64,000 nucleotides of DNA from an uncultured Gemmatimonadales bacterium (GCA_963779755.1 CAVZZO010000003.1:224001-288000); one strand, 5' to 3'. Positions 1 to 64,000 are shown, counted from the first letter of the stretch. Notes: generated by a model not told the origin, from the letters alone. Numbers and translations are program-made.

Positions 1-329
1 GGATCGAGTCCCCGCTTGACGTAGATGGACGCAAGCTCCTCCCGCTCGAAGGGCTCGTCCGTCTCCAGCTCGTGCCGTTCCCGCGCCAGATCCGCCTTCT
101 CGGTATCGGCCTGGGAACTCACCGAAACGTATTCCCCGGCCGCCATGGACATGGCACCGGCAACGAGGCCTGCCATCCCCGCAATCAGCACCCCGCTCCG
201 GGTCGTGCTCGCGGCCGCCACTCCCAATACCAGGCTGGCGGTGGAGACAATACCGTCGTTGGCCCCCAGCACCGCTGCGCGCAACCATCCGATCCGTTCC
301 GCATAGTGCCGTTCTCGATGTCTCGGCAT
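1..329 (-). CDS. VIT1/CCC1 family iron/manganese transporter (runs off the window edge)
   Basis: Manual translation from ATG at 329 (GAGGAGG upstream): MPRHRERHYAERIGWLRAAVLGANDGIVSTASLVLGVAAA...AGAMSMAAGEYVSVSSQ, the VIT family signature. Absent from the ORF track because it has no stop in the window. Confidence 0.9.
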   Translation of the reverse strand, partial: MPRHRERHYAERIGWLRAAVLGANDGIVSTASLVLGVAAASTTRSGVLIAGMAGLVAGAMSMAAGEYVSVSSQADTEKADLARERHELETDEPFEREELASIYVKRGLD

Positions 330-400
330 TGCCACGGCCTCCTCAGCGGCGCCGCGGAACGTCCAGTCCCGCCGCACTGGTGGACGTCATCCGCCCTGCC

Positions 401-1237
401 CTACCGGCCGAACGTATCGCACGCGTTGGGATCGCCGCTCTCGAGGCCGGCGCGGAGCCATCGTTGCCGCTCGGCCGACGAGCCGTGGGTGAACGTTTCC
501 GGCGAGACCGCCTGGCCGGCGTTGCGCTGGAGGCGGTCGTCTCCGATCGCGGCGGCGGCGGCGAGGCCTTCCTCGACATCGCCGGGCTCGAGCACCTGCC
601 GGGTCCGGTTCGCGCGATTGGCCCAGACGCCGGCATAGCAGTCGGCCTGCAGTTCCATTGCCACCTGGATCCGGTTGGCATCGGCCTGGCTCCGGGCGCC
701 GTCCTGGAGGGCGCGGACCCGTGCCTCGGTACCCAGGAGCTTCTGGACGTGATGCCCCACCTCGTGTCCGATGACATAGGCCTGGGCGAAGTCTCCCGCC
801 CCGCCCAGCCGGGCCAGCTCGTCGAAAAATCCGGTGTCCAGATAGAGCTTTTCGTCACCCGGGCAGTAGAACGGCCCGGTGGCGGCGCTGCTCAATCCGC
901 AGGCGGAGCTTACCGCGCCGGAATACAGCACCAGGGTTGGAGGACGGTACGTCCGGCCATTGGCGGCGAAGAGTTGCCCCCACACGTCCTCGGTCATGCC
1001 GAGAACGGTGCTGACGAACCGGCCGGTTTCGTCCTGTGGCGGGACGGCCGCGGGCGCCGCGCTGTCAGCCTCGCCCGCGCCCTCCAGCAGGCGGAGCACC
1101 TGGCCGGGGTCACCTCCGAGCAGCATCACCACGACCGCTACGATGATCCCTACTCCACCGAGCCCGGCCCCGATCTTGAGCCGCTGGCCGCGGCGGTCCT
1201 CCACATGACTGCTCTCCCTGCCGCCTTGCCACCGCAT
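401..1237 (-). CDS. Neutral zinc metallopeptidase (YpfJ/Zn_peptidase family)
   Basis: MRW..RES..VEDRRG N-terminus, one TM helix, GPFYCP, HEVGHH (HExxH), ELQADCYAG and FTHGSS..R..W motifs. Confidence 0.9.
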   Translation of the reverse strand: MRWQGGRESSHVEDRRGQRLKIGAGLGGVGIIVAVVVMLLGGDPGQVLRLLEGAGEADSAAPAAVPPQDETGRFVSTVLGMTEDVWGQLFAANGRTYRPPTLVLYSGAVSSACGLSSAATGPFYCPGDEKLYLDTGFFDELARLGGAGDFAQAYVIGHEVGHHVQKLLGTEARVRALQDGARSQADANRIQVAMELQADCYAGVWANRANRTRQVLEPGDVEEGLAAAAAIGDDRLQRNAGQAVSPETFTHGSSAERQRWLRAGLESGDPNACDTFGR

Positions 1238-1300
1238 AGGTCGCTCCCTTCAGTGGACCCCGCCTGCCGGAAAGAGGATAATCGGCGGGCCCCGCCCCGG

Positions 1301-2227
1301 CTATCCGGCGATCACCAGTGTCCGGCGCATGGCGTCCAGGCGGTTCAGCAGCGCCGGGCGGTCGAACGCCGTCACGGTCCCCGACGGATAGTTCTCCAGC
1401 ACGGTCCAGTGGATGAGGTACCGGACCGCCAGGCAGGGGCTGGTGCCGGGAACGGCGTACACCATCTCCTGATAGCGGTTGCCCGCGCCGGCATCGGTGC
1501 GGCGGGCGAAGGAATAGGTCGTTCCCGCGTCGGATACCGTCGAATCGTGCACGCCGCCGCCCAGAAACCGGGCCGCCGTGCAATCGCCGGCGGACGGCAT
1601 CGTCTCCACACTGAGATGGCTGTCTGCGGAAAGGTTCGTGCCCCGGGCAAGCGACGCCGGCACGGAGAACGCCACGCCCGGGATCTGCTCCCCCGGCCCC
1701 AGCGCCTGATAGCGATAGGCGGTGTCCACCGTGTAATCCGCCGGATAGCGGATGGAGAATCCCTTCGCCGCGCCAAGGAAGATCCGCGGCAGGCCGCCGG
1801 GATCCGGCGCCACCCTGACGCACTGGCGGAGCGCCGCCCCGGACTCCTGCAGCAGCGCGCCGTTGCCCTTCCCCCAGAAAATCAGGCTGTCTCTTCCCCC
1901 GGCGGTATCGCCGGCGGCATACCGAACGCCATCGGCGGAGAGAGTCCGCTCGAGTGTGATGGTGCGGCCGGCATCGAAGGTGAGCCGGGCGCGGCCCTGG
2001 GGCCGGGGACGCCTGCCGGGCGCCGGCGCCGGAGATGCCGTCCCCGGATAGAAGACAGCGGTCAAGGCCACTCCCCCCTCGCACAGATACGCCGCCGTCG
2101 CGCTCGGCTCCTCATGGGTGCCGATGGCCGCCCGTTTGCCGGTGCAGCCAGGTACCCAGAGGGCCAGGCCGGCGGCAGCCGTCAGGGCGAGGATTGCGGA
2201 AGCTCTACTGCATTCCGGCGACGGCAC
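1301..2227 (-). CDS. Putative lipoprotein with an MliC/PliC-like lysozyme-inhibitor domain and an uncharacterised C-terminal domain
   Basis: Start moved to GTG 2227 (GGAGG upstream) because the longer ORF overlaps the divergent gene. Hydrophobic signal ending VPGC; YLC...L..TLSADGVRY...FWGKG resembles the MliC SxSGxxY/FWxKG pattern. Confidence 0.65.
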   Translation of the reverse strand: MPSPECSRASAILALTAAAGLALWVPGCTGKRAAIGTHEEPSATAAYLCEGGVALTAVFYPGTASPAPAPGRRPRPQGRARLTFDAGRTITLERTLSADGVRYAAGDTAGGRDSLIFWGKGNGALLQESGAALRQCVRVAPDPGGLPRIFLGAAKGFSIRYPADYTVDTAYRYQALGPGEQIPGVAFSVPASLARGTNLSADSHLSVETMPSAGDCTAARFLGGGVHDSTVSDAGTTYSFARRTDAGAGNRYQEMVYAVPGTSPCLAVRYLIHWTVLENYPSGTVTAFDRPALLNRLDAMRRTLVIAG

Positions 2228-2313
2228 TCTGCCAAACCTCCCATTATGGACAGACCCGGAAGTGACCGTACCTTGAAGATAGGTTCCTTCTAACTCCTGG
2301 TGGCAGGCCCCCC

Positions 2314-4617
2314 ATGCCTCTCCCGCACACTCGCCTCTATCGTTCCGTGCCCCTCCTGCTGCTGGCATCCACCCTGCTGCCAGCGGGTGCCCGCGCGCAG
2401 CGGCCGGCTCAACGCGCGGAGTTCACGGCGCTGCGGGATTCGCTCGCCGCGGTCGAGGACTCCACCGGGCTGCTTGCCCTGGAACGGCGCACCATCGTGG
2501 TCGCGAAGCAGCACCGCGACAATCCGGCCATCCATGTCCGCCTCGCCATGATCGCGCAACGCCTGGGCCAGCTGGGCGCCAGCGCCGATCATTTCAACGA
2601 TGCCGGCAGCGAAGGCGAATGGGCCACGGAGCTGGCCCAGGACTGGCCCTGGGCCTGGTACGTGCTGGGCCGCGCCAACCTCGCCTTGCGGGAAATGCCG
2701 CCCACCGCCGTGGTCGGCACCAACCGTCTGCGGAAGGTGCTCAATGTCGATGAGACCTCGGAGGCGCTGAAGGATTTCCAGCACGCGGTGGCGCTGGACC
2801 CCACCTTCGCCCCGGCGCTCCGCGGCCTGGTGGATGCCGCGCTCGACGAACAGAGCGCCGGCCATCAGCGTGAGGCACTGGCCGCGGTGCGCGAGGCGGC
2901 GGCGCGGGGCTCCGCGGAATCGCCCGAGCTGCTGCTGGCCCGCGCGGAGATCGAGCGTCAGTTGGGCGACCCCGATTCCGCCCTGGCCGCGTATCGCCGC
3001 TATCGCGCCCGCGGCGGCGACGAGGCGCTGGCCCTGCTGGAGGAGGCCAAGACGCTCTTCCTGCTGCAGCAGCCGGTCGCGGCGCGCACGATTTACGACT
3101 CGGCGGCCGACCGGCTCGGCTCCGACACCAGCGTGGCCGACATGCGGCAGGACCTGGCCTGGATCGCGGATTCCGCGGAACTCAAGGCCTACGATGCGCT
3201 GCGCCCCGGCGAATACGGCGGCTGGATCCGGAAATTCTGGCAACGGCGCGACCTGGCGGACGCGCGCCAGTCGGGCGAACGACTCACGGAGCATTACCGG
3301 CGGCTCTTCTACGTGCTCCAGCATTTCCGCCGGGCCGGCGCCTATCGCGAAGTAGACCTGGTCTTCCGCTATCACAGCGGTCAGCAGTGGGTGGATGATC
3401 GCGGGGTCGTATACATGCGTCACGGGCCGCCGGACGACGTCGCGACCTACACCAACATTGGGGTGCCACCCAACATCTCCTGGCTCTATCACCGGCCCGG
3501 AGGCGACATCATCCTCCATTTCAGCACCGGCACGGGCGCCCGCGATTACCGACTCATTGAAAGTCTGGCCGACCTCTACGGTTTCGAAACCGCCCACTGG
3601 CTCCAGACCGGGGCCTTCACCAGCTCCGAACTGCCGCGGGCAGGCTGTACGGGGGTCATCGGCGGTGGGTGCGATCAGTTCGCGGCGGTCCGGCCGGTAT
3701 TCGAATCGCGCAGCAGCCTGGACCCGATCTACGATCGCATCGCCTCCTCGGGCGATTTGGGCGCCAGGGCCACCCTGACGCAGGAACGGAGCATGGGCCA
3801 GGCGGGCATCGCCGTCGCCACCACCACCGACGACGATCTGCTGCGTTTCAAGCAGCGCCTGCCCGCATCGGTGCAGCGCTTCGGCATCGGCACCGGCCAG
3901 GGCGGCCGGATCCTGGTAGTGCTCGGGGTGCGGGCCGGGGATCTCGTGCCGGTCCAGCAGGCCGGTGGACATACCGCCTACCCGCTGGGAATCCGGATCT
4001 ATGCCGAGGCGGCCGGCGGGCAGGTGCGACTGATCGATACCAGCGCCACCTTCGCCACCGCGACACCGTACCCTCCCGATCGGCTGCTGAGCTGGACCAC
4101 CGCCATTCCCGCCACGCCCGGTGACGCGCGGCTCACCGTAGCGCTGGCGGTCGCGGCCAGCCAAGCGGGCATTGCGCGCCGCTGGGACAGCGTGCCCGTC
4201 CCGGACCTGGCTGCCGGCCGCCTGACCATGAGCGACCTGGTGACCGGCCGGCGGGAGATGGGAGTGCAGTATCCCGCGGGCCGCGATACCCTGGTTCTGA
4301 ACCCGCTCGACAGCTGGCCCACCGGTGGCAACATGACGGTCTATTACCAGCTGGGCGGCCTGAGGCCGGGGAGCGGCTACCGGACCAGCATCGAAGTGGT
4401 CCAGCTTCACCAGGGTGTCATCAGCAAGCTGCTGGGGAGTGCGCCGCGAGCCATCCGCGTCTCCTTCGATGAACCGGCCACCGGGCCCACCGCGCGCGTC
4501 ACCCGCACCGTCAAGCTGGCCGGTCTCTCACCGGGGGCCTACCGCCTGATCGTGACGGTGACCGGACCCGGGGGGGAAGACATCCGACGGACTACGGATT
4601 TCGAGGTGAGCCACTAG
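2314..4617 (+). CDS. Secreted TPR + GWxTD-domain protein
   Basis: Signal peptide, TPR-like helices, FW.RRD...EHYRR....WVDDRGVVYMRHGPPD (degenerate GWxTD signature), C-terminal beta-rich/Ig-like region. Confidence 0.75.
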   Translation: MPLPHTRLYRSVPLLLLASTLLPAGARAQRPAQRAEFTALRDSLAAVEDSTGLLALERRTIVVAKQHRDNPAIHVRLAMIAQRLGQLGASADHFNDAGSEGEWATELAQDWPWAWYVLGRANLALREMPPTAVVGTNRLRKVLNVDETSEALKDFQHAVALDPTFAPALRGLVDAALDEQSAGHQREALAAVREAAARGSAESPELLLARAEIERQLGDPDSALAAYRRYRARGGDEALALLEEAKTLFLLQQPVAARTIYDSAADRLGSDTSVADMRQDLAWIADSAELKAYDALRPGEYGGWIRKFWQRRDLADARQSGERLTEHYRRLFYVLQHFRRAGAYREVDLVFRYHSGQQWVDDRGVVYMRHGPPDDVATYTNIGVPPNISWLYHRPGGDIILHFSTGTGARDYRLIESLADLYGFETAHWLQTGAFTSSELPRAGCTGVIGGGCDQFAAVRPVFESRSSLDPIYDRIASSGDLGARATLTQERSMGQAGIAVATTTDDDLLRFKQRLPASVQRFGIGTGQGGRILVVLGVRAGDLVPVQQAGGHTAYPLGIRIYAEAAGGQVRLIDTSATFATATPYPPDRLLSWTTAIPATPGDARLTVALAVAASQAGIARRWDSVPVPDLAAGRLTMSDLVTGRREMGVQYPAGRDTLVLNPLDSWPTGGNMTVYYQLGGLRPGSGYRTSIEVVQLHQGVISKLLGSAPRAIRVSFDEPATGPTARVTRTVKLAGLSPGAYRLIVTVTGPGGEDIRRTTDFEVSH

Positions 4618-4631
4618 CGTCATCCCGGGGC

Positions 4632-7253
4632 TCAGCGCGTCAGCCGCTCCACCCTGGCCGGGAACCGGGTGATCACCCCCAGGCTCCGGGCCTGCCGTTC
4701 CGGACGGGTGAGGAGCACCAGCAGGCGCCCATCGGGACTCATCGCGTGATTCCAGGCAAAGGTTGCCAGGAAGGGGCCTTCGGCCAGCAGCTGGGGGCGA
4801 CCCGAGTGGAAGCCGCCGGCCGTGGAAACCGGGACTCTGAAGTAGCGGGAACCATCCCGGTATATCAGGCCGTCGCCTTGGGGCGTCCACAGCGGTTGCT
4901 GCCCCCGCTCGGCCACCAGGTGAATCGCGCCGGTCGGAGGCACGGGCGAGACCTGCACCGCACCATTGACTCCCCCCCACGCGGCCCAGCGGCCATCGGG
5001 AGAAAAACTGGCCGCGAAGCCACGGGCAGGGATCGGCGTTCTGGCCGTGTCGCCGCTCAGCGAGCGGATATAGAGATCGCCGGTACGCCAGTCCGAAAAG
5101 ATGAAGGAGTTGCCATCCGGCGCCACCGTCATGTACGAGGCGCCGTACAGATGGAGATCCCTCCACTGGCCAGTCTCCAGTGACTGGATCCGGGCACCGT
5201 AGTTCACGAATTGCACCGGGTCCCACAGGCCGATCATCAGCTCCCGGCCCGAGGGCAGCCATGAGGCCGGATACGGCCGATAATTCCCTTCTACTGGAAC
5301 CTGTTGCCGCAGGCCGGTGGCGAGATCCATGAGGAGAACCTCCCAGACCCCGACCGGGTTGCGCATCTGGGCGGCCAGCCGCGTTCCGTCCGGGGAGAGG
5401 CGGGGCTGGACGTAGGGGCCACGGGGAATCGGCAAGGTGTCAATGCGGCCCGACGGATCGATGAACGCCGGGTTCACATAGAGCTGGTTGCCGCCGGGAA
5501 CATAGATGAGCGTGCCTTCGGGCGAGATGGCGAATTCACCGTACCCGAACCCCGCCTCCATCCGGACGCTATCCAGGACGGGCACCGGTTCGCCCAGCAC
5601 TCGGCGGCCGGCCCCGTCGAACCGCATGGCCATGAGATTCCCGTCGCCCGCGGCGTACACCAGGAAGCCGGGTTCGATCCAGTGCGGGCTGGTACCAAAC
5701 AGGAGTTCACCCTGCCGGACCGAATCGAGCGCCAGAACCCCGCGCCGGGTGATCGCAAGCTCCCGGCCGTCCGGCACCCCGAGCAGTCCGAGCTGGCCCG
5801 AGCCGAGTTGCCCGACTGCCCATTTCGCGCCGGGCAATACCTCCGGCGTGCCGAACTGGGTGGCCAGGTGCACGACCGAGTCGGTGGTGGCCCCCGTAGC
5901 CGAGATCCAGTGCAGGTCGAATCCCTCGTTCTCCAGCACCAGCATACGGTCGTCGGAGAGCCAGGTCGCCCCCGTAATGCGGTCGACCTGTGCCAGGGTG
6001 ATCGGCTCGCCGCCGGCGGTGAGCACCTTGCGCAACAGGTTGCCGGAGAAGAACGCAATCCACATCCCGTCCGGGGAATAGAACGGGTGATAGGCCCCTT
6101 CGGTGCCCGGCAGCAGAACTGCCGAATCGCTGTCCAGCGCCCGCACCGCCAGCATGGTGGTCGAACCCTGCGGAGCGATGTAGGCCAGGTGGTCCCCTCG
6201 GGGAGAAAGCGCGAGTGCCGTTTGCCAGCCCTGGGCAGGACTGGGGCCGGTCAGCGCGACCGGCGCGGCCTCAGGCAAGTTGAGGTTCCAGCGCCTGGGC
6301 TCGGGTGGCGATGACCGGCGTCCGAGATACCCGGTGACCCCGCCCAGCAGCAGTCCCGCGGCGACGCCTGCCAGGACCAGAGCCGAGGTATGCCGGCGAC
6401 GTGCCGGCCACCGCGCACCCGGGGCCCCGTCCAGCGCCGCGGCGAACTCGGCAGCGGTGGAGAAGCGGTCGCCCGGCACCGCCTCCAGCGCACGGTGCAC
6501 CGCGGAGGCCAGTCCGTCCGGGACCGACGGGCGACGCCGCGCCAGCGGCTCGGCCTTGCTGGTGAGCGCCGCCGCAATCACCGCCTGGCTGGTGGGCCCG
6601 GTGAACGGCGGCTCGCCGGCGAGCATCTCGTACAGCACGCAGCCCAGGGCGTAGATGTCCGTCCGCGCGTCAACCGACCGCTCTCCCGATGCCTGCTCCG
6701 GACTCATGTAGCTCGGGGTGCCGATGGAAATTCCGGTATGGGTCAGCCGGTCGCCGCCCGCCGCACGTACCGCCAGCGCGATGCCGAAATCCGCCAGCAG
6801 AGGTTGTCCGTCATGGAGCAGGATGTTCTCGGGCTTGATATCCCGGTGCACGATGCCCTGACGATGGGCGTAGTCGAGCGCCCCGGCTACGGCTCGCCCG
6901 ATCGACACGGCATCGCCGACCGGTAGCTGCCGCTCCCGGGTCAGCCGCTCGCGCAGCGATTCGCCCTGAACCACCGGCATGACATAGTAGAGGAGCCCGC
7001 CCGACGCACCGGAATCGTAAAGCGGAAGGATGTGCGGATGTTGCAGCCGGGAGGTAACCTGGATCTCCCGCAGAAAGCGGTCGGCGCCCACCACGGCCGA
7101 GAGCTCCGGACGCAGCACCTTGACGGCCACCTGCCGGTTGTGCTTCAGGTCGGTGGCCAGAAACACCACCGCCATGCCGCCTTCGCCGAGCAGGCGCTCC
7201 AGCCGGTAGTGCTGGGCCAGGTCCGACTGCAGCTGCTGGAGGGGCCCATTCAG
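4632..7253 (-). CDS. Hanks-type Ser/Thr protein kinase with a TM helix and a TolB/PD40-like beta-propeller
   Basis: VAVK, HRDIKPEN, DFG, GTPSYMSPEQ motifs; TM; repeated SPDG blades. The frame extends upstream of ATG 7175 through YRLERLLGEGG to CTG 7253, so the start is uncertain. Confidence 0.9.
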   Translation of the reverse strand: MNGPLQQLQSDLAQHYRLERLLGEGGMAVVFLATDLKHNRQVAVKVLRPELSAVVGADRFLREIQVTSRLQHPHILPLYDSGASGGLLYYVMPVVQGESLRERLTRERQLPVGDAVSIGRAVAGALDYAHRQGIVHRDIKPENILLHDGQPLLADFGIALAVRAAGGDRLTHTGISIGTPSYMSPEQASGERSVDARTDIYALGCVLYEMLAGEPPFTGPTSQAVIAAALTSKAEPLARRRPSVPDGLASAVHRALEAVPGDRFSTAAEFAAALDGAPGARWPARRRHTSALVLAGVAAGLLLGGVTGYLGRRSSPPEPRRWNLNLPEAAPVALTGPSPAQGWQTALALSPRGDHLAYIAPQGSTTMLAVRALDSDSAVLLPGTEGAYHPFYSPDGMWIAFFSGNLLRKVLTAGGEPITLAQVDRITGATWLSDDRMLVLENEGFDLHWISATGATTDSVVHLATQFGTPEVLPGAKWAVGQLGSGQLGLLGVPDGRELAITRRGVLALDSVRQGELLFGTSPHWIEPGFLVYAAGDGNLMAMRFDGAGRRVLGEPVPVLDSVRMEAGFGYGEFAISPEGTLIYVPGGNQLYVNPAFIDPSGRIDTLPIPRGPYVQPRLSPDGTRLAAQMRNPVGVWEVLLMDLATGLRQQVPVEGNYRPYPASWLPSGRELMIGLWDPVQFVNYGARIQSLETGQWRDLHLYGASYMTVAPDGNSFIFSDWRTGDLYIRSLSGDTARTPIPARGFAASFSPDGRWAAWGGVNGAVQVSPVPPTGAIHLVAERGQQPLWTPQGDGLIYRDGSRYFRVPVSTAGGFHSGRPQLLAEGPFLATFAWNHAMSPDGRLLVLLTRPERQARSLGVITRFPARVERLTR

Positions 7254-7370
7254 GGGGAAATCCGTAGGCCACTCCTTACCCGGGGCATGGGCGCGCGAAG
7301 TCGGTTTCAGTATAGCGGCGCAACGCGCCGGAAGCCATCGTCTTACCGTCGACTTCGACGGTCCGGCAAC

Positions 7371-7401
7371 AACCTATGGCGGGGGGGGGGCGGCGCGTCA
7401 A
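7371..7401 (-). promoter_or_regulatory. Candidate sigma70-like promoter (TTGACG-19 nt-TAGGTT) with a C10 tract in the spacer, facing the kinase gene
   Basis: Minus strand reads TTGACG cgccg CCCCCCCCCC gcca TAGGTT. Confidence 0.35.
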
Positions 7402-7497
7402 ATACTCCCTCGTCCCTCCCGCAGCTACATTGGGAAGTCGACGTCGGCGCCGCCGCGTGTCCGCGCGGCCGCTGGCGTCCGGACGCAGGAGCCAGCC

Positions 7498-8409
7498 ATG
7501 CGAACACCGGCCACGCTGCTCTGCCTGGGACTCCTGCTGCCGCGACTCGCCGCGGGGCAGGGCCTGGAGAACCGCTACTTCGACTCGGACGGTGTCCGCA
7601 TCCACTACGTGGACGCCGGCGCGGGCGAGCCCGTCCTCCTGATCCACGGTTTCTCGGTGAACCTCGCCGCGAACTGGGTCGGCACCGGCATGGTGGCGGC
7701 GCTCGTCGACGCGGGCTACCGCGTGGTCGCCTACGACGATCGCGGCCACGGCCTGAGCGACAAGCCCCACGATCCGGCAGCCTACGGCGAGCCCGAAATA
7801 GCGGACGCCGTCCGCCTGCTGGATCACGTGGGAATCGACCGCGCCCATGTGGTCGGCTACTCCCGCGGCGGCGTGCTCGCGTTGCAGCTCCGGGCGCAGC
7901 ACCCCGATCGGGTGCGGACGCTGGTCATCGGCGACAGCCCGGGGCTGGCCCGGCGCGTCCGCCTGCTCGAGGTCGCCGGCATGGCCGACTCGGTAGCGGC
8001 CGGCAGTGCCGGCCCGATGATGCGTGCCCTCGCGCCGCCCGGTGAGCCGCCCCCGGCGGCGGACTCCCTCCGCGCCGCGTTCCGCGACGTGTGGCGCGCC
8101 AACGACTTCGCCGCCCTGGCCGCGGTGCTCCGCGCACCGCCCTTCCAGCCGATCGACCTGGAGTCCCTCGCCGGCGACAGCATTCCGACGCTCGTCGTCG
8201 TGGGTCAGCGCGACCCCGTGAAACCCCTCGCTCTCCGTCTCGCCCGGGACCTCGGCGGCGCGGACACCGTGATCATTCCCGGCGCCACCCACCTCTCGGC
8301 GGTGGCCGATCCGGCCTTCGCCAGGGCCGTGCTCGATTTCCTGGCGCGGAACTCCGCGGCGGCGGGAACGCCGCCACGCGGGCACGAGCGACGTCCACGG
8401 TCACCGTGA
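7498..8409 (+). CDS. Secreted alpha/beta-fold hydrolase
   Basis: Signal peptide; HGF oxyanion motif, D.RGHG.S, GYSRG nucleophile elbow, G..D and C-terminal H; GGAG upstream. Confidence 0.9.
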   Translation: MRTPATLLCLGLLLPRLAAGQGLENRYFDSDGVRIHYVDAGAGEPVLLIHGFSVNLAANWVGTGMVAALVDAGYRVVAYDDRGHGLSDKPHDPAAYGEPEIADAVRLLDHVGIDRAHVVGYSRGGVLALQLRAQHPDRVRTLVIGDSPGLARRVRLLEVAGMADSVAAGSAGPMMRALAPPGEPPPAADSLRAAFRDVWRANDFAALAAVLRAPPFQPIDLESLAGDSIPTLVVVGQRDPVKPLALRLARDLGGADTVIIPGATHLSAVADPAFARAVLDFLARNSAAAGTPPRGHERRPRSP

Positions 8410-8533
8410 ACGACGAACCCCGATGGCATCCGTTCCGATCCACACCCGGGATGACGGCATCGCCACCCCCGAGAGCCCCCGCTACTCCGGCTTTTTCCTG
8501 GACGGCGGCGGCAACGGTGACCTCCACCGACGA

Positions 8534-10591
8534 TCACCCCGTCCGGAACAGCTCCACCGCCCGCGGGTACCGCGCCAGCGCCCGCTCGCGCAACGCGCGG
8601 TTGGCGGGTTTGCGTAGCGTGGGATCTTCCTCCAGCAGGGACGAGGCCGCGTCCCGGGCGCGGGTGAGCAGGTCGGCATCGTCGGGCAAACGGGCATGGC
8701 GCAGCTCGAAGGACCCCGCCTGGCGGGCCCCGATCAGGTCGCCCATGCCGCGCTCGGCCAGATCCAGTTCGGCGATACGAAACCCGTCGGTGGTCGCCGC
8801 GAACGACCGCAGCCGGCTGGGGATGTTCTGGTCGGTGAGCAAAATGCACTGGCTCTCCGCTGCCCCCCGGCCGATGCGGCCACGCAACTGGTGCAACTGC
8901 GCCAGACCGAAGCGCTCAGCGTGCTCGATGACCATCACGCTGGCGTTGGGCACGTCGATCCCGACTTCGATCACCGTCGTGGCAACCAGTACCTGCAGAT
9001 CGCCCGAGCGGAAGCGGCGCATGACCGCGTCTCGCTCGTCGTTTCTGAGCCTTCCGTGTACCAGGCCGACCCGGAGATCCGGCCAGCGGCCCTCGAGCGA
9101 TGCGTGGGCCGTGGCAGCCGCCCGCAGATCGCTCTGTTCCGACTCTTCGATCACCGGGAAGACGATGTAGGCCTGCCCGCCCGCCACGCAGGCCTCGTGA
9201 ACGAAGTCCAGCACCTTCTCCCGCTGCCCCCCCCGACGCACCGCGGTCCGCACCGTCCCGCGCCCCGGCGGCCTCTGGCGCAGCGTCGAGACGTCGAGAT
9301 CGCCGTACAGCGTGAGCGCGAGGGAGCGTGGAATAGGGGTAGCCGTGAGCAGCAGAACGTCGGGCGCCTCGCCCTTGCCGATCAGCGCGGCGCGCTGCTC
9401 CACCCCGAAGCGGTGCTGCTCGTCGATGACCACCAGCCCCAGCCGCTGGAACGACACGCTCTCCTGCAACAGCGCGTGGGTGCCCACCACCAGCCGCGCC
9501 GCGCCGGTAGCCACCCGGTGGCGCCGCTCGGCCTTTTCCGACGCGGTGAAGCGCCCCAGCAGCAGCTCCGGCTTCAGTTCCAGCGAGGCCAGCAGCTTCT
9601 CCAGCGTGGCGGCGTGCTGCTCCGCCAGGAGCTCGGTCGGCGCCATCAGCGCGGCCTGACAGTCATTCTCCAGCGCCAGCAGCATGGCAAAGAGCGCCAC
9701 CACCGTCTTGCCGGTTCCCACGTCGCCCATGAGCAGCCGGTGCATCCGCTCGGGCGAGGTCATGTCGGCGGTAATCTCGCGGAGCGCCTTGCGCTGATCA
9801 TCGGTGAGAGCCCAGGGCAGGCCTTCCTTCAGCGCCGTGGTGAGCGTGCGGCGAAGCTGGAAGGCCGTACCCTTCCGCGCCCGCTTGGCCACCGCCCGGG
9901 CGCGCACCAGCATGATCTGCAGGTCCAGCAGTTCGTCGAATGCCAACCGGCGGCGCCCAGCCTCGGCCTCTTCCGTGCTGGCCGGGCGGTGCACCGCCGA
10001 GAGGGCCGCCCGCAATTCCGGAAAGCCCAACTCCTGGCGCCAGGCGGGCGAGAGCGCATCGGTGCACAGGGCGAGGAGCGCATCGAGGTGCTGCATCAGG
10101 ATGGCCCGAATCTGCCGGTGACTGAGGCCTTCCGTGGCCGGGTACACCGGCAGGATCTTGCCGGCCCCGTCGGTGTCTTCATCCGAGAGCACCAGATACT
10201 CGCGGGGGGACATCTGCCGGCCATGGTAGAAACGGATGGGTCCGGTCACCAGCAGCGTCTGTCCCTCCTGGATCGTCCGATCGAGAAACGGCTGGCCGGG
10301 CCAGACACATTCCAGCACTCCGCTGTCGTCGCGCAGCACGGCGCGGAAAATCCGCAGCCCTCGCCGGGTGGGCATGACCCGCTTCGCCACCACGCGGCCG
10401 AGGCAGGAGACCTCGCTTCCGACCGTGGCACGGGCGAGCGGGGTCACGGTGGAAGCGTCGATGTAGCGGCGCGGCAGGTGCCAGAGCAGGTCGCGCGCGG
10501 TGCTGACGCCCAGGCGCGCCAGCGCCTCGGCCCGGCGCGGGCCGATACCCTTCAGGAACTTGACGGGTGTATCGAGCCGCGGTGCCGCCAT
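8534..10591 (-). CDS. recG: ATP-dependent DNA helicase RecG
   Basis: OB wedge domain, GDVGTGKT, DEQHRFG, TATPIPR, QLRGRIGRG and the TRG motif (DL..RG.GD..G..Q). Confidence 0.97.
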   Translation of the reverse strand: MAAPRLDTPVKFLKGIGPRRAEALARLGVSTARDLLWHLPRRYIDASTVTPLARATVGSEVSCLGRVVAKRVMPTRRGLRIFRAVLRDDSGVLECVWPGQPFLDRTIQEGQTLLVTGPIRFYHGRQMSPREYLVLSDEDTDGAGKILPVYPATEGLSHRQIRAILMQHLDALLALCTDALSPAWRQELGFPELRAALSAVHRPASTEEAEAGRRRLAFDELLDLQIMLVRARAVAKRARKGTAFQLRRTLTTALKEGLPWALTDDQRKALREITADMTSPERMHRLLMGDVGTGKTVVALFAMLLALENDCQAALMAPTELLAEQHAATLEKLLASLELKPELLLGRFTASEKAERRHRVATGAARLVVGTHALLQESVSFQRLGLVVIDEQHRFGVEQRAALIGKGEAPDVLLLTATPIPRSLALTLYGDLDVSTLRQRPPGRGTVRTAVRRGGQREKVLDFVHEACVAGGQAYIVFPVIEESEQSDLRAAATAHASLEGRWPDLRVGLVHGRLRNDERDAVMRRFRSGDLQVLVATTVIEVGIDVPNASVMVIEHAERFGLAQLHQLRGRIGRGAAESQCILLTDQNIPSRLRSFAATTDGFRIAELDLAERGMGDLIGARQAGSFELRHARLPDDADLLTRARDAASSLLEEDPTLRKPANRALRERALARYPRAVELFRTG

Positions 10592-10620
10592 GTCATGCCG
10601 GATGATCTGGGGTGCGGAGA

Positions 10621-11544
10621 TCAGGACTGGCCGAGCAGGTTGTCAACATAGGCGGCGGCATTGAAGGGTTCGAGATCGTCCACCCCTTCACCCGTACCGA
10701 TGAAGCGGATCGGCAGCTGCAGCTCCTGCCGCAGGGCGACGACCGCGCCACCCCGCGCCGTGCCGTCCAGCTTGGTCACGACCAACCCGGTTGGCTGCAC
10801 CGCCTGGGTAAAGAGCCTCGCCTGCTGGACGGCGTTCTGCCCCACCGTACCATCCAGTACCAGCAGCGTCTCATGCGGCGCGCCGGGCAGCCGACGAGCG
10901 ATAACGCGCACAACCTTCTTCAGTTCGTCCATGAGGTTGTCCTGCGTGTGCAACCGGCCGGCGGTGTCGATCAGGACCGTATCCACCCTGCGGGCCGCGG
11001 CCGCGTCGATAGCGTCGAACGCGACCGCGGCCGGATCGCCCCCCGGCGCGCCCGCCACACAGGCAATGCCCAGCCGGTCGGCCCAGAGTTCGAGCTGGTG
11101 AATGGCCCCCGCGCGGTACGTATCGGCCGCCGCCAGCAGGGCCGGGCGCTTCTCCCGCCCCAGCCACGCCGCCAGCTTGGCCACGGTCGTCGTCTTGCCG
11201 ACTCCATTCACGCCTACCACCAGCACCACGGTAGGAGGTTGGGGGGCCCGAGCCAGGCCGACCGGATCGTCCGGCCGCTGGAGCAGCGCCACGATCCGCT
11301 CCGCCAGCGCCTCGCGCAGCTGCACGTCGGTCTTGAGCCGGCCGGCACGCACCTCGTTCTCCAGCAGCTCCGTCAGGTCCACGGTGGCGCTCACGCCGAA
11401 GTCGGCCTCGATCAGGGTGCGCTCGATCGCTTCCAGGTCGGAGGCATTGAGCTGCCGCACCAGCGCTCCCACGTCGGTGAGCGCCAGCCGCCTGATCCGG
11501 CTCCAGAGTGAGCGTTTCTGCGTGTCGAGACGACCGAAGGCCAA
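10621..11544 (-). CDS. ftsY: SRP receptor GTPase FtsY (NG domain only)
   Basis: GVNGVGKTTT, DTYRAGA, DTAGR, TKLDGTARGG, G.GE..DDL; TTG start. Confidence 0.96.
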   Translation of the reverse strand: MAFGRLDTQKRSLWSRIRRLALTDVGALVRQLNASDLEAIERTLIEADFGVSATVDLTELLENEVRAGRLKTDVQLREALAERIVALLQRPDDPVGLARAPQPPTVVLVVGVNGVGKTTTVAKLAAWLGREKRPALLAAADTYRAGAIHQLELWADRLGIACVAGAPGGDPAAVAFDAIDAAAARRVDTVLIDTAGRLHTQDNLMDELKKVVRVIARRLPGAPHETLLVLDGTVGQNAVQQARLFTQAVQPTGLVVTKLDGTARGGAVVALRQELQLPIRFIGTGEGVDDLEPFNAAAYVDNLLGQS

Positions 11545-11600
11545 GGGTTTCCCTTTATGAGTTACCTGAGATGTAAGCTGCTAAGTGACCGACCAGCAAT

Positions 11601-11678
11601 GTAATAGGTAAGTCGTAGGAGGTAAGGCGTGACGCGCGATCGGCGGTCACACCTTACGCCTCACGCCTCACCTCTTAC
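11601..11678. repeat. Imperfect palindrome built from heptamer tandem repeats (STRR/REP-like)
   Basis: gtaatag-gtaagtc-gtaggag-gtaaggc-gtgac, a 12-nt loop, then gtcac-accttac-gcctcac-gcctcac-ctcttac. Confidence 0.65.
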
Positions 11679-11684
11679 CGCCGC

Positions 11685-13490
11685 TCATCGCAGTCCCAGC
11701 CTTCGCCGCGCCACCCACTCCCCACAGAAAGCCGCCACGCAGACCCCGAACAGCCATAACCGGCTCCGCAGCGGTTCGCCCCCATTCACCGGAGAGAGGG
11801 TGGCGGGCTCGGACTGAACCGTCCGATCGTGCGGCAGATACTCCTCCGACCAGCTGTCTACCGCCACCGTACCATTCCCCCCGCCCTCCAGGCGGTAATT
11901 GTAGATGCCCGCCGGCAACCAGGCCTCGCCCCGGCCGGCGCCGTCGAAGTGGAGCGTGTCCTGCCGTACGCCACCGGGTCCGTCCCAGGCGACCGGGAGT
12001 GCTGTCGCCGGACCTGGACCATTCCACTGGAACACCACCGGACGGCGGGCCGCCACCACCGGCCGCACCGGCTGGGCCTGTCCGGCCACGGTATCCCGTC
12101 CTCCCAGAAGCCAGGTGACTGCGGCCGACACGAGCGAGCGGTATCCCTGCTCGCTGGCGCCGCCGCGAAAGTCCCAGCGATAGAAGCCGTCGGCCAGCAA
12201 CAGGATCTCCCGGCGGCCGCCGCGGTCGGCGCCGAGCAGCACGGGCCGCTGGGCGCCGCGGCGTCCCTCCTGGGCCGAGAGTCCGATCCACTGCTCGTCC
12301 CTCGGCGTCACCGGAATGATCTGGCTGAGCGGAGGAAAGGAATCGACCGGGAGCCCGGCCAGGGCACCCGCCAGGGGCGAGCCCGGCACCGACACATACC
12401 AGTCGCCCGGGACTGCGCTCCCCTGCCCGGCCTGATCGCGCCACTCCAGGACGCCGCGCGCGCGGGAATTCCGGGCCAGCGCCGTCTCTCCCTTCAGCAC
12501 CAGCAGGTCCGCGCCGCGGACGGCGCGCTCTACCTCGGCGCGTGAGACCGGGGAAAGATCGCGCATGGAGCGCCAGCGATCGGGCTGAAGCTGGACGTAC
12601 CCGCGCACCGGCAGCCGGGCCACGTCTTCCAGCGCCCGGTAGAGAAAGCGGCTGTCCCAGTCGGGGGGGTTGGCCACCAGCACCACGCCCGGGGTGGCCG
12701 TCACGTTCAGACGGAAGAGCCGGGCATCGTCGCGGGGCTCCCGATCGCCGGCCTGGAGGGCGACCTCGAGCATGTGCGTTCCGGCGTGAAGTGCCGAAGC
12801 CGGCACCGTGAGCGACACCTCGCTGCTGCTTCGGGGCTCCAGGCTGACGTTCCGCCGGGTCAGCACCCGTTCACCTTCACGCACCACCAGGGGCACCTCG
12901 CGCGACGCGCTGTCGCCGTAGGCGCGGAGCCGCACCGTCAATCGCGCGGAGTCGCCCGCGACGATGCGCCCCGGCCCGTCCACCAGCAGCACGGCGAGAT
13001 CGGGGCCGGAGGGCCGAGGCAGCACCCGGATAGTTGCCCGGTGCAGGAGATCGGGCGGCAGATCGGCGGCATCCTGGATTTCGCCGTCGGTCACCACCAC
13101 CACCGGGCGCTCGCCGGCCGCGGCCGAGCGCAGGGCCGCCACCAGGCGTGACGTCCCGAAGAGGGGTGCGCTGTCGGCGGGCGCCGCCGGGTCGCCGAAC
13201 CGCCGGACTTCGCCCAACCGGCTAGCGGTGTCGCGCGCGGCCCGCCAATGAGCCGAGTCGGCGGTCATGCTGAGGCTGGCATCCAGGAGCACCAGGGGAC
13301 GCCCGCCGGCCCGCCGCGCACCGCAGCTCAAATCGGCCAGGAGCAGCCCCAGGGTGAACCAGGCCACGACCCGCAGAACGAAGGGGATACCGAGCCGGCC
13401 CAGGCGGGCGCCTTCCGGCGCAGATTCCAGCCGATAGTAGGTGAAACCGCTCAGGGCCAGAGCGCCCAGCAGGAGCAACGCCGTGATCAT
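11685..13490 (-). CDS. Membrane-anchored vWA-like (MIDAS) protein with Ig-like and GATase-like regions
   Basis: ATG 13490; two N-terminal TMs, LLDASLSM (DxSxS) and VVTDGE, C-terminal TM ending EW..RRR.GL. Confidence 0.65.
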   Translation of the reverse strand: MITALLLLGALALSGFTYYRLESAPEGARLGRLGIPFVLRVVAWFTLGLLLADLSCGARRAGGRPLVLLDASLSMTADSAHWRAARDTASRLGEVRRFGDPAAPADSAPLFGTSRLVAALRSAAAGERPVVVVTDGEIQDAADLPPDLLHRATIRVLPRPSGPDLAVLLVDGPGRIVAGDSARLTVRLRAYGDSASREVPLVVREGERVLTRRNVSLEPRSSSEVSLTVPASALHAGTHMLEVALQAGDREPRDDARLFRLNVTATPGVVLVANPPDWDSRFLYRALEDVARLPVRGYVQLQPDRWRSMRDLSPVSRAEVERAVRGADLLVLKGETALARNSRARGVLEWRDQAGQGSAVPGDWYVSVPGSPLAGALAGLPVDSFPPLSQIIPVTPRDEQWIGLSAQEGRRGAQRPVLLGADRGGRREILLLADGFYRWDFRGGASEQGYRSLVSAAVTWLLGGRDTVAGQAQPVRPVVAARRPVVFQWNGPGPATALPVAWDGPGGVRQDTLHFDGAGRGEAWLPAGIYNYRLEGGGNGTVAVDSWSEEYLPHDRTVQSEPATLSPVNGGEPLRSRLWLFGVCVAAFCGEWVARRRLGLR

Positions 13491-13497
13491 CCCGCCA

Positions 13498-14220
13498 TCA
13501 GACCCGCGGCACGCGAGCGAGCGCCTGCGGAAGGGTGAAGCGGTTCTCGTACAGGGCCCGGCCCAGCACCGCGCCGGCCAGGTTGGCGGCGGCCAGCTGA
13601 TCGAGGTCCTCCAGGCAGGCCACACCGCCGCTGGCGATCACGCCGGCGCCGAAGCCCTGCAGGGACCGGGCACCTTCGACGTCGGGCCCGCGCAGCGTAC
13701 CGTCCCGGCTGATGTCGGTATAGATCACAGTGCGTACTCCCTGCTTCGCGACCCGGCCGGCGATTTCGTCTGCCCGGCTGGGGCTGAGTTCCGTCCAGCC
13801 CCGCAGCGCGAGAAATCCGTTACGGCAATCCAGGCCCACGGCGACCCGGTGCGAGCCGCCCAGTTCCAGCGCCACATCGACCAGCTCCGGTCTGGTCACT
13901 GCGACCGTTCCCAGTACGATGCGGGCGACTTCCAGTTGCAGCGTGCGCGCAATCTGCGCATGCGAGCGCAGGCCCCCGCCAAACTGGATTTGCACGTAGG
14001 AGCCCACCCGGGTGATGATCCGGTCCACCACGGCGCCGTTGTCGCCGTCACCGAACGCGCGGTCGAGATCCACGAGGTGGATCCAGCGCGCGCCCTGCCA
14101 GACGAACCGCTCGGCCAGCGCCGCTGGATCGTGGTTGTAGATGGTGGAAGACGCCGGGTCGCCCCGGGTCAACCGGACCACCTTACCGTTCCGGATGTGA
14201 ATCGCAGGGAGTAGTTCCAA
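13498..14220 (-). CDS. hisA: HisA/PriA-family ProFAR isomerase-like protein (first catalytic Asp replaced by His)
   Basis: LPAIHIRNGKVVRL, HLVDLD.A, QFGGGLR, YTDISRDGTL.GPD, IASGG, G.ALY; probable TTG start at 14220 (GTG 14226 also possible). Confidence 0.85.
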   Translation of the reverse strand: MELLPAIHIRNGKVVRLTRGDPASSTIYNHDPAALAERFVWQGARWIHLVDLDRAFGDGDNGAVVDRIITRVGSYVQIQFGGGLRSHAQIARTLQLEVARIVLGTVAVTRPELVDVALELGGSHRVAVGLDCRNGFLALRGWTELSPSRADEIAGRVAKQGVRTVIYTDISRDGTLRGPDVEGARSLQGFGAGVIASGGVACLEDLDQLAAANLAGAVLGRALYENRFTLPQALARVPRV

Positions 14221-14297
14221 CAGCACCTCGGCCGGCCGGGGAGTCGTCAGGAAACCTAGCGGCCGATCTGCCGGCCGACCACTCGCACCAGAACGCA

Positions 14298-14328
14298 ACG
14301 AGCCGGCGGCCTCGGGCCACCGGCTCGT
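14298..14328 (-). terminator. Hairpin downstream of the M23 peptidase gene (possible terminator)
   Basis: acgagccgg cggcc tcg ggcca ccggctcgt inverted repeat; weak U-tract. Confidence 0.45.
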
Positions 14329-14346
14329 GCTCCAGGGCGGGGCGGA

Positions 14347-15600
14347 CTACTTCTGGGCGACCGGCCCGGCGACCATCGTGGGCCGCGGGGGATAGAGCAA
14401 GGCGGCCAGCCGATCGCGCTCCCGTTCGAAGGCTTCCCGTTCCGAGCCGGGAATGGGCGTTCCGTTGCCGGGATCGATGTGCCGGGGATCGCGCGGGACG
14501 CCGTTCACCCGGAATTCGTAATGCAGATGCGGCGCCGTGGCCAGGCCCGTCATCCCCACGTAGCCGATGATCTGGCCCTGGCTCACCCGCACACCGGGAT
14601 GAATGCCGGCCGCAAACCGGCTCAGATGGCCGTAGCGGGTGGTGATGCCGTTGGCGTGCCGCAGCTCTATCAGGTTCCCGTAGCCGCCGGCCCGGCCGGC
14701 GCGCAGCACCGTGCCGTTGCCCGACGCCATCACCGGAGTGCCCGCCGCCGCGGCGTAGTCGGTCCCCTGGTGCGCCCGCCAGCGCTGGAGAATCGGATGG
14801 TAGCGCGAGAGCGAAAAGCTGGACGAGATCCGGCGGAACTGGAGCGGCGCGCGCAGGAAGGCCCGCCGCAGCGATTCGCCCTTGCCGTCATAGAACCCGG
14901 CCTTGCCGTGCGAGTCGGTGAAGCGGAACGCCGGCAGGTCGTGGCCGCCCACTCGCAGGTCGGCGGCGAGGATCTTGCCGAAGCGCACCTCGCCATCTTC
15001 CGATACCTCCCGCTCGACCAGCACGTTGAAATGGTCGCCGGGCCGGATATCGCGGCTGAAGTCCACCTGCCACATGTAGGTATCCGCCAGATCCCAGGCG
15101 AGCCGGATGCGCTCCTCTCCGGGGAGCACCCGGTCGGACACCTGGTCGTCCAGCGCGACGTAGAGCGACTGGTCGATGTCGCCGTCGACCCGCACTACCT
15201 CCGGCGACCAGGGAATCGCCTCCGACTGCGCATCCCAGCCGTCGTCGACCCGCTGGAGAAATACCCGGGTATCGGCGTCGGCCCGGAAGCGGACGCGGGA
15301 GGGCTCGGAATCGGCCATCGACTGGCGGAAGTTGAACACCAGCCCGGGCCGGATGCGGCGCGGATCGAGCAGCTTGGCCGTGGTCAGGGCGCTGATGGCC
15401 ACCGGGCTCACGCCATGGCGGGCGAAGAGATCGGACAGGGTTTCGCCCCGGTGCAGCGTGTCGGCCGACTCCATCCAGGCCTGGGTGACCTCGATGGGCG
15501 CGGCCACTTCCAGCCGGTGCCAGGGCCAGGCGCCCTTGAGCGCGAAGGCCCCGGCGGCCAGCACGATGAGCAACGGAACGACGGCGAGCAGGCGGCGCAT
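14347..15600 (-). CDS. M23 family peptidoglycan endopeptidase (MepM-like)
   Basis: N-terminal TM, LysM-like segment, HQGTD (HxxxD), YGHLS, HLHYE; directly after ftsZ. Confidence 0.92.
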   Translation of the reverse strand: MRRLLAVVPLLIVLAAGAFALKGAWPWHRLEVAAPIEVTQAWMESADTLHRGETLSDLFARHGVSPVAISALTTAKLLDPRRIRPGLVFNFRQSMADSEPSRVRFRADADTRVFLQRVDDGWDAQSEAIPWSPEVVRVDGDIDQSLYVALDDQVSDRVLPGEERIRLAWDLADTYMWQVDFSRDIRPGDHFNVLVEREVSEDGEVRFGKILAADLRVGGHDLPAFRFTDSHGKAGFYDGKGESLRRAFLRAPLQFRRISSSFSLSRYHPILQRWRAHQGTDYAAAAGTPVMASGNGTVLRAGRAGGYGNLIELRHANGITTRYGHLSRFAAGIHPGVRVSQGQIIGYVGMTGLATAPHLHYEFRVNGVPRDPRHIDPGNGTPIPGSEREAFERERDRLAALLYPPRPTMVAGPVAQK

Positions 15601-15603
15601 GGG

Positions 15604-16773
15604 TCAGTCCATCTGCCGGCGGATGAACGTGGGGATTTCCATATCCGGCACCTCGGGCTGCCCCGGCTGCCCCTGCGGCGGCGGCGACCGGCGCGGCTCG
15701 GGACGGGGCGGCGGCGCCGGCTGGCCCGCCGCGGGGGTGGCGCTGCGCCGGCCGGGGAAGTTGAGCACCCCCGCCGGGGGCGCGCCGGGTTTCACCCCCG
15801 GGTCGCCGGTGATGGCGCGGTCGAATCCGGTGGCGATGACCGTCACGCGGATTTCGCCCTGCATGGCCGCGTCGGTGGCCGCGCCGAAGATGATCTCGGC
15901 ATCGTCGCCGGCCGCGTCGTGGATGATCTCGCTGATCTGGGTGGTCTCGCCCAGAGTCAGATCTTCGCCGCCCACGATGTTGATCAGCACCCCGGTGGCG
16001 CCGGAAATCGAGACATTGTCCAGCAGCGGGCTGGAGATGGCCTGCTGCGCCGCCTCCATGGAGCGGTTCTCCCCCCGGCCGATGCCGGTCCCCATCAGGG
16101 CCGCGCCGCCGTTCTGCATGATGGTGCGCACGTCGGCAAAGTCGACATTGATGATGCCGGTGCGGGTGATCAGGCTGGCGATGCCCTGGGTGGCCTGCAG
16201 CAGGACTTCGTCGGCCTTCTTGAGGGCGTCCTGGAAGGGGATGCCCTTCCCCACCACCGCCAGCAGGCGCTCGTTGGGCACGACGATCATCGTGTCCACG
16301 TTCTTGCGCATTTCCGAGATGCCCATGTCGGCCTGGCGCATCCGTTTGCGGCCTTCGAACAGGAACGGCTTGGTGACGATGCCCACCGTCAGGGCGCCCG
16401 CGTCCCGGGCCATCTCGGCCACGATGGGCGCGGCCCCCGTGCCGGTGCCGCCCCCCATGCCGCAGGTCACGAAGACCAGGTCGGCTCCCTGAACTACGTG
16501 CTGGACCTCGTCCCGGTTTTCCTCGACCGCCTGGCGGCCGATCTCGGGACGGGCGCCCGCGCCCAGCCCCCGGGTCAGCTTCCGTCCGATCTGGATCTTG
16601 ATGTCGGACTTGGAATTCGACAGCGCCTGGGAGTCGGTGTTCACCGAAATGAACTCCACGCCCTGCAGCTGTTCGTCGATCATGCGGTTGACGGCGTTCC
16701 CGCCGCCCCCGCCGATGCCGACGACCTTCATCCGCGCGTTCTGCGCCGTGGTCTCTTCGAGCTCGAAGATCAT
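15604..16773 (-). CDS. ftsZ: Cell division protein FtsZ
   Basis: [15 protein letters not shown] tubulin motif, NVDFAD, C-terminal peptide [11 protein letters not shown]. Confidence 0.99.
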
Positions 16774-16795
16774 GGAAGCACCCCGTGCGTCCCTG

Positions 16796-18052
16796 TCAGA
16801 AGAAATCCTGCAGCCACCGTTTCACCGGCCCGAGCACCTTTTCCACGGATTGGGAGCGGCGGGCCCCTGTGCCGAACCCGCCGCTCAATACCACCTGGCG
16901 CGACCCGTAGATCGCGAGGCCCGCCGCTACCGCCATTCGCGGCGATTCCACGCTGTCCGCCAGCCCCCCCAGATCCTGACCCGGCACGCCGACCCGCACC
17001 GGCATGGCAAAGACTTCTCGCGCCAGCTCCACGATGCCCGGGGTCTGCGCCCCGCCGCCCGTGAGAATAATGCCGGCCGGCAGCCGCTGGTGATACCCGG
17101 CGCGGGTGACTTCCTCGCGCGCGTACTCCAGCACTTCCTGCATGCGGGCGTGCATGATATGCGCCAGCACCCGCCGCTCCGCCGTACGCTTTCCCTGCCC
17201 CGGCGTACTGGGCAGGCCGATGGTCTCGCCGTCGGGCACCAGCGGCTCGAACGCGGCCCCGTGCCGCTCCTTCAGCCGTTCCGCATCCTGCTGCGTCACC
17301 TGCAGGCCGTGGACGATGTCGCCCGTCACGTGGCCGCCGGCGCAGAGCAGCGACGCCGCGTGGCGGATCTTGCCGATATGGAAGATGGCCACGTTGGTGG
17401 ATCCGCCGCCCAGCTCGACCAGCGCACACCCCAACTCCGCTTCGTCGCGCGTCAGCACCGCCAGCGATGCCGCCAGCGGTTCCAGCACGAATTCGGCGAC
17501 ATGGAACCCGGCCCGCTCCACGCTCCGCTTGAGGTTCTGCAGCACGCTGGACAGCACCGTGACCAGGTACACCTCGGCTTCCAGCCGCGAGCCGGTCATG
17601 CCGATGGGCTCGGTGATGCCCGGCTGCTGGTCAATAATGTAGTCCTGCGGGATCGCATGCAGGAGCTCATGGTCCTTGCCGAACGACACGTTGCTGGCCA
17701 TGTCGTTCACCCGGGCCACATCCCCGGTGCGGATTTCGTCGCCGGTGACCGACACCATGCCGTGCGAGCTGCGCCCCGCCACGTGCTCGCCCGCGATGCC
17801 GCAGTAGAGCGATCCCACCTCCACCCCGGCCATCCGCTGGGCGTCCTTCATGGCCTTGGCGATGGCGCGCGTGGTTTCTTCGATGTCGCGCACCACCCCC
17901 CGGCGGATGCCACTGGTCCGCTCGATCCCTACCCCCAGAATCCGGGTGGACGAGAGGGTCCGGCCATCGACCATGGCCTCGGCAACCACGGCGGCCACCC
18001 GGGTGCTGCCCAGATCCAGCGCGGCGACCAGCCGCTGCGGCTGCGCGCTCAC
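16796..18052 (-). CDS. ftsA: Cell division protein FtsA
   Basis: LDLGST actin-like motif, ELGGGST, LTGGGA, C-terminal amphipathic [11 protein letters not shown] start overlapping the ftsQ stop. Confidence 0.97.
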
Positions 18053-18741
18053 GCACCCCCCTGCCGCACGACGACCTGCAGGGTATACCGGCCGTCGAGC
18101 TCGCTCCACGCGCGGCCCTGCCGCGCCAGGTCTTCCGCCACCGCCATCACCGCGTCGATTGCCTCCGCCGTTGCATCCGCCCGCAACCAGACCCGCTTGC
18201 CCTCAACCGCCAGCAAAACGTCCTGTCCCGACCGGCTCGCCGTGGAGATCCGGCCGAAGAGGCCCGGGTCGACCTGCCGGATACGATCCAGCAGCGCCGC
18301 CGCCGCCGAATCGGGCCGGCTCACCACCGGCAGATCGGGCGTCGCAGCCGCCGGATCGTAGGCCAGCGTCCGGCCCTGCCCGTCCACCAGCAGCATCCCC
18401 CGTTTCCCCGGCGCCAGCGCCACGGGGCTCAGCTCGGTGATCGTCACCCGCAACGTCCCCGGCAGCCGCCGGCCCACCCGGGCGTCGAGCACGCCGGGGA
18501 TCGAGTCGAGCCGCGCCGCCAGCCCGCGCGGCCGGTCGAACACGCTGGCCCCGGCCGGCAGGTGGACGGCGGGGAGCAACTGCGCCGGCGTCAGGTAGCG
18601 CAGCCCCACGAACTCCACCCGGCGGACCCGGAAAAACGCCAGTCCGCGCAACAGCCGCGGCAGACCGAACCAGCCGGAGAGCACCAGCAGCAGGCCCCCC
18701 AGAATGAGCCAGCCGGGCCTGGTCAGGCGGCGCGCAACCAT
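18049..18741 (-). CDS. ftsQ: Cell division protein FtsQ/DivIB (POTRA)
   Basis: ATG 18741; one TM, FRVRRVEFVG..YL, V.RRLPGTL.V.I.E, C-terminal LDGRY; lies between murC and ftsA. Confidence 0.88.
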   Translation of the reverse strand: MVARRLTRPGWLILGGLLLVLSGWFGLPRLLRGLAFFRVRRVEFVGLRYLTPAQLLPAVHLPAGASVFDRPRGLAARLDSIPGVLDARVGRRLPGTLRVTITELSPVALAPGKRGMLLVDGQGRTLAYDPAAATPDLPVVSRPDSAAAALLDRIRQVDPGLFGRISTASRSGQDVLLAVEGKRVWLRADATAEAIDAVMAVAEDLARQGRAWSELDGRYTLQVVVRQGGA

Positions 18742-20093
18742 GCCACCAGCTCGTGACCCACCCGGGTGATGTCGCCCGCGCCCAGGGTCAGGACCACGTC
18801 GCCCGGCCGGATCAGCTCCCGCACCCGGCTCAGCACCCGCGCGCGATCGGCCTCGAATTCCCCCCGGCCACCCGCCGCCCGGACGGCATCGGCCACCCGC
18901 CGGCCGCTGACGCCCGGCACCGGCGCTTCGCGCGCGCCGTAGATCTCGGTCACCAGCGCCAGATCGGCCGCGGCGAGCGCCTGCCCCATGGCCTCGCCCT
19001 GCGCCGCTGTGCGCGAGTACAGGTGGGGCTGAAAGACCGCCACCAGCCGCCGGTCGGGATAGGCCTGCCGCGCCGCCTCCAGCGTGGCCCGCAACTCGGA
19101 GGGGTGATGGGCATAGTCGTCCACGACCATCACTCCCTGCACTTCGCCCAGCCGCTCGAACCGGCGCCCCAACCCCTGGTACTCGGCCAACGCCGCCGCC
19201 GCCCGGCCCAGATCGCCCTCGCAAGCGGCCACCACGCCGAGCGCCGCCGTGGCGTTGCGCAGGTTGTGCAGGCCCGGCACCGCGAGCCGGAGCCGGAGCG
19301 TGCGGCCGTCGGGAAAGCGCAGCTCGGCCTCCGAGCCATGGCGATCCTGGCGTACCGGGCGCAAGACCAGGTCGGCATCGTGCTCGCCGAAATACCACGG
19401 CCGGGTCGATAGCCGGCCTCCCACTCTGCGTGCGCCCGCATCGTCGGCGCCCAGCAGGGCGCGGTCGGCCCGCCCGGCGAATTCGACGAAGGCATCTTCC
19501 AGCGCCTCGACCGATCCGTAACACTCCAGGTGATCGGCTTCGACGTTGTTCACCACCGCGACCGCGGGCGACAACGTGAGGAACGCCTGGTCATATTCAT
19601 CGGCTTCGACCACGAAGAGCCGGTCGCTGCCCGGGCGCGCGTTGCCGCCCCAGTCCTGCACCCGCCCACCGGCGAGCCCGGTCGGATCCAGCCCCGCCGC
19701 ATCCAGCGCCAGGGTGGTCATGACCGTGGTCGTGGACTTGCCATGGGTGCCGGCGATGCCCACGACCGTCCGCCCGGCCACCAGCTGCGCCAGCGCCTGC
19801 TTGCGCGGTATCACCGGGACGCCGGCCGCGCGGGCCGCCTGCAGTTCGGGATGATCGGACGGCACTGCCGCCGTCACTACCAGCGCGCGCGCACCGCCCA
19901 CGTGCCGGGCGTCGTGCCCTCGCGCCACCGAAACACCCAGGGCGGCAAGGTCGTCGGCGCCACCCGGCTCGAGGTCGCATCCGGTGACCGCCACCCCCCG
20001 GCGACACGCCAGAAGCGCCAGCGAGCTCATGCCGGCACCGCCGATGCCCATGAAATGGATCGGCTTGGATTCCGAGGGGTCGAAGAGGTCCAT
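18723..20093 (-). CDS. murC: UDP-N-acetylmuramate--L-alanine ligase
   Basis: HFMGIGGAGMS, GTHGKSTT, EADEYD, DDYAHHP.E, FQPHLYSRT. Confidence 0.97.
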   Translation of the reverse strand: MDLFDPSESKPIHFMGIGGAGMSSLALLACRRGVAVTGCDLEPGGADDLAALGVSVARGHDARHVGGARALVVTAAVPSDHPELQAARAAGVPVIPRKQALAQLVAGRTVVGIAGTHGKSTTTVMTTLALDAAGLDPTGLAGGRVQDWGGNARPGSDRLFVVEADEYDQAFLTLSPAVAVVNNVEADHLECYGSVEALEDAFVEFAGRADRALLGADDAGARRVGGRLSTRPWYFGEHDADLVLRPVRQDRHGSEAELRFPDGRTLRLRLAVPGLHNLRNATAALGVVAACEGDLGRAAAALAEYQGLGRRFERLGEVQGVMVVDDYAHHPSELRATLEAARQAYPDRRLVAVFQPHLYSRTAAQGEAMGQALAAADLALVTEIYGAREAPVPGVSGRRVADAVRAAGGRGEFEADRARVLSRVRELIRPGDVVLTLGAGDITRVGHELVAWLRAA

Positions 20094-20104
20094 CTGGGTG
20101 GGCT

Positions 20105-20113
20105 AATTTAGCA
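20105..20113 (-). promoter_or_regulatory. Candidate internal extended -10 promoter upstream of murC
   Basis: TGcTAAATT 11 nt upstream of the murC ATG, in an AT-rich intergenic gap. Confidence 0.45.
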
Positions 20114-20144
20114 CCACTTTTGAAGTTGCGAAAGACGGTGAGAG

Positions 20145-21260
20145 TCAGCGCAGCGTCAAAAGATGCGACACTATTTGCCGGGCCGCGTCGGGGTGACCCC
20201 GCGAGCGCGCTCGCTCTGCCATGGCCTGGCGGCCGCCGGGATCGGCCAGCAGCCGGCCCAGCTCGGTGCCCAGCCGCACCGGCGAAAGCTCGGACTGCGG
20301 CAGTAGCACCGCGGCGCCGACCTCGGCCAGGGCACGCGCGTTGTGCGTCTGGTGGTCGGCAGCGGCGCTGGGCAGCGGAATGAGGATGCCCGGAAGACCC
20401 CAGGCGCACAGCTCGGCCAGCGTCATGGCGCCCGCCCGTCCCACGATGAGGTCCGCCACGGCGTAAGCGTCGGCGATAGGATCGAGAAATTCACACACCT
20501 GCACCGCCGGCGGCCGGTGGTAGCGGGCGAACAGTGGATAGGTGGCGCGGCCCGCCGCCCAGAGCAGCACGACGCCGTCGCCTCCCCCGGCATCCAGCCA
20601 GCCCGCCACGGCCTGGTTGATCGCCTGGCTACCCTGGCTGCCACCGGTCACCACCACTACCGGGGCGCCCGGTGGAATGCCGTAGCCTGCCAGCGCGGTG
20701 GTCCGGCGGGCCGGATCGGGAGGGACAATCGGGTTCCCGGTGTCCAGCACCTCAGTCGCGCGGCCCGGCCGGATACGGGTGCGCGCCTCCGGCAGCCCCA
20801 GATAGACCTGGCGCACCCGGCCGGACAGCCGGCGGGTGACGATCCCGGGATACGCGTTCTGCTCCTGAATGGCGCTGGGAATACCGCGCCGGGCAGCCAG
20901 CCAGACCACCGGACCGGCGGCGTAGCCACCCGTCCCGGCCACCACCAAGGGACGTTCCTGCGCCAGAACGCGGCGTGCAGCCAGGAGGAGCCGGGGCCCT
21001 GCCCTCAGCCAGCGCAGGTTCTTCCACCATTGCCGGCGGTAGATCGGCTCGGCGGGCAGGAGGTGATAGCGGAAATCGCGGGTGGGCAGAATTCGCGACT
21101 CAACGCCCCGCTCCGCCCCGACCAGCACCGGCTCGATTTCGGGATGCGAGCGGCGAATCTCCTCGGCGATCGCGAGCGCGGGCATGAGGTGGCCGCCGGT
21201 CCCGCCTCCGGCGATGAGCACGGTCGGCCGGCGTGGGGGCGCGGCGCCATCGCGTTCCAT
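20145..21260 (-). CDS. murG: MurG glycosyltransferase
   Basis: GGGTGGH, GGY, EQN..PG, TGNP, GGSQG, RAGA.T.AE, HQ..NA. Confidence 0.97.
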   Translation of the reverse strand: MERDGAAPPRRPTVLIAGGGTGGHLMPALAIAEEIRRSHPEIEPVLVGAERGVESRILPTRDFRYHLLPAEPIYRRQWWKNLRWLRAGPRLLLAARRVLAQERPLVVAGTGGYAAGPVVWLAARRGIPSAIQEQNAYPGIVTRRLSGRVRQVYLGLPEARTRIRPGRATEVLDTGNPIVPPDPARRTTALAGYGIPPGAPVVVVTGGSQGSQAINQAVAGWLDAGGGDGVVLLWAAGRATYPLFARYHRPPAVQVCEFLDPIADAYAVADLIVGRAGAMTLAELCAWGLPGILIPLPSAAADHQTHNARALAEVGAAVLLPQSELSPVRLGTELGRLLADPGGRQAMAERARSRGHPDAARQIVSHLLTLR

Positions 21261-21293
21261 CCTACCGTCCTGCCGTCCTGCCGTCCTGCCGTC
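21261..21293. repeat. Octamer tandem repeat (CCTGCCGT x4, one unit imperfect) spanning the ftsW stop
   Basis: cctaccgt cctgccgt cctgccgt cctgccgt; encodes the RQDGRTAGR tail of FtsW. Confidence 0.7.
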
Positions 21294-22428
21294 GTTTCGC
21301 CGGGCTCGGTTTCCCCCGCTGCCGCCCGATATTCATCAGAATCCCCGTGGCGCACATCGAAATGATCAGGCTGGACCGGCCGTGCGACATGAACGGGAGC
21401 GACAGCCCGGTGGTCGGCATGAGGCCGAGGTTGACCGCGAAGTGGAGCATGGCGGTGACCCCGATGGCCGCGGTCAGGCCCACGGCCAGGTACTGCCCGA
21501 AACTGTCCGAGGCCGTCCGCGCGATACGGAACCCCAGCCAGCAGAAAGTCACGAAGAGCGCGATCACCACCAGCGCCCCGAGGAAGCCCCATTCCTCGCC
21601 GATGGTGCTGAACAGGAAGTCCGAATACGCATAGGGCAGGTACCCCAGCTTCTGCTGCCCCTGACCAAACCCGACCCCCAGCAGCCTGCCCGACCCGAAG
21701 CCGATAATGGACTGTTGCAGCTGGTAGCCCGCGGGGGAGTTGGAAACCGAAGGATCGAGAAAGGCGGTGAGGCGCCGGATCCGGTATTCGACATCGTGAA
21801 TGCGGTTGGCGATGATGAGCACCGCCGCCAGGCCGATGAGCAGGAAGTGGCCGATCTTCGCGCCGGCGGTGAACAGCACCAGGCATCCCAGCAGGGCGAT
21901 GAGCGTCGCCATCGAGAGGTTCGGCTCCAGCAGGATGAGCCCGGCCACAAATCCGATGACCAGCAGGAACGGCAGCACACCCTTCTTGAATTCGCGCACC
22001 TGCTCGCCCTTCTTCGCCGCCAGCATGGCGCACCAGATCACGATGGTGAGCCGGGCGGCCTCGGAGGGTTGGATGCTCAGCGGCCCCAGGCGTACCCAGC
22101 GGCGGGCCCCGTTCAGCGTGGGCGCGATGCTGTGGGTGAAGGGCAGCAGCGGAATGATCAGCAGGACGATGGTCCCCAGCAGCAGAGGCCAGGCCAGCGG
22201 CCGCCATATCCGATAGTCGATCCGGGACAGCACGATGAACCCGAGGCCCCCGATCAGGGCGCCGCTGATCTGGTCGAAGGCAAAGCGCGACCCGCTGGGC
22301 AGCAGGCTCGCGGCCCCCCAGGACGAGGCGATGCCGAAGACGATCAGGGTCGCGGTGACGACAGCCAGAAGGCGGGTTTCCCAGCGCAGTTCGCCGGGGT
22401 GCCGGATGGAATTCACGGAAACGCTCAT
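21262..22428 (-). CDS. ftsW: SEDS family peptidoglycan polymerase FtsW
   Basis: NGARRW, IQPSE, YQL.QS, YLP...SDF.FS.IGEE.G, PTTG..LPF.S.G; dcw position. Confidence 0.95.
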   Translation of the reverse strand: MSVSVNSIRHPGELRWETRLLAVVTATLIVFGIASSWGAASLLPSGSRFAFDQISGALIGGLGFIVLSRIDYRIWRPLAWPLLLGTIVLLIIPLLPFTHSIAPTLNGARRWVRLGPLSIQPSEAARLTIVIWCAMLAAKKGEQVREFKKGVLPFLLVIGFVAGLILLEPNLSMATLIALLGCLVLFTAGAKIGHFLLIGLAAVLIIANRIHDVEYRIRRLTAFLDPSVSNSPAGYQLQQSIIGFGSGRLLGVGFGQGQQKLGYLPYAYSDFLFSTIGEEWGFLGALVVIALFVTFCWLGFRIARTASDSFGQYLAVGLTAAIGVTAMLHFAVNLGLMPTTGLSLPFMSHGRSSLIISMCATGILMNIGRQRGKPSPAKRRQDGRTAGR

Positions 22429-23774
22429 GAGCCGCCTGCCGCCGCGCGGAACTGCGCGCCGCGGTCCTCATAGTTCCGGAACATGTCGTAGCTGGAACAG
22501 GCGGGCGACAGGAGCACGGCGTCGCCCGGATGCGCGAGCCGCCGCGCCAGCGCCACCACGTCGGCGAAGCTCCCCGCCCGGTGCACCGGGACCAGATCGC
22601 GCAGATCGCGCTCGACCAGGTCGCCGGCCTCGCCATAGGCCACTATCGCCCGGCAGCGGCCGCCCATGGCCGCGGCCAGCCGGGTGTAGGGCTCGCCCTT
22701 GTGCCGCCCTCCCAGCAGCAGCACGAAGGGGCGTTCCAGCGCGGCCACGGCGACTTCGGTCGAAGCGACGTTGGTGGCCTTGGAATCGTTGATCCACAGC
22801 ACCCCGTCCACTTCGCCCACCGGCTCCAGCCGGTGCGGCAGCGCCTGGAAACTGCCGAGCGCCCGGGCGATCGCTTCCCGGCCCGCGCCGGCCGCCGCCG
22901 CCGCCAGGGCGGCAGCCAGCGCATTGGCCACGTTATGGTCCCCCAGCAACGCCAGGTCTCTCCGCGGGAGGAGATCGGTGCCGTCCAGTATCAGGACGCG
23001 CCGGTCGCGGTCGTACCAGCCGTCGGCCGGCCGGCGCACGGAAAACCGGCGGTGCCGCCCCGCCACATTTGCCGCCATGGCCTGTACGCCCGGATCGTCC
23101 GCATTGGTCACCCAGACCGAATCGGCCGTCGCATGCAGAAAGAGCCGCGATTTGTCGGCGTAGTAGGCCTGGAGGTCGGGATAGCGGTCCAGATGGTCCG
23201 GCGCCAGGTTGGTGAGGACTCCCACGGCGGGCGCGAAGATCAGGCTGTCGTGCAGCTGGAAGGAGGACACCTCCACCGCGAGCCAGTCATACGGCGGATC
23301 GGCCAGCGCCGCCTCGCAGACCGGGGTACCGATATTGCCGGCCGCCGTTGCCCGCCAGCCGGCGCCGGCGAGCAGGTGGGCGGTGAGCGCCGTGGTGGTG
23401 GTCTTCCCGTTGGTGCCGGTAAGCCCGATGCACCGGGTCGCCTGCAGCTGCTCGAAGCCGAGGTCCACCTCGGATCGCACCGGCACCCCCGCCTCCCGCG
23501 CGGCCGCGGCGGGGGGGGCATCGGGCGGGATCCCGGGAGACAGAATGAGGGCGGCCGAGCGAGCGATGCGCGCCAGATCGTGCCGGCCGGTCTCCACCTC
23601 CGCCCCCTCCTTCCGCAACGCCGCCGCGGAGGCCTCCAACTCGGGACCGCTCCCCGCATCGGAGGCGTAGACCGGAATACCCGCCCGCCGCAACAGCCGG
23701 GCTGCCGCCGTGCCGCTGCGGCCCAGCCCTGCCACGCTGACCTCCCGCCCGCCGCGGCGCCACTCGTCGATCAT
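22425..23774 (-). CDS. murD: UDP-MurNAc-L-Ala--D-Glu ligase
   Basis: GTNGKTTT, EVSSFQL, DHLDRY, NDSKATN, LLSPACSSYD.F.NYE.RG. Confidence 0.97.
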   Translation of the reverse strand: MIDEWRRGGREVSVAGLGRSGTAAARLLRRAGIPVYASDAGSGPELEASAAALRKEGAEVETGRHDLARIARSAALILSPGIPPDAPPAAAAREAGVPVRSEVDLGFEQLQATRCIGLTGTNGKTTTTALTAHLLAGAGWRATAAGNIGTPVCEAALADPPYDWLAVEVSSFQLHDSLIFAPAVGVLTNLAPDHLDRYPDLQAYYADKSRLFLHATADSVWVTNADDPGVQAMAANVAGRHRRFSVRRPADGWYDRDRRVLILDGTDLLPRRDLALLGDHNVANALAAALAAAAAGAGREAIARALGSFQALPHRLEPVGEVDGVLWINDSKATNVASTEVAVAALERPFVLLLGGRHKGEPYTRLAAAMGGRCRAIVAYGEAGDLVERDLRDLVPVHRAGSFADVVALARRLAHPGDAVLLSPACSSYDMFRNYEDRGAQFRAAAGGS

Positions 23775-24898
23775 CGCAGCTTCAGCGTGGCGAACGCGAT
23801 CAGGGCGCAGAGGATGCCCAGGATATAGAAGCGGGTGACTACCGTGGACTCAGCCCACCCCAGCTTCTCGAAATGATGGTGCAGCGGTGCCATACGGAAG
23901 ACGCGGTGGGCGTCGGCGTACTCCCGGCCGCGGGTGCGTTTGAACCAGCGGTATACGCCCGTCTGCAGCAGCACCGAGATCGCTTCGGCCACGAACACGC
24001 CGCCGATCAGGACCAGCAGGAATTCGGCCTTCAGCAGGATGGCCACGGTGCCCAATCCCCCGCCGATGGCCAGGCTGCCGGTGTCGCCCATGAATACCTG
24101 GGCCGGATGGGCGTTGAACCAGAGAAACCCGAGTGTGGCGCCCATGAGCGCGGTGCAGAAGATGGCCAGCTCTCCGGCCCCCGGCAGATAGAACAGGTAG
24201 AGGTAGGAGGTGGCGTCCACCCGCCCCAGCACATAGGCGAAGAAGGCAAACGCCGCCGCGGCGATCGAGGTCAGGCCGGTAGCCAGGCCATCCAGCCCGT
24301 CGGTGAGATTCACCGCGTTGGTGCTGCCGGTGATCACCACCGTCACGAACACCACGTACAGCCAAGGCGCGAAGTTGACCACCAGGTACTTGAAGAACGG
24401 CAGCGTAGTGGCCGTTTCCGGGATCTGGTCCGGTGCCACCACCGGCTGGAAATAGAGCACCAGACCCAGCACGATACCGAAGCTGATCTGCCCCACCAGC
24501 TTCCACTTGGCCACCAGTCCGCGCGACTTCCCCTGGACGATTTTCAGGTAGTCATCCAGGAACCCGATGCAGCCCATCCAGAGAGTGGCCAGCAGCGCCA
24601 CCAGCACGAACCGGTTGTTCAACTGGGCCCAGAGCAGCGTCGGCACCACGGTGGCCAGCAGAATGATGACCCCGCCCATGGTGGGCGTGCCTCGCTTGCC
24701 CTGGTGGCTGGCCGGCCCTTCGGCCCGGATGACCTGCCCCACCTTGTGGCGCCGCAACACCCGGATGATCCACGGCCCTATGAAGAATGCCAGCATCAGC
24801 GCCGTGACCGTCGCGCCCGCGGCCCGGAAGCTGATGTAGTTGAAAAGATTGAAGAAGATCCAGTGCTTACCGAGGGGTGCGAGCAGATGGTAGAGCAT
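23771..24898 (-). CDS. mraY: Phospho-MurNAc-pentapeptide transferase
   Basis: GTPTMGG, GFLDDY, NAVNLTDGLDGL, FMGDTGS, MAPLHHHFE. Confidence 0.98.
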   Translation of the reverse strand: MLYHLLAPLGKHWIFFNLFNYISFRAAGATVTALMLAFFIGPWIIRVLRRHKVGQVIRAEGPASHQGKRGTPTMGGVIILLATVVPTLLWAQLNNRFVLVALLATLWMGCIGFLDDYLKIVQGKSRGLVAKWKLVGQISFGIVLGLVLYFQPVVAPDQIPETATTLPFFKYLVVNFAPWLYVVFVTVVITGSTNAVNLTDGLDGLATGLTSIAAAAFAFFAYVLGRVDATSYLYLFYLPGAGELAIFCTALMGATLGFLWFNAHPAQVFMGDTGSLAIGGGLGTVAILLKAEFLLVLIGGVFVAEAISVLLQTGVYRWFKRTRGREYADAHRVFRMAPLHHHFEKLGWAESTVVTRFYILGILCALIAFATLKLR

Positions 24899-24904
24899 CG
24901 CGCC

Positions 24905-26257
24905 TCAGGATGCGGAGTCGGCCGGAGTGACGAGATACTCCAAGATACGCTCCAGCGCCACGCCCCGCGATGCCTTGAGCACCACCAGTTCGTCGCCGGC
25001 AAGCCGCGGGGCGAGCGCGCGGCCCAGTGCGGGCACATCCGGTGCGGTGAGCAGGCGGTCGCCCAGCGCCGGCCGGGCGTCCTCCAGGGGCTCCACGAAC
25101 TCGCCGGTGGCCGCCAGCAGCTCCGGTTCGAGAGCGACCAGCTCGCGCGCCACCTCGGCGTGCAGCCGGGACGAATCGGCGCCCAGCTCGCGCATGGTGC
25201 CGGCCACAAAAACCAGCCGCCGCCCCGCGCGCATGGCCTGGGCCGTCCGCAGGACGGCCCGGAACGACTGCGGGTTGGCGTTGTAGCAGTCGTCCAGGAT
25301 GGTCAGGCCGCGCAGCGTCTTGAGCTGGCCCCTGCCGCCCGGCAGCACCAGCGACTCCAAAGCGCGGGCGCACGCGCCTCGATCGAGGCGGAGTTGGCGC
25401 GCCAGGGCCCAGGCCAGCATGGCGTTGGCGACCTGGTGCTCACCCCTGACCGGCAGCCGGAAGGACTCGCCGTCGATCCGGACCTCGGCCTGACCCAGCG
25501 GATCGATCCGCCAGCCGTCCGGAACGACGTCCGCGTCGCGCAACCCGGCGGTGATCACCCGGCCCGCCTCCACCCGGGCGCGGCGGGCCAGCTCGGGCGG
25601 GTCGGTGCCCACAATGGCGAGCGGTACGTCCCGGGCCAGACCCAGCTTCTCCCCCAGGATGGCCTCGAGCGAGCCGAACCCCTCCAGATGGCTGGCGGCG
25701 ACGGTCGTGATGATCGCAACCGTGGGCTCGATAATGTCCCGCGCCGTGGGAATCTCTCCCAGCTCGCTGGCCCCGGCTTCGATCACCAGGGCTTCGGTTC
25801 CGGCGGGCGCGGCCAGGATGGTCTGCGGAATGCCGACCAGGTTGTTCAGGTTGGCGCGGGTGGCGTGGGTGGCGAAGCGGGTCCGCAGCACCGCCGCCGC
25901 CATTTCCTTGGTACTGGTCTTCCCGTTGCTGCCGGTGACGGCGACGACCGGCCCGGTTATCTGCCGGCGGCGCGCGCGCCCCATCCGCCCGTAGGCGGCC
26001 AGAGGATCGTCCACCTCGATCAACTCGAGCCCGGCAACCGGCGCGGTGCCGCGCCGTACCACCGCAGCGCGGGCGCCGGCGTCGCGTGCCGGCACCAGAA
26101 AGTCGTGTCCGTCGAAGCTGGGTCCGGACAGTGCCACGAACAGCGCACCGGGCATCAGGTGACGGCTGTCGGTCGAGATTTCACTGAAGGCGCCTGCCCC
26201 ACCGGCGCCCCGCCGGGTCTCCAGGGCGGAGCGTACCCAGCCTTCAGGCCAGCTCAT
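24905..26257 (-). CDS. murF: UDP-MurNAc-tripeptide--D-Ala-D-Ala ligase
   Basis: DSR..PG.LFVAL.G..FDGH, TGSNGKTSTK, NN.VG.P, DDCYNANP.S, LKASRG. Confidence 0.96.
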   Translation of the reverse strand: MSWPEGWVRSALETRRGAGGAGAFSEISTDSRHLMPGALFVALSGPSFDGHDFLVPARDAGARAAVVRRGTAPVAGLELIEVDDPLAAYGRMGRARRRQITGPVVAVTGSNGKTSTKEMAAAVLRTRFATHATRANLNNLVGIPQTILAAPAGTEALVIEAGASELGEIPTARDIIEPTVAIITTVAASHLEGFGSLEAILGEKLGLARDVPLAIVGTDPPELARRARVEAGRVITAGLRDADVVPDGWRIDPLGQAEVRIDGESFRLPVRGEHQVANAMLAWALARQLRLDRGACARALESLVLPGGRGQLKTLRGLTILDDCYNANPQSFRAVLRTAQAMRAGRRLVFVAGTMRELGADSSRLHAEVARELVALEPELLAATGEFVEPLEDARPALGDRLLTAPDVPALGRALAPRLAGDELVVLKASRGVALERILEYLVTPADSAS

Positions 26258-27705
26258 CGGGAATCCACCCAGTTCCGGACGATGGCGCGCTCGTCGAAGG
26301 GGATCTTCTCCCGGCCCATGATCTGGTAGGTCTCGTGCCCCTTCCCCGCCAGCAGGATGGTGTCCTCCGGCTTCGCTTCGGCCAGCAGCCGCTCAATGGC
26401 TTCCCGGCGATCGTCGATCCGCCAGTAAGGGCGGCCCCCCATGCCCCGGATGATGTCGTCCATGATCTGGTCGAGCGATTCGGTCCGGGGATTGTCGGTC
26501 GTCAGGACTACCAGATCGGTCATCTCCACCGCGATCCTGCCCCGCTCCGGCCGGCTGGTGCGGTCGCGGTCGCCACCGCCGCCGAAGAGCAGCATGAGGC
26601 GGCCGCGGGTGACCGCACGGAGGGCGCCCAGAGCGCGGACGAACCCATCCGGGGTATGGGCGTAGTCGCGCAGCACCGCGCAGGGCGTGTCGGCCAGCAG
26701 TTCCATCCTGCCGGGAACTTGAGGCACCGAGCCCAGCCGCTCCGACACCCGCCCGGCGGGCTCGCCCAGGGCGAGCACTGCGGCCGCCGCCCCCAGCGCG
26801 TTGGCCACGTTGTAGTCGCCCAGCAGCGGGAAGCGCACCTCGGCGCCCCCCCAGGGCGAGACCAGCCGGAAGCGGCTGCCGGTGCTGGTGAGCACCAGGC
26901 CTTCGGGATACACGTCGGCCTCCGGCGTCAGCCCGAAGCGCACCCGGGACTTCCGCGGTGGCAGTCGGCGCCAGGCGGGGTCGTCCGCGTTCACCACCTG
27001 CACCCCGTCGAGCCCCAGCAGGGCATCCAGCCGGAGCTTGGCGGCCAGGTAGTGCTCCAGCGTGTGGTGATAATCCAGGTGCTCGTGTGTCAGATTGGTG
27101 AAGACGCCGGCGGCAAAGGTGAGATCGTCCAGCCGGCCCTGATCGAGCGCGTGGGAGGAAGTTTCCATCGCCACGTGCGTCGCCCCGCGCTGCCGCAGGG
27201 CAGCCAGCGTGGCCTGGAGGTCGACCGGCCCCGGCGTAGTGAGCGACCCGGCGGTGGACGGCACCCGCTCGCCCGCCCCGTCGTATGCCCCGAGCGTCCC
27301 GATGCTGCCGGCACACCCCTGGTGGTTCAGCAGGTGGCGGATGATGCTCACCGTGGTGGTCTTGCCGTTGGTGCCCGTGACGCCCACCAGGGTCAGGTGG
27401 TCGGCCGGCGCATCGTACCAGGTCCGGGCCGCGATACCCGCCGCCCGGCGGCCGCTTCGCACCACGGCCTGCGGCAGGTCTCCCGGCTGCGGCTCCTCCA
27501 CCAGCGCCGCGGCGGCGCCGCGGGCCGCCGCATCGGCCAGGTAGCGGTGGCCGTCGGCCTGGGTGCCGCGCACCGCCACGTAGAGCATGCCCGGTTCGAT
27601 CCGCCGGCTGTCGTCGCTCACGCCGCTGAGCCGGGGATTGGCCTCCGGCGCTCGTACCAGCTGGTCCCGGCGCTGCAGGGCCGCTACGATCTCGGAAAGG
27701 TGCAT
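26254..27705 (-). CDS. murE: UDP-MurNAc-dipeptide--meso-DAP ligase
   Basis: ATG 27705; GTNGKTT, LTTP, METSSH, DYAHTPD, DNPR (meso-DAP specificity motif), AGKGHE. Confidence 0.96.
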   Translation of the reverse strand: MHLSEIVAALQRRDQLVRAPEANPRLSGVSDDSRRIEPGMLYVAVRGTQADGHRYLADAAARGAAAALVEEPQPGDLPQAVVRSGRRAAGIAARTWYDAPADHLTLVGVTGTNGKTTTVSIIRHLLNHQGCAGSIGTLGAYDGAGERVPSTAGSLTTPGPVDLQATLAALRQRGATHVAMETSSHALDQGRLDDLTFAAGVFTNLTHEHLDYHHTLEHYLAAKLRLDALLGLDGVQVVNADDPAWRRLPPRKSRVRFGLTPEADVYPEGLVLTSTGSRFRLVSPWGGAEVRFPLLGDYNVANALGAAAAVLALGEPAGRVSERLGSVPQVPGRMELLADTPCAVLRDYAHTPDGFVRALGALRAVTRGRLMLLFGGGGDRDRTSRPERGRIAVEMTDLVVLTTDNPRTESLDQIMDDIIRGMGGRPYWRIDDRREAIERLLAEAKPEDTILLAGKGHETYQIMGREKIPFDERAIVRNWVDSR

Positions 27706-27709
27706 TGGC

Positions 27710-29659
27710 TCAGTCCGTCCAGAGCTGGATGGAGGCACCCGCCGCCAGCGAATCACCGGCCGCCGCGGAGGCGCGCCGCACCGTCCCCAGTCCATGCAGC
27801 ACCACCCGGAACCCGCGCCGATGCAGCAGCGTCACCGCCCGCCGCAGCGGCAGTCCGGCGACCGGGGGGACCTCCCGCCGGCCGGGAACGGCGCTGTCGC
27901 GCGCCGCCCAGGGCCAGGACACGGCGACGGTCGAACGATCTTCCGCCGGCTCGGGTCGAGACTCGCCGGAGGAGGAGCGCACCGTATCCTTCACGGCGAA
28001 CTGGCTCCGGTCGATAGCGACCGAGCGCGCCGCCAGGGCCTGCTGCAGCATCTCGCGGGTCACCGGTGCCGCCGTCTCGCCGCCGTAGATGCTCCCCTTG
28101 GGGTTTTCGATCTTCACGATAACCACGAGCTGGGGATCGTCCGCCGGAAAGAGCGCGGCAAAGCTGGCGGTATAACTGCCCGAGACGTAGGCCCCACCCT
28201 CGTGGCGGATGGCGGTGCCGGTCTTCCCCAGCAACCCGATATGGGCCAGCTGCGCCCGGGCGCCGGTGCCGCCCTCGCTCACGGCTCCACGCATGAAGTC
28301 CCGCAGCCTTGCCGCCACCTCGGGAGTGATGCAACGGCGGACCGGCTCCGGCCGGTGGCGGTAGAGCACCGTGCCATCGGGCGCGCGGATTTCCCGCACC
28401 AGGGTGGGCGAGAGGAGAATCCCGTCATTGGCGATCGCGCCGTAGGCCACCGCCAGCTGCAGCGGCGTCACCTCCAGCTCGTAGCCCATGGCCAGGCTGT
28501 GGCCGCTCTCGCCGCTCCACTGATCCGGCCGCGCCAGCCGCCCGCGCGACTCCGAGGGGAACTCCACGCCGGTGGGGCTGCCGAACCCGAAATCGCGCAA
28601 CATGTCATACTGCTCGTCGGGCGAGAGCCGCTCGCTGAATTTGGCCATGGCGATGTTGCTGGACACCTCGATGGCCTCGGCCAGGGTGAGATAGCCGTCC
28701 TGCTCTTCCACGTCGCGAATCGGTTTGCGCCGGCCCGGCACCTGCCACACACCGCGCTCCCCGAAGACCACGTCGCTGTCGCGGACCCGGTCCAGCATGA
28801 GCAGCGCGGCCGCGGTGAACAGCTTGGCCGTCGACCCGGGCTCGGCCGGGTCGGTGAAGGCGGTGGGACGGTCGCCGCGCCCGTTGGCCTGGCGCGAGGC
28901 GATGGCCAGCAGCTCGCCGGTATGGGGATCGTAGAAGACCACATCGCCGCCGTCGGCGCGGTAGCTGTGCATCGCCTGGTCCAGCGCCGCCTCGGCGATC
29001 TCCTGCAGCTCGTTGTCGATGGTCAGGAGGATGTCATCGCCCGCTACCGGCTGCCGTACCACCCGTGACGGCGATTCGTACCGGCGCCCGCGCGAGTCCT
29101 TGAGCAGGACCTGCTCCCCGGGCGTCCCGGTGAGAATCGGATCCAGCGACATCTCCAGCCCCGACGCCCCGCCGGCGCTGTCGGGCGAGAGGCCGCCGAT
29201 CAGCGGCCGGGCGAGATCGTGGGCGGGGTAGAAGCGGGCATACTCCGGCTCGAGATGAATACCTCGCAGGGTACGGATGCGCGCGACCTGTTCCGCCGTG
29301 AAAGGGCCGTGATAGTAGAGCCAGCTGCGGCCGCGCCTCCAATCGCGCTCCAGCCGGGCGAGCGGAATCCCCAGCGCTCGGGACACGGCCTTGAGGGTGG
29401 CGGAGCGGTCGGTCACCTCGTTGGGCGCGAGCCCCAGGTGATAGAACTCCTGGCTTACGGCGAGGCTGCTGCCGTCGCGGTCGAGCAGGCTGCCGCGCCG
29501 GGCGGGGATAGGCACGTCTTCCGTGCGGGTCTGCGCCGCCGCCCGCGCCCATTGCCCTCCCTGCACCAGCTGGAGCTGGGCCGCGCGGGCGATCACCGCG
29601 AACACGGCGAGTACAAAGAAGGCCTCGACCGCCCGGATCCGGGCCACCGGTCGGGTCAT
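27710..29659 (-). CDS. ftsI: Class B PBP FtsI/PBP3 with a C-terminal PASTA-like segment
   Basis: RG.L.DR.G, EPGSTAK (SxxK), SSN (SxN), KTGT; follows ftsL. Confidence 0.94.
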   Translation of the reverse strand: MTRPVARIRAVEAFFVLAVFAVIARAAQLQLVQGGQWARAAAQTRTEDVPIPARRGSLLDRDGSSLAVSQEFYHLGLAPNEVTDRSATLKAVSRALGIPLARLERDWRRGRSWLYYHGPFTAEQVARIRTLRGIHLEPEYARFYPAHDLARPLIGGLSPDSAGGASGLEMSLDPILTGTPGEQVLLKDSRGRRYESPSRVVRQPVAGDDILLTIDNELQEIAEAALDQAMHSYRADGGDVVFYDPHTGELLAIASRQANGRGDRPTAFTDPAEPGSTAKLFTAAALLMLDRVRDSDVVFGERGVWQVPGRRKPIRDVEEQDGYLTLAEAIEVSSNIAMAKFSERLSPDEQYDMLRDFGFGSPTGVEFPSESRGRLARPDQWSGESGHSLAMGYELEVTPLQLAVAYGAIANDGILLSPTLVREIRAPDGTVLYRHRPEPVRRCITPEVAARLRDFMRGAVSEGGTGARAQLAHIGLLGKTGTAIRHEGGAYVSGSYTASFAALFPADDPQLVVIVKIENPKGSIYGGETAAPVTREMLQQALAARSVAIDRSQFAVKDTVRSSSGESRPEPAEDRSTVAVSWPWAARDSAVPGRREVPPVAGLPLRRAVTLLHRRGFRVVLHGLGTVRRASAAAGDSLAAGASIQLWTD

Positions 29660-29946
29660 CGCCGCTCTCCTGGAGGGGTGAGCTCCATCATCTTGAATTC
29701 GGAATCGGACGGCAGATGCAGCCCCAGCCGTTCCGCCCTCGGCACCAGGACGGCTCGGCTGCCGGCCACGCTGATCCGCCGCTCCAGCTCGGCCCGCTGG
29801 GCTTCGAGCGCGCGGCGCTCCTCACGCAACTGCCCCAGCTGGCTCGCCAGCCGGTAGGCGGCGGACTGGCGGGCGACGACGATGGACGCCACGCCCAGAA
29901 AGAGCGCGAGCCAGACCACGACCCAGTGGCGTCCCCTAAGCTGCAT
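29656..29946 (-). CDS. ftsL: Cell division protein FtsL-like
   Basis: One TM, a Leu-zipper coiled coil and A..LGL..P; lies between rsmH and ftsI with overlapping stop/start. Confidence 0.75.
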   Translation of the reverse strand: MQLRGRHWVVVWLALFLGVASIVVARQSAAYRLASQLGQLREERRALEAQRAELERRISVAGSRAVLVPRAERLGLHLPSDSEFKMMELTPPGERR

Positions 29947-30850
29947 CGGTCACATGGAACAGGCGAAGCCGGGCGCTGCGTGCCCGGGAGTTGGCGGCGA
30001 TTTCCTGGGCTTCCGGAACGATCGCGCGGCGCGGCCGCATCCGCCCCAGTGGCCGGCCCCGGCAGGTGCACACCGGCTGGCCCGGCGGGCAGATGCAGGC
30101 GCGTGCCCACTCCTGAAAGGCGTGCTTCACGACGCGATCTTCTCCTGAATGGTAACTGATGATCGCCAGCGTCCCAACCGGGGCCAGCGCGTCCCGCATG
30201 GCGGGGAGCGCGCGCCCGAGGCCCTCCAGCTCGTCGTTCACCGCGATGCGCAACGCCTGGAAGAGCCTGGCGAAGTCGCCCGGACCGGCCCGCGCGCCCA
30301 GGACCTCACGGATGGCGTTGACCAGGTCGTCGCTCACCGCGAAGGGCGCGCGGTGCCGGCGCCGGGCGATGGCCCGTGCCAACGCACGGGCGCGCCGCTC
30401 GTCGCCGTAGTCGGCGAAGATCCGGGCCAGTTCGGCCTCCCCCAGCGTGTTCAGCAGATCGGCGGCCCCGGCCCCCTGGCCGCTCATGCGCATGTCGAGC
30501 GGCACGCCCCGCCGGAAGGTGAATCCCAGGGCCGGGTCGTCCAGCTGCCGGGAGGAAACCCCCAGGTCCAGTAGAATGAAGCCGGGGCGGAATGCGGCGA
30601 TGGCGGCGAGTGCCTCCGGCGCGCTATACGCGGCCACCAGGTAGTCGATGCCCTGGGCCCCCAGCCGTTCCCGCGCCCGGCGGATCGCCTCGGGATCGCG
30701 GTCGATCCCCAGCACCCGGGCCCCCCGGGCGAGGAACAAGCGGGCATGGCCGCCGTCGCCCAGGGTGGCATCCACCACACGCGCCGCGTCGCCTGCCGCC
30801 TGCAGCACGGCGGCGGCCAGCACCGGTTCATGGAACACGGAGTCGGTCAT
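29936..30850 (-). CDS. rsmH: 16S rRNA m4C1402 methyltransferase
   Basis: HEPVL, DATLG.GGH, DLGVSS.QLD, PLDMRM, FQALRIAVN.EL, SYHSGEDR, N.RARSA.LR. Confidence 0.97.
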   Translation of the reverse strand: MTDSVFHEPVLAAAVLQAAGDAARVVDATLGDGGHARLFLARGARVLGIDRDPEAIRRARERLGAQGIDYLVAAYSAPEALAAIAAFRPGFILLDLGVSSRQLDDPALGFTFRRGVPLDMRMSGQGAGAADLLNTLGEAELARIFADYGDERRARALARAIARRRHRAPFAVSDDLVNAIREVLGARAGPGDFARLFQALRIAVNDELEGLGRALPAMRDALAPVGTLAIISYHSGEDRVVKHAFQEWARACICPPGQPVCTCRGRPLGRMRPRRAIVPEAQEIAANSRARSARLRLFHVTDAA

Positions 30851-30865
30851 GCCGGGTGGCGCCGG

Positions 30866-30909
30866 GGAAAATACGACACCCCGCCGGCCGGAGCCGGCGG
30901 GGTGCGTCG
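30866..30909 (-). terminator. Intrinsic terminator-like hairpin after tRNA-Asp
   Basis: 12-bp perfect stem caccccgccggc/gccggcggggtg with a 4-nt loop, followed on the minus strand by TCGTATTTT. Confidence 0.65.
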
Positions 30910-30919
30910 AGAAGACAAG

Positions 30920-30994
30920 CGGGGCTGACGGGGCTCGAACCCGCGACCTCCGCAGTGACAGTGCGGCACTCTAACCAAGCTGAGCTACAGCCCC
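30920..30994 (-). tRNA. tRNA-Asp (GTC)
   Basis: GGGGCTG/CAGCCCC acceptor stem, D-arm TAGCTCAGCTTGGTTAGAG, anticodon arm CCGCA-CTGTCAC-TGCGG, GGTTCGAGCC T-arm; CCA not encoded. Confidence 0.96.
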
Positions 30995-31046
30995 CGAAAG
31001 AGCCGGGTAATATAGAGACCGCCCCTGCCGGGAGGAAGCCCTCCGG

Positions 31047-32813
31047 CTACTTGCAGTACACCTTGATCATCGAGTCGGCACGCTTCAGATACTGCTCCAC
31101 GTTCCCCAGCAGCTTGGCGATGTTATCCGGCTGCACCGACTGGCCCAGGGTGAACGCATCGCGGGCCTGGCTCAGCAGCCCCTTCTCCCGCCGGGCCAGG
31201 TCGCAGGACTTCTGCTTCTCCGCCACCGGGTCGATGCTCGGGACCTGGAAGAAAGTCGCCAGTCCCAGCAGGTAGTTGGCGGTGGGATACACGCGGCTGG
31301 TCGAGTCGGACATGCGGACGGCCATCCGCATGGCGGCCGCGGCCTGTTGCAGCAGCAGCGTGTCGAGCGGCTGGTGCTGGATCAGCGGCAGCGCGCCGTT
31401 GGTCAGCAGCACCGCGGTGGCCTGTTTCTGGTCGGCGGTGCCGTGGGCGTTCACGTATTGCACCAGGGGCATCGCCTCCGCCACCCGTGTGGGCATGGAA
31501 TCGGTGCCGGCCGAAGTATCGGCCAGCGCCTTGATGGCCGCCAGCGCCGCGGGCACCTGAGTGCTGTCCACCTGGAGCAGGTGCTCGGTGGTGGCCACCA
31601 TGCTGTCCGGCTGGCCTGCCGCCTGATAGGCGTTGATCAGCTGCTGCAGCAGGTCGGTGTTGTTGGGATATTTGTCCACGCCCCGCCGGGCCCAGTTGAC
31701 CCAGCGGGTGGTGTCCGGGTTGTCCGACGGGTTGGAGGCCATGACGGAGATCTTGAGATAGAACAGACTGTCGGCCTTGGTGCTGTCGATCTCGAAGACC
31801 TTTTCCAGGGCGTCCACCGCGCAGCGGTAGTTGTTTTCGAAGACGCAGACGTTGCTCAGCAGGTCGTAAAAGTCGGGATTGTAGGGATCGAGCTTGATTG
31901 CCTCTTCCGCCACCTGCCGCGCCGCGTCGGTCCGCCCCACGGCCAGGAAGTATTTCAGCGCCTGCTCCCGCAGCGGCTGGTTGGTGGGCGCCGCGATGAG
32001 CATCTGCTGGTAGGCGTGCACCGTGCCGGCCGTGTCGTTCTCCTGCCGGTACCGCTCGGCCAGCATGGTCCAGGCCCGCAGACTCTGCGGGTCGCTCTCG
32101 GTGGCGTGCTTGAGCAGCGCGATCAGGCTGTCGTCGCTGACCTTCTGGCTCGCCGCCCCGCTGTCGCGCCGGGCGATATCCACCAGGCAGATCCAGGCCA
32201 GCCCGCTCTGCGGATTGTCTCGAATCGCCTTCCGGGCGGACTCCTCCGCCTTCTTGGGATCCTGCCGCATGGTGTTGATGCAGTCGTGGGCATCGTCGGC
32301 CGACTTGACGGCCGGCTTGAGCTCGTCCGCCACCCTCTTGCCCAGATCCTCGAGATTCTGCCCCTGCTGCTGGGCCACGTTCACCACGGTCCCCGCATCG
32401 TCGCTGATACCTACCAGCCGCGCGGTCACCGTGTGCAGCCCGTCGTTGCGGGCCAGTGTGCTGGTCACCAGCATGCGGGCGGTCAGCTCGATAGCGAACC
32501 GGCGCTGCACCAGCGGCTGCAGAATGGCATCGTCGGGATAGCCGTACTTCTCCAGCGCTTCGTTCATGGTCTTGCGGCTCAGCACCTGGAACTCGTTCCG
32601 CGCCACATTGTCCATCCGGTCGCGCACGGCCGACCCGATCTGCACCGCGGCCGCCGAGTCGGTGGACGCGAATGCGTAGGGATTGGCCACCATGAGCCGG
32701 GGCAGCGTCCGCGACCCACCCCCGATATGGGCGCCGGTAGGTATCTGCCCAGACACCGGCGCCGCGACCACGGCCGCAAACACGCCAAGGGTGACCACAC
32801 GAGACATGCGCAT
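31047..32813 (-). CDS. Secreted TPR-repeat protein
   Basis: ATG 32813 with GGAGG upstream (the longer ORF overlaps tRNA-Val); signal peptide ending VSG-Q; multiple TPR-like helices; paired cysteines. Confidence 0.8.
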   Translation of the reverse strand: MRMSRVVTLGVFAAVVAAPVSGQIPTGAHIGGGSRTLPRLMVANPYAFASTDSAAAVQIGSAVRDRMDNVARNEFQVLSRKTMNEALEKYGYPDDAILQPLVQRRFAIELTARMLVTSTLARNDGLHTVTARLVGISDDAGTVVNVAQQQGQNLEDLGKRVADELKPAVKSADDAHDCINTMRQDPKKAEESARKAIRDNPQSGLAWICLVDIARRDSGAASQKVSDDSLIALLKHATESDPQSLRAWTMLAERYRQENDTAGTVHAYQQMLIAAPTNQPLREQALKYFLAVGRTDAARQVAEEAIKLDPYNPDFYDLLSNVCVFENNYRCAVDALEKVFEIDSTKADSLFYLKISVMASNPSDNPDTTRWVNWARRGVDKYPNNTDLLQQLINAYQAAGQPDSMVATTEHLLQVDSTQVPAALAAIKALADTSAGTDSMPTRVAEAMPLVQYVNAHGTADQKQATAVLLTNGALPLIQHQPLDTLLLQQAAAAMRMAVRMSDSTSRVYPTANYLLGLATFFQVPSIDPVAEKQKSCDLARREKGLLSQARDAFTLGQSVQPDNIAKLLGNVEQYLKRADSMIKVYCK

Positions 32814-32881
32814 TCCAGTTGACCTCCGATTCCTGTTCCGTGACGAGGCCGGCCCTGAGACCAGTCCCCGAGGCCCTGCGA

Positions 32882-32956
32882 TGGGCGAAGAGGGATTCGA
32901 ACCCCCGACTTCCTGCGTGTAAGGCAGGCGCTCTGAACCGGCTGAGCTATTCGCCC
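32882..32956 (-). tRNA. tRNA-Val (TAC)
   Basis: GGGCGAA/TTCGCCC acceptor stem, anticodon arm CCTGC-CTTACAC-GCAGG, GGTTCGAATCC T-arm; CCA not encoded. Confidence 0.96.
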
Positions 32957-32982
32957 GGGTCACCAGCCCGACTGGCCCTGCG

Positions 32983-33174
32983 CTACAGCGCAAGCCCGAG
33001 CGGGATCAGGACACAATAGCCCACCACCAGGAGCGCTGCCGCAACCGTCGTGCCGCCTGCCTTGAGCAGGAGAAACCCGGCAATGACAACGAGCAAACCC
33101 AGCCCGAGCACGAGAAGATTCTTGCGGCCGAGCAGGGCGCTGGGTCGGGATGGGGGGGCAGAAGGTGCTGGCAT
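32983..33174 (-). CDS. Small two-TM membrane protein (DUF3098-like)
   Basis: 63 aa; G.KN...L.LG...I.GF.L then a second TM LLVVGYCVLIP. Confidence 0.65.
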   Translation of the reverse strand: MPAPSAPPSRPSALLGRKNLLVLGLGLLVVIAGFLLLKAGGTTVAAALLVVGYCVLIPLGLAL

Positions 33175-33185
33175 ATAGACTTACA

Positions 33186-33215
33186 ACCTTAACCGCCTGT
33201 CCGCTGCCCGGTCAA
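33186..33215 (-). promoter_or_regulatory. Candidate sigma70-like promoter (TTGACC-18 nt-TAAGGT) for the small protein and tRNA-Val
   Basis: Motifs read directly on the minus strand, 11 nt upstream of ATG 33174. Confidence 0.45.
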
Positions 33216-33293
33216 GCGCGATTGTCGTACGGGACAGGAGTTGTCCTCTTTCTACGGCACCCAACCGGCCTCATAGCGGCCCCGACCTCCCGT

Positions 33294-34256
33294 TCAACAT
33301 CGGGAAGCGCAGACGGGCGAGCGGTGCGCATGGTCACACCTGCTCCGGTGGGGGGGATCTTCGGGCGGCAGCACCCAGCCTTCGTTGAGCGCCAGGCGCC
33401 GGGGCCGGTCGGTCCAGCGTCGATACCACCAGAGGGCCACCACCAGCAGCGCCATGACGGTCCAGAACCCGCCCGCTGCCAGCCAGATCAGCAGGTTGTA
33501 GCGGTGCTTCAGGGTCTGGAGCCACTCCTCCTGGTATTGCCCCAGGGTACGCCCGGTGGCCGCGCGCACTGCGGCGGAAAAGTCCTCCCCCTGCTCCAGC
33601 CTCCGCATGAGCGGCGCGAGATCGTCGCCCGGAATGCGCCGGGCCAGTTCCATCACGGCCGACATGGCCAGCGCATACGCGCCGTCGGCCATCGAAGCCG
33701 TGCCCCGGAGCGCGGCGTTCAGACGATCGAAATCGGGAATGCTGCGCCGCAGCACCATCAGGCTCAGCCGCAGGGCGTCAAGCCGGTCCCACTCGCCGGC
33801 GGCCATGGCGGCGTAGCCTTCATCGAACCAGAGCGGGACGCGGGTCTGCACCGCGTGGTGCAGAGCGAGATGCGCCAGCTCGTGCCGCAGGGTGCGCCCC
33901 AGATCCGCCTGATCCGACCGGAGGACAATCGTTCGGCTGCCGGGAAAGGCGAGACCGGCACCCCAGGACGGGGCCCGGCCCCGCCCCACCTGCTCGAAGG
34001 TGGCGGCATCGGGGACCAGCACCAGCCGCAGCGGCGGTGGCCGGCGCGTGCCGAGGCCGGGCCAGCGGGCCGGCTGGCCGGCCCGTTCGGCCAGCGCCAG
34101 GGCGAGCGAGAGCTGGGCCGGCCGGGCGACGACCGTCACCGGGCCGACCTGGACGATCCTGGGTTCGTCTCCGGCAGGACGCTGCGCCGGCGCGCCCGGC
34201 GTCAGCCGTGCGGGCGCGGCCAGCGCAAGCAGAATCAGGCAGGCACGGACGGTCGT
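33294..34256 (-). CDS. Peptidase MA-like (gluzincin) zinc metallopeptidase with a signal peptide and C-terminal TM
   Basis: HELAH + P.WFDEG.A; C-terminal TM followed by a basic stretch. The frame extends upstream of GTG 34139 to a signal-like TVRACLILLALAAPA that begins at ACG 34256 behind GGAGGAG. Confidence 0.8.
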   Translation of the reverse strand, partial: TTVRACLILLALAAPARLTPGAPAQRPAGDEPRIVQVGPVTVVARPAQLSLALALAERAGQPARWPGLGTRRPPPLRLVLVPDAATFEQVGRGRAPSWGAGLAFPGSRTIVLRSDQADLGRTLRHELAHLALHHAVQTRVPLWFDEGYAAMAAGEWDRLDALRLSLMVLRRSIPDFDRLNAALRGTASMADGAYALAMSAVMELARRIPGDDLAPLMRRLEQGEDFSAAVRAATGRTLGQYQEEWLQTLKHRYNLLIWLAAGGFWTVMALLVVALWWYRRWTDRPRRLALNEGWVLPPEDPPHRSRCDHAHRSPVCASRC

Positions 34257-35110
34257 GGCGGTGCTCCTCCGGTCGCCACCAGGTCCAGCAGTTCCTTGCA
34301 GCGTTTGCCCCAGGGGTTGAAACGGTTCGCCTTGGCGCCGTCGGTCCAGGCCGCGGTGGCCTGGTCCCGTTCACCGGCAAACCAGAGCGCGCGACCCAGT
34401 TCGTACCAGGCCTCGGTGAGATTGGGGCCCAGTTCAAGCGTCTTGCGGAAGAAGACCTGGGCGTCTTCGAACATCTCGCGCTCCAGGTAGACCAGCCCGA
34501 GGTAGAAATGGGCGTAGAGCGTGGCCTTGCGGTCGTTATCCAGCCGGATGGCCTTGGAGAGATGCTCGATCGCTTCGCCGAAGATGCGCTTCTTGAGGCA
34601 GATATAGCCCACATTGATCCGGGCCAGCGAATTGGCCGGCTCGCGCATCAATACCTTGCTGAAGGTCGCGAGCGCGTCGTCGTAATCCTCGTGGAGCATC
34701 TGGGCCCAGCCCAGCAGCGACTGCGCCTGGATATCGCCGGGCGCCAGCGTGAGTGCCCGGGTGAGGGCCTGGATGGCGCCGTCATAGTCGCCCAGCGAAA
34801 TGAGGCTCCAGCCCTTCTCGATGAAGGTCGAGGCACCCAGATGGTCGGCGTGCATCATGGGCCGTGCGCCGGTGAACTTCGGCGCCTGGGCGTTTTCGGC
34901 TTCCCCCGCGGCCTGCTTGTACCGTTCCACCAGGGTGCGAATATCCTCCTTGAGGCGCGTCAGTTCGCCCAGCGTACCGTCAACTTCCTTGAACAACCCG
35001 ATGATATCGCGTTTGATCCCTTCCCGGCTCGCCTGGCTGGAGACCTGCTCCAGGGCCGACGCGATCGCGTCGTACCGCCGGCGGAGCGCGGACGCGTAGC
35101 TGTCGTTCAC
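34235..35110 (-). CDS. Coiled-coil + TPR protein of the chemosensory locus
   Basis: N-terminal heptad helix then about 5 TPRs (e.g. ARINVGYICLK, AHFYLGLVYLE, AWYELGRALW); GTGA overlap with cheW. Confidence 0.85.
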   Translation of the reverse strand: MNDSYASALRRRYDAIASALEQVSSQASREGIKRDIIGLFKEVDGTLGELTRLKEDIRTLVERYKQAAGEAENAQAPKFTGARPMMHADHLGASTFIEKGWSLISLGDYDGAIQALTRALTLAPGDIQAQSLLGWAQMLHEDYDDALATFSKVLMREPANSLARINVGYICLKKRIFGEAIEHLSKAIRLDNDRKATLYAHFYLGLVYLEREMFEDAQVFFRKTLELGPNLTEAWYELGRALWFAGERDQATAAWTDGAKANRFNPWGKRCKELLDLVATGGAPPRPSVPA

Positions 35111-35604
35111 TGGCCGGCCTCCCCGGGCGCGGCCCCCGCCACCGGCTCCAGGCCGTCGGCCAGCGCGAGGCGCTCCTCCGAGTTCAGCAGCCGGTTGGCA
35201 TGCAGCAACAACACGGTGCGCTTCCCCCGCGGCAGGATCCCCGCGATGTATTCGGCCGCGAGCCCGCGCACCATGGGCGGCGGCGCGCTGATGGCCGTGC
35301 TGTCCACCCGGGCGACTTCGACCACCCGGTCCACCGTCACCGCCACCCGATGGTCGTCCAGCTGGAGCACTACCAGCCGGGTCTCGTCGGTGTGGGGGGC
35401 CGGCATCTCCAGCCGCCGCCGGAGGTCCACCAGCGGCACCACACCCTCACCATAAGGAATGACCCCCTCGAGGAAGGCGGGAGCCCGGGGCAGCCGGGTC
35501 GGCTCCTGCCAGCGGAGGATCCGCTCCACCTGAAAGATGTCGACCCCGAACTCCTGCGGCCCTACCTCGAAGATCACGATCTGCACCTGGTCATCGGTCA
35601 GCAT
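35107..35604 (-). CDS. cheW: Chemotaxis coupling protein CheW
   Basis: F.VG..EFGVDI..V..I, P.APAFLEGVI...G.VPLVDLR, VDRV.EV, PP. Confidence 0.9.
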   Translation of the reverse strand: MLTDDQVQIVIFEVGPQEFGVDIFQVERILRWQEPTRLPRAPAFLEGVIPYGEGVVPLVDLRRRLEMPAPHTDETRLVVLQLDDHRVAVTVDRVVEVARVDSTAISAPPPMVRGLAAEYIAGILPRGKRTVLLLHANRLLNSEERLALADGLEPVAGAAPGEAGQ

Positions 35605-36031
35605 GCGGGACCTCCATTGCTGTCAGGCGCGTTGCCAGCGCCGCGATATCCAGAATCGGGATCCAGGCGTCGTCCCGGCGGGTCACCGCCACCGCCCAGG
35701 GCAGCGTTTCGCCGGCCGGGACGGGCAGCAGCTCACCCTGCACCACCGCCTCGGCCTCATCGACATCCAGCAGCAGCAGGGCACTGCCCAGCCGCAGCAG
35801 GATGCCCATCGTGTCCGCCCGGGCCGGCGGCTCCGGATCCTGCAGCAGCTGCCGCAGGTCGACGACCGGCACCAGGTGACCGCGCACCGGCGCCAGGCCG
35901 CGGCATGCCGCCGCCGCGGCCGGCACGGGGTGAATGCCGGCAATGTCCTCTACGGCCACCACATGCTCCAGCGGCAGCCCCACCCGGCGCCTCCCCAGAC
36001 GCACCAGCAGGAATTCCAGCGCTCCGGTCAT
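35591..36031 (-). CDS. cheW: CheW-like protein
   Basis: GL.L..V..V, VP......GL..VRG.LVPVVDL; more divergent copy. Confidence 0.82.
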
Positions 36032-37098
36032 GAATGATCCAGACGCTCGAGCAACTGCATGACCCGGGCCGCGATCTCGCCCAGCGGGAGAACCTGGTCG
36101 GCGCCTCCGGCCTGCCGCGCTGCGTTGGGCATGCCGTAGACCGTAGCCGTGGATCGGTCCTGCGCGATCCCGAAGCCGCCTGCGTTATGGATGGCCCGCA
36201 GGCCGGCCGCGCCGTCCCGGCCCAGGCCGGTCAGCACCACCCCGACCGCGCGCCGTCCAAACTGCTCTGCCACCGATTGGAACAGCGGGTCGGCGGCGGG
36301 CCGCACGCCCCAGATCGACGGGCCCTGCTCCAGCCGCAGCACGGGGCCATCCGGCCCGGCCGCAACCCGCAGGTGGTAGTCGCCCGGAGCCACGAAGGCG
36401 CTGTCGGCCAGGAGCGGCATACCGTCCTCCGCCTCGACCACCCGCAGGGCGCTCTGCCCCGCCAGGCGCTCGGCCAGGCCGCGGGTGAACGCGGCCGGCA
36501 TATGCTGCACGATAACCACGGCCGCTCCCCGGCCCAGGCTCAGGCAGGGCACCACCTCCGCCAGCGCGCGAGGGCCGCCGGTGGAGGCGGCGATCGCGAC
36601 ACAGGCGCTGGCCAGATCGTGACCGGCGCTCTTCCGGGGCGGTGCCTTGCGGGGCCGGGCCAGCACCGGCAGGCGCCCGATGTCCGCCACCAGGGCCGCA
36701 TCCAGCGCCGCCACCAGGGCCGGCCCCAGGCGCTCCAGTCCATCCCGGCCGGCGCGGGGGTTCTTGTCCACGATTTCCACCGCGCCGAGTTCCAGCGCAC
36801 GGATGGCCGCCTCGCTGCCGGTGCCGGCGTGGGCGCTGAAGACCACGATCGGGCGCGGGACCTCGGACATGATGTAGCCGATCGCCTCCAGGCCGTCGAC
36901 CTGGGGCATTTCCAGGTCCATGACCACGATGTCGGGCTGGTACTGGTGCACCTTGCGCAGTCCGTCGAGGCCGTTGCGGGCCGTGGCCACCACCCGAAAC
37001 CTGCCGGTACGGGCGAGCAGCTCGGTCAGGACCTGGCGCACCAGGGCGCTGTCGTCCACGACCAGCACCGAGGTGTGCTCAGAGGATTTGTTCACCAC
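36028..37098 (-). CDS. cheB: REC-containing methylesterase CheB
   Basis: VVDDS...R, MDLEMP receiver; ASTGGP, VQHMP and LTGLG.DG catalytic Ser-His-Asp; VYGMP. Confidence 0.95.
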
Positions 37099-37567
37099 GC
37101 GCCGCCGTCCGCACGACCACCTGTCCGTTGGCCACCCGGAACCAGACGGAGCGGCCGCAGTCGCCGCCGACCAGCTCCCGGATGAGCGGGATGCCGTGCC
37201 GGTGCAGTACCTCGCGGGCCGCCACCAGGTTGCGTTCGCCCATCTGGATGGTGCCGGGGGTGGAGAGATTGGTGAACAGCGACGCCCCGCCCACCAGCCG
37301 GGCGGTCACCCGGCGCGGGTTGGCGCCCGCGGCACCCATGGCCTCGAGCAGCGCCGGAACGGCGGTGTGGGGCACCCGTCCCGGGCGATCCGACCGGCGG
37401 TTGAGCGACAGACTCGGCAACATGACGTGCGCCAGCCCGCCCACCCGGGTGGCCGGATCGTGCAGGAGGATGGCGACACAGGAGCCCAGCCCCAGGGTCA
37501 CCAGCACCGTCCCCTCGGAGCCGACGGCCAGCTCGGCCACCCCGACGATCGTTTCGCAGTCGCTCAC
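37079..37567 (-). CDS. cheD: Chemoreceptor glutamine deamidase CheD
   Basis: GTG 37567; TLGLGSCVA (catalytic Cys), GGLAHVMLP (His), LVGGA, GERN, VGG..GR. Confidence 0.93.
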
Positions 37568-38388
37568 CGGAGCCGCCGGTAAATGCGTTCCCGGGTGTCC
37601 ACCAGCTCCAGGTGCTCCCTCACCTCTCCCAGCACCGTCTCCACCTTGCCCAGCACCAGATATCCTCCCGGCTGCAACGACCGGAGGAACAGACCGAAGA
37701 GACGGTCCTGCATCGGCCGGTCGAAATAGATCAGAACATTGCGGCAGATGATCATGGCATAGTCGTGGTGCGGCGGCTCCTCCCGGGTGAGATCCAGCCG
37801 CCGGATGCTCACCCGGCGCCGCAGGGCCGGCAACACTTCCCGCCCCCTGTCGCGTTCGCCGGTGAAGGCCGCCAGGAGCTCCGGCGGCGTCTCGCTGAAG
37901 GCATCCTCGGGATACCAGCCGCTCCGGGCGCGATCGAGCGAGACCCGGTCGATGTCGGTGGCATCGATGGCCAGCCGGTCCAGCCACTCGGGATGCCCCG
38001 CCTCCCGGGCGGTCCGCTCCGCCAGCATGGTAAGCGAATAGGGTTCTTCTCCCGAGGCGCACCCGGCGCTCCAGATCCGCAGCGGTGTCCAGGGCCGCTG
38101 CCACAGTGCCGGCAACACTTCGGCCTCCAGCCGCTGCCACAGCTCCGGATTGCGGAAGAAGCGCGTCACGTTGATGGTCAGGGCGTCGGCCAGGCGCTGG
38201 TACTCCCCCGGCTCCGCTTCGAGGATGCGCAGGTATTCCTCGTACGAGGCGGCGTTGGTCGCCCGCATGCGCACCGCAATGCGCCGCCTCAGGCAGCGCG
38301 GCTTGTAGGCATCGGCCGCCAGGCCCGCGCCCTCGGAGATCTTCCGCGCCAGCCGCAGGAACTCCTCCTCCTCGCCTGTCGCGCTCAC
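37564..38388 (-). CDS. cheR: Protein-glutamate O-methyltransferase CheR
   Basis: GTG 38388; YK...LRRR, LTINVT.FFR, IWSAGCASGEEPYS, ATDID, ICRNVLIYFD. Confidence 0.95.
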   Translation of the reverse strand: MSATGEEEEFLRLARKISEGAGLAADAYKPRCLRRRIAVRMRATNAASYEEYLRILEAEPGEYQRLADALTINVTRFFRNPELWQRLEAEVLPALWQRPWTPLRIWSAGCASGEEPYSLTMLAERTAREAGHPEWLDRLAIDATDIDRVSLDRARSGWYPEDAFSETPPELLAAFTGERDRGREVLPALRRRVSIRRLDLTREEPPHHDYAMIICRNVLIYFDRPMQDRLFGLFLRSLQPGGYLVLGKVETVLGEVREHLELVDTRERIYRRLR

Positions 38389-40001
38389 GCCCCAACCTTG
38401 AGCGTCTCGAGATTGCTGCGAGCCAGTTGGTGCGCCGGGTTGAGTGCCGTGGCGCGGCGCCAGCACTCCCGCGCGCGATCCTGGTCGCGCCGCCGGTAGG
38501 CGATATTGCCCAGCTTGAAATAGAGATCGTCGCCCAGTTCCGGATCGAGCTTGGCGGCGCGCTCGTACGACTCCAGCGCTTCGTCGTAGCGTCCCGCACG
38601 GTAGAGCAGATCGCCCATGTTCTTGGAGGCCTGGGGCAGCGTCGGCTCTTCCTCGAAGGCGGCCCGCGCCATGACCTCGGCCGCCGCCGTATCGCCGGTG
38701 AACTCGAGCAGGGCCGCAAGATTGTTCCGCAACACTGCATTGGCGGGCCACGCGTCGACGCCCGCCTGCGCGTGCTCCACCGCCGCCTGCAGCTCGCCCG
38801 CGCCGGCCGCCGCCAGGCCCGCCGCCCAGAACCAGAGCGGCGGCGGCGGCCGCTCGCCCAGCAGCTCGCGGGCGCGCGCCAGCCGGCCGGTCGCCACCTC
38901 ATGCTCCTCCCGTTTCAGCGCGGCAATGGCCCAACTCAGCATGTAGCGCGCGTCGTCCCGGGCACGAGTCACCGCCTCGGCGTAGGCGGCCTCGGCCTCT
39001 TCGATCCGTCCCAGCTGTTCCAGCGCCACCCCCAGGTTATGCAGCGTAGGCGCGCTGGCGCCGCCCGCCTCGGAGGCCTGGCGAAACAGCTGCAGCCCTT
39101 CCTCCCAGCGCGCCTGCCGCAGCGCGATGAGCCCCAGATGGAACACGGCGCCGGGCTTGCCCGGCCGCAACTCGTGCACCCGGCGAAACTCGCGCTCGGC
39201 TTCGTCCAGCATGCCGGTCTTGTAGAAGGCGATCCCCAGGTTCTGGTGCTCCTCCACCCGGCCCTCCGCCGCGCGCGGCGGCGCGGCGACGCTGGTGCCG
39301 ACGCGGTGCACGAACCCCGCCGTGATCAGCCCGTACAGCGCCTTCCCCGCTTCGAACTCCACCAGTCCGGAATCGTCCATCAGTTGCTGCACGTCGCGAC
39401 TGCCGTCCAGCAGCGGGAGCAGCCGTTCCTGTTCCGGCGAGAGCGCCACGGAGGCGCCGTCCAGGTGTTCCTGATCGGCCGCGAAGATCATATCGAAGCT
39501 GGGGATCTTCTTCTCGATGAGGCTCCATTCATCCACCCGCCGGGCCCCTTCCAGCAGCAGCGACTCGGGGTTGATCTGAACCAGGAACTCCTCCGTCTCC
39601 GGCCGAACCCCCGCCTCGAAGTTGAAGGTGCCCGACGACCAGGTGAAGAGATAGTAGACGGCCTCTTCGATCTGGGTCCGGATATGCCGGCGCAGCTCAT
39701 CCTGATTCAGGGCTCCCATGTCGACCAGAATCCGGCCCAGCCGGCGGTGCCGGTCGGCGTGCTGCTCCTCGATGGCACGCTCCAGCTGCTCGGCCGAGAT
39801 CCGGCCCGCCTTCACCAGCATGTCGCCCAGACGGTCGCGCCGGTTGACGATCGACGCGTAGCAGATCCGCCCCTGGTCGAAGTAGATGTACCCGAAGTTG
39901 TGGCGGTCGGCCACGGCCAGGCACCCGGTCTTGCGGCCCAGCGACAGCAGTTGCAGCACGTCCGGCAGACTGGCTTCGCGGAGACTTCCCTTGATCGCCA
40001 T
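38385..40001 (-). CDS. DUF4388-type domain + tandem MshEN-like motifs + TPR protein
   Basis: ATG 40001; G.L....L.DVLQLL...KTG.L, two RLGxxLVxxG..xxxxLxxxIxxQ repeats, W..G.F.F, LLEGARRVDEW, then about 7 TPRs. Confidence 0.85.
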   Translation of the reverse strand: MAIKGSLREASLPDVLQLLSLGRKTGCLAVADRHNFGYIYFDQGRICYASIVNRRDRLGDMLVKAGRISAEQLERAIEEQHADRHRRLGRILVDMGALNQDELRRHIRTQIEEAVYYLFTWSSGTFNFEAGVRPETEEFLVQINPESLLLEGARRVDEWSLIEKKIPSFDMIFAADQEHLDGASVALSPEQERLLPLLDGSRDVQQLMDDSGLVEFEAGKALYGLITAGFVHRVGTSVAAPPRAAEGRVEEHQNLGIAFYKTGMLDEAEREFRRVHELRPGKPGAVFHLGLIALRQARWEEGLQLFRQASEAGGASAPTLHNLGVALEQLGRIEEAEAAYAEAVTRARDDARYMLSWAIAALKREEHEVATGRLARARELLGERPPPPLWFWAAGLAAAGAGELQAAVEHAQAGVDAWPANAVLRNNLAALLEFTGDTAAAEVMARAAFEEEPTLPQASKNMGDLLYRAGRYDEALESYERAAKLDPELGDDLYFKLGNIAYRRRDQDRARECWRRATALNPAHQLARSNLETLKVGA

Positions 40002-41953
40002 CAGCGGGCCTCCTCGATCAGGCGGTCCGCCGGCTCGGGCCAGTCCCAGACCAGCTTCTCCCGGCTGCGCAGGCCGCTCGCGACCGACACCACCACCCCG
40101 CTGAACCGCGGTCCGCTGCGCCGCGGGGTCCGTCCGGGAGCGCCCTCGAGGACCTCGCGCGCCAGCGCCGCTGTCGGCGCCTCCTGCCGCGCTTCCGCCG
40201 CCTGGAGCACCCGCTGCACCACGCCCTGGAGCGTTCGCACCGAATCCACCGTGCGGCCTGCCAGGTACTCGGCCAACCCCGCATCGCAGCTGCCCAGGTG
40301 GTCGCGCAGCAGCCGTTCCAGCACGGCCTGGCGCACCTCCCGCTCGGGCGGCGGCAGATGCACCACCAGCCCGCCCTCCAGCCGGCTCACCAGACGCGGC
40401 TCCAGGCCGTCGACCTCGGTGAGCGGCGAGACGGAGGTGAAGACCATCTGCCGGCCCGCCTCGGCGAGCTCGTTGAAGAGCCAGAACAGCTCTTCCTGGG
40501 TGCGATCCTTGCCTGCCAGCAGGTGGATGTCGTCCAGCAGCAGCGCGGTGATGCGGCGGTAGCGGGTGCGCCACCAGCCGATCCGGTCCCGGTCGATGGC
40601 GCCGATCAGCTCATCCACGAACTCGGCGGCGGTGAGACACGCCACCACCGTGTTCTCCCCGGCGCCGAGCGCGTTGCCGATGCCGTGCAGCAGATGGGAC
40701 TTGCCGGTGCCGCTGGGCCCCACGATGACCAGCGGGTTGTAGCGGCTTCCCGGCTGCTCCGCCACGGCCTGGGCGGCCCGGGCGGCGATCCGGTTGCCCG
40801 GCCCCTCGGCAAAATCCGCCAGTTGCCAGTGCGGCGACGGCCGCGGCGGGGGCGCCACGCCCTCCCGCGCGCTGGCCACCAGCGCCTCCGCTTCCTCCAG
40901 GCGATCGGGATCGCGGAAGACGGCATGGCCGCCCAGCGCCGTGTCAAGGTCGGTGGCTTCCGCCTCCAGGACACGCAGTCGCTCGACATCGTCGGCGTAG
41001 CGGGCCAGCAGCCCGTCCGGGTCGGGCGGCATGTCCTCTTCCAGCAGTGCGTCCAGCCGCGCCGTGCGGTAGCCTTCGCCCTCCCAGCGGAGCACCGCCT
41101 CGGCCACCCGTCCGCGCCACGCCTCCACCTGCTGAGCCACGGTGCTGGTGATTTCCGACAGGAAACTGGAGAATTCGTCGCTCCGCTCCGCCGGCGCGTC
41201 CTCGTCCTCGGGGGCAGCCGGGGGCGCCACCGCCGTCGGCCGGCCCAGCACGCCGGGCACTTCCTCCGACCGTAGGGGCTCGGTGCGGACGGCCTGGTAG
41301 GCGATCAGCCGGTTCAGCGCGCCGATCAACTCGCGCACGTTGGTGTACTGCGGAGCCGCCACCGCTTCCAGCACGCCGGCCGCGAAGGTCACGTTGCGCT
41401 CCTCCGCGTGGCGGCGGACGATGGCAACGCGCGTTTCGTAGTCGGGCGCGGTGATGTCGATGACCAGCCCGCCGGCGAAGCGCTGAACCAGCCGTTCGTC
41501 CAGTGCCTCGATGTCCTCCGGACCGCGATCGCTGGTGAGAACGATCTGATGCCCGGCGGTCTGCATGATGTTCACCAGCCGGAGCAGCTCGGCCTGCATC
41601 TCCCGCCGCCGGGCCAGAAACTGGACGTCGTCCAGCAGCAGCAACCCGACCTCGCCGTACCGGCGCCGGTAGGCTTCACCCTGCCCCGCCGCCAGCGCGG
41701 CGTGATAGGCCTCCACCAAGTCGTCCAGCGTCTGGTATTCGCAACTGAGCCCCGGATTGATCGCCTGTGCCGCCTGGGCGATGGCCATCAGCAGGTGGGT
41801 CTTGCCCAGGCCCGGGCCGCTGTAGAGGAACAGCGGGTTGTAGACGTTCCCCGGCGACTCGGCCACTGCCTTGGCCGCGGTGACCGCCAGCCGGTTGGCG
41901 GCGCCCACCACGAACGTCTCGAAGCGCAGCCGCGCGTTGATGCCGCCGGTCAT
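40001..41953 (-). CDS. Tandem DnaA-type AAA+ domain protein (lacks DnaA domain I and the HTH domain IV)
   Basis: Two copies of F..G..N..A...YNPL..G..G.GK(T/S)HL...LLDD...RL..R..GGL...VR.L.G. Confidence 0.9.
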
Positions 41954-42552
41954 GCCAGCGCCTCCCGCGAAGCCAGCCGGCGCAGGACCACCTCGGAAAT
42001 GCCCTTGAGGGTCTCGAACACCCCGCCCCCGTGCAGGGCGTCGGCTCCAAAGCTCGGCACCCCGCGGAAATTCAGGACGTCGTCGAGGTCGGGAGGGGTG
42101 AGGATCAGGTCCCGGGGAAGATCCTGTTTGTTGTACTGGATCACCATGGGGAACTGGCGTACGTCCATCCCCTGCCGCAGCAGGTTGGCCTGGAGGTTCT
42201 GCAGGCTTTCCAGGTTCTCCTCCAGCCGCCGGCCCTGGCTGTCGGCCACGAAGACCACGCCGTCGGCGCCCTGCAGCACCAGCTGCCGGGTAGAGTTGTA
42301 GTACACCTGCCCCGGGACGGTGTAGAGCTGGAAGCGGGTAGTGAAGCCGGAGATGACCCCCAGGTCCAGCGGCAGGAAATCGAAGAACAGGGTCCGGTCG
42401 GTATGGGTGGCCAGCGAGACCATCCGCCCGCGGCGGCCCTCCGGCACCCGGCCGAAGACGTACTGCAGGTTGGTCGTCTTGCCGGACCGTCCGGGCCCGT
42501 AGTAGACGATCTTGCAGGTAATCTCGCGGGTCGTGAAGTTGACGAGCGACAT
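41950..42552 (-). CDS. mglA: MglA-family small Ras-like GTPase
   Basis: [50 protein letters not shown]. Confidence 0.95.
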
Positions 42553-43017
42553 CTAGCGTCCGAAGAGCGTGCGAAGGCTCGTGTTGAGGTCGCGTTCGAA
42601 ATCGGCTGGCAGCACTTCGCTGGGCCGGGATTCCGGCGGCGGCGCTGCCCGGGCCAGCTGTGCCACCAAACGGTTGAAGAACAGTTGCACGATGCCCAGG
42701 GAAGTCTCCGGACCGAAGACTACGAAGCCGATCCAGCTCCCGCGCGGGGTGTCGAACTGGGCCAGAAAATGTCCCTGCCGGGTCCCCTGGTGCGCCATCG
42801 CGCTGAAGGGCGGCCAGGCCAGCATCCGTGCCAGTTCCTGGGCGCTGGCCACGATGCCGGCGCCCAGTGCCGCCGCCGACATGACGTCCAGCGCGCGGGT
42901 GAACCCGTGCTGCGCAATCACCTGGCCCGACCCGGTCATGATCAGGGTCAGCCGGGCCGAGGATTCGGCCAGGAAATCGTTCAACGGTTCCACCACCCAG
43001 GATTCTACCGCCCGCAT
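42553..43017 (-). CDS. mglB: MglB-like roadblock/LC7 protein (probable cognate GAP)
   Basis: Directly upstream of mglA; GQVIA..G, AAL.AG..AS..ELA..L, HQG, T.LG.V.L, and an acidic amphipathic C-terminal helix (DFERDLNTSLRTLF). The start may be 43029. Confidence 0.8.
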   Translation of the reverse strand: MRAVESWVVEPLNDFLAESSARLTLIMTGSGQVIAQHGFTRALDVMSAAALGAGIVASAQELARMLAWPPFSAMAHQGTRQGHFLAQFDTPRGSWIGFVVFGPETSLGIVQLFFNRLVAQLARAAPPPESRPSEVLPADFERDLNTSLRTLFGR

Positions 43018-43367
43018 CAACTCACCCATTCAGCCAGGCGGCCGAGATCCAGCCGCGCCCGTCCGACGTTGACTCCACGATCGGCAATAAGCACCGTAAC
43101 CAGTTCCGTCCCGGCCGGCGCCACCAGCAAGAGTCCGCCGCTCGCCTGCACCAGCACGAACTGGGGCGCCCCCGCCCCGGCCCCTTCCGCCGCGGCGTCC
43201 AGCCGGCGCACCAGGCTGCTCGCCAGGGCCGCCAGGGCGGCGCCATCGACGCCTTCCATCAGCGATTCCGCGACCACCAGGCCGTCGGCCCGCGACGCCA
43301 GCAACGCCCCGCGCGCCCCGCGGATCCGGATCAGCGGCTCGAGCGCGGCCTGGTAGTCCGGCGTCAT
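43017..43367 (-). CDS. Stand-alone roadblock/LC7 protein (MglC-like)
   Basis: ATG 43367; 116 aa; GALL....DGLVV, AALAALA..L, VNVG.ARL pattern. Confidence 0.8.
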   Translation of the reverse strand: MTPDYQAALEPLIRIRGARGALLASRADGLVVAESLMEGVDGAALAALASSLVRRLDAAAEGAGAGAPQFVLVQASGGLLLVAPAGTELVTVLIADRGVNVGRARLDLGRLAEWVS

Positions 43368-44203
43368 GCACTCCCCTCCAGCCAGCGCCGCGCCGCTTCG
43401 GCCGCCCGGGTGGCCAGCAGCGCCAGCCGCCCCATCGGCATTCCGGCCTCGCGACGCACCAGCAGGAGCGTCTCGCCGGTGGGCGGCGCCAGAAAGAGAT
43501 TCGCCTCCGGCGCCTCGACGGCGATGCCCTGCCATTCGCCCAGGCCGAGCAGGCGCACGGTCCGCTCCACCTCGCGGGAGACGCCCGCCAGTTCCGCCGC
43601 GACCTGATCGTCGCGCTCCGCGATGCCGTCGCCCAGTGTCCCCTCCAGCCGCAGGCCACCGCTGTCCAGCAGGAGGAAGCCGGGGCCGCCCAGATCGAGC
43701 GGGACGGCCGCGATGCCAGGCACCGCGGATGCCGGCGGCGCTTCAGGCGCCGGCTGGTCCGGCGCCCGCAGCGGCGCGGCCTCTCCCTCGCTCAACCCGG
43801 CAGCCAGCTGTTCCCGTACCCGGCTCAGCGCGGTCTGCAGCGCCTCGTCCGCCGGCAGGCTGCGCGCGGCCACTTCGAGGTGGTGTTGCGCGCTGGGGAG
43901 ATCCCCGGCCATAAAATAGAGGTAGCCCACGCCTTTGTGCGCCCCGGGATGCACCGGGTCGAGCCGCAGGGTCATATCCCATTCGTCGAAGGCGCTCTCC
44001 AGCTCGTGCTGATCCACCAGGATCCGGGCGTAGAGATCGTGCGCATCGGGAAGATTGGGATAGCGGGTGAGGCCCTGCCGGGCCACCTTGGCGGCGGCGT
44101 CCAGGCGGCGCGCCCGGCGCAGCGCCTCTCCCAGTTCCAGAAAAATCAGGCTCGACGGGTCGGCGGCCAGCTGCGCGGTGAGCCCGCGGATGTCGTCACT
44201 CAC
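43364..44203 (-). CDS. TPR + roadblock-like fusion protein
   Basis: GTG 44203; DPSS..F.ELGEALRR TPRs, a Pro/Ala linker, then LLLDSGGL...AAELAGV....LG.W..I.VE...P.G.L.L roadblock-like C-terminus. Confidence 0.75.
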   Translation of the reverse strand: MSDDIRGLTAQLAADPSSLIFLELGEALRRARRLDAAAKVARQGLTRYPNLPDAHDLYARILVDQHELESAFDEWDMTLRLDPVHPGAHKGVGYLYFMAGDLPSAQHHLEVAARSLPADEALQTALSRVREQLAAGLSEGEAAPLRAPDQPAPEAPPASAVPGIAAVPLDLGGPGFLLLDSGGLRLEGTLGDGIAERDDQVAAELAGVSREVERTVRLLGLGEWQGIAVEAPEANLFLAPPTGETLLLVRREAGMPMGRLALLATRAAEAARRWLEGSA

Positions 44204-45338
44204 GGCCGCCTCGCAGGGCTCGCTCCAGGGTGTAGGCTGCTTCGCGGGCGGAACGGACCTCGAGCGAGTGCGCCGCTTCCTCCGGCGACAGATCGGGCAT
44301 TGCGCTCCAGCGGTCCCAGCTCTCGACCGCCTCCAGAAAAAGGCCGCGGGCGACCAGGCTATAGCCCAGCAGCCGCAGCGCCGGAACGCACTGGAGATCG
44401 AGCTGCAGCGCCCGCTGCAACGCCGCCGTGGCCTCCTGGTGATGTCCCTCGGCCAGGTGGGCGCGGCCCACCGCGGCATGCGCCAGCGGCTCGTCCGGAT
44501 GCCGCGCCACGGCCTCTTCCGCCAGGCGGCGCGCCGTCTCGGGCTGCCCCCGCAGCAGTTCGTCCTCCGCCCGGGCGATCAGCATGGCCAGTTCCCGGCC
44601 GCCCGGCGGCTCGGCCGGCCGGGACACCGGATCCTCCAGCATGAGGATCCCGGTGCTGGCGAGCCCGAAGAGCGTCTTGGCCACCTCGAACTCGGAACGG
44701 CGTAGATGCTGGGAGAGATCCCGCACGTCCTGGCGGCCGTCCACCATGGCCAGCACTTCCCACTCGAACGGAATGAGGTCGAGACGGGAGTCGTTCCCCT
44801 GCGCCAGCCGGGGAATGATGCCGAGGTGGGGAATACGCGTCTCGATGCGGGACCATTCGTCGATCCGCCGGGCCGCTTCCATCAGCAGCGCCTCGGTGGG
44901 GATTCGGATGTCCGCTTCCGTCGGCAGCTCGCCGGGATCGCCCTCCTCGAAGGAGAAGTACCCCTCCGACCAGCTGAGCAGCTCGAAGACGACCTCCTCC
45001 ACCTGGCCCCGCACCCGGCGCTCCAGCTGCCGCCGGGAGATCGCCCCGATGGAGACCAGGATTTCGCCCAGCTTGCGGCCGTCGCCGTTTTCCTGCATGG
45101 CACGGGCGCGAGTCAGGTCTTCTTCCGAGAGCTTGCCGGCCCGGAGCAGCAGCCCGCCCAGCGGGTGCGGGTTGCTGCGGATCTCCGCGCCCACCACACC
45201 TCCCCGCTCGAAGTACACCGTGCCCGCGTTGAGCCGGATCTCCGAGCGCACCTTGAGCGCTCCCGTCTTCCGGCTCAGGTCCAGCAGCTGGAAGACGTCG
45301 TGGATGCTGAGCTCGCGCAGCGGGCCTTCGATCGCCAT
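44196..45338 (-). CDS. DUF4388-type domain + MshEN-like motifs + TPR protein (paralog of 38385-40001)
   Basis: MAIEGPLREL..HDVFQLL...KTG.L, PLG/KLG repeats, W..G.F.F, LMEAARRIDEW, TPRs. Confidence 0.85.
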   Translation of the reverse strand: MAIEGPLRELSIHDVFQLLDLSRKTGALKVRSEIRLNAGTVYFERGGVVGAEIRSNPHPLGGLLLRAGKLSEEDLTRARAMQENGDGRKLGEILVSIGAISRRQLERRVRGQVEEVVFELLSWSEGYFSFEEGDPGELPTEADIRIPTEALLMEAARRIDEWSRIETRIPHLGIIPRLAQGNDSRLDLIPFEWEVLAMVDGRQDVRDLSQHLRRSEFEVAKTLFGLASTGILMLEDPVSRPAEPPGGRELAMLIARAEDELLRGQPETARRLAEEAVARHPDEPLAHAAVGRAHLAEGHHQEATAALQRALQLDLQCVPALRLLGYSLVARGLFLEAVESWDRWSAMPDLSPEEAAHSLEVRSAREAAYTLERALRGGRE

Positions 45339-48013
45339 CAGGCCCTCCGCCGGGAGAAGATATGCTGCAGCTCGCGCGCGGAGCGTGTCTCGTTGCGGGC
45401 CAGCTGCGCGAAGGACGAGGCCGGCGCCTGCTGAACCACCCGTTCCCAGAGCTGAACCGCCTCCTGGAAGCGGCGCAGCCGCGCCAGCGTCATGCCGACG
45501 AAATAGAGGGCGCCGGGATTGTCGGGATCGAACCGCAGCACCCGGCGGAACGCCTCCAGCGCCTCGACCACGCGCTGGTCGTCCATCAGGGCGCGGCCCA
45601 GAAGCGTCAGCGCGTCAAGGTCGAGCGGTTCGGTGGTGAGCAGCGCCACCAGCACCTCCACCGCCGCCGCCGGCGACTCGGTGCGGCGCAACAGATCGGC
45701 CAGCCCGAGCACCGCCTCCACGTAGCTCGGCAAGAGGTCCACTGCGTGCTCGTAGCACTGCCGGGCCGCGCTCCAGCGCTCCCGCCGTTCCTCCAACTGG
45801 GCCAGCTCGAACCAGACCTGCGCCAGGGTTCCGTCGAGTTGCAGGGCGCCGTGGTACGCTTCGGCGGCCTCCTCCAGCTGGCCCAGCCGCTCGTTGACGC
45901 GGGCCTGCAGCTGCAGCAGGTCGGGACGGCCGGGTGCGCGCGCCTGCGCCTCCTTCACCAGATCCAGGGCACCGACCGGATTCCCCCCGTGCAGCCGGGT
46001 CTGGGCCGCGGCCACCAGCACGTCGACGTCCTCCGGGCGCCGCTCCACCAGCTCCTCCGCCAGGGTCCCCGCTTCTCCCGCCCGGTCCAGCGCGAGCAGG
46101 CTGCGGACCTCCCCCAGCAGGGCTTCTTCATCGCCCTGCAGCATGGCGCCGGCCTGGCGGTACCGCTCCAGGGCTTCGCCGTGCAGGCCGCGCCGGGCGT
46201 AGATATGGCCCTGCAGCACCAGCGCCCGCCCCTCCTGGGCGCCGCGGCCCCGGGCCCGGTCCAGTTCGCCCACCGCCCGCTCCAGCAGCCCCTTCTGGAT
46301 GTACTCCCGGGCCAGCGCCAGCGGATCCTCGACCCCGGCCGGCTCGGGAGCGGGCGCAGCGCTCAACTCCTTGAAGAACTGGTCCAGCAGCCGCTGGTCG
46401 AAGACGAAGTCCTCGCCCATCTGCTCGGTGCGGACATCGGCGGAGATCTCCGGCACCACGGCGATGGTGGGGTCTTCGTACTGCAGGTCGATGGCCAGGG
46501 AAAACTTCTGCGGGACATAGTAGGGCTCCAGCTCCAGGGCCTGCTTGGTCTCCCGCAGCGCTCCGTCGTAGTCTCCCAGCTGGCTCAGGGTGAAGCTCAG
46601 GTTGTAGTGGGCCGAGGCATTGCGCGGATCGGCCTCCACCGCGCGCACGAAGGCGTTTCGCGCATCGCTGAAGCGTTTGATCTCGGTCAGTACCAGCCCC
46701 ACGCCGTTCCAGGCGACGGCATTGCGCGGGGCCTCGGCCAGCACCTGGCGGTAGGCCTCCAGCGCCAGCTGAAAGCGACGGCGCTGGAACAGGAGCAGGC
46801 CCAGGTTGAGCCGGCCGGCGGTCAGGTCGCGGCGGCAGCGGAGCGCCTGGTGGAAGGATTCCACCGCGTCCTCGTTCTCCAGGCCGTGGCGGCTCTGCAG
46901 CACGCCCAGATTGTTCCAGGCCAGGGCATAGTTGCGGTCCAGCCGGATTGCCTGCCGGTAAGCTGCCTCGGCCTCTTCCCGCCGTCCGGCCTGGTGCAGG
47001 CAGACGCCCAGCTCGTTCTGCAGCTTGGGCGAATCGTCGTATTCCTGGACCAGCTCCTGGTAGAGATCGAGGGCGCCGCCCAGGTCGCGCCGCAGCAGGT
47101 GCACCTCCGCCATGGCCTGCAGGGTGAGCCGGCGATCCTCGCCCTGTTCCAGCGCCATACGGTACTCCCGCAGGGCCTCGAGGTAGTAGCCCTTCTGCCG
47201 GAAGGCGAGCCCGAGGTTGAAATGCGCCAGCGTGGCGCCCTCGGTGACGCTGGGCCGGGCCGGGGCCTCGGGGGCGGCGCCGTTTCCCGTGATCTGCTGC
47301 AGCGACAGGTTGGTATGCGCACGGGCGAGCGTGGGGTTCAGCGTGATGGCGCGCTTGGTGGCGGCCCGCGCCGCCTCGTGATAACCCAGGTCGCCGTAGA
47401 GGAACGCCAGCAGGTAGTGCGCATCGGCGTTGTCCGGGTTGAGCGCGACCGCTTCCTGCAGCACCGCGCGCGCCTGGTCCGGCAGGCCGCGGTTGTACAG
47501 CGCCTCGCCGTAGTAGAAGAGCGCGACGCTGCTCTCCGGATCGAGTTCGCTGGCGCGGCGGAAGTGGTCGCAGGCCTCCTCGGGGCGGTTGGAAGCCTTC
47601 TCGGCCAGGCCCAGCTGAATCAGGGCCGGCACGTCCTTCGGATACTGCTCGACCAGCGTGTGGAACTCCGCGATGGCCTCATCGCCCTGCCCCATGGAGG
47701 CGTAGGTGCGGGCCAGCTCCCAGCGCGCGTCCCGTTGAGAGGGCTGGCGCCGCAGCACCTCCCGCAGTTCCGAGACCCGGCGGTCGTAGTATCCGGAGCT
47801 GCGATAGGCGATCTCCAGGTTGGCCTGTGCCACCTGCATCCGCGAGTCGAGCTCGAGCGCGCGCCCGAACTCGGCGATGGCTTCCGCGATCAGCCCTTTC
47901 TGGTAGTAGAGGACGCCGAGATTGTTATGGGCCCCGGCGTCGGAAGGATCGATCCGCCGCGCGAACGTCCGCAGGACTCCGAGGTCACGCTCCGAGAGCA
48001 CGGGCGCGGGCAT
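45338..48013 (-). CDS. Large cytoplasmic TPR scaffold protein (891 aa)
   Basis: Many canonical TPRs (AHNNLGVLY, AHFNLGLAF, AWNNLGVL, AWNGVGLVL); no signal peptide or TM seen. Confidence 0.9.
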   Translation of the reverse strand: MPAPVLSERDLGVLRTFARRIDPSDAGAHNNLGVLYYQKGLIAEAIAEFGRALELDSRMQVAQANLEIAYRSSGYYDRRVSELREVLRRQPSQRDARWELARTYASMGQGDEAIAEFHTLVEQYPKDVPALIQLGLAEKASNRPEEACDHFRRASELDPESSVALFYYGEALYNRGLPDQARAVLQEAVALNPDNADAHYLLAFLYGDLGYHEAARAATKRAITLNPTLARAHTNLSLQQITGNGAAPEAPARPSVTEGATLAHFNLGLAFRQKGYYLEALREYRMALEQGEDRRLTLQAMAEVHLLRRDLGGALDLYQELVQEYDDSPKLQNELGVCLHQAGRREEAEAAYRQAIRLDRNYALAWNNLGVLQSRHGLENEDAVESFHQALRCRRDLTAGRLNLGLLLFQRRRFQLALEAYRQVLAEAPRNAVAWNGVGLVLTEIKRFSDARNAFVRAVEADPRNASAHYNLSFTLSQLGDYDGALRETKQALELEPYYVPQKFSLAIDLQYEDPTIAVVPEISADVRTEQMGEDFVFDQRLLDQFFKELSAAPAPEPAGVEDPLALAREYIQKGLLERAVGELDRARGRGAQEGRALVLQGHIYARRGLHGEALERYRQAGAMLQGDEEALLGEVRSLLALDRAGEAGTLAEELVERRPEDVDVLVAAAQTRLHGGNPVGALDLVKEAQARAPGRPDLLQLQARVNERLGQLEEAAEAYHGALQLDGTLAQVWFELAQLEERRERWSAARQCYEHAVDLLPSYVEAVLGLADLLRRTESPAAAVEVLVALLTTEPLDLDALTLLGRALMDDQRVVEALEAFRRVLRFDPDNPGALYFVGMTLARLRRFQEAVQLWERVVQQAPASSFAQLARNETRSARELQHIFSRRRA

Positions 48014-48018
48014 GATCC

Positions 48019-48639
48019 CTACGAGAGGCGAATGGCGTCGAAGACGGCCCGGAGGGAGGCGAGGTCAGGCATGAGCAGGAAATGGCCCCGGAGCCCGCGG
48101 TTTTCTTCGGAGAAGACGAACTCGGTCTCCAGACAGAAGACGAAATCCCGTTCGTACCCGAAGTTCAGATAGGTGCTGGTGAGCACGGCGCCGGCCAGGT
48201 CCACCACCAGCCCCGGAACCGAGGGAAGCAGCATCATCCCCATGAAGTCGCTCAGGGCGTTGAGATAGGCGCTGCTCAGGATGTTCCCCGCTTCCTTGAG
48301 CCCCGACTGTTCCATCTCGCCGAATTCGGTGGTGGTGCCCATCTCGCGGCGCAGCAGGATGTCGCACAGCTCTTCGGCGGAATCGCGGGGAAAGACGATC
48401 ATGGTCCGGCCCGTCAGGTCGCCCATCATGTGCATCAGCACCGCGGCGACGATGTCGTCGGGACTGCCCAGCAGCCGGCAGACCTCCTCCAGCCGGGTGA
48501 TGTTCACCTCGGGCACCGAGATCATGATCTTGCGGCCGGTCATCTGGGACAGGGCGGTGGCGGCGTGCCCTGCCCCGATGTTGGCGACCTCGCGCAAGGC
48601 ATCGAGTTGCAGCTCCTGCAGGTTCCGGATGTCGTCCAC
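48019..48639 (-). CDS. cheC: CheY-P phosphatase CheC
   Basis: Two D/S-x3-E-x2-N active-site motifs (DALREVANIGAGHAATALS; SGLKEAGNIL...Y.NAL...P). Confidence 0.94.
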   Translation of the reverse strand: MDDIRNLQELQLDALREVANIGAGHAATALSQMTGRKIMISVPEVNITRLEEVCRLLGSPDDIVAAVLMHMMGDLTGRTMIVFPRDSAEELCDILLRREMGTTTEFGEMEQSGLKEAGNILSSAYLNALSDFMGMMLLPSVPGLVVDLAGAVLTSTYLNFGYERDFVFCLETEFVFSEENRGLRGHFLLMPDLASLRAVFDAIRLS

Positions 48640-48647
48640 AGGGCCTC

Positions 48648-50525
48648 CTAGACCAGCGCAGCCGCATCGAGAATGAGCGCGGGCTCGCCATCCGCCAGGA
48701 TGGTCGCCCCGCTGAAGACCGGCAGCATGCCGCGCGGCGGATCGAACGGTTCCACGACGATCTCCTGCTGCCCCAGCAGCGCATCGACCACCACCGCCGC
48801 GCGCTGGCCCGCCGACTCCAGGATGATGGTCGGCCGCCGGGGCGGCAGCTCGCCACCGGCCACCCGCAGGAGGTCGCGGATGTGGCGGGTAGGAATCACC
48901 GACTGGCGCAGCACCAGCGCCTCCCGGCCACCCATGGTGGTGAGCCGGCCGCCATCGTATTCCACCGTTTCCGCCACGTGGGCCAGCGGCACCGCGTAGC
49001 GCTCCGCGCCCACCCGGGCCAACAGCACCCGCACCACCGCCAGGGTCACCGGCAGGTACAGGGTGAACGTGGTGCCCCGGCCCATTTCGGTCGCGATGGC
49101 CACCGAGCCGCCCAGGGCCCGCACCTGCGCCACGACCGCATCGATCCCCACGCCGCGGCCGGAGACGTCGGTCACCCGGGCGGCGGTGCTGAACCCGGGC
49201 CGCGCGATGAGCCGCAACAGGCCTTCGTCGCTCAGCGATCCGGCTTCGGCCTCCAGCACGCCGTCCTGCACCGCCCGCTGCACGATGCGCGCGCGATCCA
49301 GCCCGCGTCCGTCGTCCGCCACCCGCACCGCCACCCCGCGCTGGTCCCGGGTGGCGCTCAGGATGATGCGGCCGACTTCCGGCTTGCCCTTCCGGCGGCG
49401 CTCGGCCGGGCTCTCGAGGCCATGATCGAGCGCGTTGCGCAACAGGTGAAGCAGCGGGTCGCCCAGTTCATCCAGGATGGCGCGGTCCAGCTCGATATCG
49501 CCGCCCTCGAGCAGCAGCTCGACCCGCTTGCCCAGCTGGCGCCCGAGATCGCGCACCACGCGGGGAAAGCGGTCGAACACCTGCCATACCGGCGTCAGCC
49601 GGACCTGGATAACGTCGGCCTGCAGCTCCGACACCAGCCGGTGCATGCGGGCGGAGACGGCTTCCAGCTCGGGCTGGGAGCGGGGCGCCACCAGCTCCTG
49701 CAGCCGCTGTTCCGCCACCACCAGTTCGCCCATGTTGTTCAGCAGCGAATCCAGCCGGCGCAGGTCGACCCGGATGGAGCGGACCTCGTCTACCGTCTCT
49801 TCCACCGGGGCGTGCACCGGCATCTCGCCGATGGTCACCGCGTCGACATCGCCCGCCGCCCGGATGGCCGCCTGTACCGCCTGGTCGCTCAGGTCGGTAT
49901 CCAGCCGGAACGAGAACTGCCCGTCGAATTCCGCCTGCTCGAACGCCGCCACCGCGGGCCGGATGCCGCTCACCGACCCCAGGGCCTCCGCCCGCTTCAG
50001 TGCCAGCGCCGCGCGCGCCCCCCGCATGACCGCGTCGGGCCGGATGGCCACCCGCACCAGGCGGCCGGTGGGGCCGCGTGGCGCCGGCGCCTCGTGCAGA
50101 TCGTGCACCTCGCGCACCGCGCGCATCTCGCCGGTGTGCGACCGGGTCGCCTGGGCCGCCTGGCTCAGCGCGGTGATCAGCGCGGTGAAGTCGAGCTGAT
50201 CGTCACGACCCGCCACCGCCTCGTCCAGCGAGCCTTCCAGCGCGTCTACCGCGCGGAACAGCAGGTCGATCTGGTCCGGGTCGACCGCGGCCACCCGCTC
50301 GCGCAGCAAGGCGAGCAGGTCTTCGGTCTGGTGGGCCAGCTCCGCCACGCGGCCGTAGCCCATGGTGGCCGCCATGCCCTTGAGCGTGTGCATGGCCCGG
50401 AAGATCCCCGCGATGGGCGCCGGCTCCATCGGCACCCGCTCCAGCTCCAGCAACAGGCGGTTGCAGTCCTGCAGGTGCTCGCGGCCCTCGGTCAGGAAGA
50501 GCGCGGCGTAGCGGGAGACGTCCAT
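48648..50525 (-). CDS. cheA: Chemotaxis histidine kinase CheA
   Basis: HPt FRAMHTLKGM, P2-like region, IRV...LD.L.N..GEL, HLLRNALDHG, DDGRG, GFSTA..VTDVSGRGVG, C-terminal CheW domain. Confidence 0.97.
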   Translation of the reverse strand: MDVSRYAALFLTEGREHLQDCNRLLLELERVPMEPAPIAGIFRAMHTLKGMAATMGYGRVAELAHQTEDLLALLRERVAAVDPDQIDLLFRAVDALEGSLDEAVAGRDDQLDFTALITALSQAAQATRSHTGEMRAVREVHDLHEAPAPRGPTGRLVRVAIRPDAVMRGARAALALKRAEALGSVSGIRPAVAAFEQAEFDGQFSFRLDTDLSDQAVQAAIRAAGDVDAVTIGEMPVHAPVEETVDEVRSIRVDLRRLDSLLNNMGELVVAEQRLQELVAPRSQPELEAVSARMHRLVSELQADVIQVRLTPVWQVFDRFPRVVRDLGRQLGKRVELLLEGGDIELDRAILDELGDPLLHLLRNALDHGLESPAERRRKGKPEVGRIILSATRDQRGVAVRVADDGRGLDRARIVQRAVQDGVLEAEAGSLSDEGLLRLIARPGFSTAARVTDVSGRGVGIDAVVAQVRALGGSVAIATEMGRGTTFTLYLPVTLAVVRVLLARVGAERYAVPLAHVAETVEYDGGRLTTMGGREALVLRQSVIPTRHIRDLLRVAGGELPPRRPTIILESAGQRAAVVVDALLGQQEIVVEPFDPPRGMLPVFSGATILADGEPALILDAAALV

Positions 50526-50529
50526 CGGC

Positions 50530-50892
50530 TCAGCCGAGCACGCGCTGCACCGCCTCCAGCACCCGGGACGGCTGGAAGGGCTTCACCACGAAGTCCTTCG
50601 CCCCCGCCTGGATGGCTTCCACCACCAGCGCCTGCTGGCCCATGGCGCTGCACATCAGGATCTTGGCGTCCGGATCGTCGCGGCAGATCTCCCGCACCGC
50701 GTCGATGCCCCCCATATCCGGCATGACGATATCCATGGTGACCAGATCGGGCTTGAGCTGGCGGTACTTGTCCACCGCCTGCCGTCCGGTCTCGGCTTCT
50801 CCCACGACTTCGAAGCCCGCCTGCGCGAGAATGTCGCTGATCATCGTGCGCATGAAGATCGCGTCATCGCACACCAGCACCGTGTTGGCCAC
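50530..50892 (-). CDS. cheY: Response regulator CheY (Bacillus/Thermotoga-like)
   Basis: DDAIFMR, TMDIVMP, CSAMGQ, GAKDFVVKPF. Confidence 0.93.
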   Translation of the reverse strand: MANTVLVCDDAIFMRTMISDILAQAGFEVVGEAETGRQAVDKYRQLKPDLVTMDIVMPDMGGIDAVREICRDDPDAKILMCSAMGQQALVVEAIQAGAKDFVVKPFQPSRVLEAVQRVLG

Positions 50893-50934
50893 GAAAGCCC
50901 TCCCTGCAAGTTGCGCCGTTTGGCCGGATGTCCG

Positions 50935-51372
50935 TCAGGCCGAGTACACCGGCCCCAGGACCGTTTCGGTATCCAGCACCACGAACACGCGATCGTCCCA
51001 CCGCCCCACCGCCTGCACCAGCCGCGGGTCTACACCCGGCAGGGTGTCCCGCTCGTCCAGTGCGGACGCGGGCAGGTGCAGGAGATCGTGCACCAGATCC
51101 ACGATGAGCCCGAGGAGACGTCCCCCCACGGCCAGCAGCAGGATGGACGGCTCCACCGCCGGCGGCCCGTCCCGGCCCAGCATCTGCCGCCCGTCGGCGA
51201 CGGTGATGAGCCGCCCGCGGACGTTCACCAGCCCGAGCACACCGGCCACCGCGCCAGGAATCCTGGCGGGGGGGTGGTAGGGAACGATCTCCTGCACGAT
51301 GCCGGTGGGGGCCGCGCAGAGGAGATCGCCTACCTGGAAGACCAGTAAAGACACCGTCTCGGCGTCAGCCAT
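50935..51372 (-). CDS. cheW: Chemotaxis protein CheW
   Basis: ATG 51372 overlapping the rluA stop; VQEIV, IPGA...VLGLVNVRG, GLIVD.V. Confidence 0.9.
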   Translation of the reverse strand: MADAETVSLLVFQVGDLLCAAPTGIVQEIVPYHPPARIPGAVAGVLGLVNVRGRLITVADGRQMLGRDGPPAVEPSILLLAVGGRLLGLIVDLVHDLLHLPASALDERDTLPGVDPRLVQAVGRWDDRVFVVLDTETVLGPVYSA

Positions 51373-52372
51373 GTTCTTTAAAGAAACCAAGATACCGCAG
51401 GTTGGGGGCACCGGCAACCAGACCGGATTGGACTAGTGCAGTTTCCAGCAGACCGCGCAAATCGCCCGGCCATTCCGCGGTGAATTCCAGCGCCTCCCCG
51501 GAGACCGGGTGACGCAATTGCAGCCATGCCGCGTGCAAGGCCTGGCGTGGCGCGAGGCGCTCCAGCCGCTCCGCTGCGATGCGCTGAGTGCCTGACATAC
51601 GCCGACTTCCGCCCCCGGCATAGACCGGATCCCCGATGACGGGATGCCCCACATGATGGAGGTGGACCCGGATCTGGTGCGTTCGCCCGGTGTGCAGCTC
51701 CAATTTGAGCAGGTCACAGAGCGCGAACCGTGCCACCACATGCGCCTCTGTCCGGGCTGGTCGACCGGTGGAGAGCACGGCCATGCGCTTGCGATCGCGC
51801 GGGTTGCGGCCGATGGCCGCATCGATGGTCAGGGGGGAGGCATCCAGGTGGCCCCAGCAGAGCGCGGCGTAGCGCCGGCTGATCCGGCGGGCGGCAAGCG
51901 CCGCGCCCAGGCGCCGGTGGGCCAGGTCGCTCTTGGCTACCAGCATGAGCCCCGAGGTGTCGCGGTCCAGACGGTGAACGATGCCGGGACGTCCTTCACC
52001 GGCCCGGGACAGCGCCGTCCCCCGGGCCGCCAGGGCATTGACCAGGGTATCGTCCCAGTGTCCCGGCGCGGGATGCACCACCAGCCCGGCCGGCTTGTCG
52101 ATGACCAGCAGGTGCTCGTCCTCGAAGACGACGGTCAGGGGAATGTCGGCGGGGCGAAGCTCGCGCGGCGGCGCGGCCTCGGGCAGGGTCACCTCCACCA
52201 CCTCGCCCCGTTCCAGCAGGCGGCTGGCGCGGGCCACCGTGCCATCGACGGTCACCGCCCGGGCGGCTATGAGCCGCGCGGCCTGGGTGCGGGAGAGCTG
52301 CAGCTGATCGGCCAGGAATCGGTCGAGCCGCTCGGTGACGGCGGCCGTCACCGTGAAGCGGTGCTCACTCAT
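51365..52372 (-). CDS. rluD: RluA/RluD family pseudouridine synthase with an S4 domain
   Basis: RLD.FL S4 domain, KPAGLVVHP, IVHRLDRDTSG, TGRTHQIRVH, GDP.Y, QALHA. Confidence 0.9.
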   Translation of the reverse strand: MSEHRFTVTAAVTERLDRFLADQLQLSRTQAARLIAARAVTVDGTVARASRLLERGEVVEVTLPEAAPPRELRPADIPLTVVFEDEHLLVIDKPAGLVVHPAPGHWDDTLVNALAARGTALSRAGEGRPGIVHRLDRDTSGLMLVAKSDLAHRRLGAALAARRISRRYAALCWGHLDASPLTIDAAIGRNPRDRKRMAVLSTGRPARTEAHVVARFALCDLLKLELHTGRTHQIRVHLHHVGHPVIGDPVYAGGGSRRMSGTQRIAAERLERLAPRQALHAAWLQLRHPVSGEALEFTAEWPGDLRGLLETALVQSGLVAGAPNLRYLGFFKEHG

Positions 52373-52402
52373 AACCGGAGGCCGCGGCGCGGCCGCCCGC
52401 GC

Positions 52403-52912
52403 TCAGGAGGCCGGCGCGGATTCCGGCTCGGCGCGCCGGGCATCCTCACGCCACAGAGAGTACGCCAGCGCGACGGCCCCTACGGTCACGGCCATGTCGG
52501 CCACGTTGAAGGTGGGCCAGCGCAGCGCCCCGACGCCCATATCGAGAAAATCCACCACGCCCTGCGCGCTGCGCACCCGGTCCAGCAGGTTGCCGGCAGC
52601 GCCGCCGCAGACCAGGCCCAGCGCGAGCTGGCGGAACCAGTCACCCGGTACGGTGCGCCGGCTCATCCGCGCGAGGATCAGGATGGCCAGAGCGGCGATC
52701 ACCAGAAAGATCCAGCGCGAATACGGCCCCAGGTGCAGGCCGAAGGCCGCGCCCGGGTTGTGTACCAGGCGCAGCTGCAGCCATTCGCCCAGCACGGAGA
52801 TATCCGCGTGGCGCAGGAGAAAGGTCTCGGCCAGCAGCTTGGTGCCGAGGTCCAGCACCATAACCATCGCCGCCACCGACCAGAACAGGCGGCGGTCAGC
52901 GGCGCTTGGCAT
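52403..52912 (-). CDS. lspA: Lipoprotein signal peptidase II
   Basis: D..TK, N.GAAFG, GGA.GN..DR, VVDF, FNVADMA. Confidence 0.96.
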   Translation of the reverse strand: MPSAADRRLFWSVAAMVMVLDLGTKLLAETFLLRHADISVLGEWLQLRLVHNPGAAFGLHLGPYSRWIFLVIAALAILILARMSRRTVPGDWFRQLALGLVCGGAAGNLLDRVRSAQGVVDFLDMGVGALRWPTFNVADMAVTVGAVALAYSLWREDARRAEPESAPAS

Positions 52913-53279
52913 CCTCCTCCTGTTCCTTGCACTTGATGCAGAGGCGCGCGTGCGGCAGCGCGTCCAGCCGCTCGAAGTTGATCTCCGCGCCGCACTGCTG
53001 GCACAGACCGAATTTCTCCGGCGTCTGGTAGAGCCGCCGCAGCGCCTCGTTCACATGCCAGAGATAGCGCCCCTCCTGCGAGGCGAAGAGGAACTGCTTC
53101 TCCCGCTCCATGGCATCGGTGCCCTGATCGGCCATATGGAAGGAGTAGGAGGAGAGATCTCCGTCCGAAGACTGCAGGGAGGCATTGAAGGACTCGTCGT
53201 AATGGCCGAGCTCCTTCATGACCCGGGCCCGCTCTTCCAGCAGGCGCTTCCCCAGATGGGCGAGATTCTTCTTGTTCAT
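52896..53279 (-). CDS. DksA/TraR C4 zinc-finger protein (YteA/YlyA-like)
   Basis: ATG 53279; coiled coil with an HMADQG tip, then FG.CQQCG..I..ERL.A.P.A..CIKC. Confidence 0.9.
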   Translation of the reverse strand: MNKKNLAHLGKRLLEERARVMKELGHYDESFNASLQSSDGDLSSYSFHMADQGTDAMEREKQFLFASQEGRYLWHVNEALRRLYQTPEKFGLCQQCGAEINFERLDALPHARLCIKCKEQEEDAKRR

Positions 53280-53309
53280 GCGGTTTCCAGTGCTCAGGGG
53301 ACGCAACAG

Positions 53310-56300
53310 TTAAGGACGGCTTGCGTCGTATCGCCGGACAGCCACGGTGAGACGCTCACCGTCGATGTCGAGGTCCTGCTCCAGATCCGGAACGGCCAGA
53401 CGTTCGCCCAGCACCAGCTCCCGGGCGAGCGTCTCCGTCTTGATGAAATCGGCATGGGCCGAGACCGCCTGCAGCAGTCCCGGCGTGCCGGCGAGGCCCA
53501 GTGAAATGCGGGTTGTATAATCGTAGCCCGCCTCCTTCCGCAAGCGTTGCACCCGGTTGACTGCTTCCCGCGCCAGGCCTTCCGCGCGCAACGCGTCGTC
53601 CAGCCGGGGATCGATGGCCGCCACGAAGGGCCCGTCGCTCTCGACCACCCAGTCGCTGGCGACCTCGCGCTCCACCGTGACATCCTCCGGCAGCCAGGTG
53701 ACCGTCTCGCCGTTCAGGCTGGCCTCCACCGGGCTGCCCTGCTCCAGCGCCCGGAGCTGGTCGGCCGTTAGCCCGGCCGCGGCCGCGGCCACGGCCGGCG
53801 TCTGCCTGCCGAACCGCTTGCCGAGGGAGCGGAAGTTCGGCCGGCCCCGCAACCGCACCAGGTCGGTGTCGCTGGCCACGATCTCCACCGTCTTGACGTT
53901 CACCTCCGAGCGGAGGAGCGGGAGCAGCTCCTCCAGCAGGGGCCCGCGCACCGCCGACGGCACCGCGACCTGCAGTCGCGGCAGCGGCTGGCGCACCTTG
54001 AGGCCGGCGCGCTCGCGCGCGGCCCGTGCGAGGGAGGCCAGGCGGCGCACGGCATCCATCGCGGTTTCCAGCGCGGGGTCTTCGGCGCCGGGCCGGGGGA
54101 AACCCGCCAGGTGGACGGTCGAGCCGGCCAGCCCGCGGTGCAGCCAGTCGGCCATGAACGGCGCTGCCGGGGCCAGCAGCCGGGCCGTGGTCACCAGCGC
54201 CTGGTGCAGGGTCGCCGAGGCGGCCGGGTCGGCCTCGGCATCGGGCGCCCAGAAGCGCCCGCGGTTGAGCCGCACGTACCAGTTGGACAGATCGTCCACT
54301 ACAAAGTCCATCAGCGCCCTCGTCCCGGCGGTGACGTCATAGCCGTCCCAGGCCTCCCGCACCAGGCGGACGGTGCGCGCCAGCCGGCTCCGCAGCCAGC
54401 GATCGGCGGTGAGCTCGGCGCCGGGCACCCCCCCCGGCGTCCAGTCGCCGGCGTAGCTGGCGAAGAAGTGGTAGGTGTTCCGCAGCGTGTTGAGGAAACC
54501 GCCCACCACTTCGGGCACCGCCCGGGGGTCGAAGCGCTTGGGCAGCCAGACCTGGCTCGAGCTCAGCAGGTAGAGCCGGACGGCGTCGGCGCCGAACTCG
54601 GCGATGACCTGCCAGGGCTCCACCACGTTGCCCCGGCTCTTGGACATCTTCTGCCCCTCGGCATCCAGCACCAGCTCATTCACGATCACGTGCCGGTAGG
54701 CCGGCTGGTCGAACGCCGCCGTGGCGATGGCCAGCAGCGAGTAGAACCAGCCCCGGGTCTGGTCCACCCCTTCGCAGATGAAGTCGGCCGGGAAATGGGC
54801 CTGGAACTCCGCCTCGCCCTCGAAGGGATAGTGCCACTGGGCATAGGGCATCGATCCGGAATCGAACCAGGTGTCGATCACTTCCGGCGCCCGGCGCATG
54901 GTGCCGCCGCACGCGCAGGCCCAGGTGTACCCGTCGATGAACGGCTTGTGCGGATCGAACTCCGCCGGCAACGGCTGTCCCCAGCGTTCCGCCAGGCGGG
55001 CGTAGCTGCCGACGACCTCCACATGGCGGTCGTCACGGTCGCAGGTCCAGACCGGCAGGGGCGTGCCCCAGTACCGGTCGCGCGAGAGAGCCCAGTCTAC
55101 GTTGTTGGCCAGCCACTCGCCGAAACGGCCGGCGCCGACCTCCGGCGGATGCCAGTCCACCTGCGCAGTGATTGCCAGCATGCGGTCGCGCACCGCGGTG
55201 GTGCGGACGAACCAGGAGTCGCGGGCATAGTAGATGAGCGGACTCTGGCAACGCCAGCAGTGGGGATAGGTGTGCCGGTGTTCCTGCGCCAGATGATAGC
55301 GCCCTTCGTCGCGCAGCCGCTGGACGATGAGCCGGTTGGTCTCGCGATCGGTGACCAGGCGCCCCTCCAGCGCGGGCCAGCGGGTGCCCTCGAACGTGCC
55401 GTCGGCCGCCACCGGCCGCGCCAGCTCCAGCCCCTCGCGCCGGCCCACGGCGAAATCGTCGGCGCCGAAGGCGGGCGCAATGTGCACCAGGCCGGTACCG
55501 TCCTCGGCCGTCACGAAATCGCCAGCGACCACCACCCGGCTCTGCCCCTCGCCGGGCAGGTCCACCAGCTCGAGCGGCCGGCGGTAGCGTAGCCCCAGCA
55601 GCTCGCGGCCGGGGAACCGGCGGCGCGCGCCCACGTCCCCGAAGGACGGTGCCCCCTTCCGGGCACTTACCGGCAGCGCATCGCGCCCCGTCGCGAGGAT
55701 GTACGTCCGCCCGTCCACCTCATATTCGCCATATTCCAGTTCGGGGTGCACCGCGACCCCCACGTTGGACAGCAGGGTCCAGGGCGTGGTGGTCCAGACC
55801 AGCAGCTCGCGGCCGCTGCCGTCCTCCAAGGGAAAGGTGACGTACACCGACTGGGTCTGCACCTCCTGATAGCCGAGCGCCAGCTCGTGGCTGGACAGCA
55901 CGGTGCCGCAGCGGGGGCAGTATGGCAGCACCCGGTGGCCCCGGTACAGCAGTTCCCGCTCCCACAGCCGGTGCAGCAGCCACCAGACCGTTTCGATGTA
56001 GTGGTTGCTGCAGGTGATATAGGGGTGCTCGTAGTCCAGCCAGTACCCGATGCGGTCGGAGAGCGACCGCCATTCGGCTTCGTAGCGGAACACGCTTTCG
56101 CGGCAGAGCGCGTTGAACTTCTCCACCCCGAAGCGCTCGATATCCTTCTTGCCCGACAGCTGGAGCTGCTTCTCCACTTCGATCTCGACCGGGAGCCCGT
56201 GGGTGTCCCACCCGGCGATGCGGGTGACCGATTCCCCCTGCATCGTGTGATAGCGGCAGATCAGGTCCTTGATGGTCCGGGAGAAGACGTGATGGATCCC

Positions 56301-56462
56301 GGGACGCCCGTTCGCCGTAGGCGGGCCCTCGAAGAAAACGAAGGGCGGCCCGCCGGCCGTCTGTTCCAGCGTGCGCTGAAAGAGCCGGTCTTCAGTCCAG
56401 CGCTCCAGCAGCGCACGCTCGAGCTCGTCCGCCGTCCCGGCGGGCCACTGCGGCCAGGTCAT
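53310..56462 (-). CDS. ileS: Isoleucyl-tRNA synthetase, type 2 (GIHH variant of HIGH)
   Basis: [52 protein letters not shown]; long IleRS2-type C-terminus with no IleRS1 zinc finger. Confidence 0.97.
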
Positions 56463-57298
56463 CCGTCCATCCGCCCCACCACATGCCGCACCAGCCGGGT
56501 GAGTCCCGGCTCGGCCGCTTCAGCGGTGGCGATGATCCGGCTGATCTCCGCCGGCTCCAGCGCGTCGGGCAGGCACTGGTCCGTGATGATCGACAGGCCC
56601 AGCACCCGCATGCCGGCGTGCCGAGCGACGATGACCTCCGGAACGGTGGACATGCCCACGACGTCGGCACCCAGGGCGCGGAGCATGCGGTACTCGGCGC
56701 GGGTTTCGAGGTTGGGACCGGCCACGGCGACGTAGACGCCCTCGCGCAGCGTGACGCCCAGCTCGAGCGCCGCCGCGCGCGCCAGCGCGCGCAGGCCGGG
56801 GTCGTACGGCGAGGACATGTCGGGGAATCGCGGGCCCAGACGCTCGTCGTTCGGCCCCACCAGCGGGTTGTCGCCCAGCAGGTTGATATGATCGGCGAGC
56901 AGCACGAGATCGCCCGGCTGCCAGAGCGGATGCATGCCTCCGCAGGCGTTGCTCACGATCAGGGTGCCGGCGCCCAGCGCGTGCAGCACCCGCACCGGGA
57001 AGGTGACCTGCCCCAGGTCGTAGCCCTCATAGCGATGAAACCGGCCCTGCATGGCCACCACCGGTGCGCCCGCCAGCGTGCCCAGCAGGAGGCGCCCCTG
57101 GTGGCTCTCGACCGTCGAGAGCGGAAAGCCGGGCAGCTCGCCGTAGGGGATGCTCGCCGCCACGTCCATCTCCCGGGCAAGGCCGCCCAGACCGGTCCCC
57201 AGAATGAGACCGGCCCGGGGGTGGAGTTCCGAGCGCGTCCGCACCGCGGCCGCCGCGGCGGCGACGGCGTCGTAGAGTGACTGGGCCGCAACCGGCAT
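56459..57298 (-). CDS. Purine nucleoside phosphorylase (trimeric PNP type)
   Basis: ATG 57298; [45 protein letters not shown]. Confidence 0.93.
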
Positions 57299-57813
57299 CA
57301 GCTCTCCCGTTTGAGCAGCAGCTCGGTCTGGGTGCGGGCCGCGGCGGTCTCGTGGGCCTGCAGCCCGTCCAGTTCCGCCAGCTGCCGTTCGAGCAACGCG
57401 CGGAAGTTGGCAAGGTACGAGGTGTACTGCCGTGCCGCCTGCTCCGTCCGCTCGCGGAAGCCGGCCTCCTCCTGCTGCGCCTGCGCCAGGATGCGCATCG
57501 CCTCCGACCGGGCTTCGCGGATGATGGCCTCGGCCTCGCGATCGGCCTGCTGGCGGCTGTCGGCCCGGAGCTGCTGCGCCGCGATCAGCGCCTCGTTCAT
57601 GGCCCGCTCCCGCTCGCGGAACGCCCGCAGCTGCTCCTGCATGTTCCGCAGCCGCTCCTCCCACTGCATGCGCTCCCGCAGCAGCCGCTCGACCTCCTCG
57701 GACACCCGGAGCTTGAAATCGTCCACCTGCGCCCGGTCGTAGCCGCGGAGCGCGCCCTGGAACTCCTGGGCCCGGATGTCGTGCGGCGTGAGGTGAAAGA
57801 GATCGTCAGCCAT
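57298..57813 (-). CDS. divIVA: DivIVA-domain coiled-coil protein
   Basis: LTP.DI...EF...LRGYD..QVD.F followed by a long coiled coil. Confidence 0.9.
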
Positions 57814-58498
57814 GCGTACGCTCCCCGAAAAGCACGGTCCCCAACCGGACCATGGTGGCCCCCTCCTCGACCGCGACTCCGTAGTCGCCGGACATGCCCA
57901 TCGATAATTCCGGCAGGCGGTGACCCCGGGCCCCGGCGTCGTCGCGCAGGAGGCGCAGGCGGCGGAAGGCGCTCCGCTGCCGGGACGGATCGTCGGTCAG
58001 CTCGGCCATCGTCATGAGGCCCCGCAATTCCAACCCGGCCAGGCCCGCGATCCGATCGAGCAGGGCCGGCAGCTCCTCCGGCGCCGCCCCGCCCTTCTGC
58101 GCCTCACCGGAACAGTTCACCTGCACCAGCACCGCCTGGCGCGTGCCCGGTGGCTGCCGCCGGTCCAGTTCCACCGCCAGCTCCTCGCGATCCACCGAAT
58201 GGATCAGCGCGAAACGGCCGGTGATCTGCCGGACCTTGTTGCGCTGGAGGGTACCGATCAGGTGCCAGTCGAGATCAATGGGACCGACGGCGTCCTGCTT
58301 GGCCAGGGCCTCCTGCACCCGGTTCTCCCCCACGGCATCCAGGCCCGCCGCCGCCGCGGCCCGCACCGCGTCTGGGCCATGGGTCTTGGTGACGGCGATG
58401 ATTCGCACCGGGTGGGTCCATCCCGCCCGCTGCTGATGCCCGGCAATCGCCTCCCGGACCTGCTGCAGCCGGGCCGATAGGCCGGACAAATATTCCAT
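57806..58498 (-). CDS. yggS: PLP homeostasis protein YggS/PROSC
   Basis: AVTK, GENRVQE, WHLIG.LQ.NK, HSVD, QVN...E.QK.G, GLMTM, LSMGMSGD, VRLGT.LFG. Confidence 0.96.
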   Translation of the reverse strand: MEYLSGLSARLQQVREAIAGHQQRAGWTHPVRIIAVTKTHGPDAVRAAAAAGLDAVGENRVQEALAKQDAVGPIDLDWHLIGTLQRNKVRQITGRFALIHSVDREELAVELDRRQPPGTRQAVLVQVNCSGEAQKGGAAPEELPALLDRIAGLAGLELRGLMTMAELTDDPSRQRSAFRRLRLLRDDAGARGHRLPELSMGMSGDYGVAVEEGATMVRLGTVLFGERTHG

Positions 58499-58506
58499 AG
58501 CCCTAT

Positions 58507-58535
58507 AATTTACTTGCGGTTAGCGTGGGAATGAA
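58507..58535 (-). promoter_or_regulatory. Candidate promoter TTCATT-17 nt-TAAATT for yggS (near-leaderless)
   Basis: The -10 ends 8 nt before the yggS ATG; no strong SD. Confidence 0.5.
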
Positions 58536-58580
58536 GGGGACCAGGGATCAGGGACTCGCGACTAATGACTAACGACTGAC
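58535..58580. repeat. Degenerate heptamer tandem repeat (STRR-like)
   Basis: aggggac-cagggat-cagggac-tcgcgac-taatgac-taacgac-tgac, spanning the DUF2723 stop. Confidence 0.55.
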
Positions 58581-60983
58581 CCCCAGCGACTCCCTGAGCC
58601 GGGCCAGTTCCTGCAGCACCGCCGGATCGATCTCCAGTTGCTCGGCCCGGTCCGCGTTCGCCAGCGCCCGGTCGCGCTCGCCCAGGCGCGCGTACGCGAA
58701 GGCCAGCTCGGTAAAGGGAATGCCGAGATTCCTGGCCATGCCCTGTGCAGTGGGGTCCAGATCGCGGAGGTCGGCGCCCAGCAGACCGGCGTAGCGATAG
58801 GTATCCCACATGAGTCTGGTGGTGGTGGGGATATCGAGCAGAGCCCCATAGAGGCGCCGGGAATCGACGCTCGGCGCCGTGGTGTCGACCGGCGCCTCCT
58901 GCAGGGTGTAGACGAGGCCCTGCTGCAGGATGGCATTCCCGACCCCATGCATGTCCCGGCCGGTCGTCATGCTCCAGCTCAGCGGCCGCCGGCCGAAATT
59001 CTCCTGGACGATTCGGGCGGCGGCGATATCGCTGGGCGGCAGATACCGGCCGCCAGGTATGATGTAGCCCAACGAGCCCAGGCGCAGGGTGAGCGGCTGG
59101 TCCAGCCGCACCGGAACGGGGCCGGTAAGGCGCGCGATGGCCGAATCGCTCAGCGTGAACAGCGGCGCCTCTGGCGCAGCCGGATGCCGCCCCTGCCAGA
59201 TGGCGGGCGCCCGGCCCTCATCGAAGGGCCGGGTCCGCCGCCGGCGCAGCTCGCGCAGATACCAGCCGGTGTTTGCCAGCGCCAGACAGACGACGTCGAC
59301 ATCGCGTCGGATGCCCGCCACCTCCTGGGCCCACCAGAGCGGGAAGGTGTCGTTGTCGCCGAAAGTGAACAGGATACCGTAGGGCGGAACAGAATTGAGC
59401 AGATTGTACGCAAAGTCCGCGGCGAGACGCGCGTCGGGGGTTTGCCGCCGCGTGGCCTGGGCGAAATTGCCGGCCACGGGAACCAGCGCCGTCGCCCCGA
59501 GCAGGGCCACTCCCACTGCGGCCGGACGGCCCCGGTAGAGCAGACGGCGCACCAGCACAGCGGCTGCTATCCCCGCCCAGAGGCCCCAGACCACGAAGCT
59601 CACCACGAAGAAATAGTCCCGCTCGCGCACCTCGTGATCCTGTACACTGGGCCAGCGATCCCACGCCAGGCTGTACCCTGGCTTGAAGTTCATGTACAGC
59701 ACGAGGCCCAGGCCGGTCGCCAGGAACAATCCCAGCAACAGCCACCAGCTGGAGCGGTCAAACCGGCGATGCAGCAGCAGCCCCTGAAACCCCAATACCA
59801 GGTAGATCAGCGTCACCAGCAACCGCCATACGGCGCCACGCTCGCCTCCCGGCAGGCTGCGGGCCCATTGCCAGTCGAAGTACTGCACGTAATTCACCAG
59901 CTGCCAGCCCAATACCTCGAGCGACCGTCCCGGGTTGCCGGGACCATGTTGCATGGTGGGATCGTCCAGCGGCGTGCGCGGCGGATACTGGGCCCGCTGA
60001 ATGACGGCCAGCAGTGCGGCCGGCGTTTCCGGCGCCGCTTCATTCAACACCGGATGCTGCCGGGCGCGTACATAGAGAAAGCCGTAGGTGGAGACGCCTC
60101 CCAGGGCCAGAGCCGGTACCAGCAGGGCGAAGCCCAGGGTCCGGGCCTGGACTGCCAGGAGGATCGCGCCCAGCAGCAGCACACCAGCCGAGATCATGAG
60201 CATCGGATTCCCCAGCCCCACACCCACCAGCAGCATCCACGCGGTTGCAACGACCCCCAGCTGCGCCCATTCCCGGCGCCGGTCCCCCGGGGTAGCGGCA
60301 GGATGCAGGCGGAGCTCGCTCCCGAGAAAGAGCACCACCGCGGGGCCGGCCAGGAGCGTGAGCAGGTGAGTGCCCACCGAGAGTCCGGCCAGGTACATGA
60401 CGAGGAGCAGCGTCCGGGGAGCGCGCCCGCTGCCGCGCCGGCGGCGCCACAGCAGCGCCAGCCAGGAGATGGCCGCGATGAGAAACGTCGCGACCGCGTA
60501 GACTTCCGTCTCGTTGGAGTTCTGCCAGTTGGTGAAGGTGAAGGCGCCGGTCAGGGCGGCGGCCGCCGCGCCGCCGATCCGCACCATCCGGTTACGGAGC
60601 TCCGGCCCGGGCGCCAGGCGCGCCAGCGCCTCGTGCACTACCAGAAAGAAGCAGCCGGCACCCAGCGCGCTGAGCAGGGCGCTCAGAAAATTCAGCCGGA
60701 CGGCGTACTGTCCCAGGGGAACCAGCGCGCCCCAGACGTGCGCCAGCAGCACGAACACCGGCGTTCCGGGAGGGTGAGGAATCCCCAGCACCTTCGCGGC
60801 CGCAATGAACTCGCCTGCATCCCAGAAGGTGACCGTCGGGGCCAGGGTGATGGTGTAGAGGACCAGCACGGCGGCCGACACTCCGCCGGCCAGGCCGTAG
60901 GGCGCCGCACCCGGCGTCCCGTGGGCCAATTCCGCGATGGCAGGCGTGGCTGCCCGTTGCTTGGCTCTGCGTGCTTTCGACAT
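58569..60983 (-). CDS. DUF2723 / TMEM260-like GT-C polytopic membrane glycosyltransferase
   Basis: T...WDAGEF......LGIPHPPG.P, E.EVY, about 11 TMs, RERDYFF, GDNDTFPLW, C-terminal TPR-like helix. Confidence 0.85.
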   Translation of the reverse strand: MSKARRAKQRAATPAIAELAHGTPGAAPYGLAGGVSAAVLVLYTITLAPTVTFWDAGEFIAAAKVLGIPHPPGTPVFVLLAHVWGALVPLGQYAVRLNFLSALLSALGAGCFFLVVHEALARLAPGPELRNRMVRIGGAAAAALTGAFTFTNWQNSNETEVYAVATFLIAAISWLALLWRRRRGSGRAPRTLLLVMYLAGLSVGTHLLTLLAGPAVVLFLGSELRLHPAATPGDRRREWAQLGVVATAWMLLVGVGLGNPMLMISAGVLLLGAILLAVQARTLGFALLVPALALGGVSTYGFLYVRARQHPVLNEAAPETPAALLAVIQRAQYPPRTPLDDPTMQHGPGNPGRSLEVLGWQLVNYVQYFDWQWARSLPGGERGAVWRLLVTLIYLVLGFQGLLLHRRFDRSSWWLLLGLFLATGLGLVLYMNFKPGYSLAWDRWPSVQDHEVRERDYFFVVSFVVWGLWAGIAAAVLVRRLLYRGRPAAVGVALLGATALVPVAGNFAQATRRQTPDARLAADFAYNLLNSVPPYGILFTFGDNDTFPLWWAQEVAGIRRDVDVVCLALANTGWYLRELRRRRTRPFDEGRAPAIWQGRHPAAPEAPLFTLSDSAIARLTGPVPVRLDQPLTLRLGSLGYIIPGGRYLPPSDIAAARIVQENFGRRPLSWSMTTGRDMHGVGNAILQQGLVYTLQEAPVDTTAPSVDSRRLYGALLDIPTTTRLMWDTYRYAGLLGADLRDLDPTAQGMARNLGIPFTELAFAYARLGERDRALANADRAEQLEIDPAVLQELARLRESLGVSR

Positions 60984-61002
60984 GCTCCCCGCCCCCAAAG
61001 GC

Positions 61003-62183
61003 TCAGCCTGCCCCGGCGTCTCCCCGCTCCATCGCCTGGGCCAGGTCCAGCGCTTCCCGGCTCAGGGCGACATCGTGCACCCGGAAGAGACGGACGCCTT
61101 CACGGTAAGCCATGGCACAGGCCACGGCCGTGGCGCGATCGCGATCCCCCACCGCCCGTCCGGTGGCGGCGCCCAGAAAGCGCTTGCGGGACGGGCCGAC
61201 CAGTAGCGGCCGCCCCAGGGCGCGAAACGCCGCCAGCTGATCGAGCACCAGGAGGTTCTGCGCCGCGGTCTTGCCGAATCCGAGGCCGGGGTCCAGCACG
61301 ATACGATCGGCCTCCACCCCGGCGCCCACCGCCGCCTCCAGACGCTCGCGCATCTCGCGCAGGATGGTCCCCAGCGGATCGGTCCCGTAGTCGGCGTGCT
61401 CCAGCGACGCCATATCGGCGACACCGCCGCGCGAGTGCATCAGGATCACCCCGGCACCGCCCTCGGCTGCCAGGGCGGCCATGCCCGCGTCCAGCCGGAA
61501 CGCGGACGGGTCGTTGATGATCGCGGCTCCCGCGTCGAGGGCCGCGGCGGCCACATCGCGCTTCACGGTGTCCACCGACACCGGCACCGCGGGGTGGCGC
61601 CGCGCCAGCTCGCGAATCACCGGAATTACGCGCCGCCGCTCCTCCTCCGCCCCGACCGGGGACGATCCGGGGCGGGTGGATTCACCCCCCACGTCGATCA
61701 GCGCGGCGCCGTCCGCCACCAGGCGGTCGGCGTGCCGGAGTGCGGCATCGAGTGTGGTGTGGAGACCGCCATCGCTGAAGCTGTCGGGCGTCACGTTGAG
61801 CACGCCTGCGATCCGGTACCCCTCCAGCCCGATGGGACCGGCGGCGGTCAGCCATACGGGAGACGGGTCGGCCGGAAGGGCCGCCCCGATCGCGATGGCC
61901 GCCTGGCTCAGTTCAGGGGGAAGCGACCAGGGCCGGGCCAGGCCGGCCAGCCGGGACCGGCTGCCCGCCAGCAGGGCCCAGCCGTCGCCGCTCAGCAGGT
62001 CGAAACCGAGCCGGCCGGCGTGGAGCGCCAGCGCATCGCGGGTCGCGTCGTCGAGCGCGGTGAGATAGAGGAGGACCGGGGTGATCGCACCGCCGGCGGT
62101 GGCGGCGCGATCGGGATCCCATCCGTGGGCGATCAGCAGATCGCGCACCACCCGCGGCGAGTCCGCCGCGAGAGGCGTGACGA

Positions 62184-62187
<4 letters not shown>
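61003..62187 (-). CDS. folP: Dihydropteroate synthase with an ~125-aa N-terminal extension
   Basis: GTG 62187 overlapping the ftsH stop; [43 protein letters not shown]. Confidence 0.93.

Positions 62188-64000
<1,813 letters not shown>

Follow-up and report, generated by a model that had tools for sequence, protein, structure and literature searches.

A protein with two DnaA-type AAA+ modules encoded directly downstream of mglA in Gemmatimonadota

INTRODUCTION

The replication initiator DnaA carries its AAA+ ATPase in domain III, next to domains I and II and the helix-turn-helix (HTH) domain IV, and its gene is usually located at dnaN/oriC. Both modules of the protein described here, which is encoded by an uncultured Gemmatimonadales bacterium and is referred to as the twin ATPase, are DnaA-type AAA+ folds with the Walker A/B, box VII, arginine finger and sensor II elements of that domain. 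The protein differs from DnaA in having two such modules per chain (D1 and D2), in lacking domains I, II and IV, in possessing an additional middle domain and tail, in the apparent loss of the single-stranded DNA (ssDNA) H and B motifs from D1, and in the position of its gene in an mglA/che operon. Hda and HdaA are DnaA-related AAA+ proteins that are devoid of DNA-binding domains and possess an arginine finger, and the twin ATPase resembles them in both respects. However, Hda is a single AAA+ module of ~230 aa, whereas the twin ATPase is composed of 650 aa and two modules with the fingers R158 and R524. It scores 166 bits against the Hda model TIGR03420, for which the cut-off is 194.8 bits (82.4 and 88.2 bits for the individual modules), and E. 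coli Hda was placed on a long branch, well apart from both modules. The clamp-binding motif of Hda (QL[SP]LPL type), which is visible in the E. coli Hda reference, was found in none of 50 family members, either within the first 40 residues or anywhere in the protein, when the patterns QL[SP]L, QL.L.[LF] and QL[SD]LF were searched; its absence from the twin ATPase had already been noted in an earlier reading made from the sequence alone (the sequence-only reading).

Catalytic and degenerate ATP sites occur together in ORC/Cdc6 and in clamp loaders, and p97, NSF and ClpB are type II tandem AAA+ proteins. The twin ATPase shares with these systems an unequal catalytic conservation, with one hydrolytic and one regulatory, finger-donating site as the predicted arrangement, but they are hetero-oligomers or ring hexamers of the classic clade. 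Matches of the twin ATPase to p97 and Rix7 obtained with foldseek were generic only (TM 0.25-0.35, rmsd 22-27 Å). Literature searches returned no paper on the family and no tandem of initiator-clade modules, and we know of no description of a tandem of initiator-clade AAA+ modules.

The described partners of MglA in Myxococcus, Thermus and Bdellovibrio comprise MglB, MglC, RomR-RomX, SgmX and TPR proteins. The twin ATPase is comparable to them in being co-encoded with mglA, mglB, Roadblock, TPR and PATAN genes, yet no AAA+ ATPase is known among those described. An association of PATAN genes with those of MglA/MglB is in print (PMC4316618); DnaA has 0 occurrences in the gene-neighbourhood passages of that article.

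RESULTS AND DISCUSSION

Two DnaA-type modules without the initiator-specific parts

The window, by which we mean the whole 64-kb stretch of DNA that was analysed, contains on its minus strand the ORF 40001-41953, in which the Pfam family PF00308 (Bac_DnaA) was matched in two stretches (E 4.3e-89). Both modules score higher against the DnaA model TIGR00362 than against the Hda model, namely, 243.1 versus 82.4 bits for D1 and 208.7 versus 88.2 bits for D2, which bears out the two DnaA-type AAA+ domains of the sequence-only reading. The motifs that it quoted are all present in the translation, including 26 residues and NVREL in the first domain, 27 residues and SVRTL in the second, and REKLVWDWP in the tail. 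D1 matched domain III of B. subtilis DnaA (8bv3) with an E value of 1.9e-48, and the module superposes on 8bv3_A with a foldseek TMt of 0.94 and an rmsd of 1.5 Å. When the D1 profile was run on E. coli proteins, it scored 256 bits with DnaA and 55 bits with Hda.

Neither DnaA_N (PF11638) nor Bac_DnaA_C (PF08299) is among the 13 Pfam families listed at E<=0.01, and a tblastn search of the whole window with domains I and IV of E. coli DnaA gave best E values of 0.72 and 3.6, respectively, in agreement with the previously claimed absence of domain I and of the HTH domain IV. The twin ATPase is hence a protein without the origin-binding initiator parts of DnaA and without the clamp-binding motif that defines Hda. 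The order of parts in this cytoplasmic protein is D1, acidic disorder, a three-helix middle domain, D2, a basic tether and a conserved tail (Table 1). The AlphaFold2 model has a mean pLDDT of 89.4; its pTM of 0.51 makes the placement of D1 relative to D2 unreliable.

Table 1. Features of the twin ATPase gene and its neighbours, in window coordinates
Feature	Position	Strand	Basis
cheR, cheD, cheB, two cheW	35107..38400	(-)	Pfam CheR, CheD, CheW; CheB named from ORF translation
Second PATAN(DUF4388)-TPR gene	38385..39995	(-)	DUF4388 E 2.4e-40, TPR
Twin DnaA-type AAA+ gene	40001..41953	(-)	650-aa ORF incl. stop, ATG start
C-terminal tail, residues 632-650, candidate docking peptide	40004..40060	(-)	Family conservation
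Basic flexible tether, residues 606-631	40061..40138	(-)	pLDDT<50 at 610-630
D2, second DnaA-type AAA+ module, residues 373-605	40139..40837	(-)	Profile, residue mapping
Middle domain, residues 262-365, helical bundle	40859..41170	(-)	Confident fold, conserved columns
Acidic Pro-rich disordered stretch, residues 239-263	41165..41239	(-)	pLDDT<50
D1, first DnaA-type AAA+ module, residues 4-232	41258..41944	(-)	Profile, structure, residue mapping
mglA, 200 aa, with R53, T78, Q82	41950..42552	(-)	Matches to solved MglA structures
mglB-like Roadblock/LC7 gene	42553..43029	(-)	Robl_LC7 match; E 7.6e-08 to M. xanthus MglB 6h5b_B
Robl2	43017-43535 (longest ORF; true start probably further downstream)	(-)	Robl_LC7 E 3.6e-09
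TPR+Roadblock gene	43364-44479	(-)	TPR, Robl_LC7
PATAN(DUF4388)-TPR gene	44196-45338	(-)	DUF4388 E 6.2e-34, TPR
891-aa TPR gene	45338-48013	(-)	TPR families
cheC/cheX	48019-48639	(-)	Pfam
cheA	48648-50525	(-)	Pfam
cheY	50530-50892	(-)	Named from ORF sequence
cheW, upstream	within 48019..51417	(-)	Pfam

Middle domain and tail

The sequence-only reading had described an acidic helical linker between the modules. The acidic and helical character was retained, but the segment consists of two parts: the disordered stretch, with 7 D/E and 6 P in residues 233-263, and the folded middle domain. The latter was predicted with confidence in the whole-protein model and also when folded alone (pLDDT 90.4, pTM 0.77). 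It contains the conserved motifs W..GEG[YF]R..RL and FRDPD, and 21 columns are invariant among 17 sequences. No match was found in Pfam or NCBIfam, none of 53 hits to PDB folds had an E value <=0.001, and hhalign comparison to DnaA domains I and IV gave probabilities of 0.07% and 0.12%, respectively.

The tether that follows D2 contains 6 K/R and 0 D/E and differs in length among relatives, one of which (P0192) has a long insertion at this site. The tail indeed ends the protein, as had been stated; however, it is more than the Trp-rich end for which it had been taken, corresponding to a nearly invariant family motif, EK.VW.WP....R[LI][IV]EE, that is present in tandem and short forms of the family (see below). 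Each of its residues E632, K633, W638, P639 and E647 is shared by >=90% of 50 family members, and no Pfam family matched the tail. Middle domain and tail are conserved, family-specific parts and, judged by these comparisons, correspond to nothing in DnaA or Hda.

A conserved family with a common short form

A search with the full-length protein listed 119 other clusters with 60-91% identity, and family representatives were found down to 33% identity. Members that carry an NCBI name are annotated as 'DnaA/Hda family protein [Gemmatimonadota]', and many members bear the JGI name 'chromosomal replication initiator protein DnaA'. The only named source outside Gemmatimonadota is a MAG with the label Cloacimonetes, which contains one relative. 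The gene is real, conserved far more strongly than chance would allow, and widespread in Gemmatimonadota. The full-length tandem form in these clusters and in 27 recovered loci also disposes of the concern that it might be an assembly artefact.

A short form composed of D1, middle domain and tail is common in Gemmatimonadota, and two of the contigs that carry it are 4.74 and 4.81 Mb long. Because this form exists without D2, the second module is dispensable, and the family in its minimal form consists of D1, middle domain and tail. Of 121 short forms, 120 possess the tail, and the arginine finger is kept in 118 of the 121 in this redundant set and in 7 of 10 representatives.

Unequal conservation of the two ATP sites

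Residue mapping assigned to D1 the site residues K51/T52 (Walker A), the acidic D77, D108/D109 (Walker B) and D142 (sensor I), together with R154, the arginine finger R158 and the sensor II residue R207. At the H- and B-motif positions (V211 and R245 in E. coli DnaA) D1 has H84 and E118, and the ssDNA-binding motifs of DnaA are therefore probably lost from this module. None of 50 tandem members has I/V at the H-motif position of D1 and 37 of 50 have an acidic residue at the B-motif position, a pattern repeated by the short forms. D1, the module common to all family forms, keeps the hydrolytic site and has probably lost the ssDNA-binding residues of DnaA.

D2 retains K418/S419 (Walker A), D474/D475 (Walker B), R520, the arginine finger R524 and the sensor II residue R573. 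At the E204 position D2 has Ala443, and Val508 stands in place of the sensor I Asp, a loss that had been recognized in the sequence-only reading. I450, K482 and R484 are retained at the H/B-motif positions, and from I450 and R484 it follows that these motifs are probably kept in D2 of the window's protein. The E. coli DnaA equivalents of I450, K482, R484, R466, R520 and R524 are assigned to ssDNA binding and DnaA-DnaA contacts in passages of PMC5742627. Among the 50 tandem members, D2 has I/V at the V211 position in 24, R245 in 29, R227 in 34, R281 in 33 and R285 in 39.

The division of labour between the modules was assessed in the same number of tandem members (n = 50), the ATP-site triad being defined as Walker A Lys, Walker B Asp and sensor II Arg. 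This triad is intact in D1 of 45 and in D2 of 31 members; an acidic residue at the E204 position is present in 39 and 4, and the sensor I Asp in 35 and 15, respectively. The arginine finger is found in D1 of 31 and in D2 of 39 members, with 27 possessing both fingers, 12 only that of D2, 4 only that of D1 and 7 neither. Several tandem lineages have a degenerate D2, in some cases without the Walker A Lys. The pattern is a tendency and no rule.

mgl and che genes around the ATPase

The gene upstream encodes a true MglA, with E values of 2e-71 to M. xanthus MglA (6hjh) and 1.6e-66 to T. thermophilus MglA (3t12), and its stop codon overlaps the twin ATPase start (ATGA), both as previously read. 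To judge from where DUF4388 is matched, the downstream PATAN-TPR gene likely starts at 39995, 5 nt past the twin ATPase stop. Genes for chemosensory proteins flank the twin ATPase on both sides in the same direction, with a cheR-cheD-cheB-cheW set downstream, and the division/cell-wall (dcw) cluster follows immediately downstream of the operon. An MCP signalling domain was matched by none of the ORFs scanned in the interval 31047-51417.

Synteny was counted in 27 loci, one of which is cut off at its upstream end. mglB-mglA precedes the twin ATPase in all 26 loci that include this side (26 of 27 overall), with mglA directly adjacent. In 21 of 22 loci the stop/start overlap with mglA is 4 nt when judged by the first start codon, and in the 22nd an identical overlap results when the start is taken from tblastn. 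A PATAN-TPR gene follows directly downstream in 26 of 27 loci (44-74% identity), and CheR and CheB are each encoded in 25 of 27. The upstream PATAN-TPR and 891-aa TPR genes are syntenic in related loci, in which the Robl2 and TPR+Roadblock genes are also conserved.

A possible role in the MglA polarity pathway

Since the DnaA engine is used twice within a polarity/chemotaxis-like operon, the protein probably functions in signalling and not in starting replication. We favour a role in the MglA/MglB polarity pathway, as an ATP switch or scaffold that acts as effector or regulator of MglA-GTP, and consider the chances of this proposal to be about even. D1 would be the hydrolytic engine. In the clade of the window's protein, D2 would bind ATP with two catalytic residues lost and with its arginine finger and the oligomer-interface residues of DnaA kept; given this loss and the retained finger, it would serve as a regulatory half-site whose finger is donated to D1 or to the adjoining protomer in a DnaA-like head-to-tail assembly. 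The tethered tail would dock the assembly on a partner, most plausibly a TPR, PATAN or Roadblock protein of the operon, so that the ATP state of the twin ATPase and the GTP state of MglA could be read together. Such a mechanism would need no direct action on DnaA or DNA.

The link to MglA put forward in the sequence-only reading is supported by the conserved adjacency and 4-nt overlap, and a co-fold lends it weak support. Twin ATPase, MglA and GTP gave a score of 0.39 (0.37, 0.41 and 0.39 in the three runs) versus 0.00 for the best of 3 controls; the runs agree in >=59% of contacts, the partner pLDDT is >=74, and no interface is reported for this co-fold. Of 157 solved complexes, 116 reached the pass mark, as did 2 of 215 mismatched pairs; passes with a score <=0.60 comprise only 18 of the 157 solved complexes and both passing mismatches, these counts being approximate here as own alignments and the ligand were included. 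According to the tool itself, a pass at this score is mistaken in the majority of cases unless there was a good prior. A shared operon proves neither physical nor functional coupling.

Alternative readings

The function originally proposed for the protein was that of a covalent DnaA-like dimer that caps, poisons or stimulates the DnaA filament. In its broader form, the modules would join genuine DnaA in an assembly, or occupy single-stranded origin DNA, under MglA/Che control. The profile scores of both modules, each nearer to DnaA than to Hda, point in this direction, as does the family-wide retention in D2 of the DnaA-specific interface and ssDNA residues; those kept by D2 in the clade of the window's protein would be compatible with an activity directed at DNA or DnaA. 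The location directly upstream of the dcw cluster is also in line with it, and Gemmatimonas can divide by budding, which would make a link between polarity and replication plausible. However, the short form lacking D2 is common, and D2 has decayed in several tandem lineages; the ssDNA residues of D1 are probably lost in tandem and short forms alike; the clamp motif and domains I and IV are absent; and no dnaA, dnaN or origin signal was detected within the 64-kb window. We consider regulation of replication unlikely. The short form, the D1 residues, a middle domain and tail foreign to DnaA and Hda, and a context of mglB-mglA, PATAN-TPR and che genes in place of dnaN or an origin all argue against the capping or poisoning of a DnaA filament by a covalent dimer as the core function. 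The alternative offered at the same time, in which the ATPase has been repurposed for the polarity system, accords better with the data. That a DnaA-derived ATPase physically links a Ras-like polarity GTPase to replication, by co-assembling with DnaA or by placing D2 on single-stranded origin DNA under MglA/Che control, is distinctly unlikely in our view; if true, polarity (e.g. budding or a change of direction) would gate the initiation of replication across a whole phylum.

We consider it very unlikely that the twin ATPase is an adaptor or input hub of a chemosensory array, in which the ATPase would serve as scaffold or input and the tethered, Trp-containing tail would recruit Che enzymes. 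CheA, CheY, three CheW, CheR, CheB, CheD and CheC/X are encoded around it with no receptor seen in the scanned ORFs, and the conservation of CheR and CheB downstream would suit such a hub. The tail, placed behind a flexible tether, may be likened to the C-terminal pentapeptides of receptors, which recruit CheR and CheB. On the other hand, no che gene is linked to the ATPase as tightly and invariably as mglA with its 4-nt overlap, one locus (L025) has retained ATPase and mgl module but has a downstream flank devoid of CheR and CheB, and Pfam searches found no similarity to receptors or CheW.

That the protein is the actual replication initiator of the organism in an unorthodox form is hardly credible. 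The whole protein scores 447.5 bits, above the NCBIfam DnaA equivalog cut-off of 343.9, and the JGI name of many members agrees with this; but the cut-off is passed because the two modules are summed, both being below it singly. Furthermore, the DNA-binding domain IV and domain I are absent, the gene is located away from dnaN, the cumulative GC skew falls steadily across the 64-kb window without inflection, and the NCBI label is 'DnaA/Hda family protein' and not DnaA. Cultured Gemmatimonas genomes have a canonical dnaA.

An IstB/DnaC-like helper ATPase of mobile elements or an anti-phage defence ATPase, suggested by weak matches to IstB (NF038214, 97.3 bits, cut-off 200), PADLOC mad8 (33.5) and AriA (17.2), can in effect be dismissed given the conservation of the operon and its chromosomal context, as the scores are below cut-offs (also for DnaC NF005931, 30.6 versus 357) or confined to the generic P-loop, 27 loci share a fixed synteny that includes neither a transposase nor a defence partner, and none of 54 plasmid records with a match contains the tandem form or covers >=80% of the query.

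Against the favoured role in the polarity pathway, it must be noted that both modules are still unusually DnaA-like. Identity to E. coli DnaA is 42% for D1 and 38% for D2, and the two modules are only 36% identical to each other.

Domain composition of the twin ATPase

The twin ATPase, encoded directly downstream of mglA, contains two DnaA-type AAA+ modules (D1 and D2), a middle domain between them (residues 262-365) and a short C-terminal tail (residues 632-650). All sequence motifs quoted in the sequence-only reading are present in the translated ORF, and its two AAA+ domains were recovered as two stretches matching Pfam PF00308 (E 4.3e-89). The lack of DnaA domains I and IV that it described agrees with the Pfam search, since DnaA_N and Bac_DnaA_C were not among the 13 families reported. 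In tblastn searches of the whole window, E. coli DnaA domains I and IV were absent (best E 0.72 and 3.6, respectively), and no second DnaA-like gene was found in the 64 kb. The Hda-type clamp motif had been described as missing, and clamp-binding patterns occurred in none of the 50 aligned family members. The start of the gene overlaps the mglA stop, as claimed (the junction reads ATGA), and a GGGAGG sequence is located 7 nt upstream of the start codon.

The whole protein obtained 447.5 bits with the NCBIfam DnaA model TIGR00362 (equivalog cut-off 343.9), 166 bits with the Hda model TIGR03420 (cut-off 194.8) and 97.3 bits with the IstB model (cut-off 200). Scanned separately, D1 (residues 1-238) scored 243.1 bits with the DnaA model and 82.4 bits with the Hda model, and D2 (residues 373-650) scored 208.7 and 88.2 bits, with no NCBIfam match for residues 239-371 between the modules. 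The DnaA equivalog cut-off is therefore passed by the whole protein only because the scores of the two modules are summed. The AlphaFold2 model, built on a 50-sequence alignment, had a mean pLDDT of 89.4 and a pTM of 0.51, so that the relative placement of the domains in it is not reliable. One AAA+ module superposed on domain III of B. subtilis DnaA (8bv3_A; TMt 0.94, rmsd 1.5 A), which D1 also matched by sequence (E 1.9e-48). The two modules of the window's protein share 36% identity, and identity to E. coli DnaA is 42% for D1 and 38% for D2. An identity as a defence system was discarded, as PADLOC gave weak P-loop matches only. The same applies to an origin from a plasmid or mobile element: matches occurred in 54 plasmid records, all via ordinary dnaA-like genes, and none of them reached a query coverage of at least 80%.

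Genomic context and coupling to mglA

The gene upstream of the twin ATPase encodes a genuine MglA, with E values of 2e-71 to M. xanthus MglA and 1.6e-66 to T. thermophilus MglA, and the gene before it is MglB-like (E 7.6e-08). The gene order is listed in the table below.

Genes of the che/mgl operon and neighbouring features of the window
Feature	Coordinates	Strand	Content
Twin ATPase gene	40001..41953	minus	ORF with ATG start, 650 aa
First block		minus	cheW, cheY (50530-50892), cheA, cheC/X
Second block		minus	891-aa TPR protein, then PATAN(DUF4388)-TPR
Third block		minus	TPR-Roadblock, Roadblock, MglB-like Roadblock, MglA, twin ATPase, PATAN-TPR
Fourth block		minus	cheR, cheD, cheB, cheW, cheW
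Fifth block		minus	TPR gene, MA-type peptidase-like gene (33294-34139), 648-aa TPR protein (31047-32993)
dcw cluster	18723-30850	minus	mraW, ftsI, murE, murF, mraY, murD, ftsW, murG, murC

A genome scan retrieved 27 related loci, all of them from MAGs of Gemmatimonadota/Gemmatimonadales, and their neighbours were scored by tblastn with the window's proteins. MglB-like and MglA genes were directly upstream in 26 of the 27 loci, the remaining one (L005) starting inside the gene, and a PATAN-TPR gene was directly downstream in 26 of 27, with locus L023 ending inside the gene. CheR and CheB were encoded downstream in 25 of 27 loci; L023 is cut off, and L025 had neither in its flank. With the first start codon of the ORF taken as the gene start, 21 of 22 loci show the 4-nt stop/start overlap with mglA; L016, the 22nd, has an identical overlap if translation begins where the tblastn match indicates. 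The most divergent locus (L025, 7947-13932; 52% identity) keeps TPR, PATAN, Roadblock, MglA, twin ATPase and PATAN-TPR genes, and its 4.4-kb downstream flank contained no CheR or CheB match in tblastn. Adjacent che adaptation genes are therefore not obligatory companions of the mgl module and the ATPase.

Further junctions were noted in the window. Robl2, if started at Met57 of the longest ORF (43367), would have an ATGA-type overlap of 4 nt with the TPR-Roadblock stop (43364-43367); the last base of mglB directly precedes the first base of mglA, and base 45338 is common to the 891-aa TPR gene and the PATAN-TPR gene. Judged by the junctions at the predicted starts, the whole block of the window looks translationally coupled. 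In L018-L021, L026 and L027, the tblastn matches to the twin ATPase and several neighbours were broken into pieces, which suggests assembly frameshifts rather than real gene decay. The 648-aa TPR protein of the fifth block had a weak periplasmic-binding-like match. In the window, the dcw cluster comes after the che/mgl operon on the same strand, with only the genes of the fifth block between them. The cumulative GC skew falls steadily across the window, and no origin or terminus is thus placed within it.

One co-fold was computed for the twin ATPase with MglA and GTP, using an MglA alignment of 18 sequences. Its score was 0.39 (runs 0.37, 0.41 and 0.39), against 0.00 for the best of three controls; the runs agreed in at least 59% of the contacts, and the pLDDT of the partner was at least 74. 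The verdict was weak support, and the output named no interface. Among solved complexes, 116 of 157 attain the co-fold mark, as do 2 of the 215 mismatched pairs; at 0.60 or below it is attained by only 18 of the 157 and by both passing mismatches, a calibration that is approximate because own alignments were used and the ligand was riding along. With the strong prior that the conserved translational coupling provides, the co-fold modestly raises the odds that the twin ATPase may contact MglA directly, and no more than that.

The mglA module is thus surrounded by che genes of one operon, with cheW, cheY, cheA and cheC/X on its upstream side and cheR, cheD, cheB and two cheW on its downstream side. 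No MCP receptor domain was matched in the scanned ORFs of the che stretch (window 31047-51417, minus strand). CheR, CheB and CheD normally act on receptors, and the receptor would therefore be encoded elsewhere or be unconventional. The missing receptor gene also prompts the alternative that the twin ATPase might serve the chemosensory array itself.

Middle domain, tether and tail

The segment between the modules, previously described as an acidic helical linker, consists of two parts. Its acidic character was borne out for residues 239-263, which are Pro-rich and disordered (pLDDT<50), and what follows is a folded helical domain. Folded alone, this middle domain had a pLDDT of 90.4 and a pTM of 0.77, and it contains 21 invariant columns across 17 Gemmatimonadota sequences, including the motifs W..GEG[YF]R..RL and FRDPD. 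Middle domain and tail had no Pfam match even at E<=10 and none in NCBIfam, residues 262-372 had no usable Atlas match, and a Foldseek search of the PDB with the separately folded middle domain gave no match at E<=0.001 among 53 (best E 3.6). Its origin as a relic of DnaA domain IV or I, left by a head-to-tail dnaA fusion, was not supported by hhalign, with probabilities of 0.12% and 0.07%, compared with 0.45% for the domain IV-versus-I control.

A basic disordered tether (residues 606-631) follows D2 and leads to the tail, where at least 90% of 50 family members share E632, K633, W638, P639 and E647. In the related protein P0192 (897 aa), a long acidic, Ser-rich insertion lies between D2 and an intact tail, as would be expected if the tail is a docking peptide on a tether.

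Tandem and short forms of the family

The sequence-only reading had considered that the tandem form might be absent from relatives; the full-length search listed it in 119 other clusters (609-694 aa, 60-91% identity, 93-100% coverage). NCBI names these clusters 'DnaA/Hda family protein [Gemmatimonadota/Gemmatimonadales]', and many of them are named 'chromosomal replication initiator protein (DnaA)' at JGI. An exhaustive search of representatives extended the full-length relatives down to 33% identity; among the best 150 representative matches, 56 had 590-720 aa, most of which end in the tail motif. The nearest Atlas clusters comprised proteins of 593-663 aa, with Gemmatimonadota as the commonest phylum. 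The low-GC relative P0185 is 66% identical to a neighbour whose MAG carries the label Candidatus Cloacimonetes, and the next named relatives of P0185 were Gemmatimonadetes.

The representatives also include complete-looking proteins of about 390-456 aa that possess D1, the middle domain and the tail without D2, termed here the short form. Searching with one short form retrieved over 110 clusters, whose proteins are about 385-400 aa long and are annotated as 'ATP-binding protein [Gemmatimonadota bacterium]'. The short forms (P0184, P0191, P0207, P0208, P0226, P0234, P0250, P0255, P0257, P0264 and P0389-P0503; about 385-456 aa) are common in Gemmatimonadota, some of them on contigs of 4.74 and 4.81 Mb, and in other lineages D2 is shortened or without the Walker A lysine. 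The family core is therefore D1, middle domain and tail, with D2 as an accessory. Two very long proteins, P0221 (1876 aa) and P0223 (1990 aa), have a DnaA-type module matching D1, and P0161 (647 aa) is a low-GC tandem form without the tail, whose second module resembles DnaA more closely than the first does.

Active-site and interface residues

D1 and D2 were mapped onto E. coli DnaA, for which passages of PMC5742627 name V211 and R245 as the H/B motifs for single-stranded DNA, R285 as the arginine finger, R281 as box VII, R227 and L290 as AID motifs, along with K243, and R334 and D269 as sensor 2 and sensor 1, respectively. D1 of the window has the full catalytic set (K51, D77, D108/D109, D142, R154, R158 and R207), with His and Glu occupying the H/B positions. 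In D2, Walker A/B, R520, R524 and R573 are preserved, as are I450, K482, R484 and R466; it has Val in place of the sensor-1 Asp and Ala at the position of E204, a residue with a role in hydrolysis in DnaA. The distribution of these features over 50 tandem members is listed in the following table.

Conservation of DnaA-type residues in the two modules of 50 tandem members
Feature	D1	D2
ATP-site triad intact	45/50	31/50
Acidic residue at E204 position	39/50	4/50
Sensor-1 Asp	35/50	15/50
Arginine finger	31/50	39/50
I/V at H-motif position	0/50	24/50
Arg at B-motif position	1/50 (acidic 37/50)	29/50

Of these proteins, 27 have the arginine finger in both modules, 12 have it in D2 alone and 4 in D1 alone, and 7 lack it altogether. 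In the nine canonical DnaA representatives, I/V occupies the H position in all nine and Arg the B position in four. The module of the short form carries Walker A/B in 121/121 sequences, sensor 1 and R281 in 120/121 each, and the finger and sensor 2 in 118/121 each, and its H/B residues are again missing; these 121 sequences are dominated by one clade of close relatives, and the finger is Arg in 7 of 10 representatives. As a tendency and not a rule, the residue patterns point to D1 as the hydrolytic, universal engine, not built for DnaA-style single-stranded DNA binding, and to D2 as a regulatory half-site that donates the finger.

Evolution of the two modules

In a quick ML tree, the D1 sequences cluster coherently, as do the D2 sequences, and the branching inside the two groups is largely parallel; both modules have therefore travelled together as one gene. 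On the question whether one internal duplication produced both modules, D1 and D2 grouped together with respect to 10 canonical DnaA rows (the nine best-scoring representatives and E. coli DnaA) with an SH-aLRT of 86, and E. coli Hda, the single outgroup, was placed on a long branch. A constrained tree that joined D1 with DnaA was 6.2 log-likelihood units above the free search and was not rejected (p-AU 0.56), so that either deep order would be compatible with these trees. By their sequences, both modules are still under DnaA-like constraint.

Proposed role and significance

Most economically, the MglA/MglB polarity pathway would have taken up a DnaA AAA+ module at an early stage of the Gemmatimonadota, or in a relative, and would use it as an ATP-dependent switch or scaffold. 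A later duplication in many lineages would have turned the module into a catalytic and regulatory pair. The middle domain and the tethered tail would represent family-specific interaction parts, with the TPR, PATAN and Roadblock proteins of the operon as obvious candidate receptors for the tail. The dispensability of D2, the lack of the single-stranded DNA residues in D1, the absence of the clamp motif and a gene context in which nothing points to replication all speak against the idea preferred in the sequence-only reading, namely, that the twin ATPase caps or poisons the real DnaA filament, which is less likely than the polarity reading but derives some support from the DnaA-specific residues retained by D2. 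Cultured Gemmatimonas genomes carry a canonical dnaA.

The DnaA ATPase module is regarded as dedicated to replication, in DnaA, its inactivator Hda and related helicase loaders. Here, a DnaA-type module is under strong selection across a phylum in another setting: duplicated, it has lost the DNA-recognition domains, gained a new helical domain and a candidate docking tail and become translationally coupled to mglA in a chemosensory operon. The ATPase module itself is a known one, and the novelty would lie in its architecture and its cellular pathway. Should the twin ATPase be an effector or regulator of MglA, prokaryotic Ras-like GTPases would have their first AAA+ partner, and nature would offer a case in which an ATP switch is wired to a GTP switch; should the protein still touch DnaA, polarity would be linked to replication.

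Among the titles and abstracts listed by full-text literature searches, none concerned a tandem DnaA-domain protein or a DnaA-like MglA partner. PATAN genes are reported as MglA neighbours in the consulted portions of the MglA survey PMC4316618, and these portions of its main text never mention DnaA. The twin-ATPase family is likewise not mentioned in the consulted portions of PMC4316618, PMC5742627 and PMC5109545. Databases carry the family under generic or wrong names only. Given the summed TIGR00362 score and the DnaA labels at JGI, automated annotation and dnaA-based origin prediction in Gemmatimonadota could be misled, and some members of the phylum have probably been mis-annotated or given wrong origin calls for this reason.
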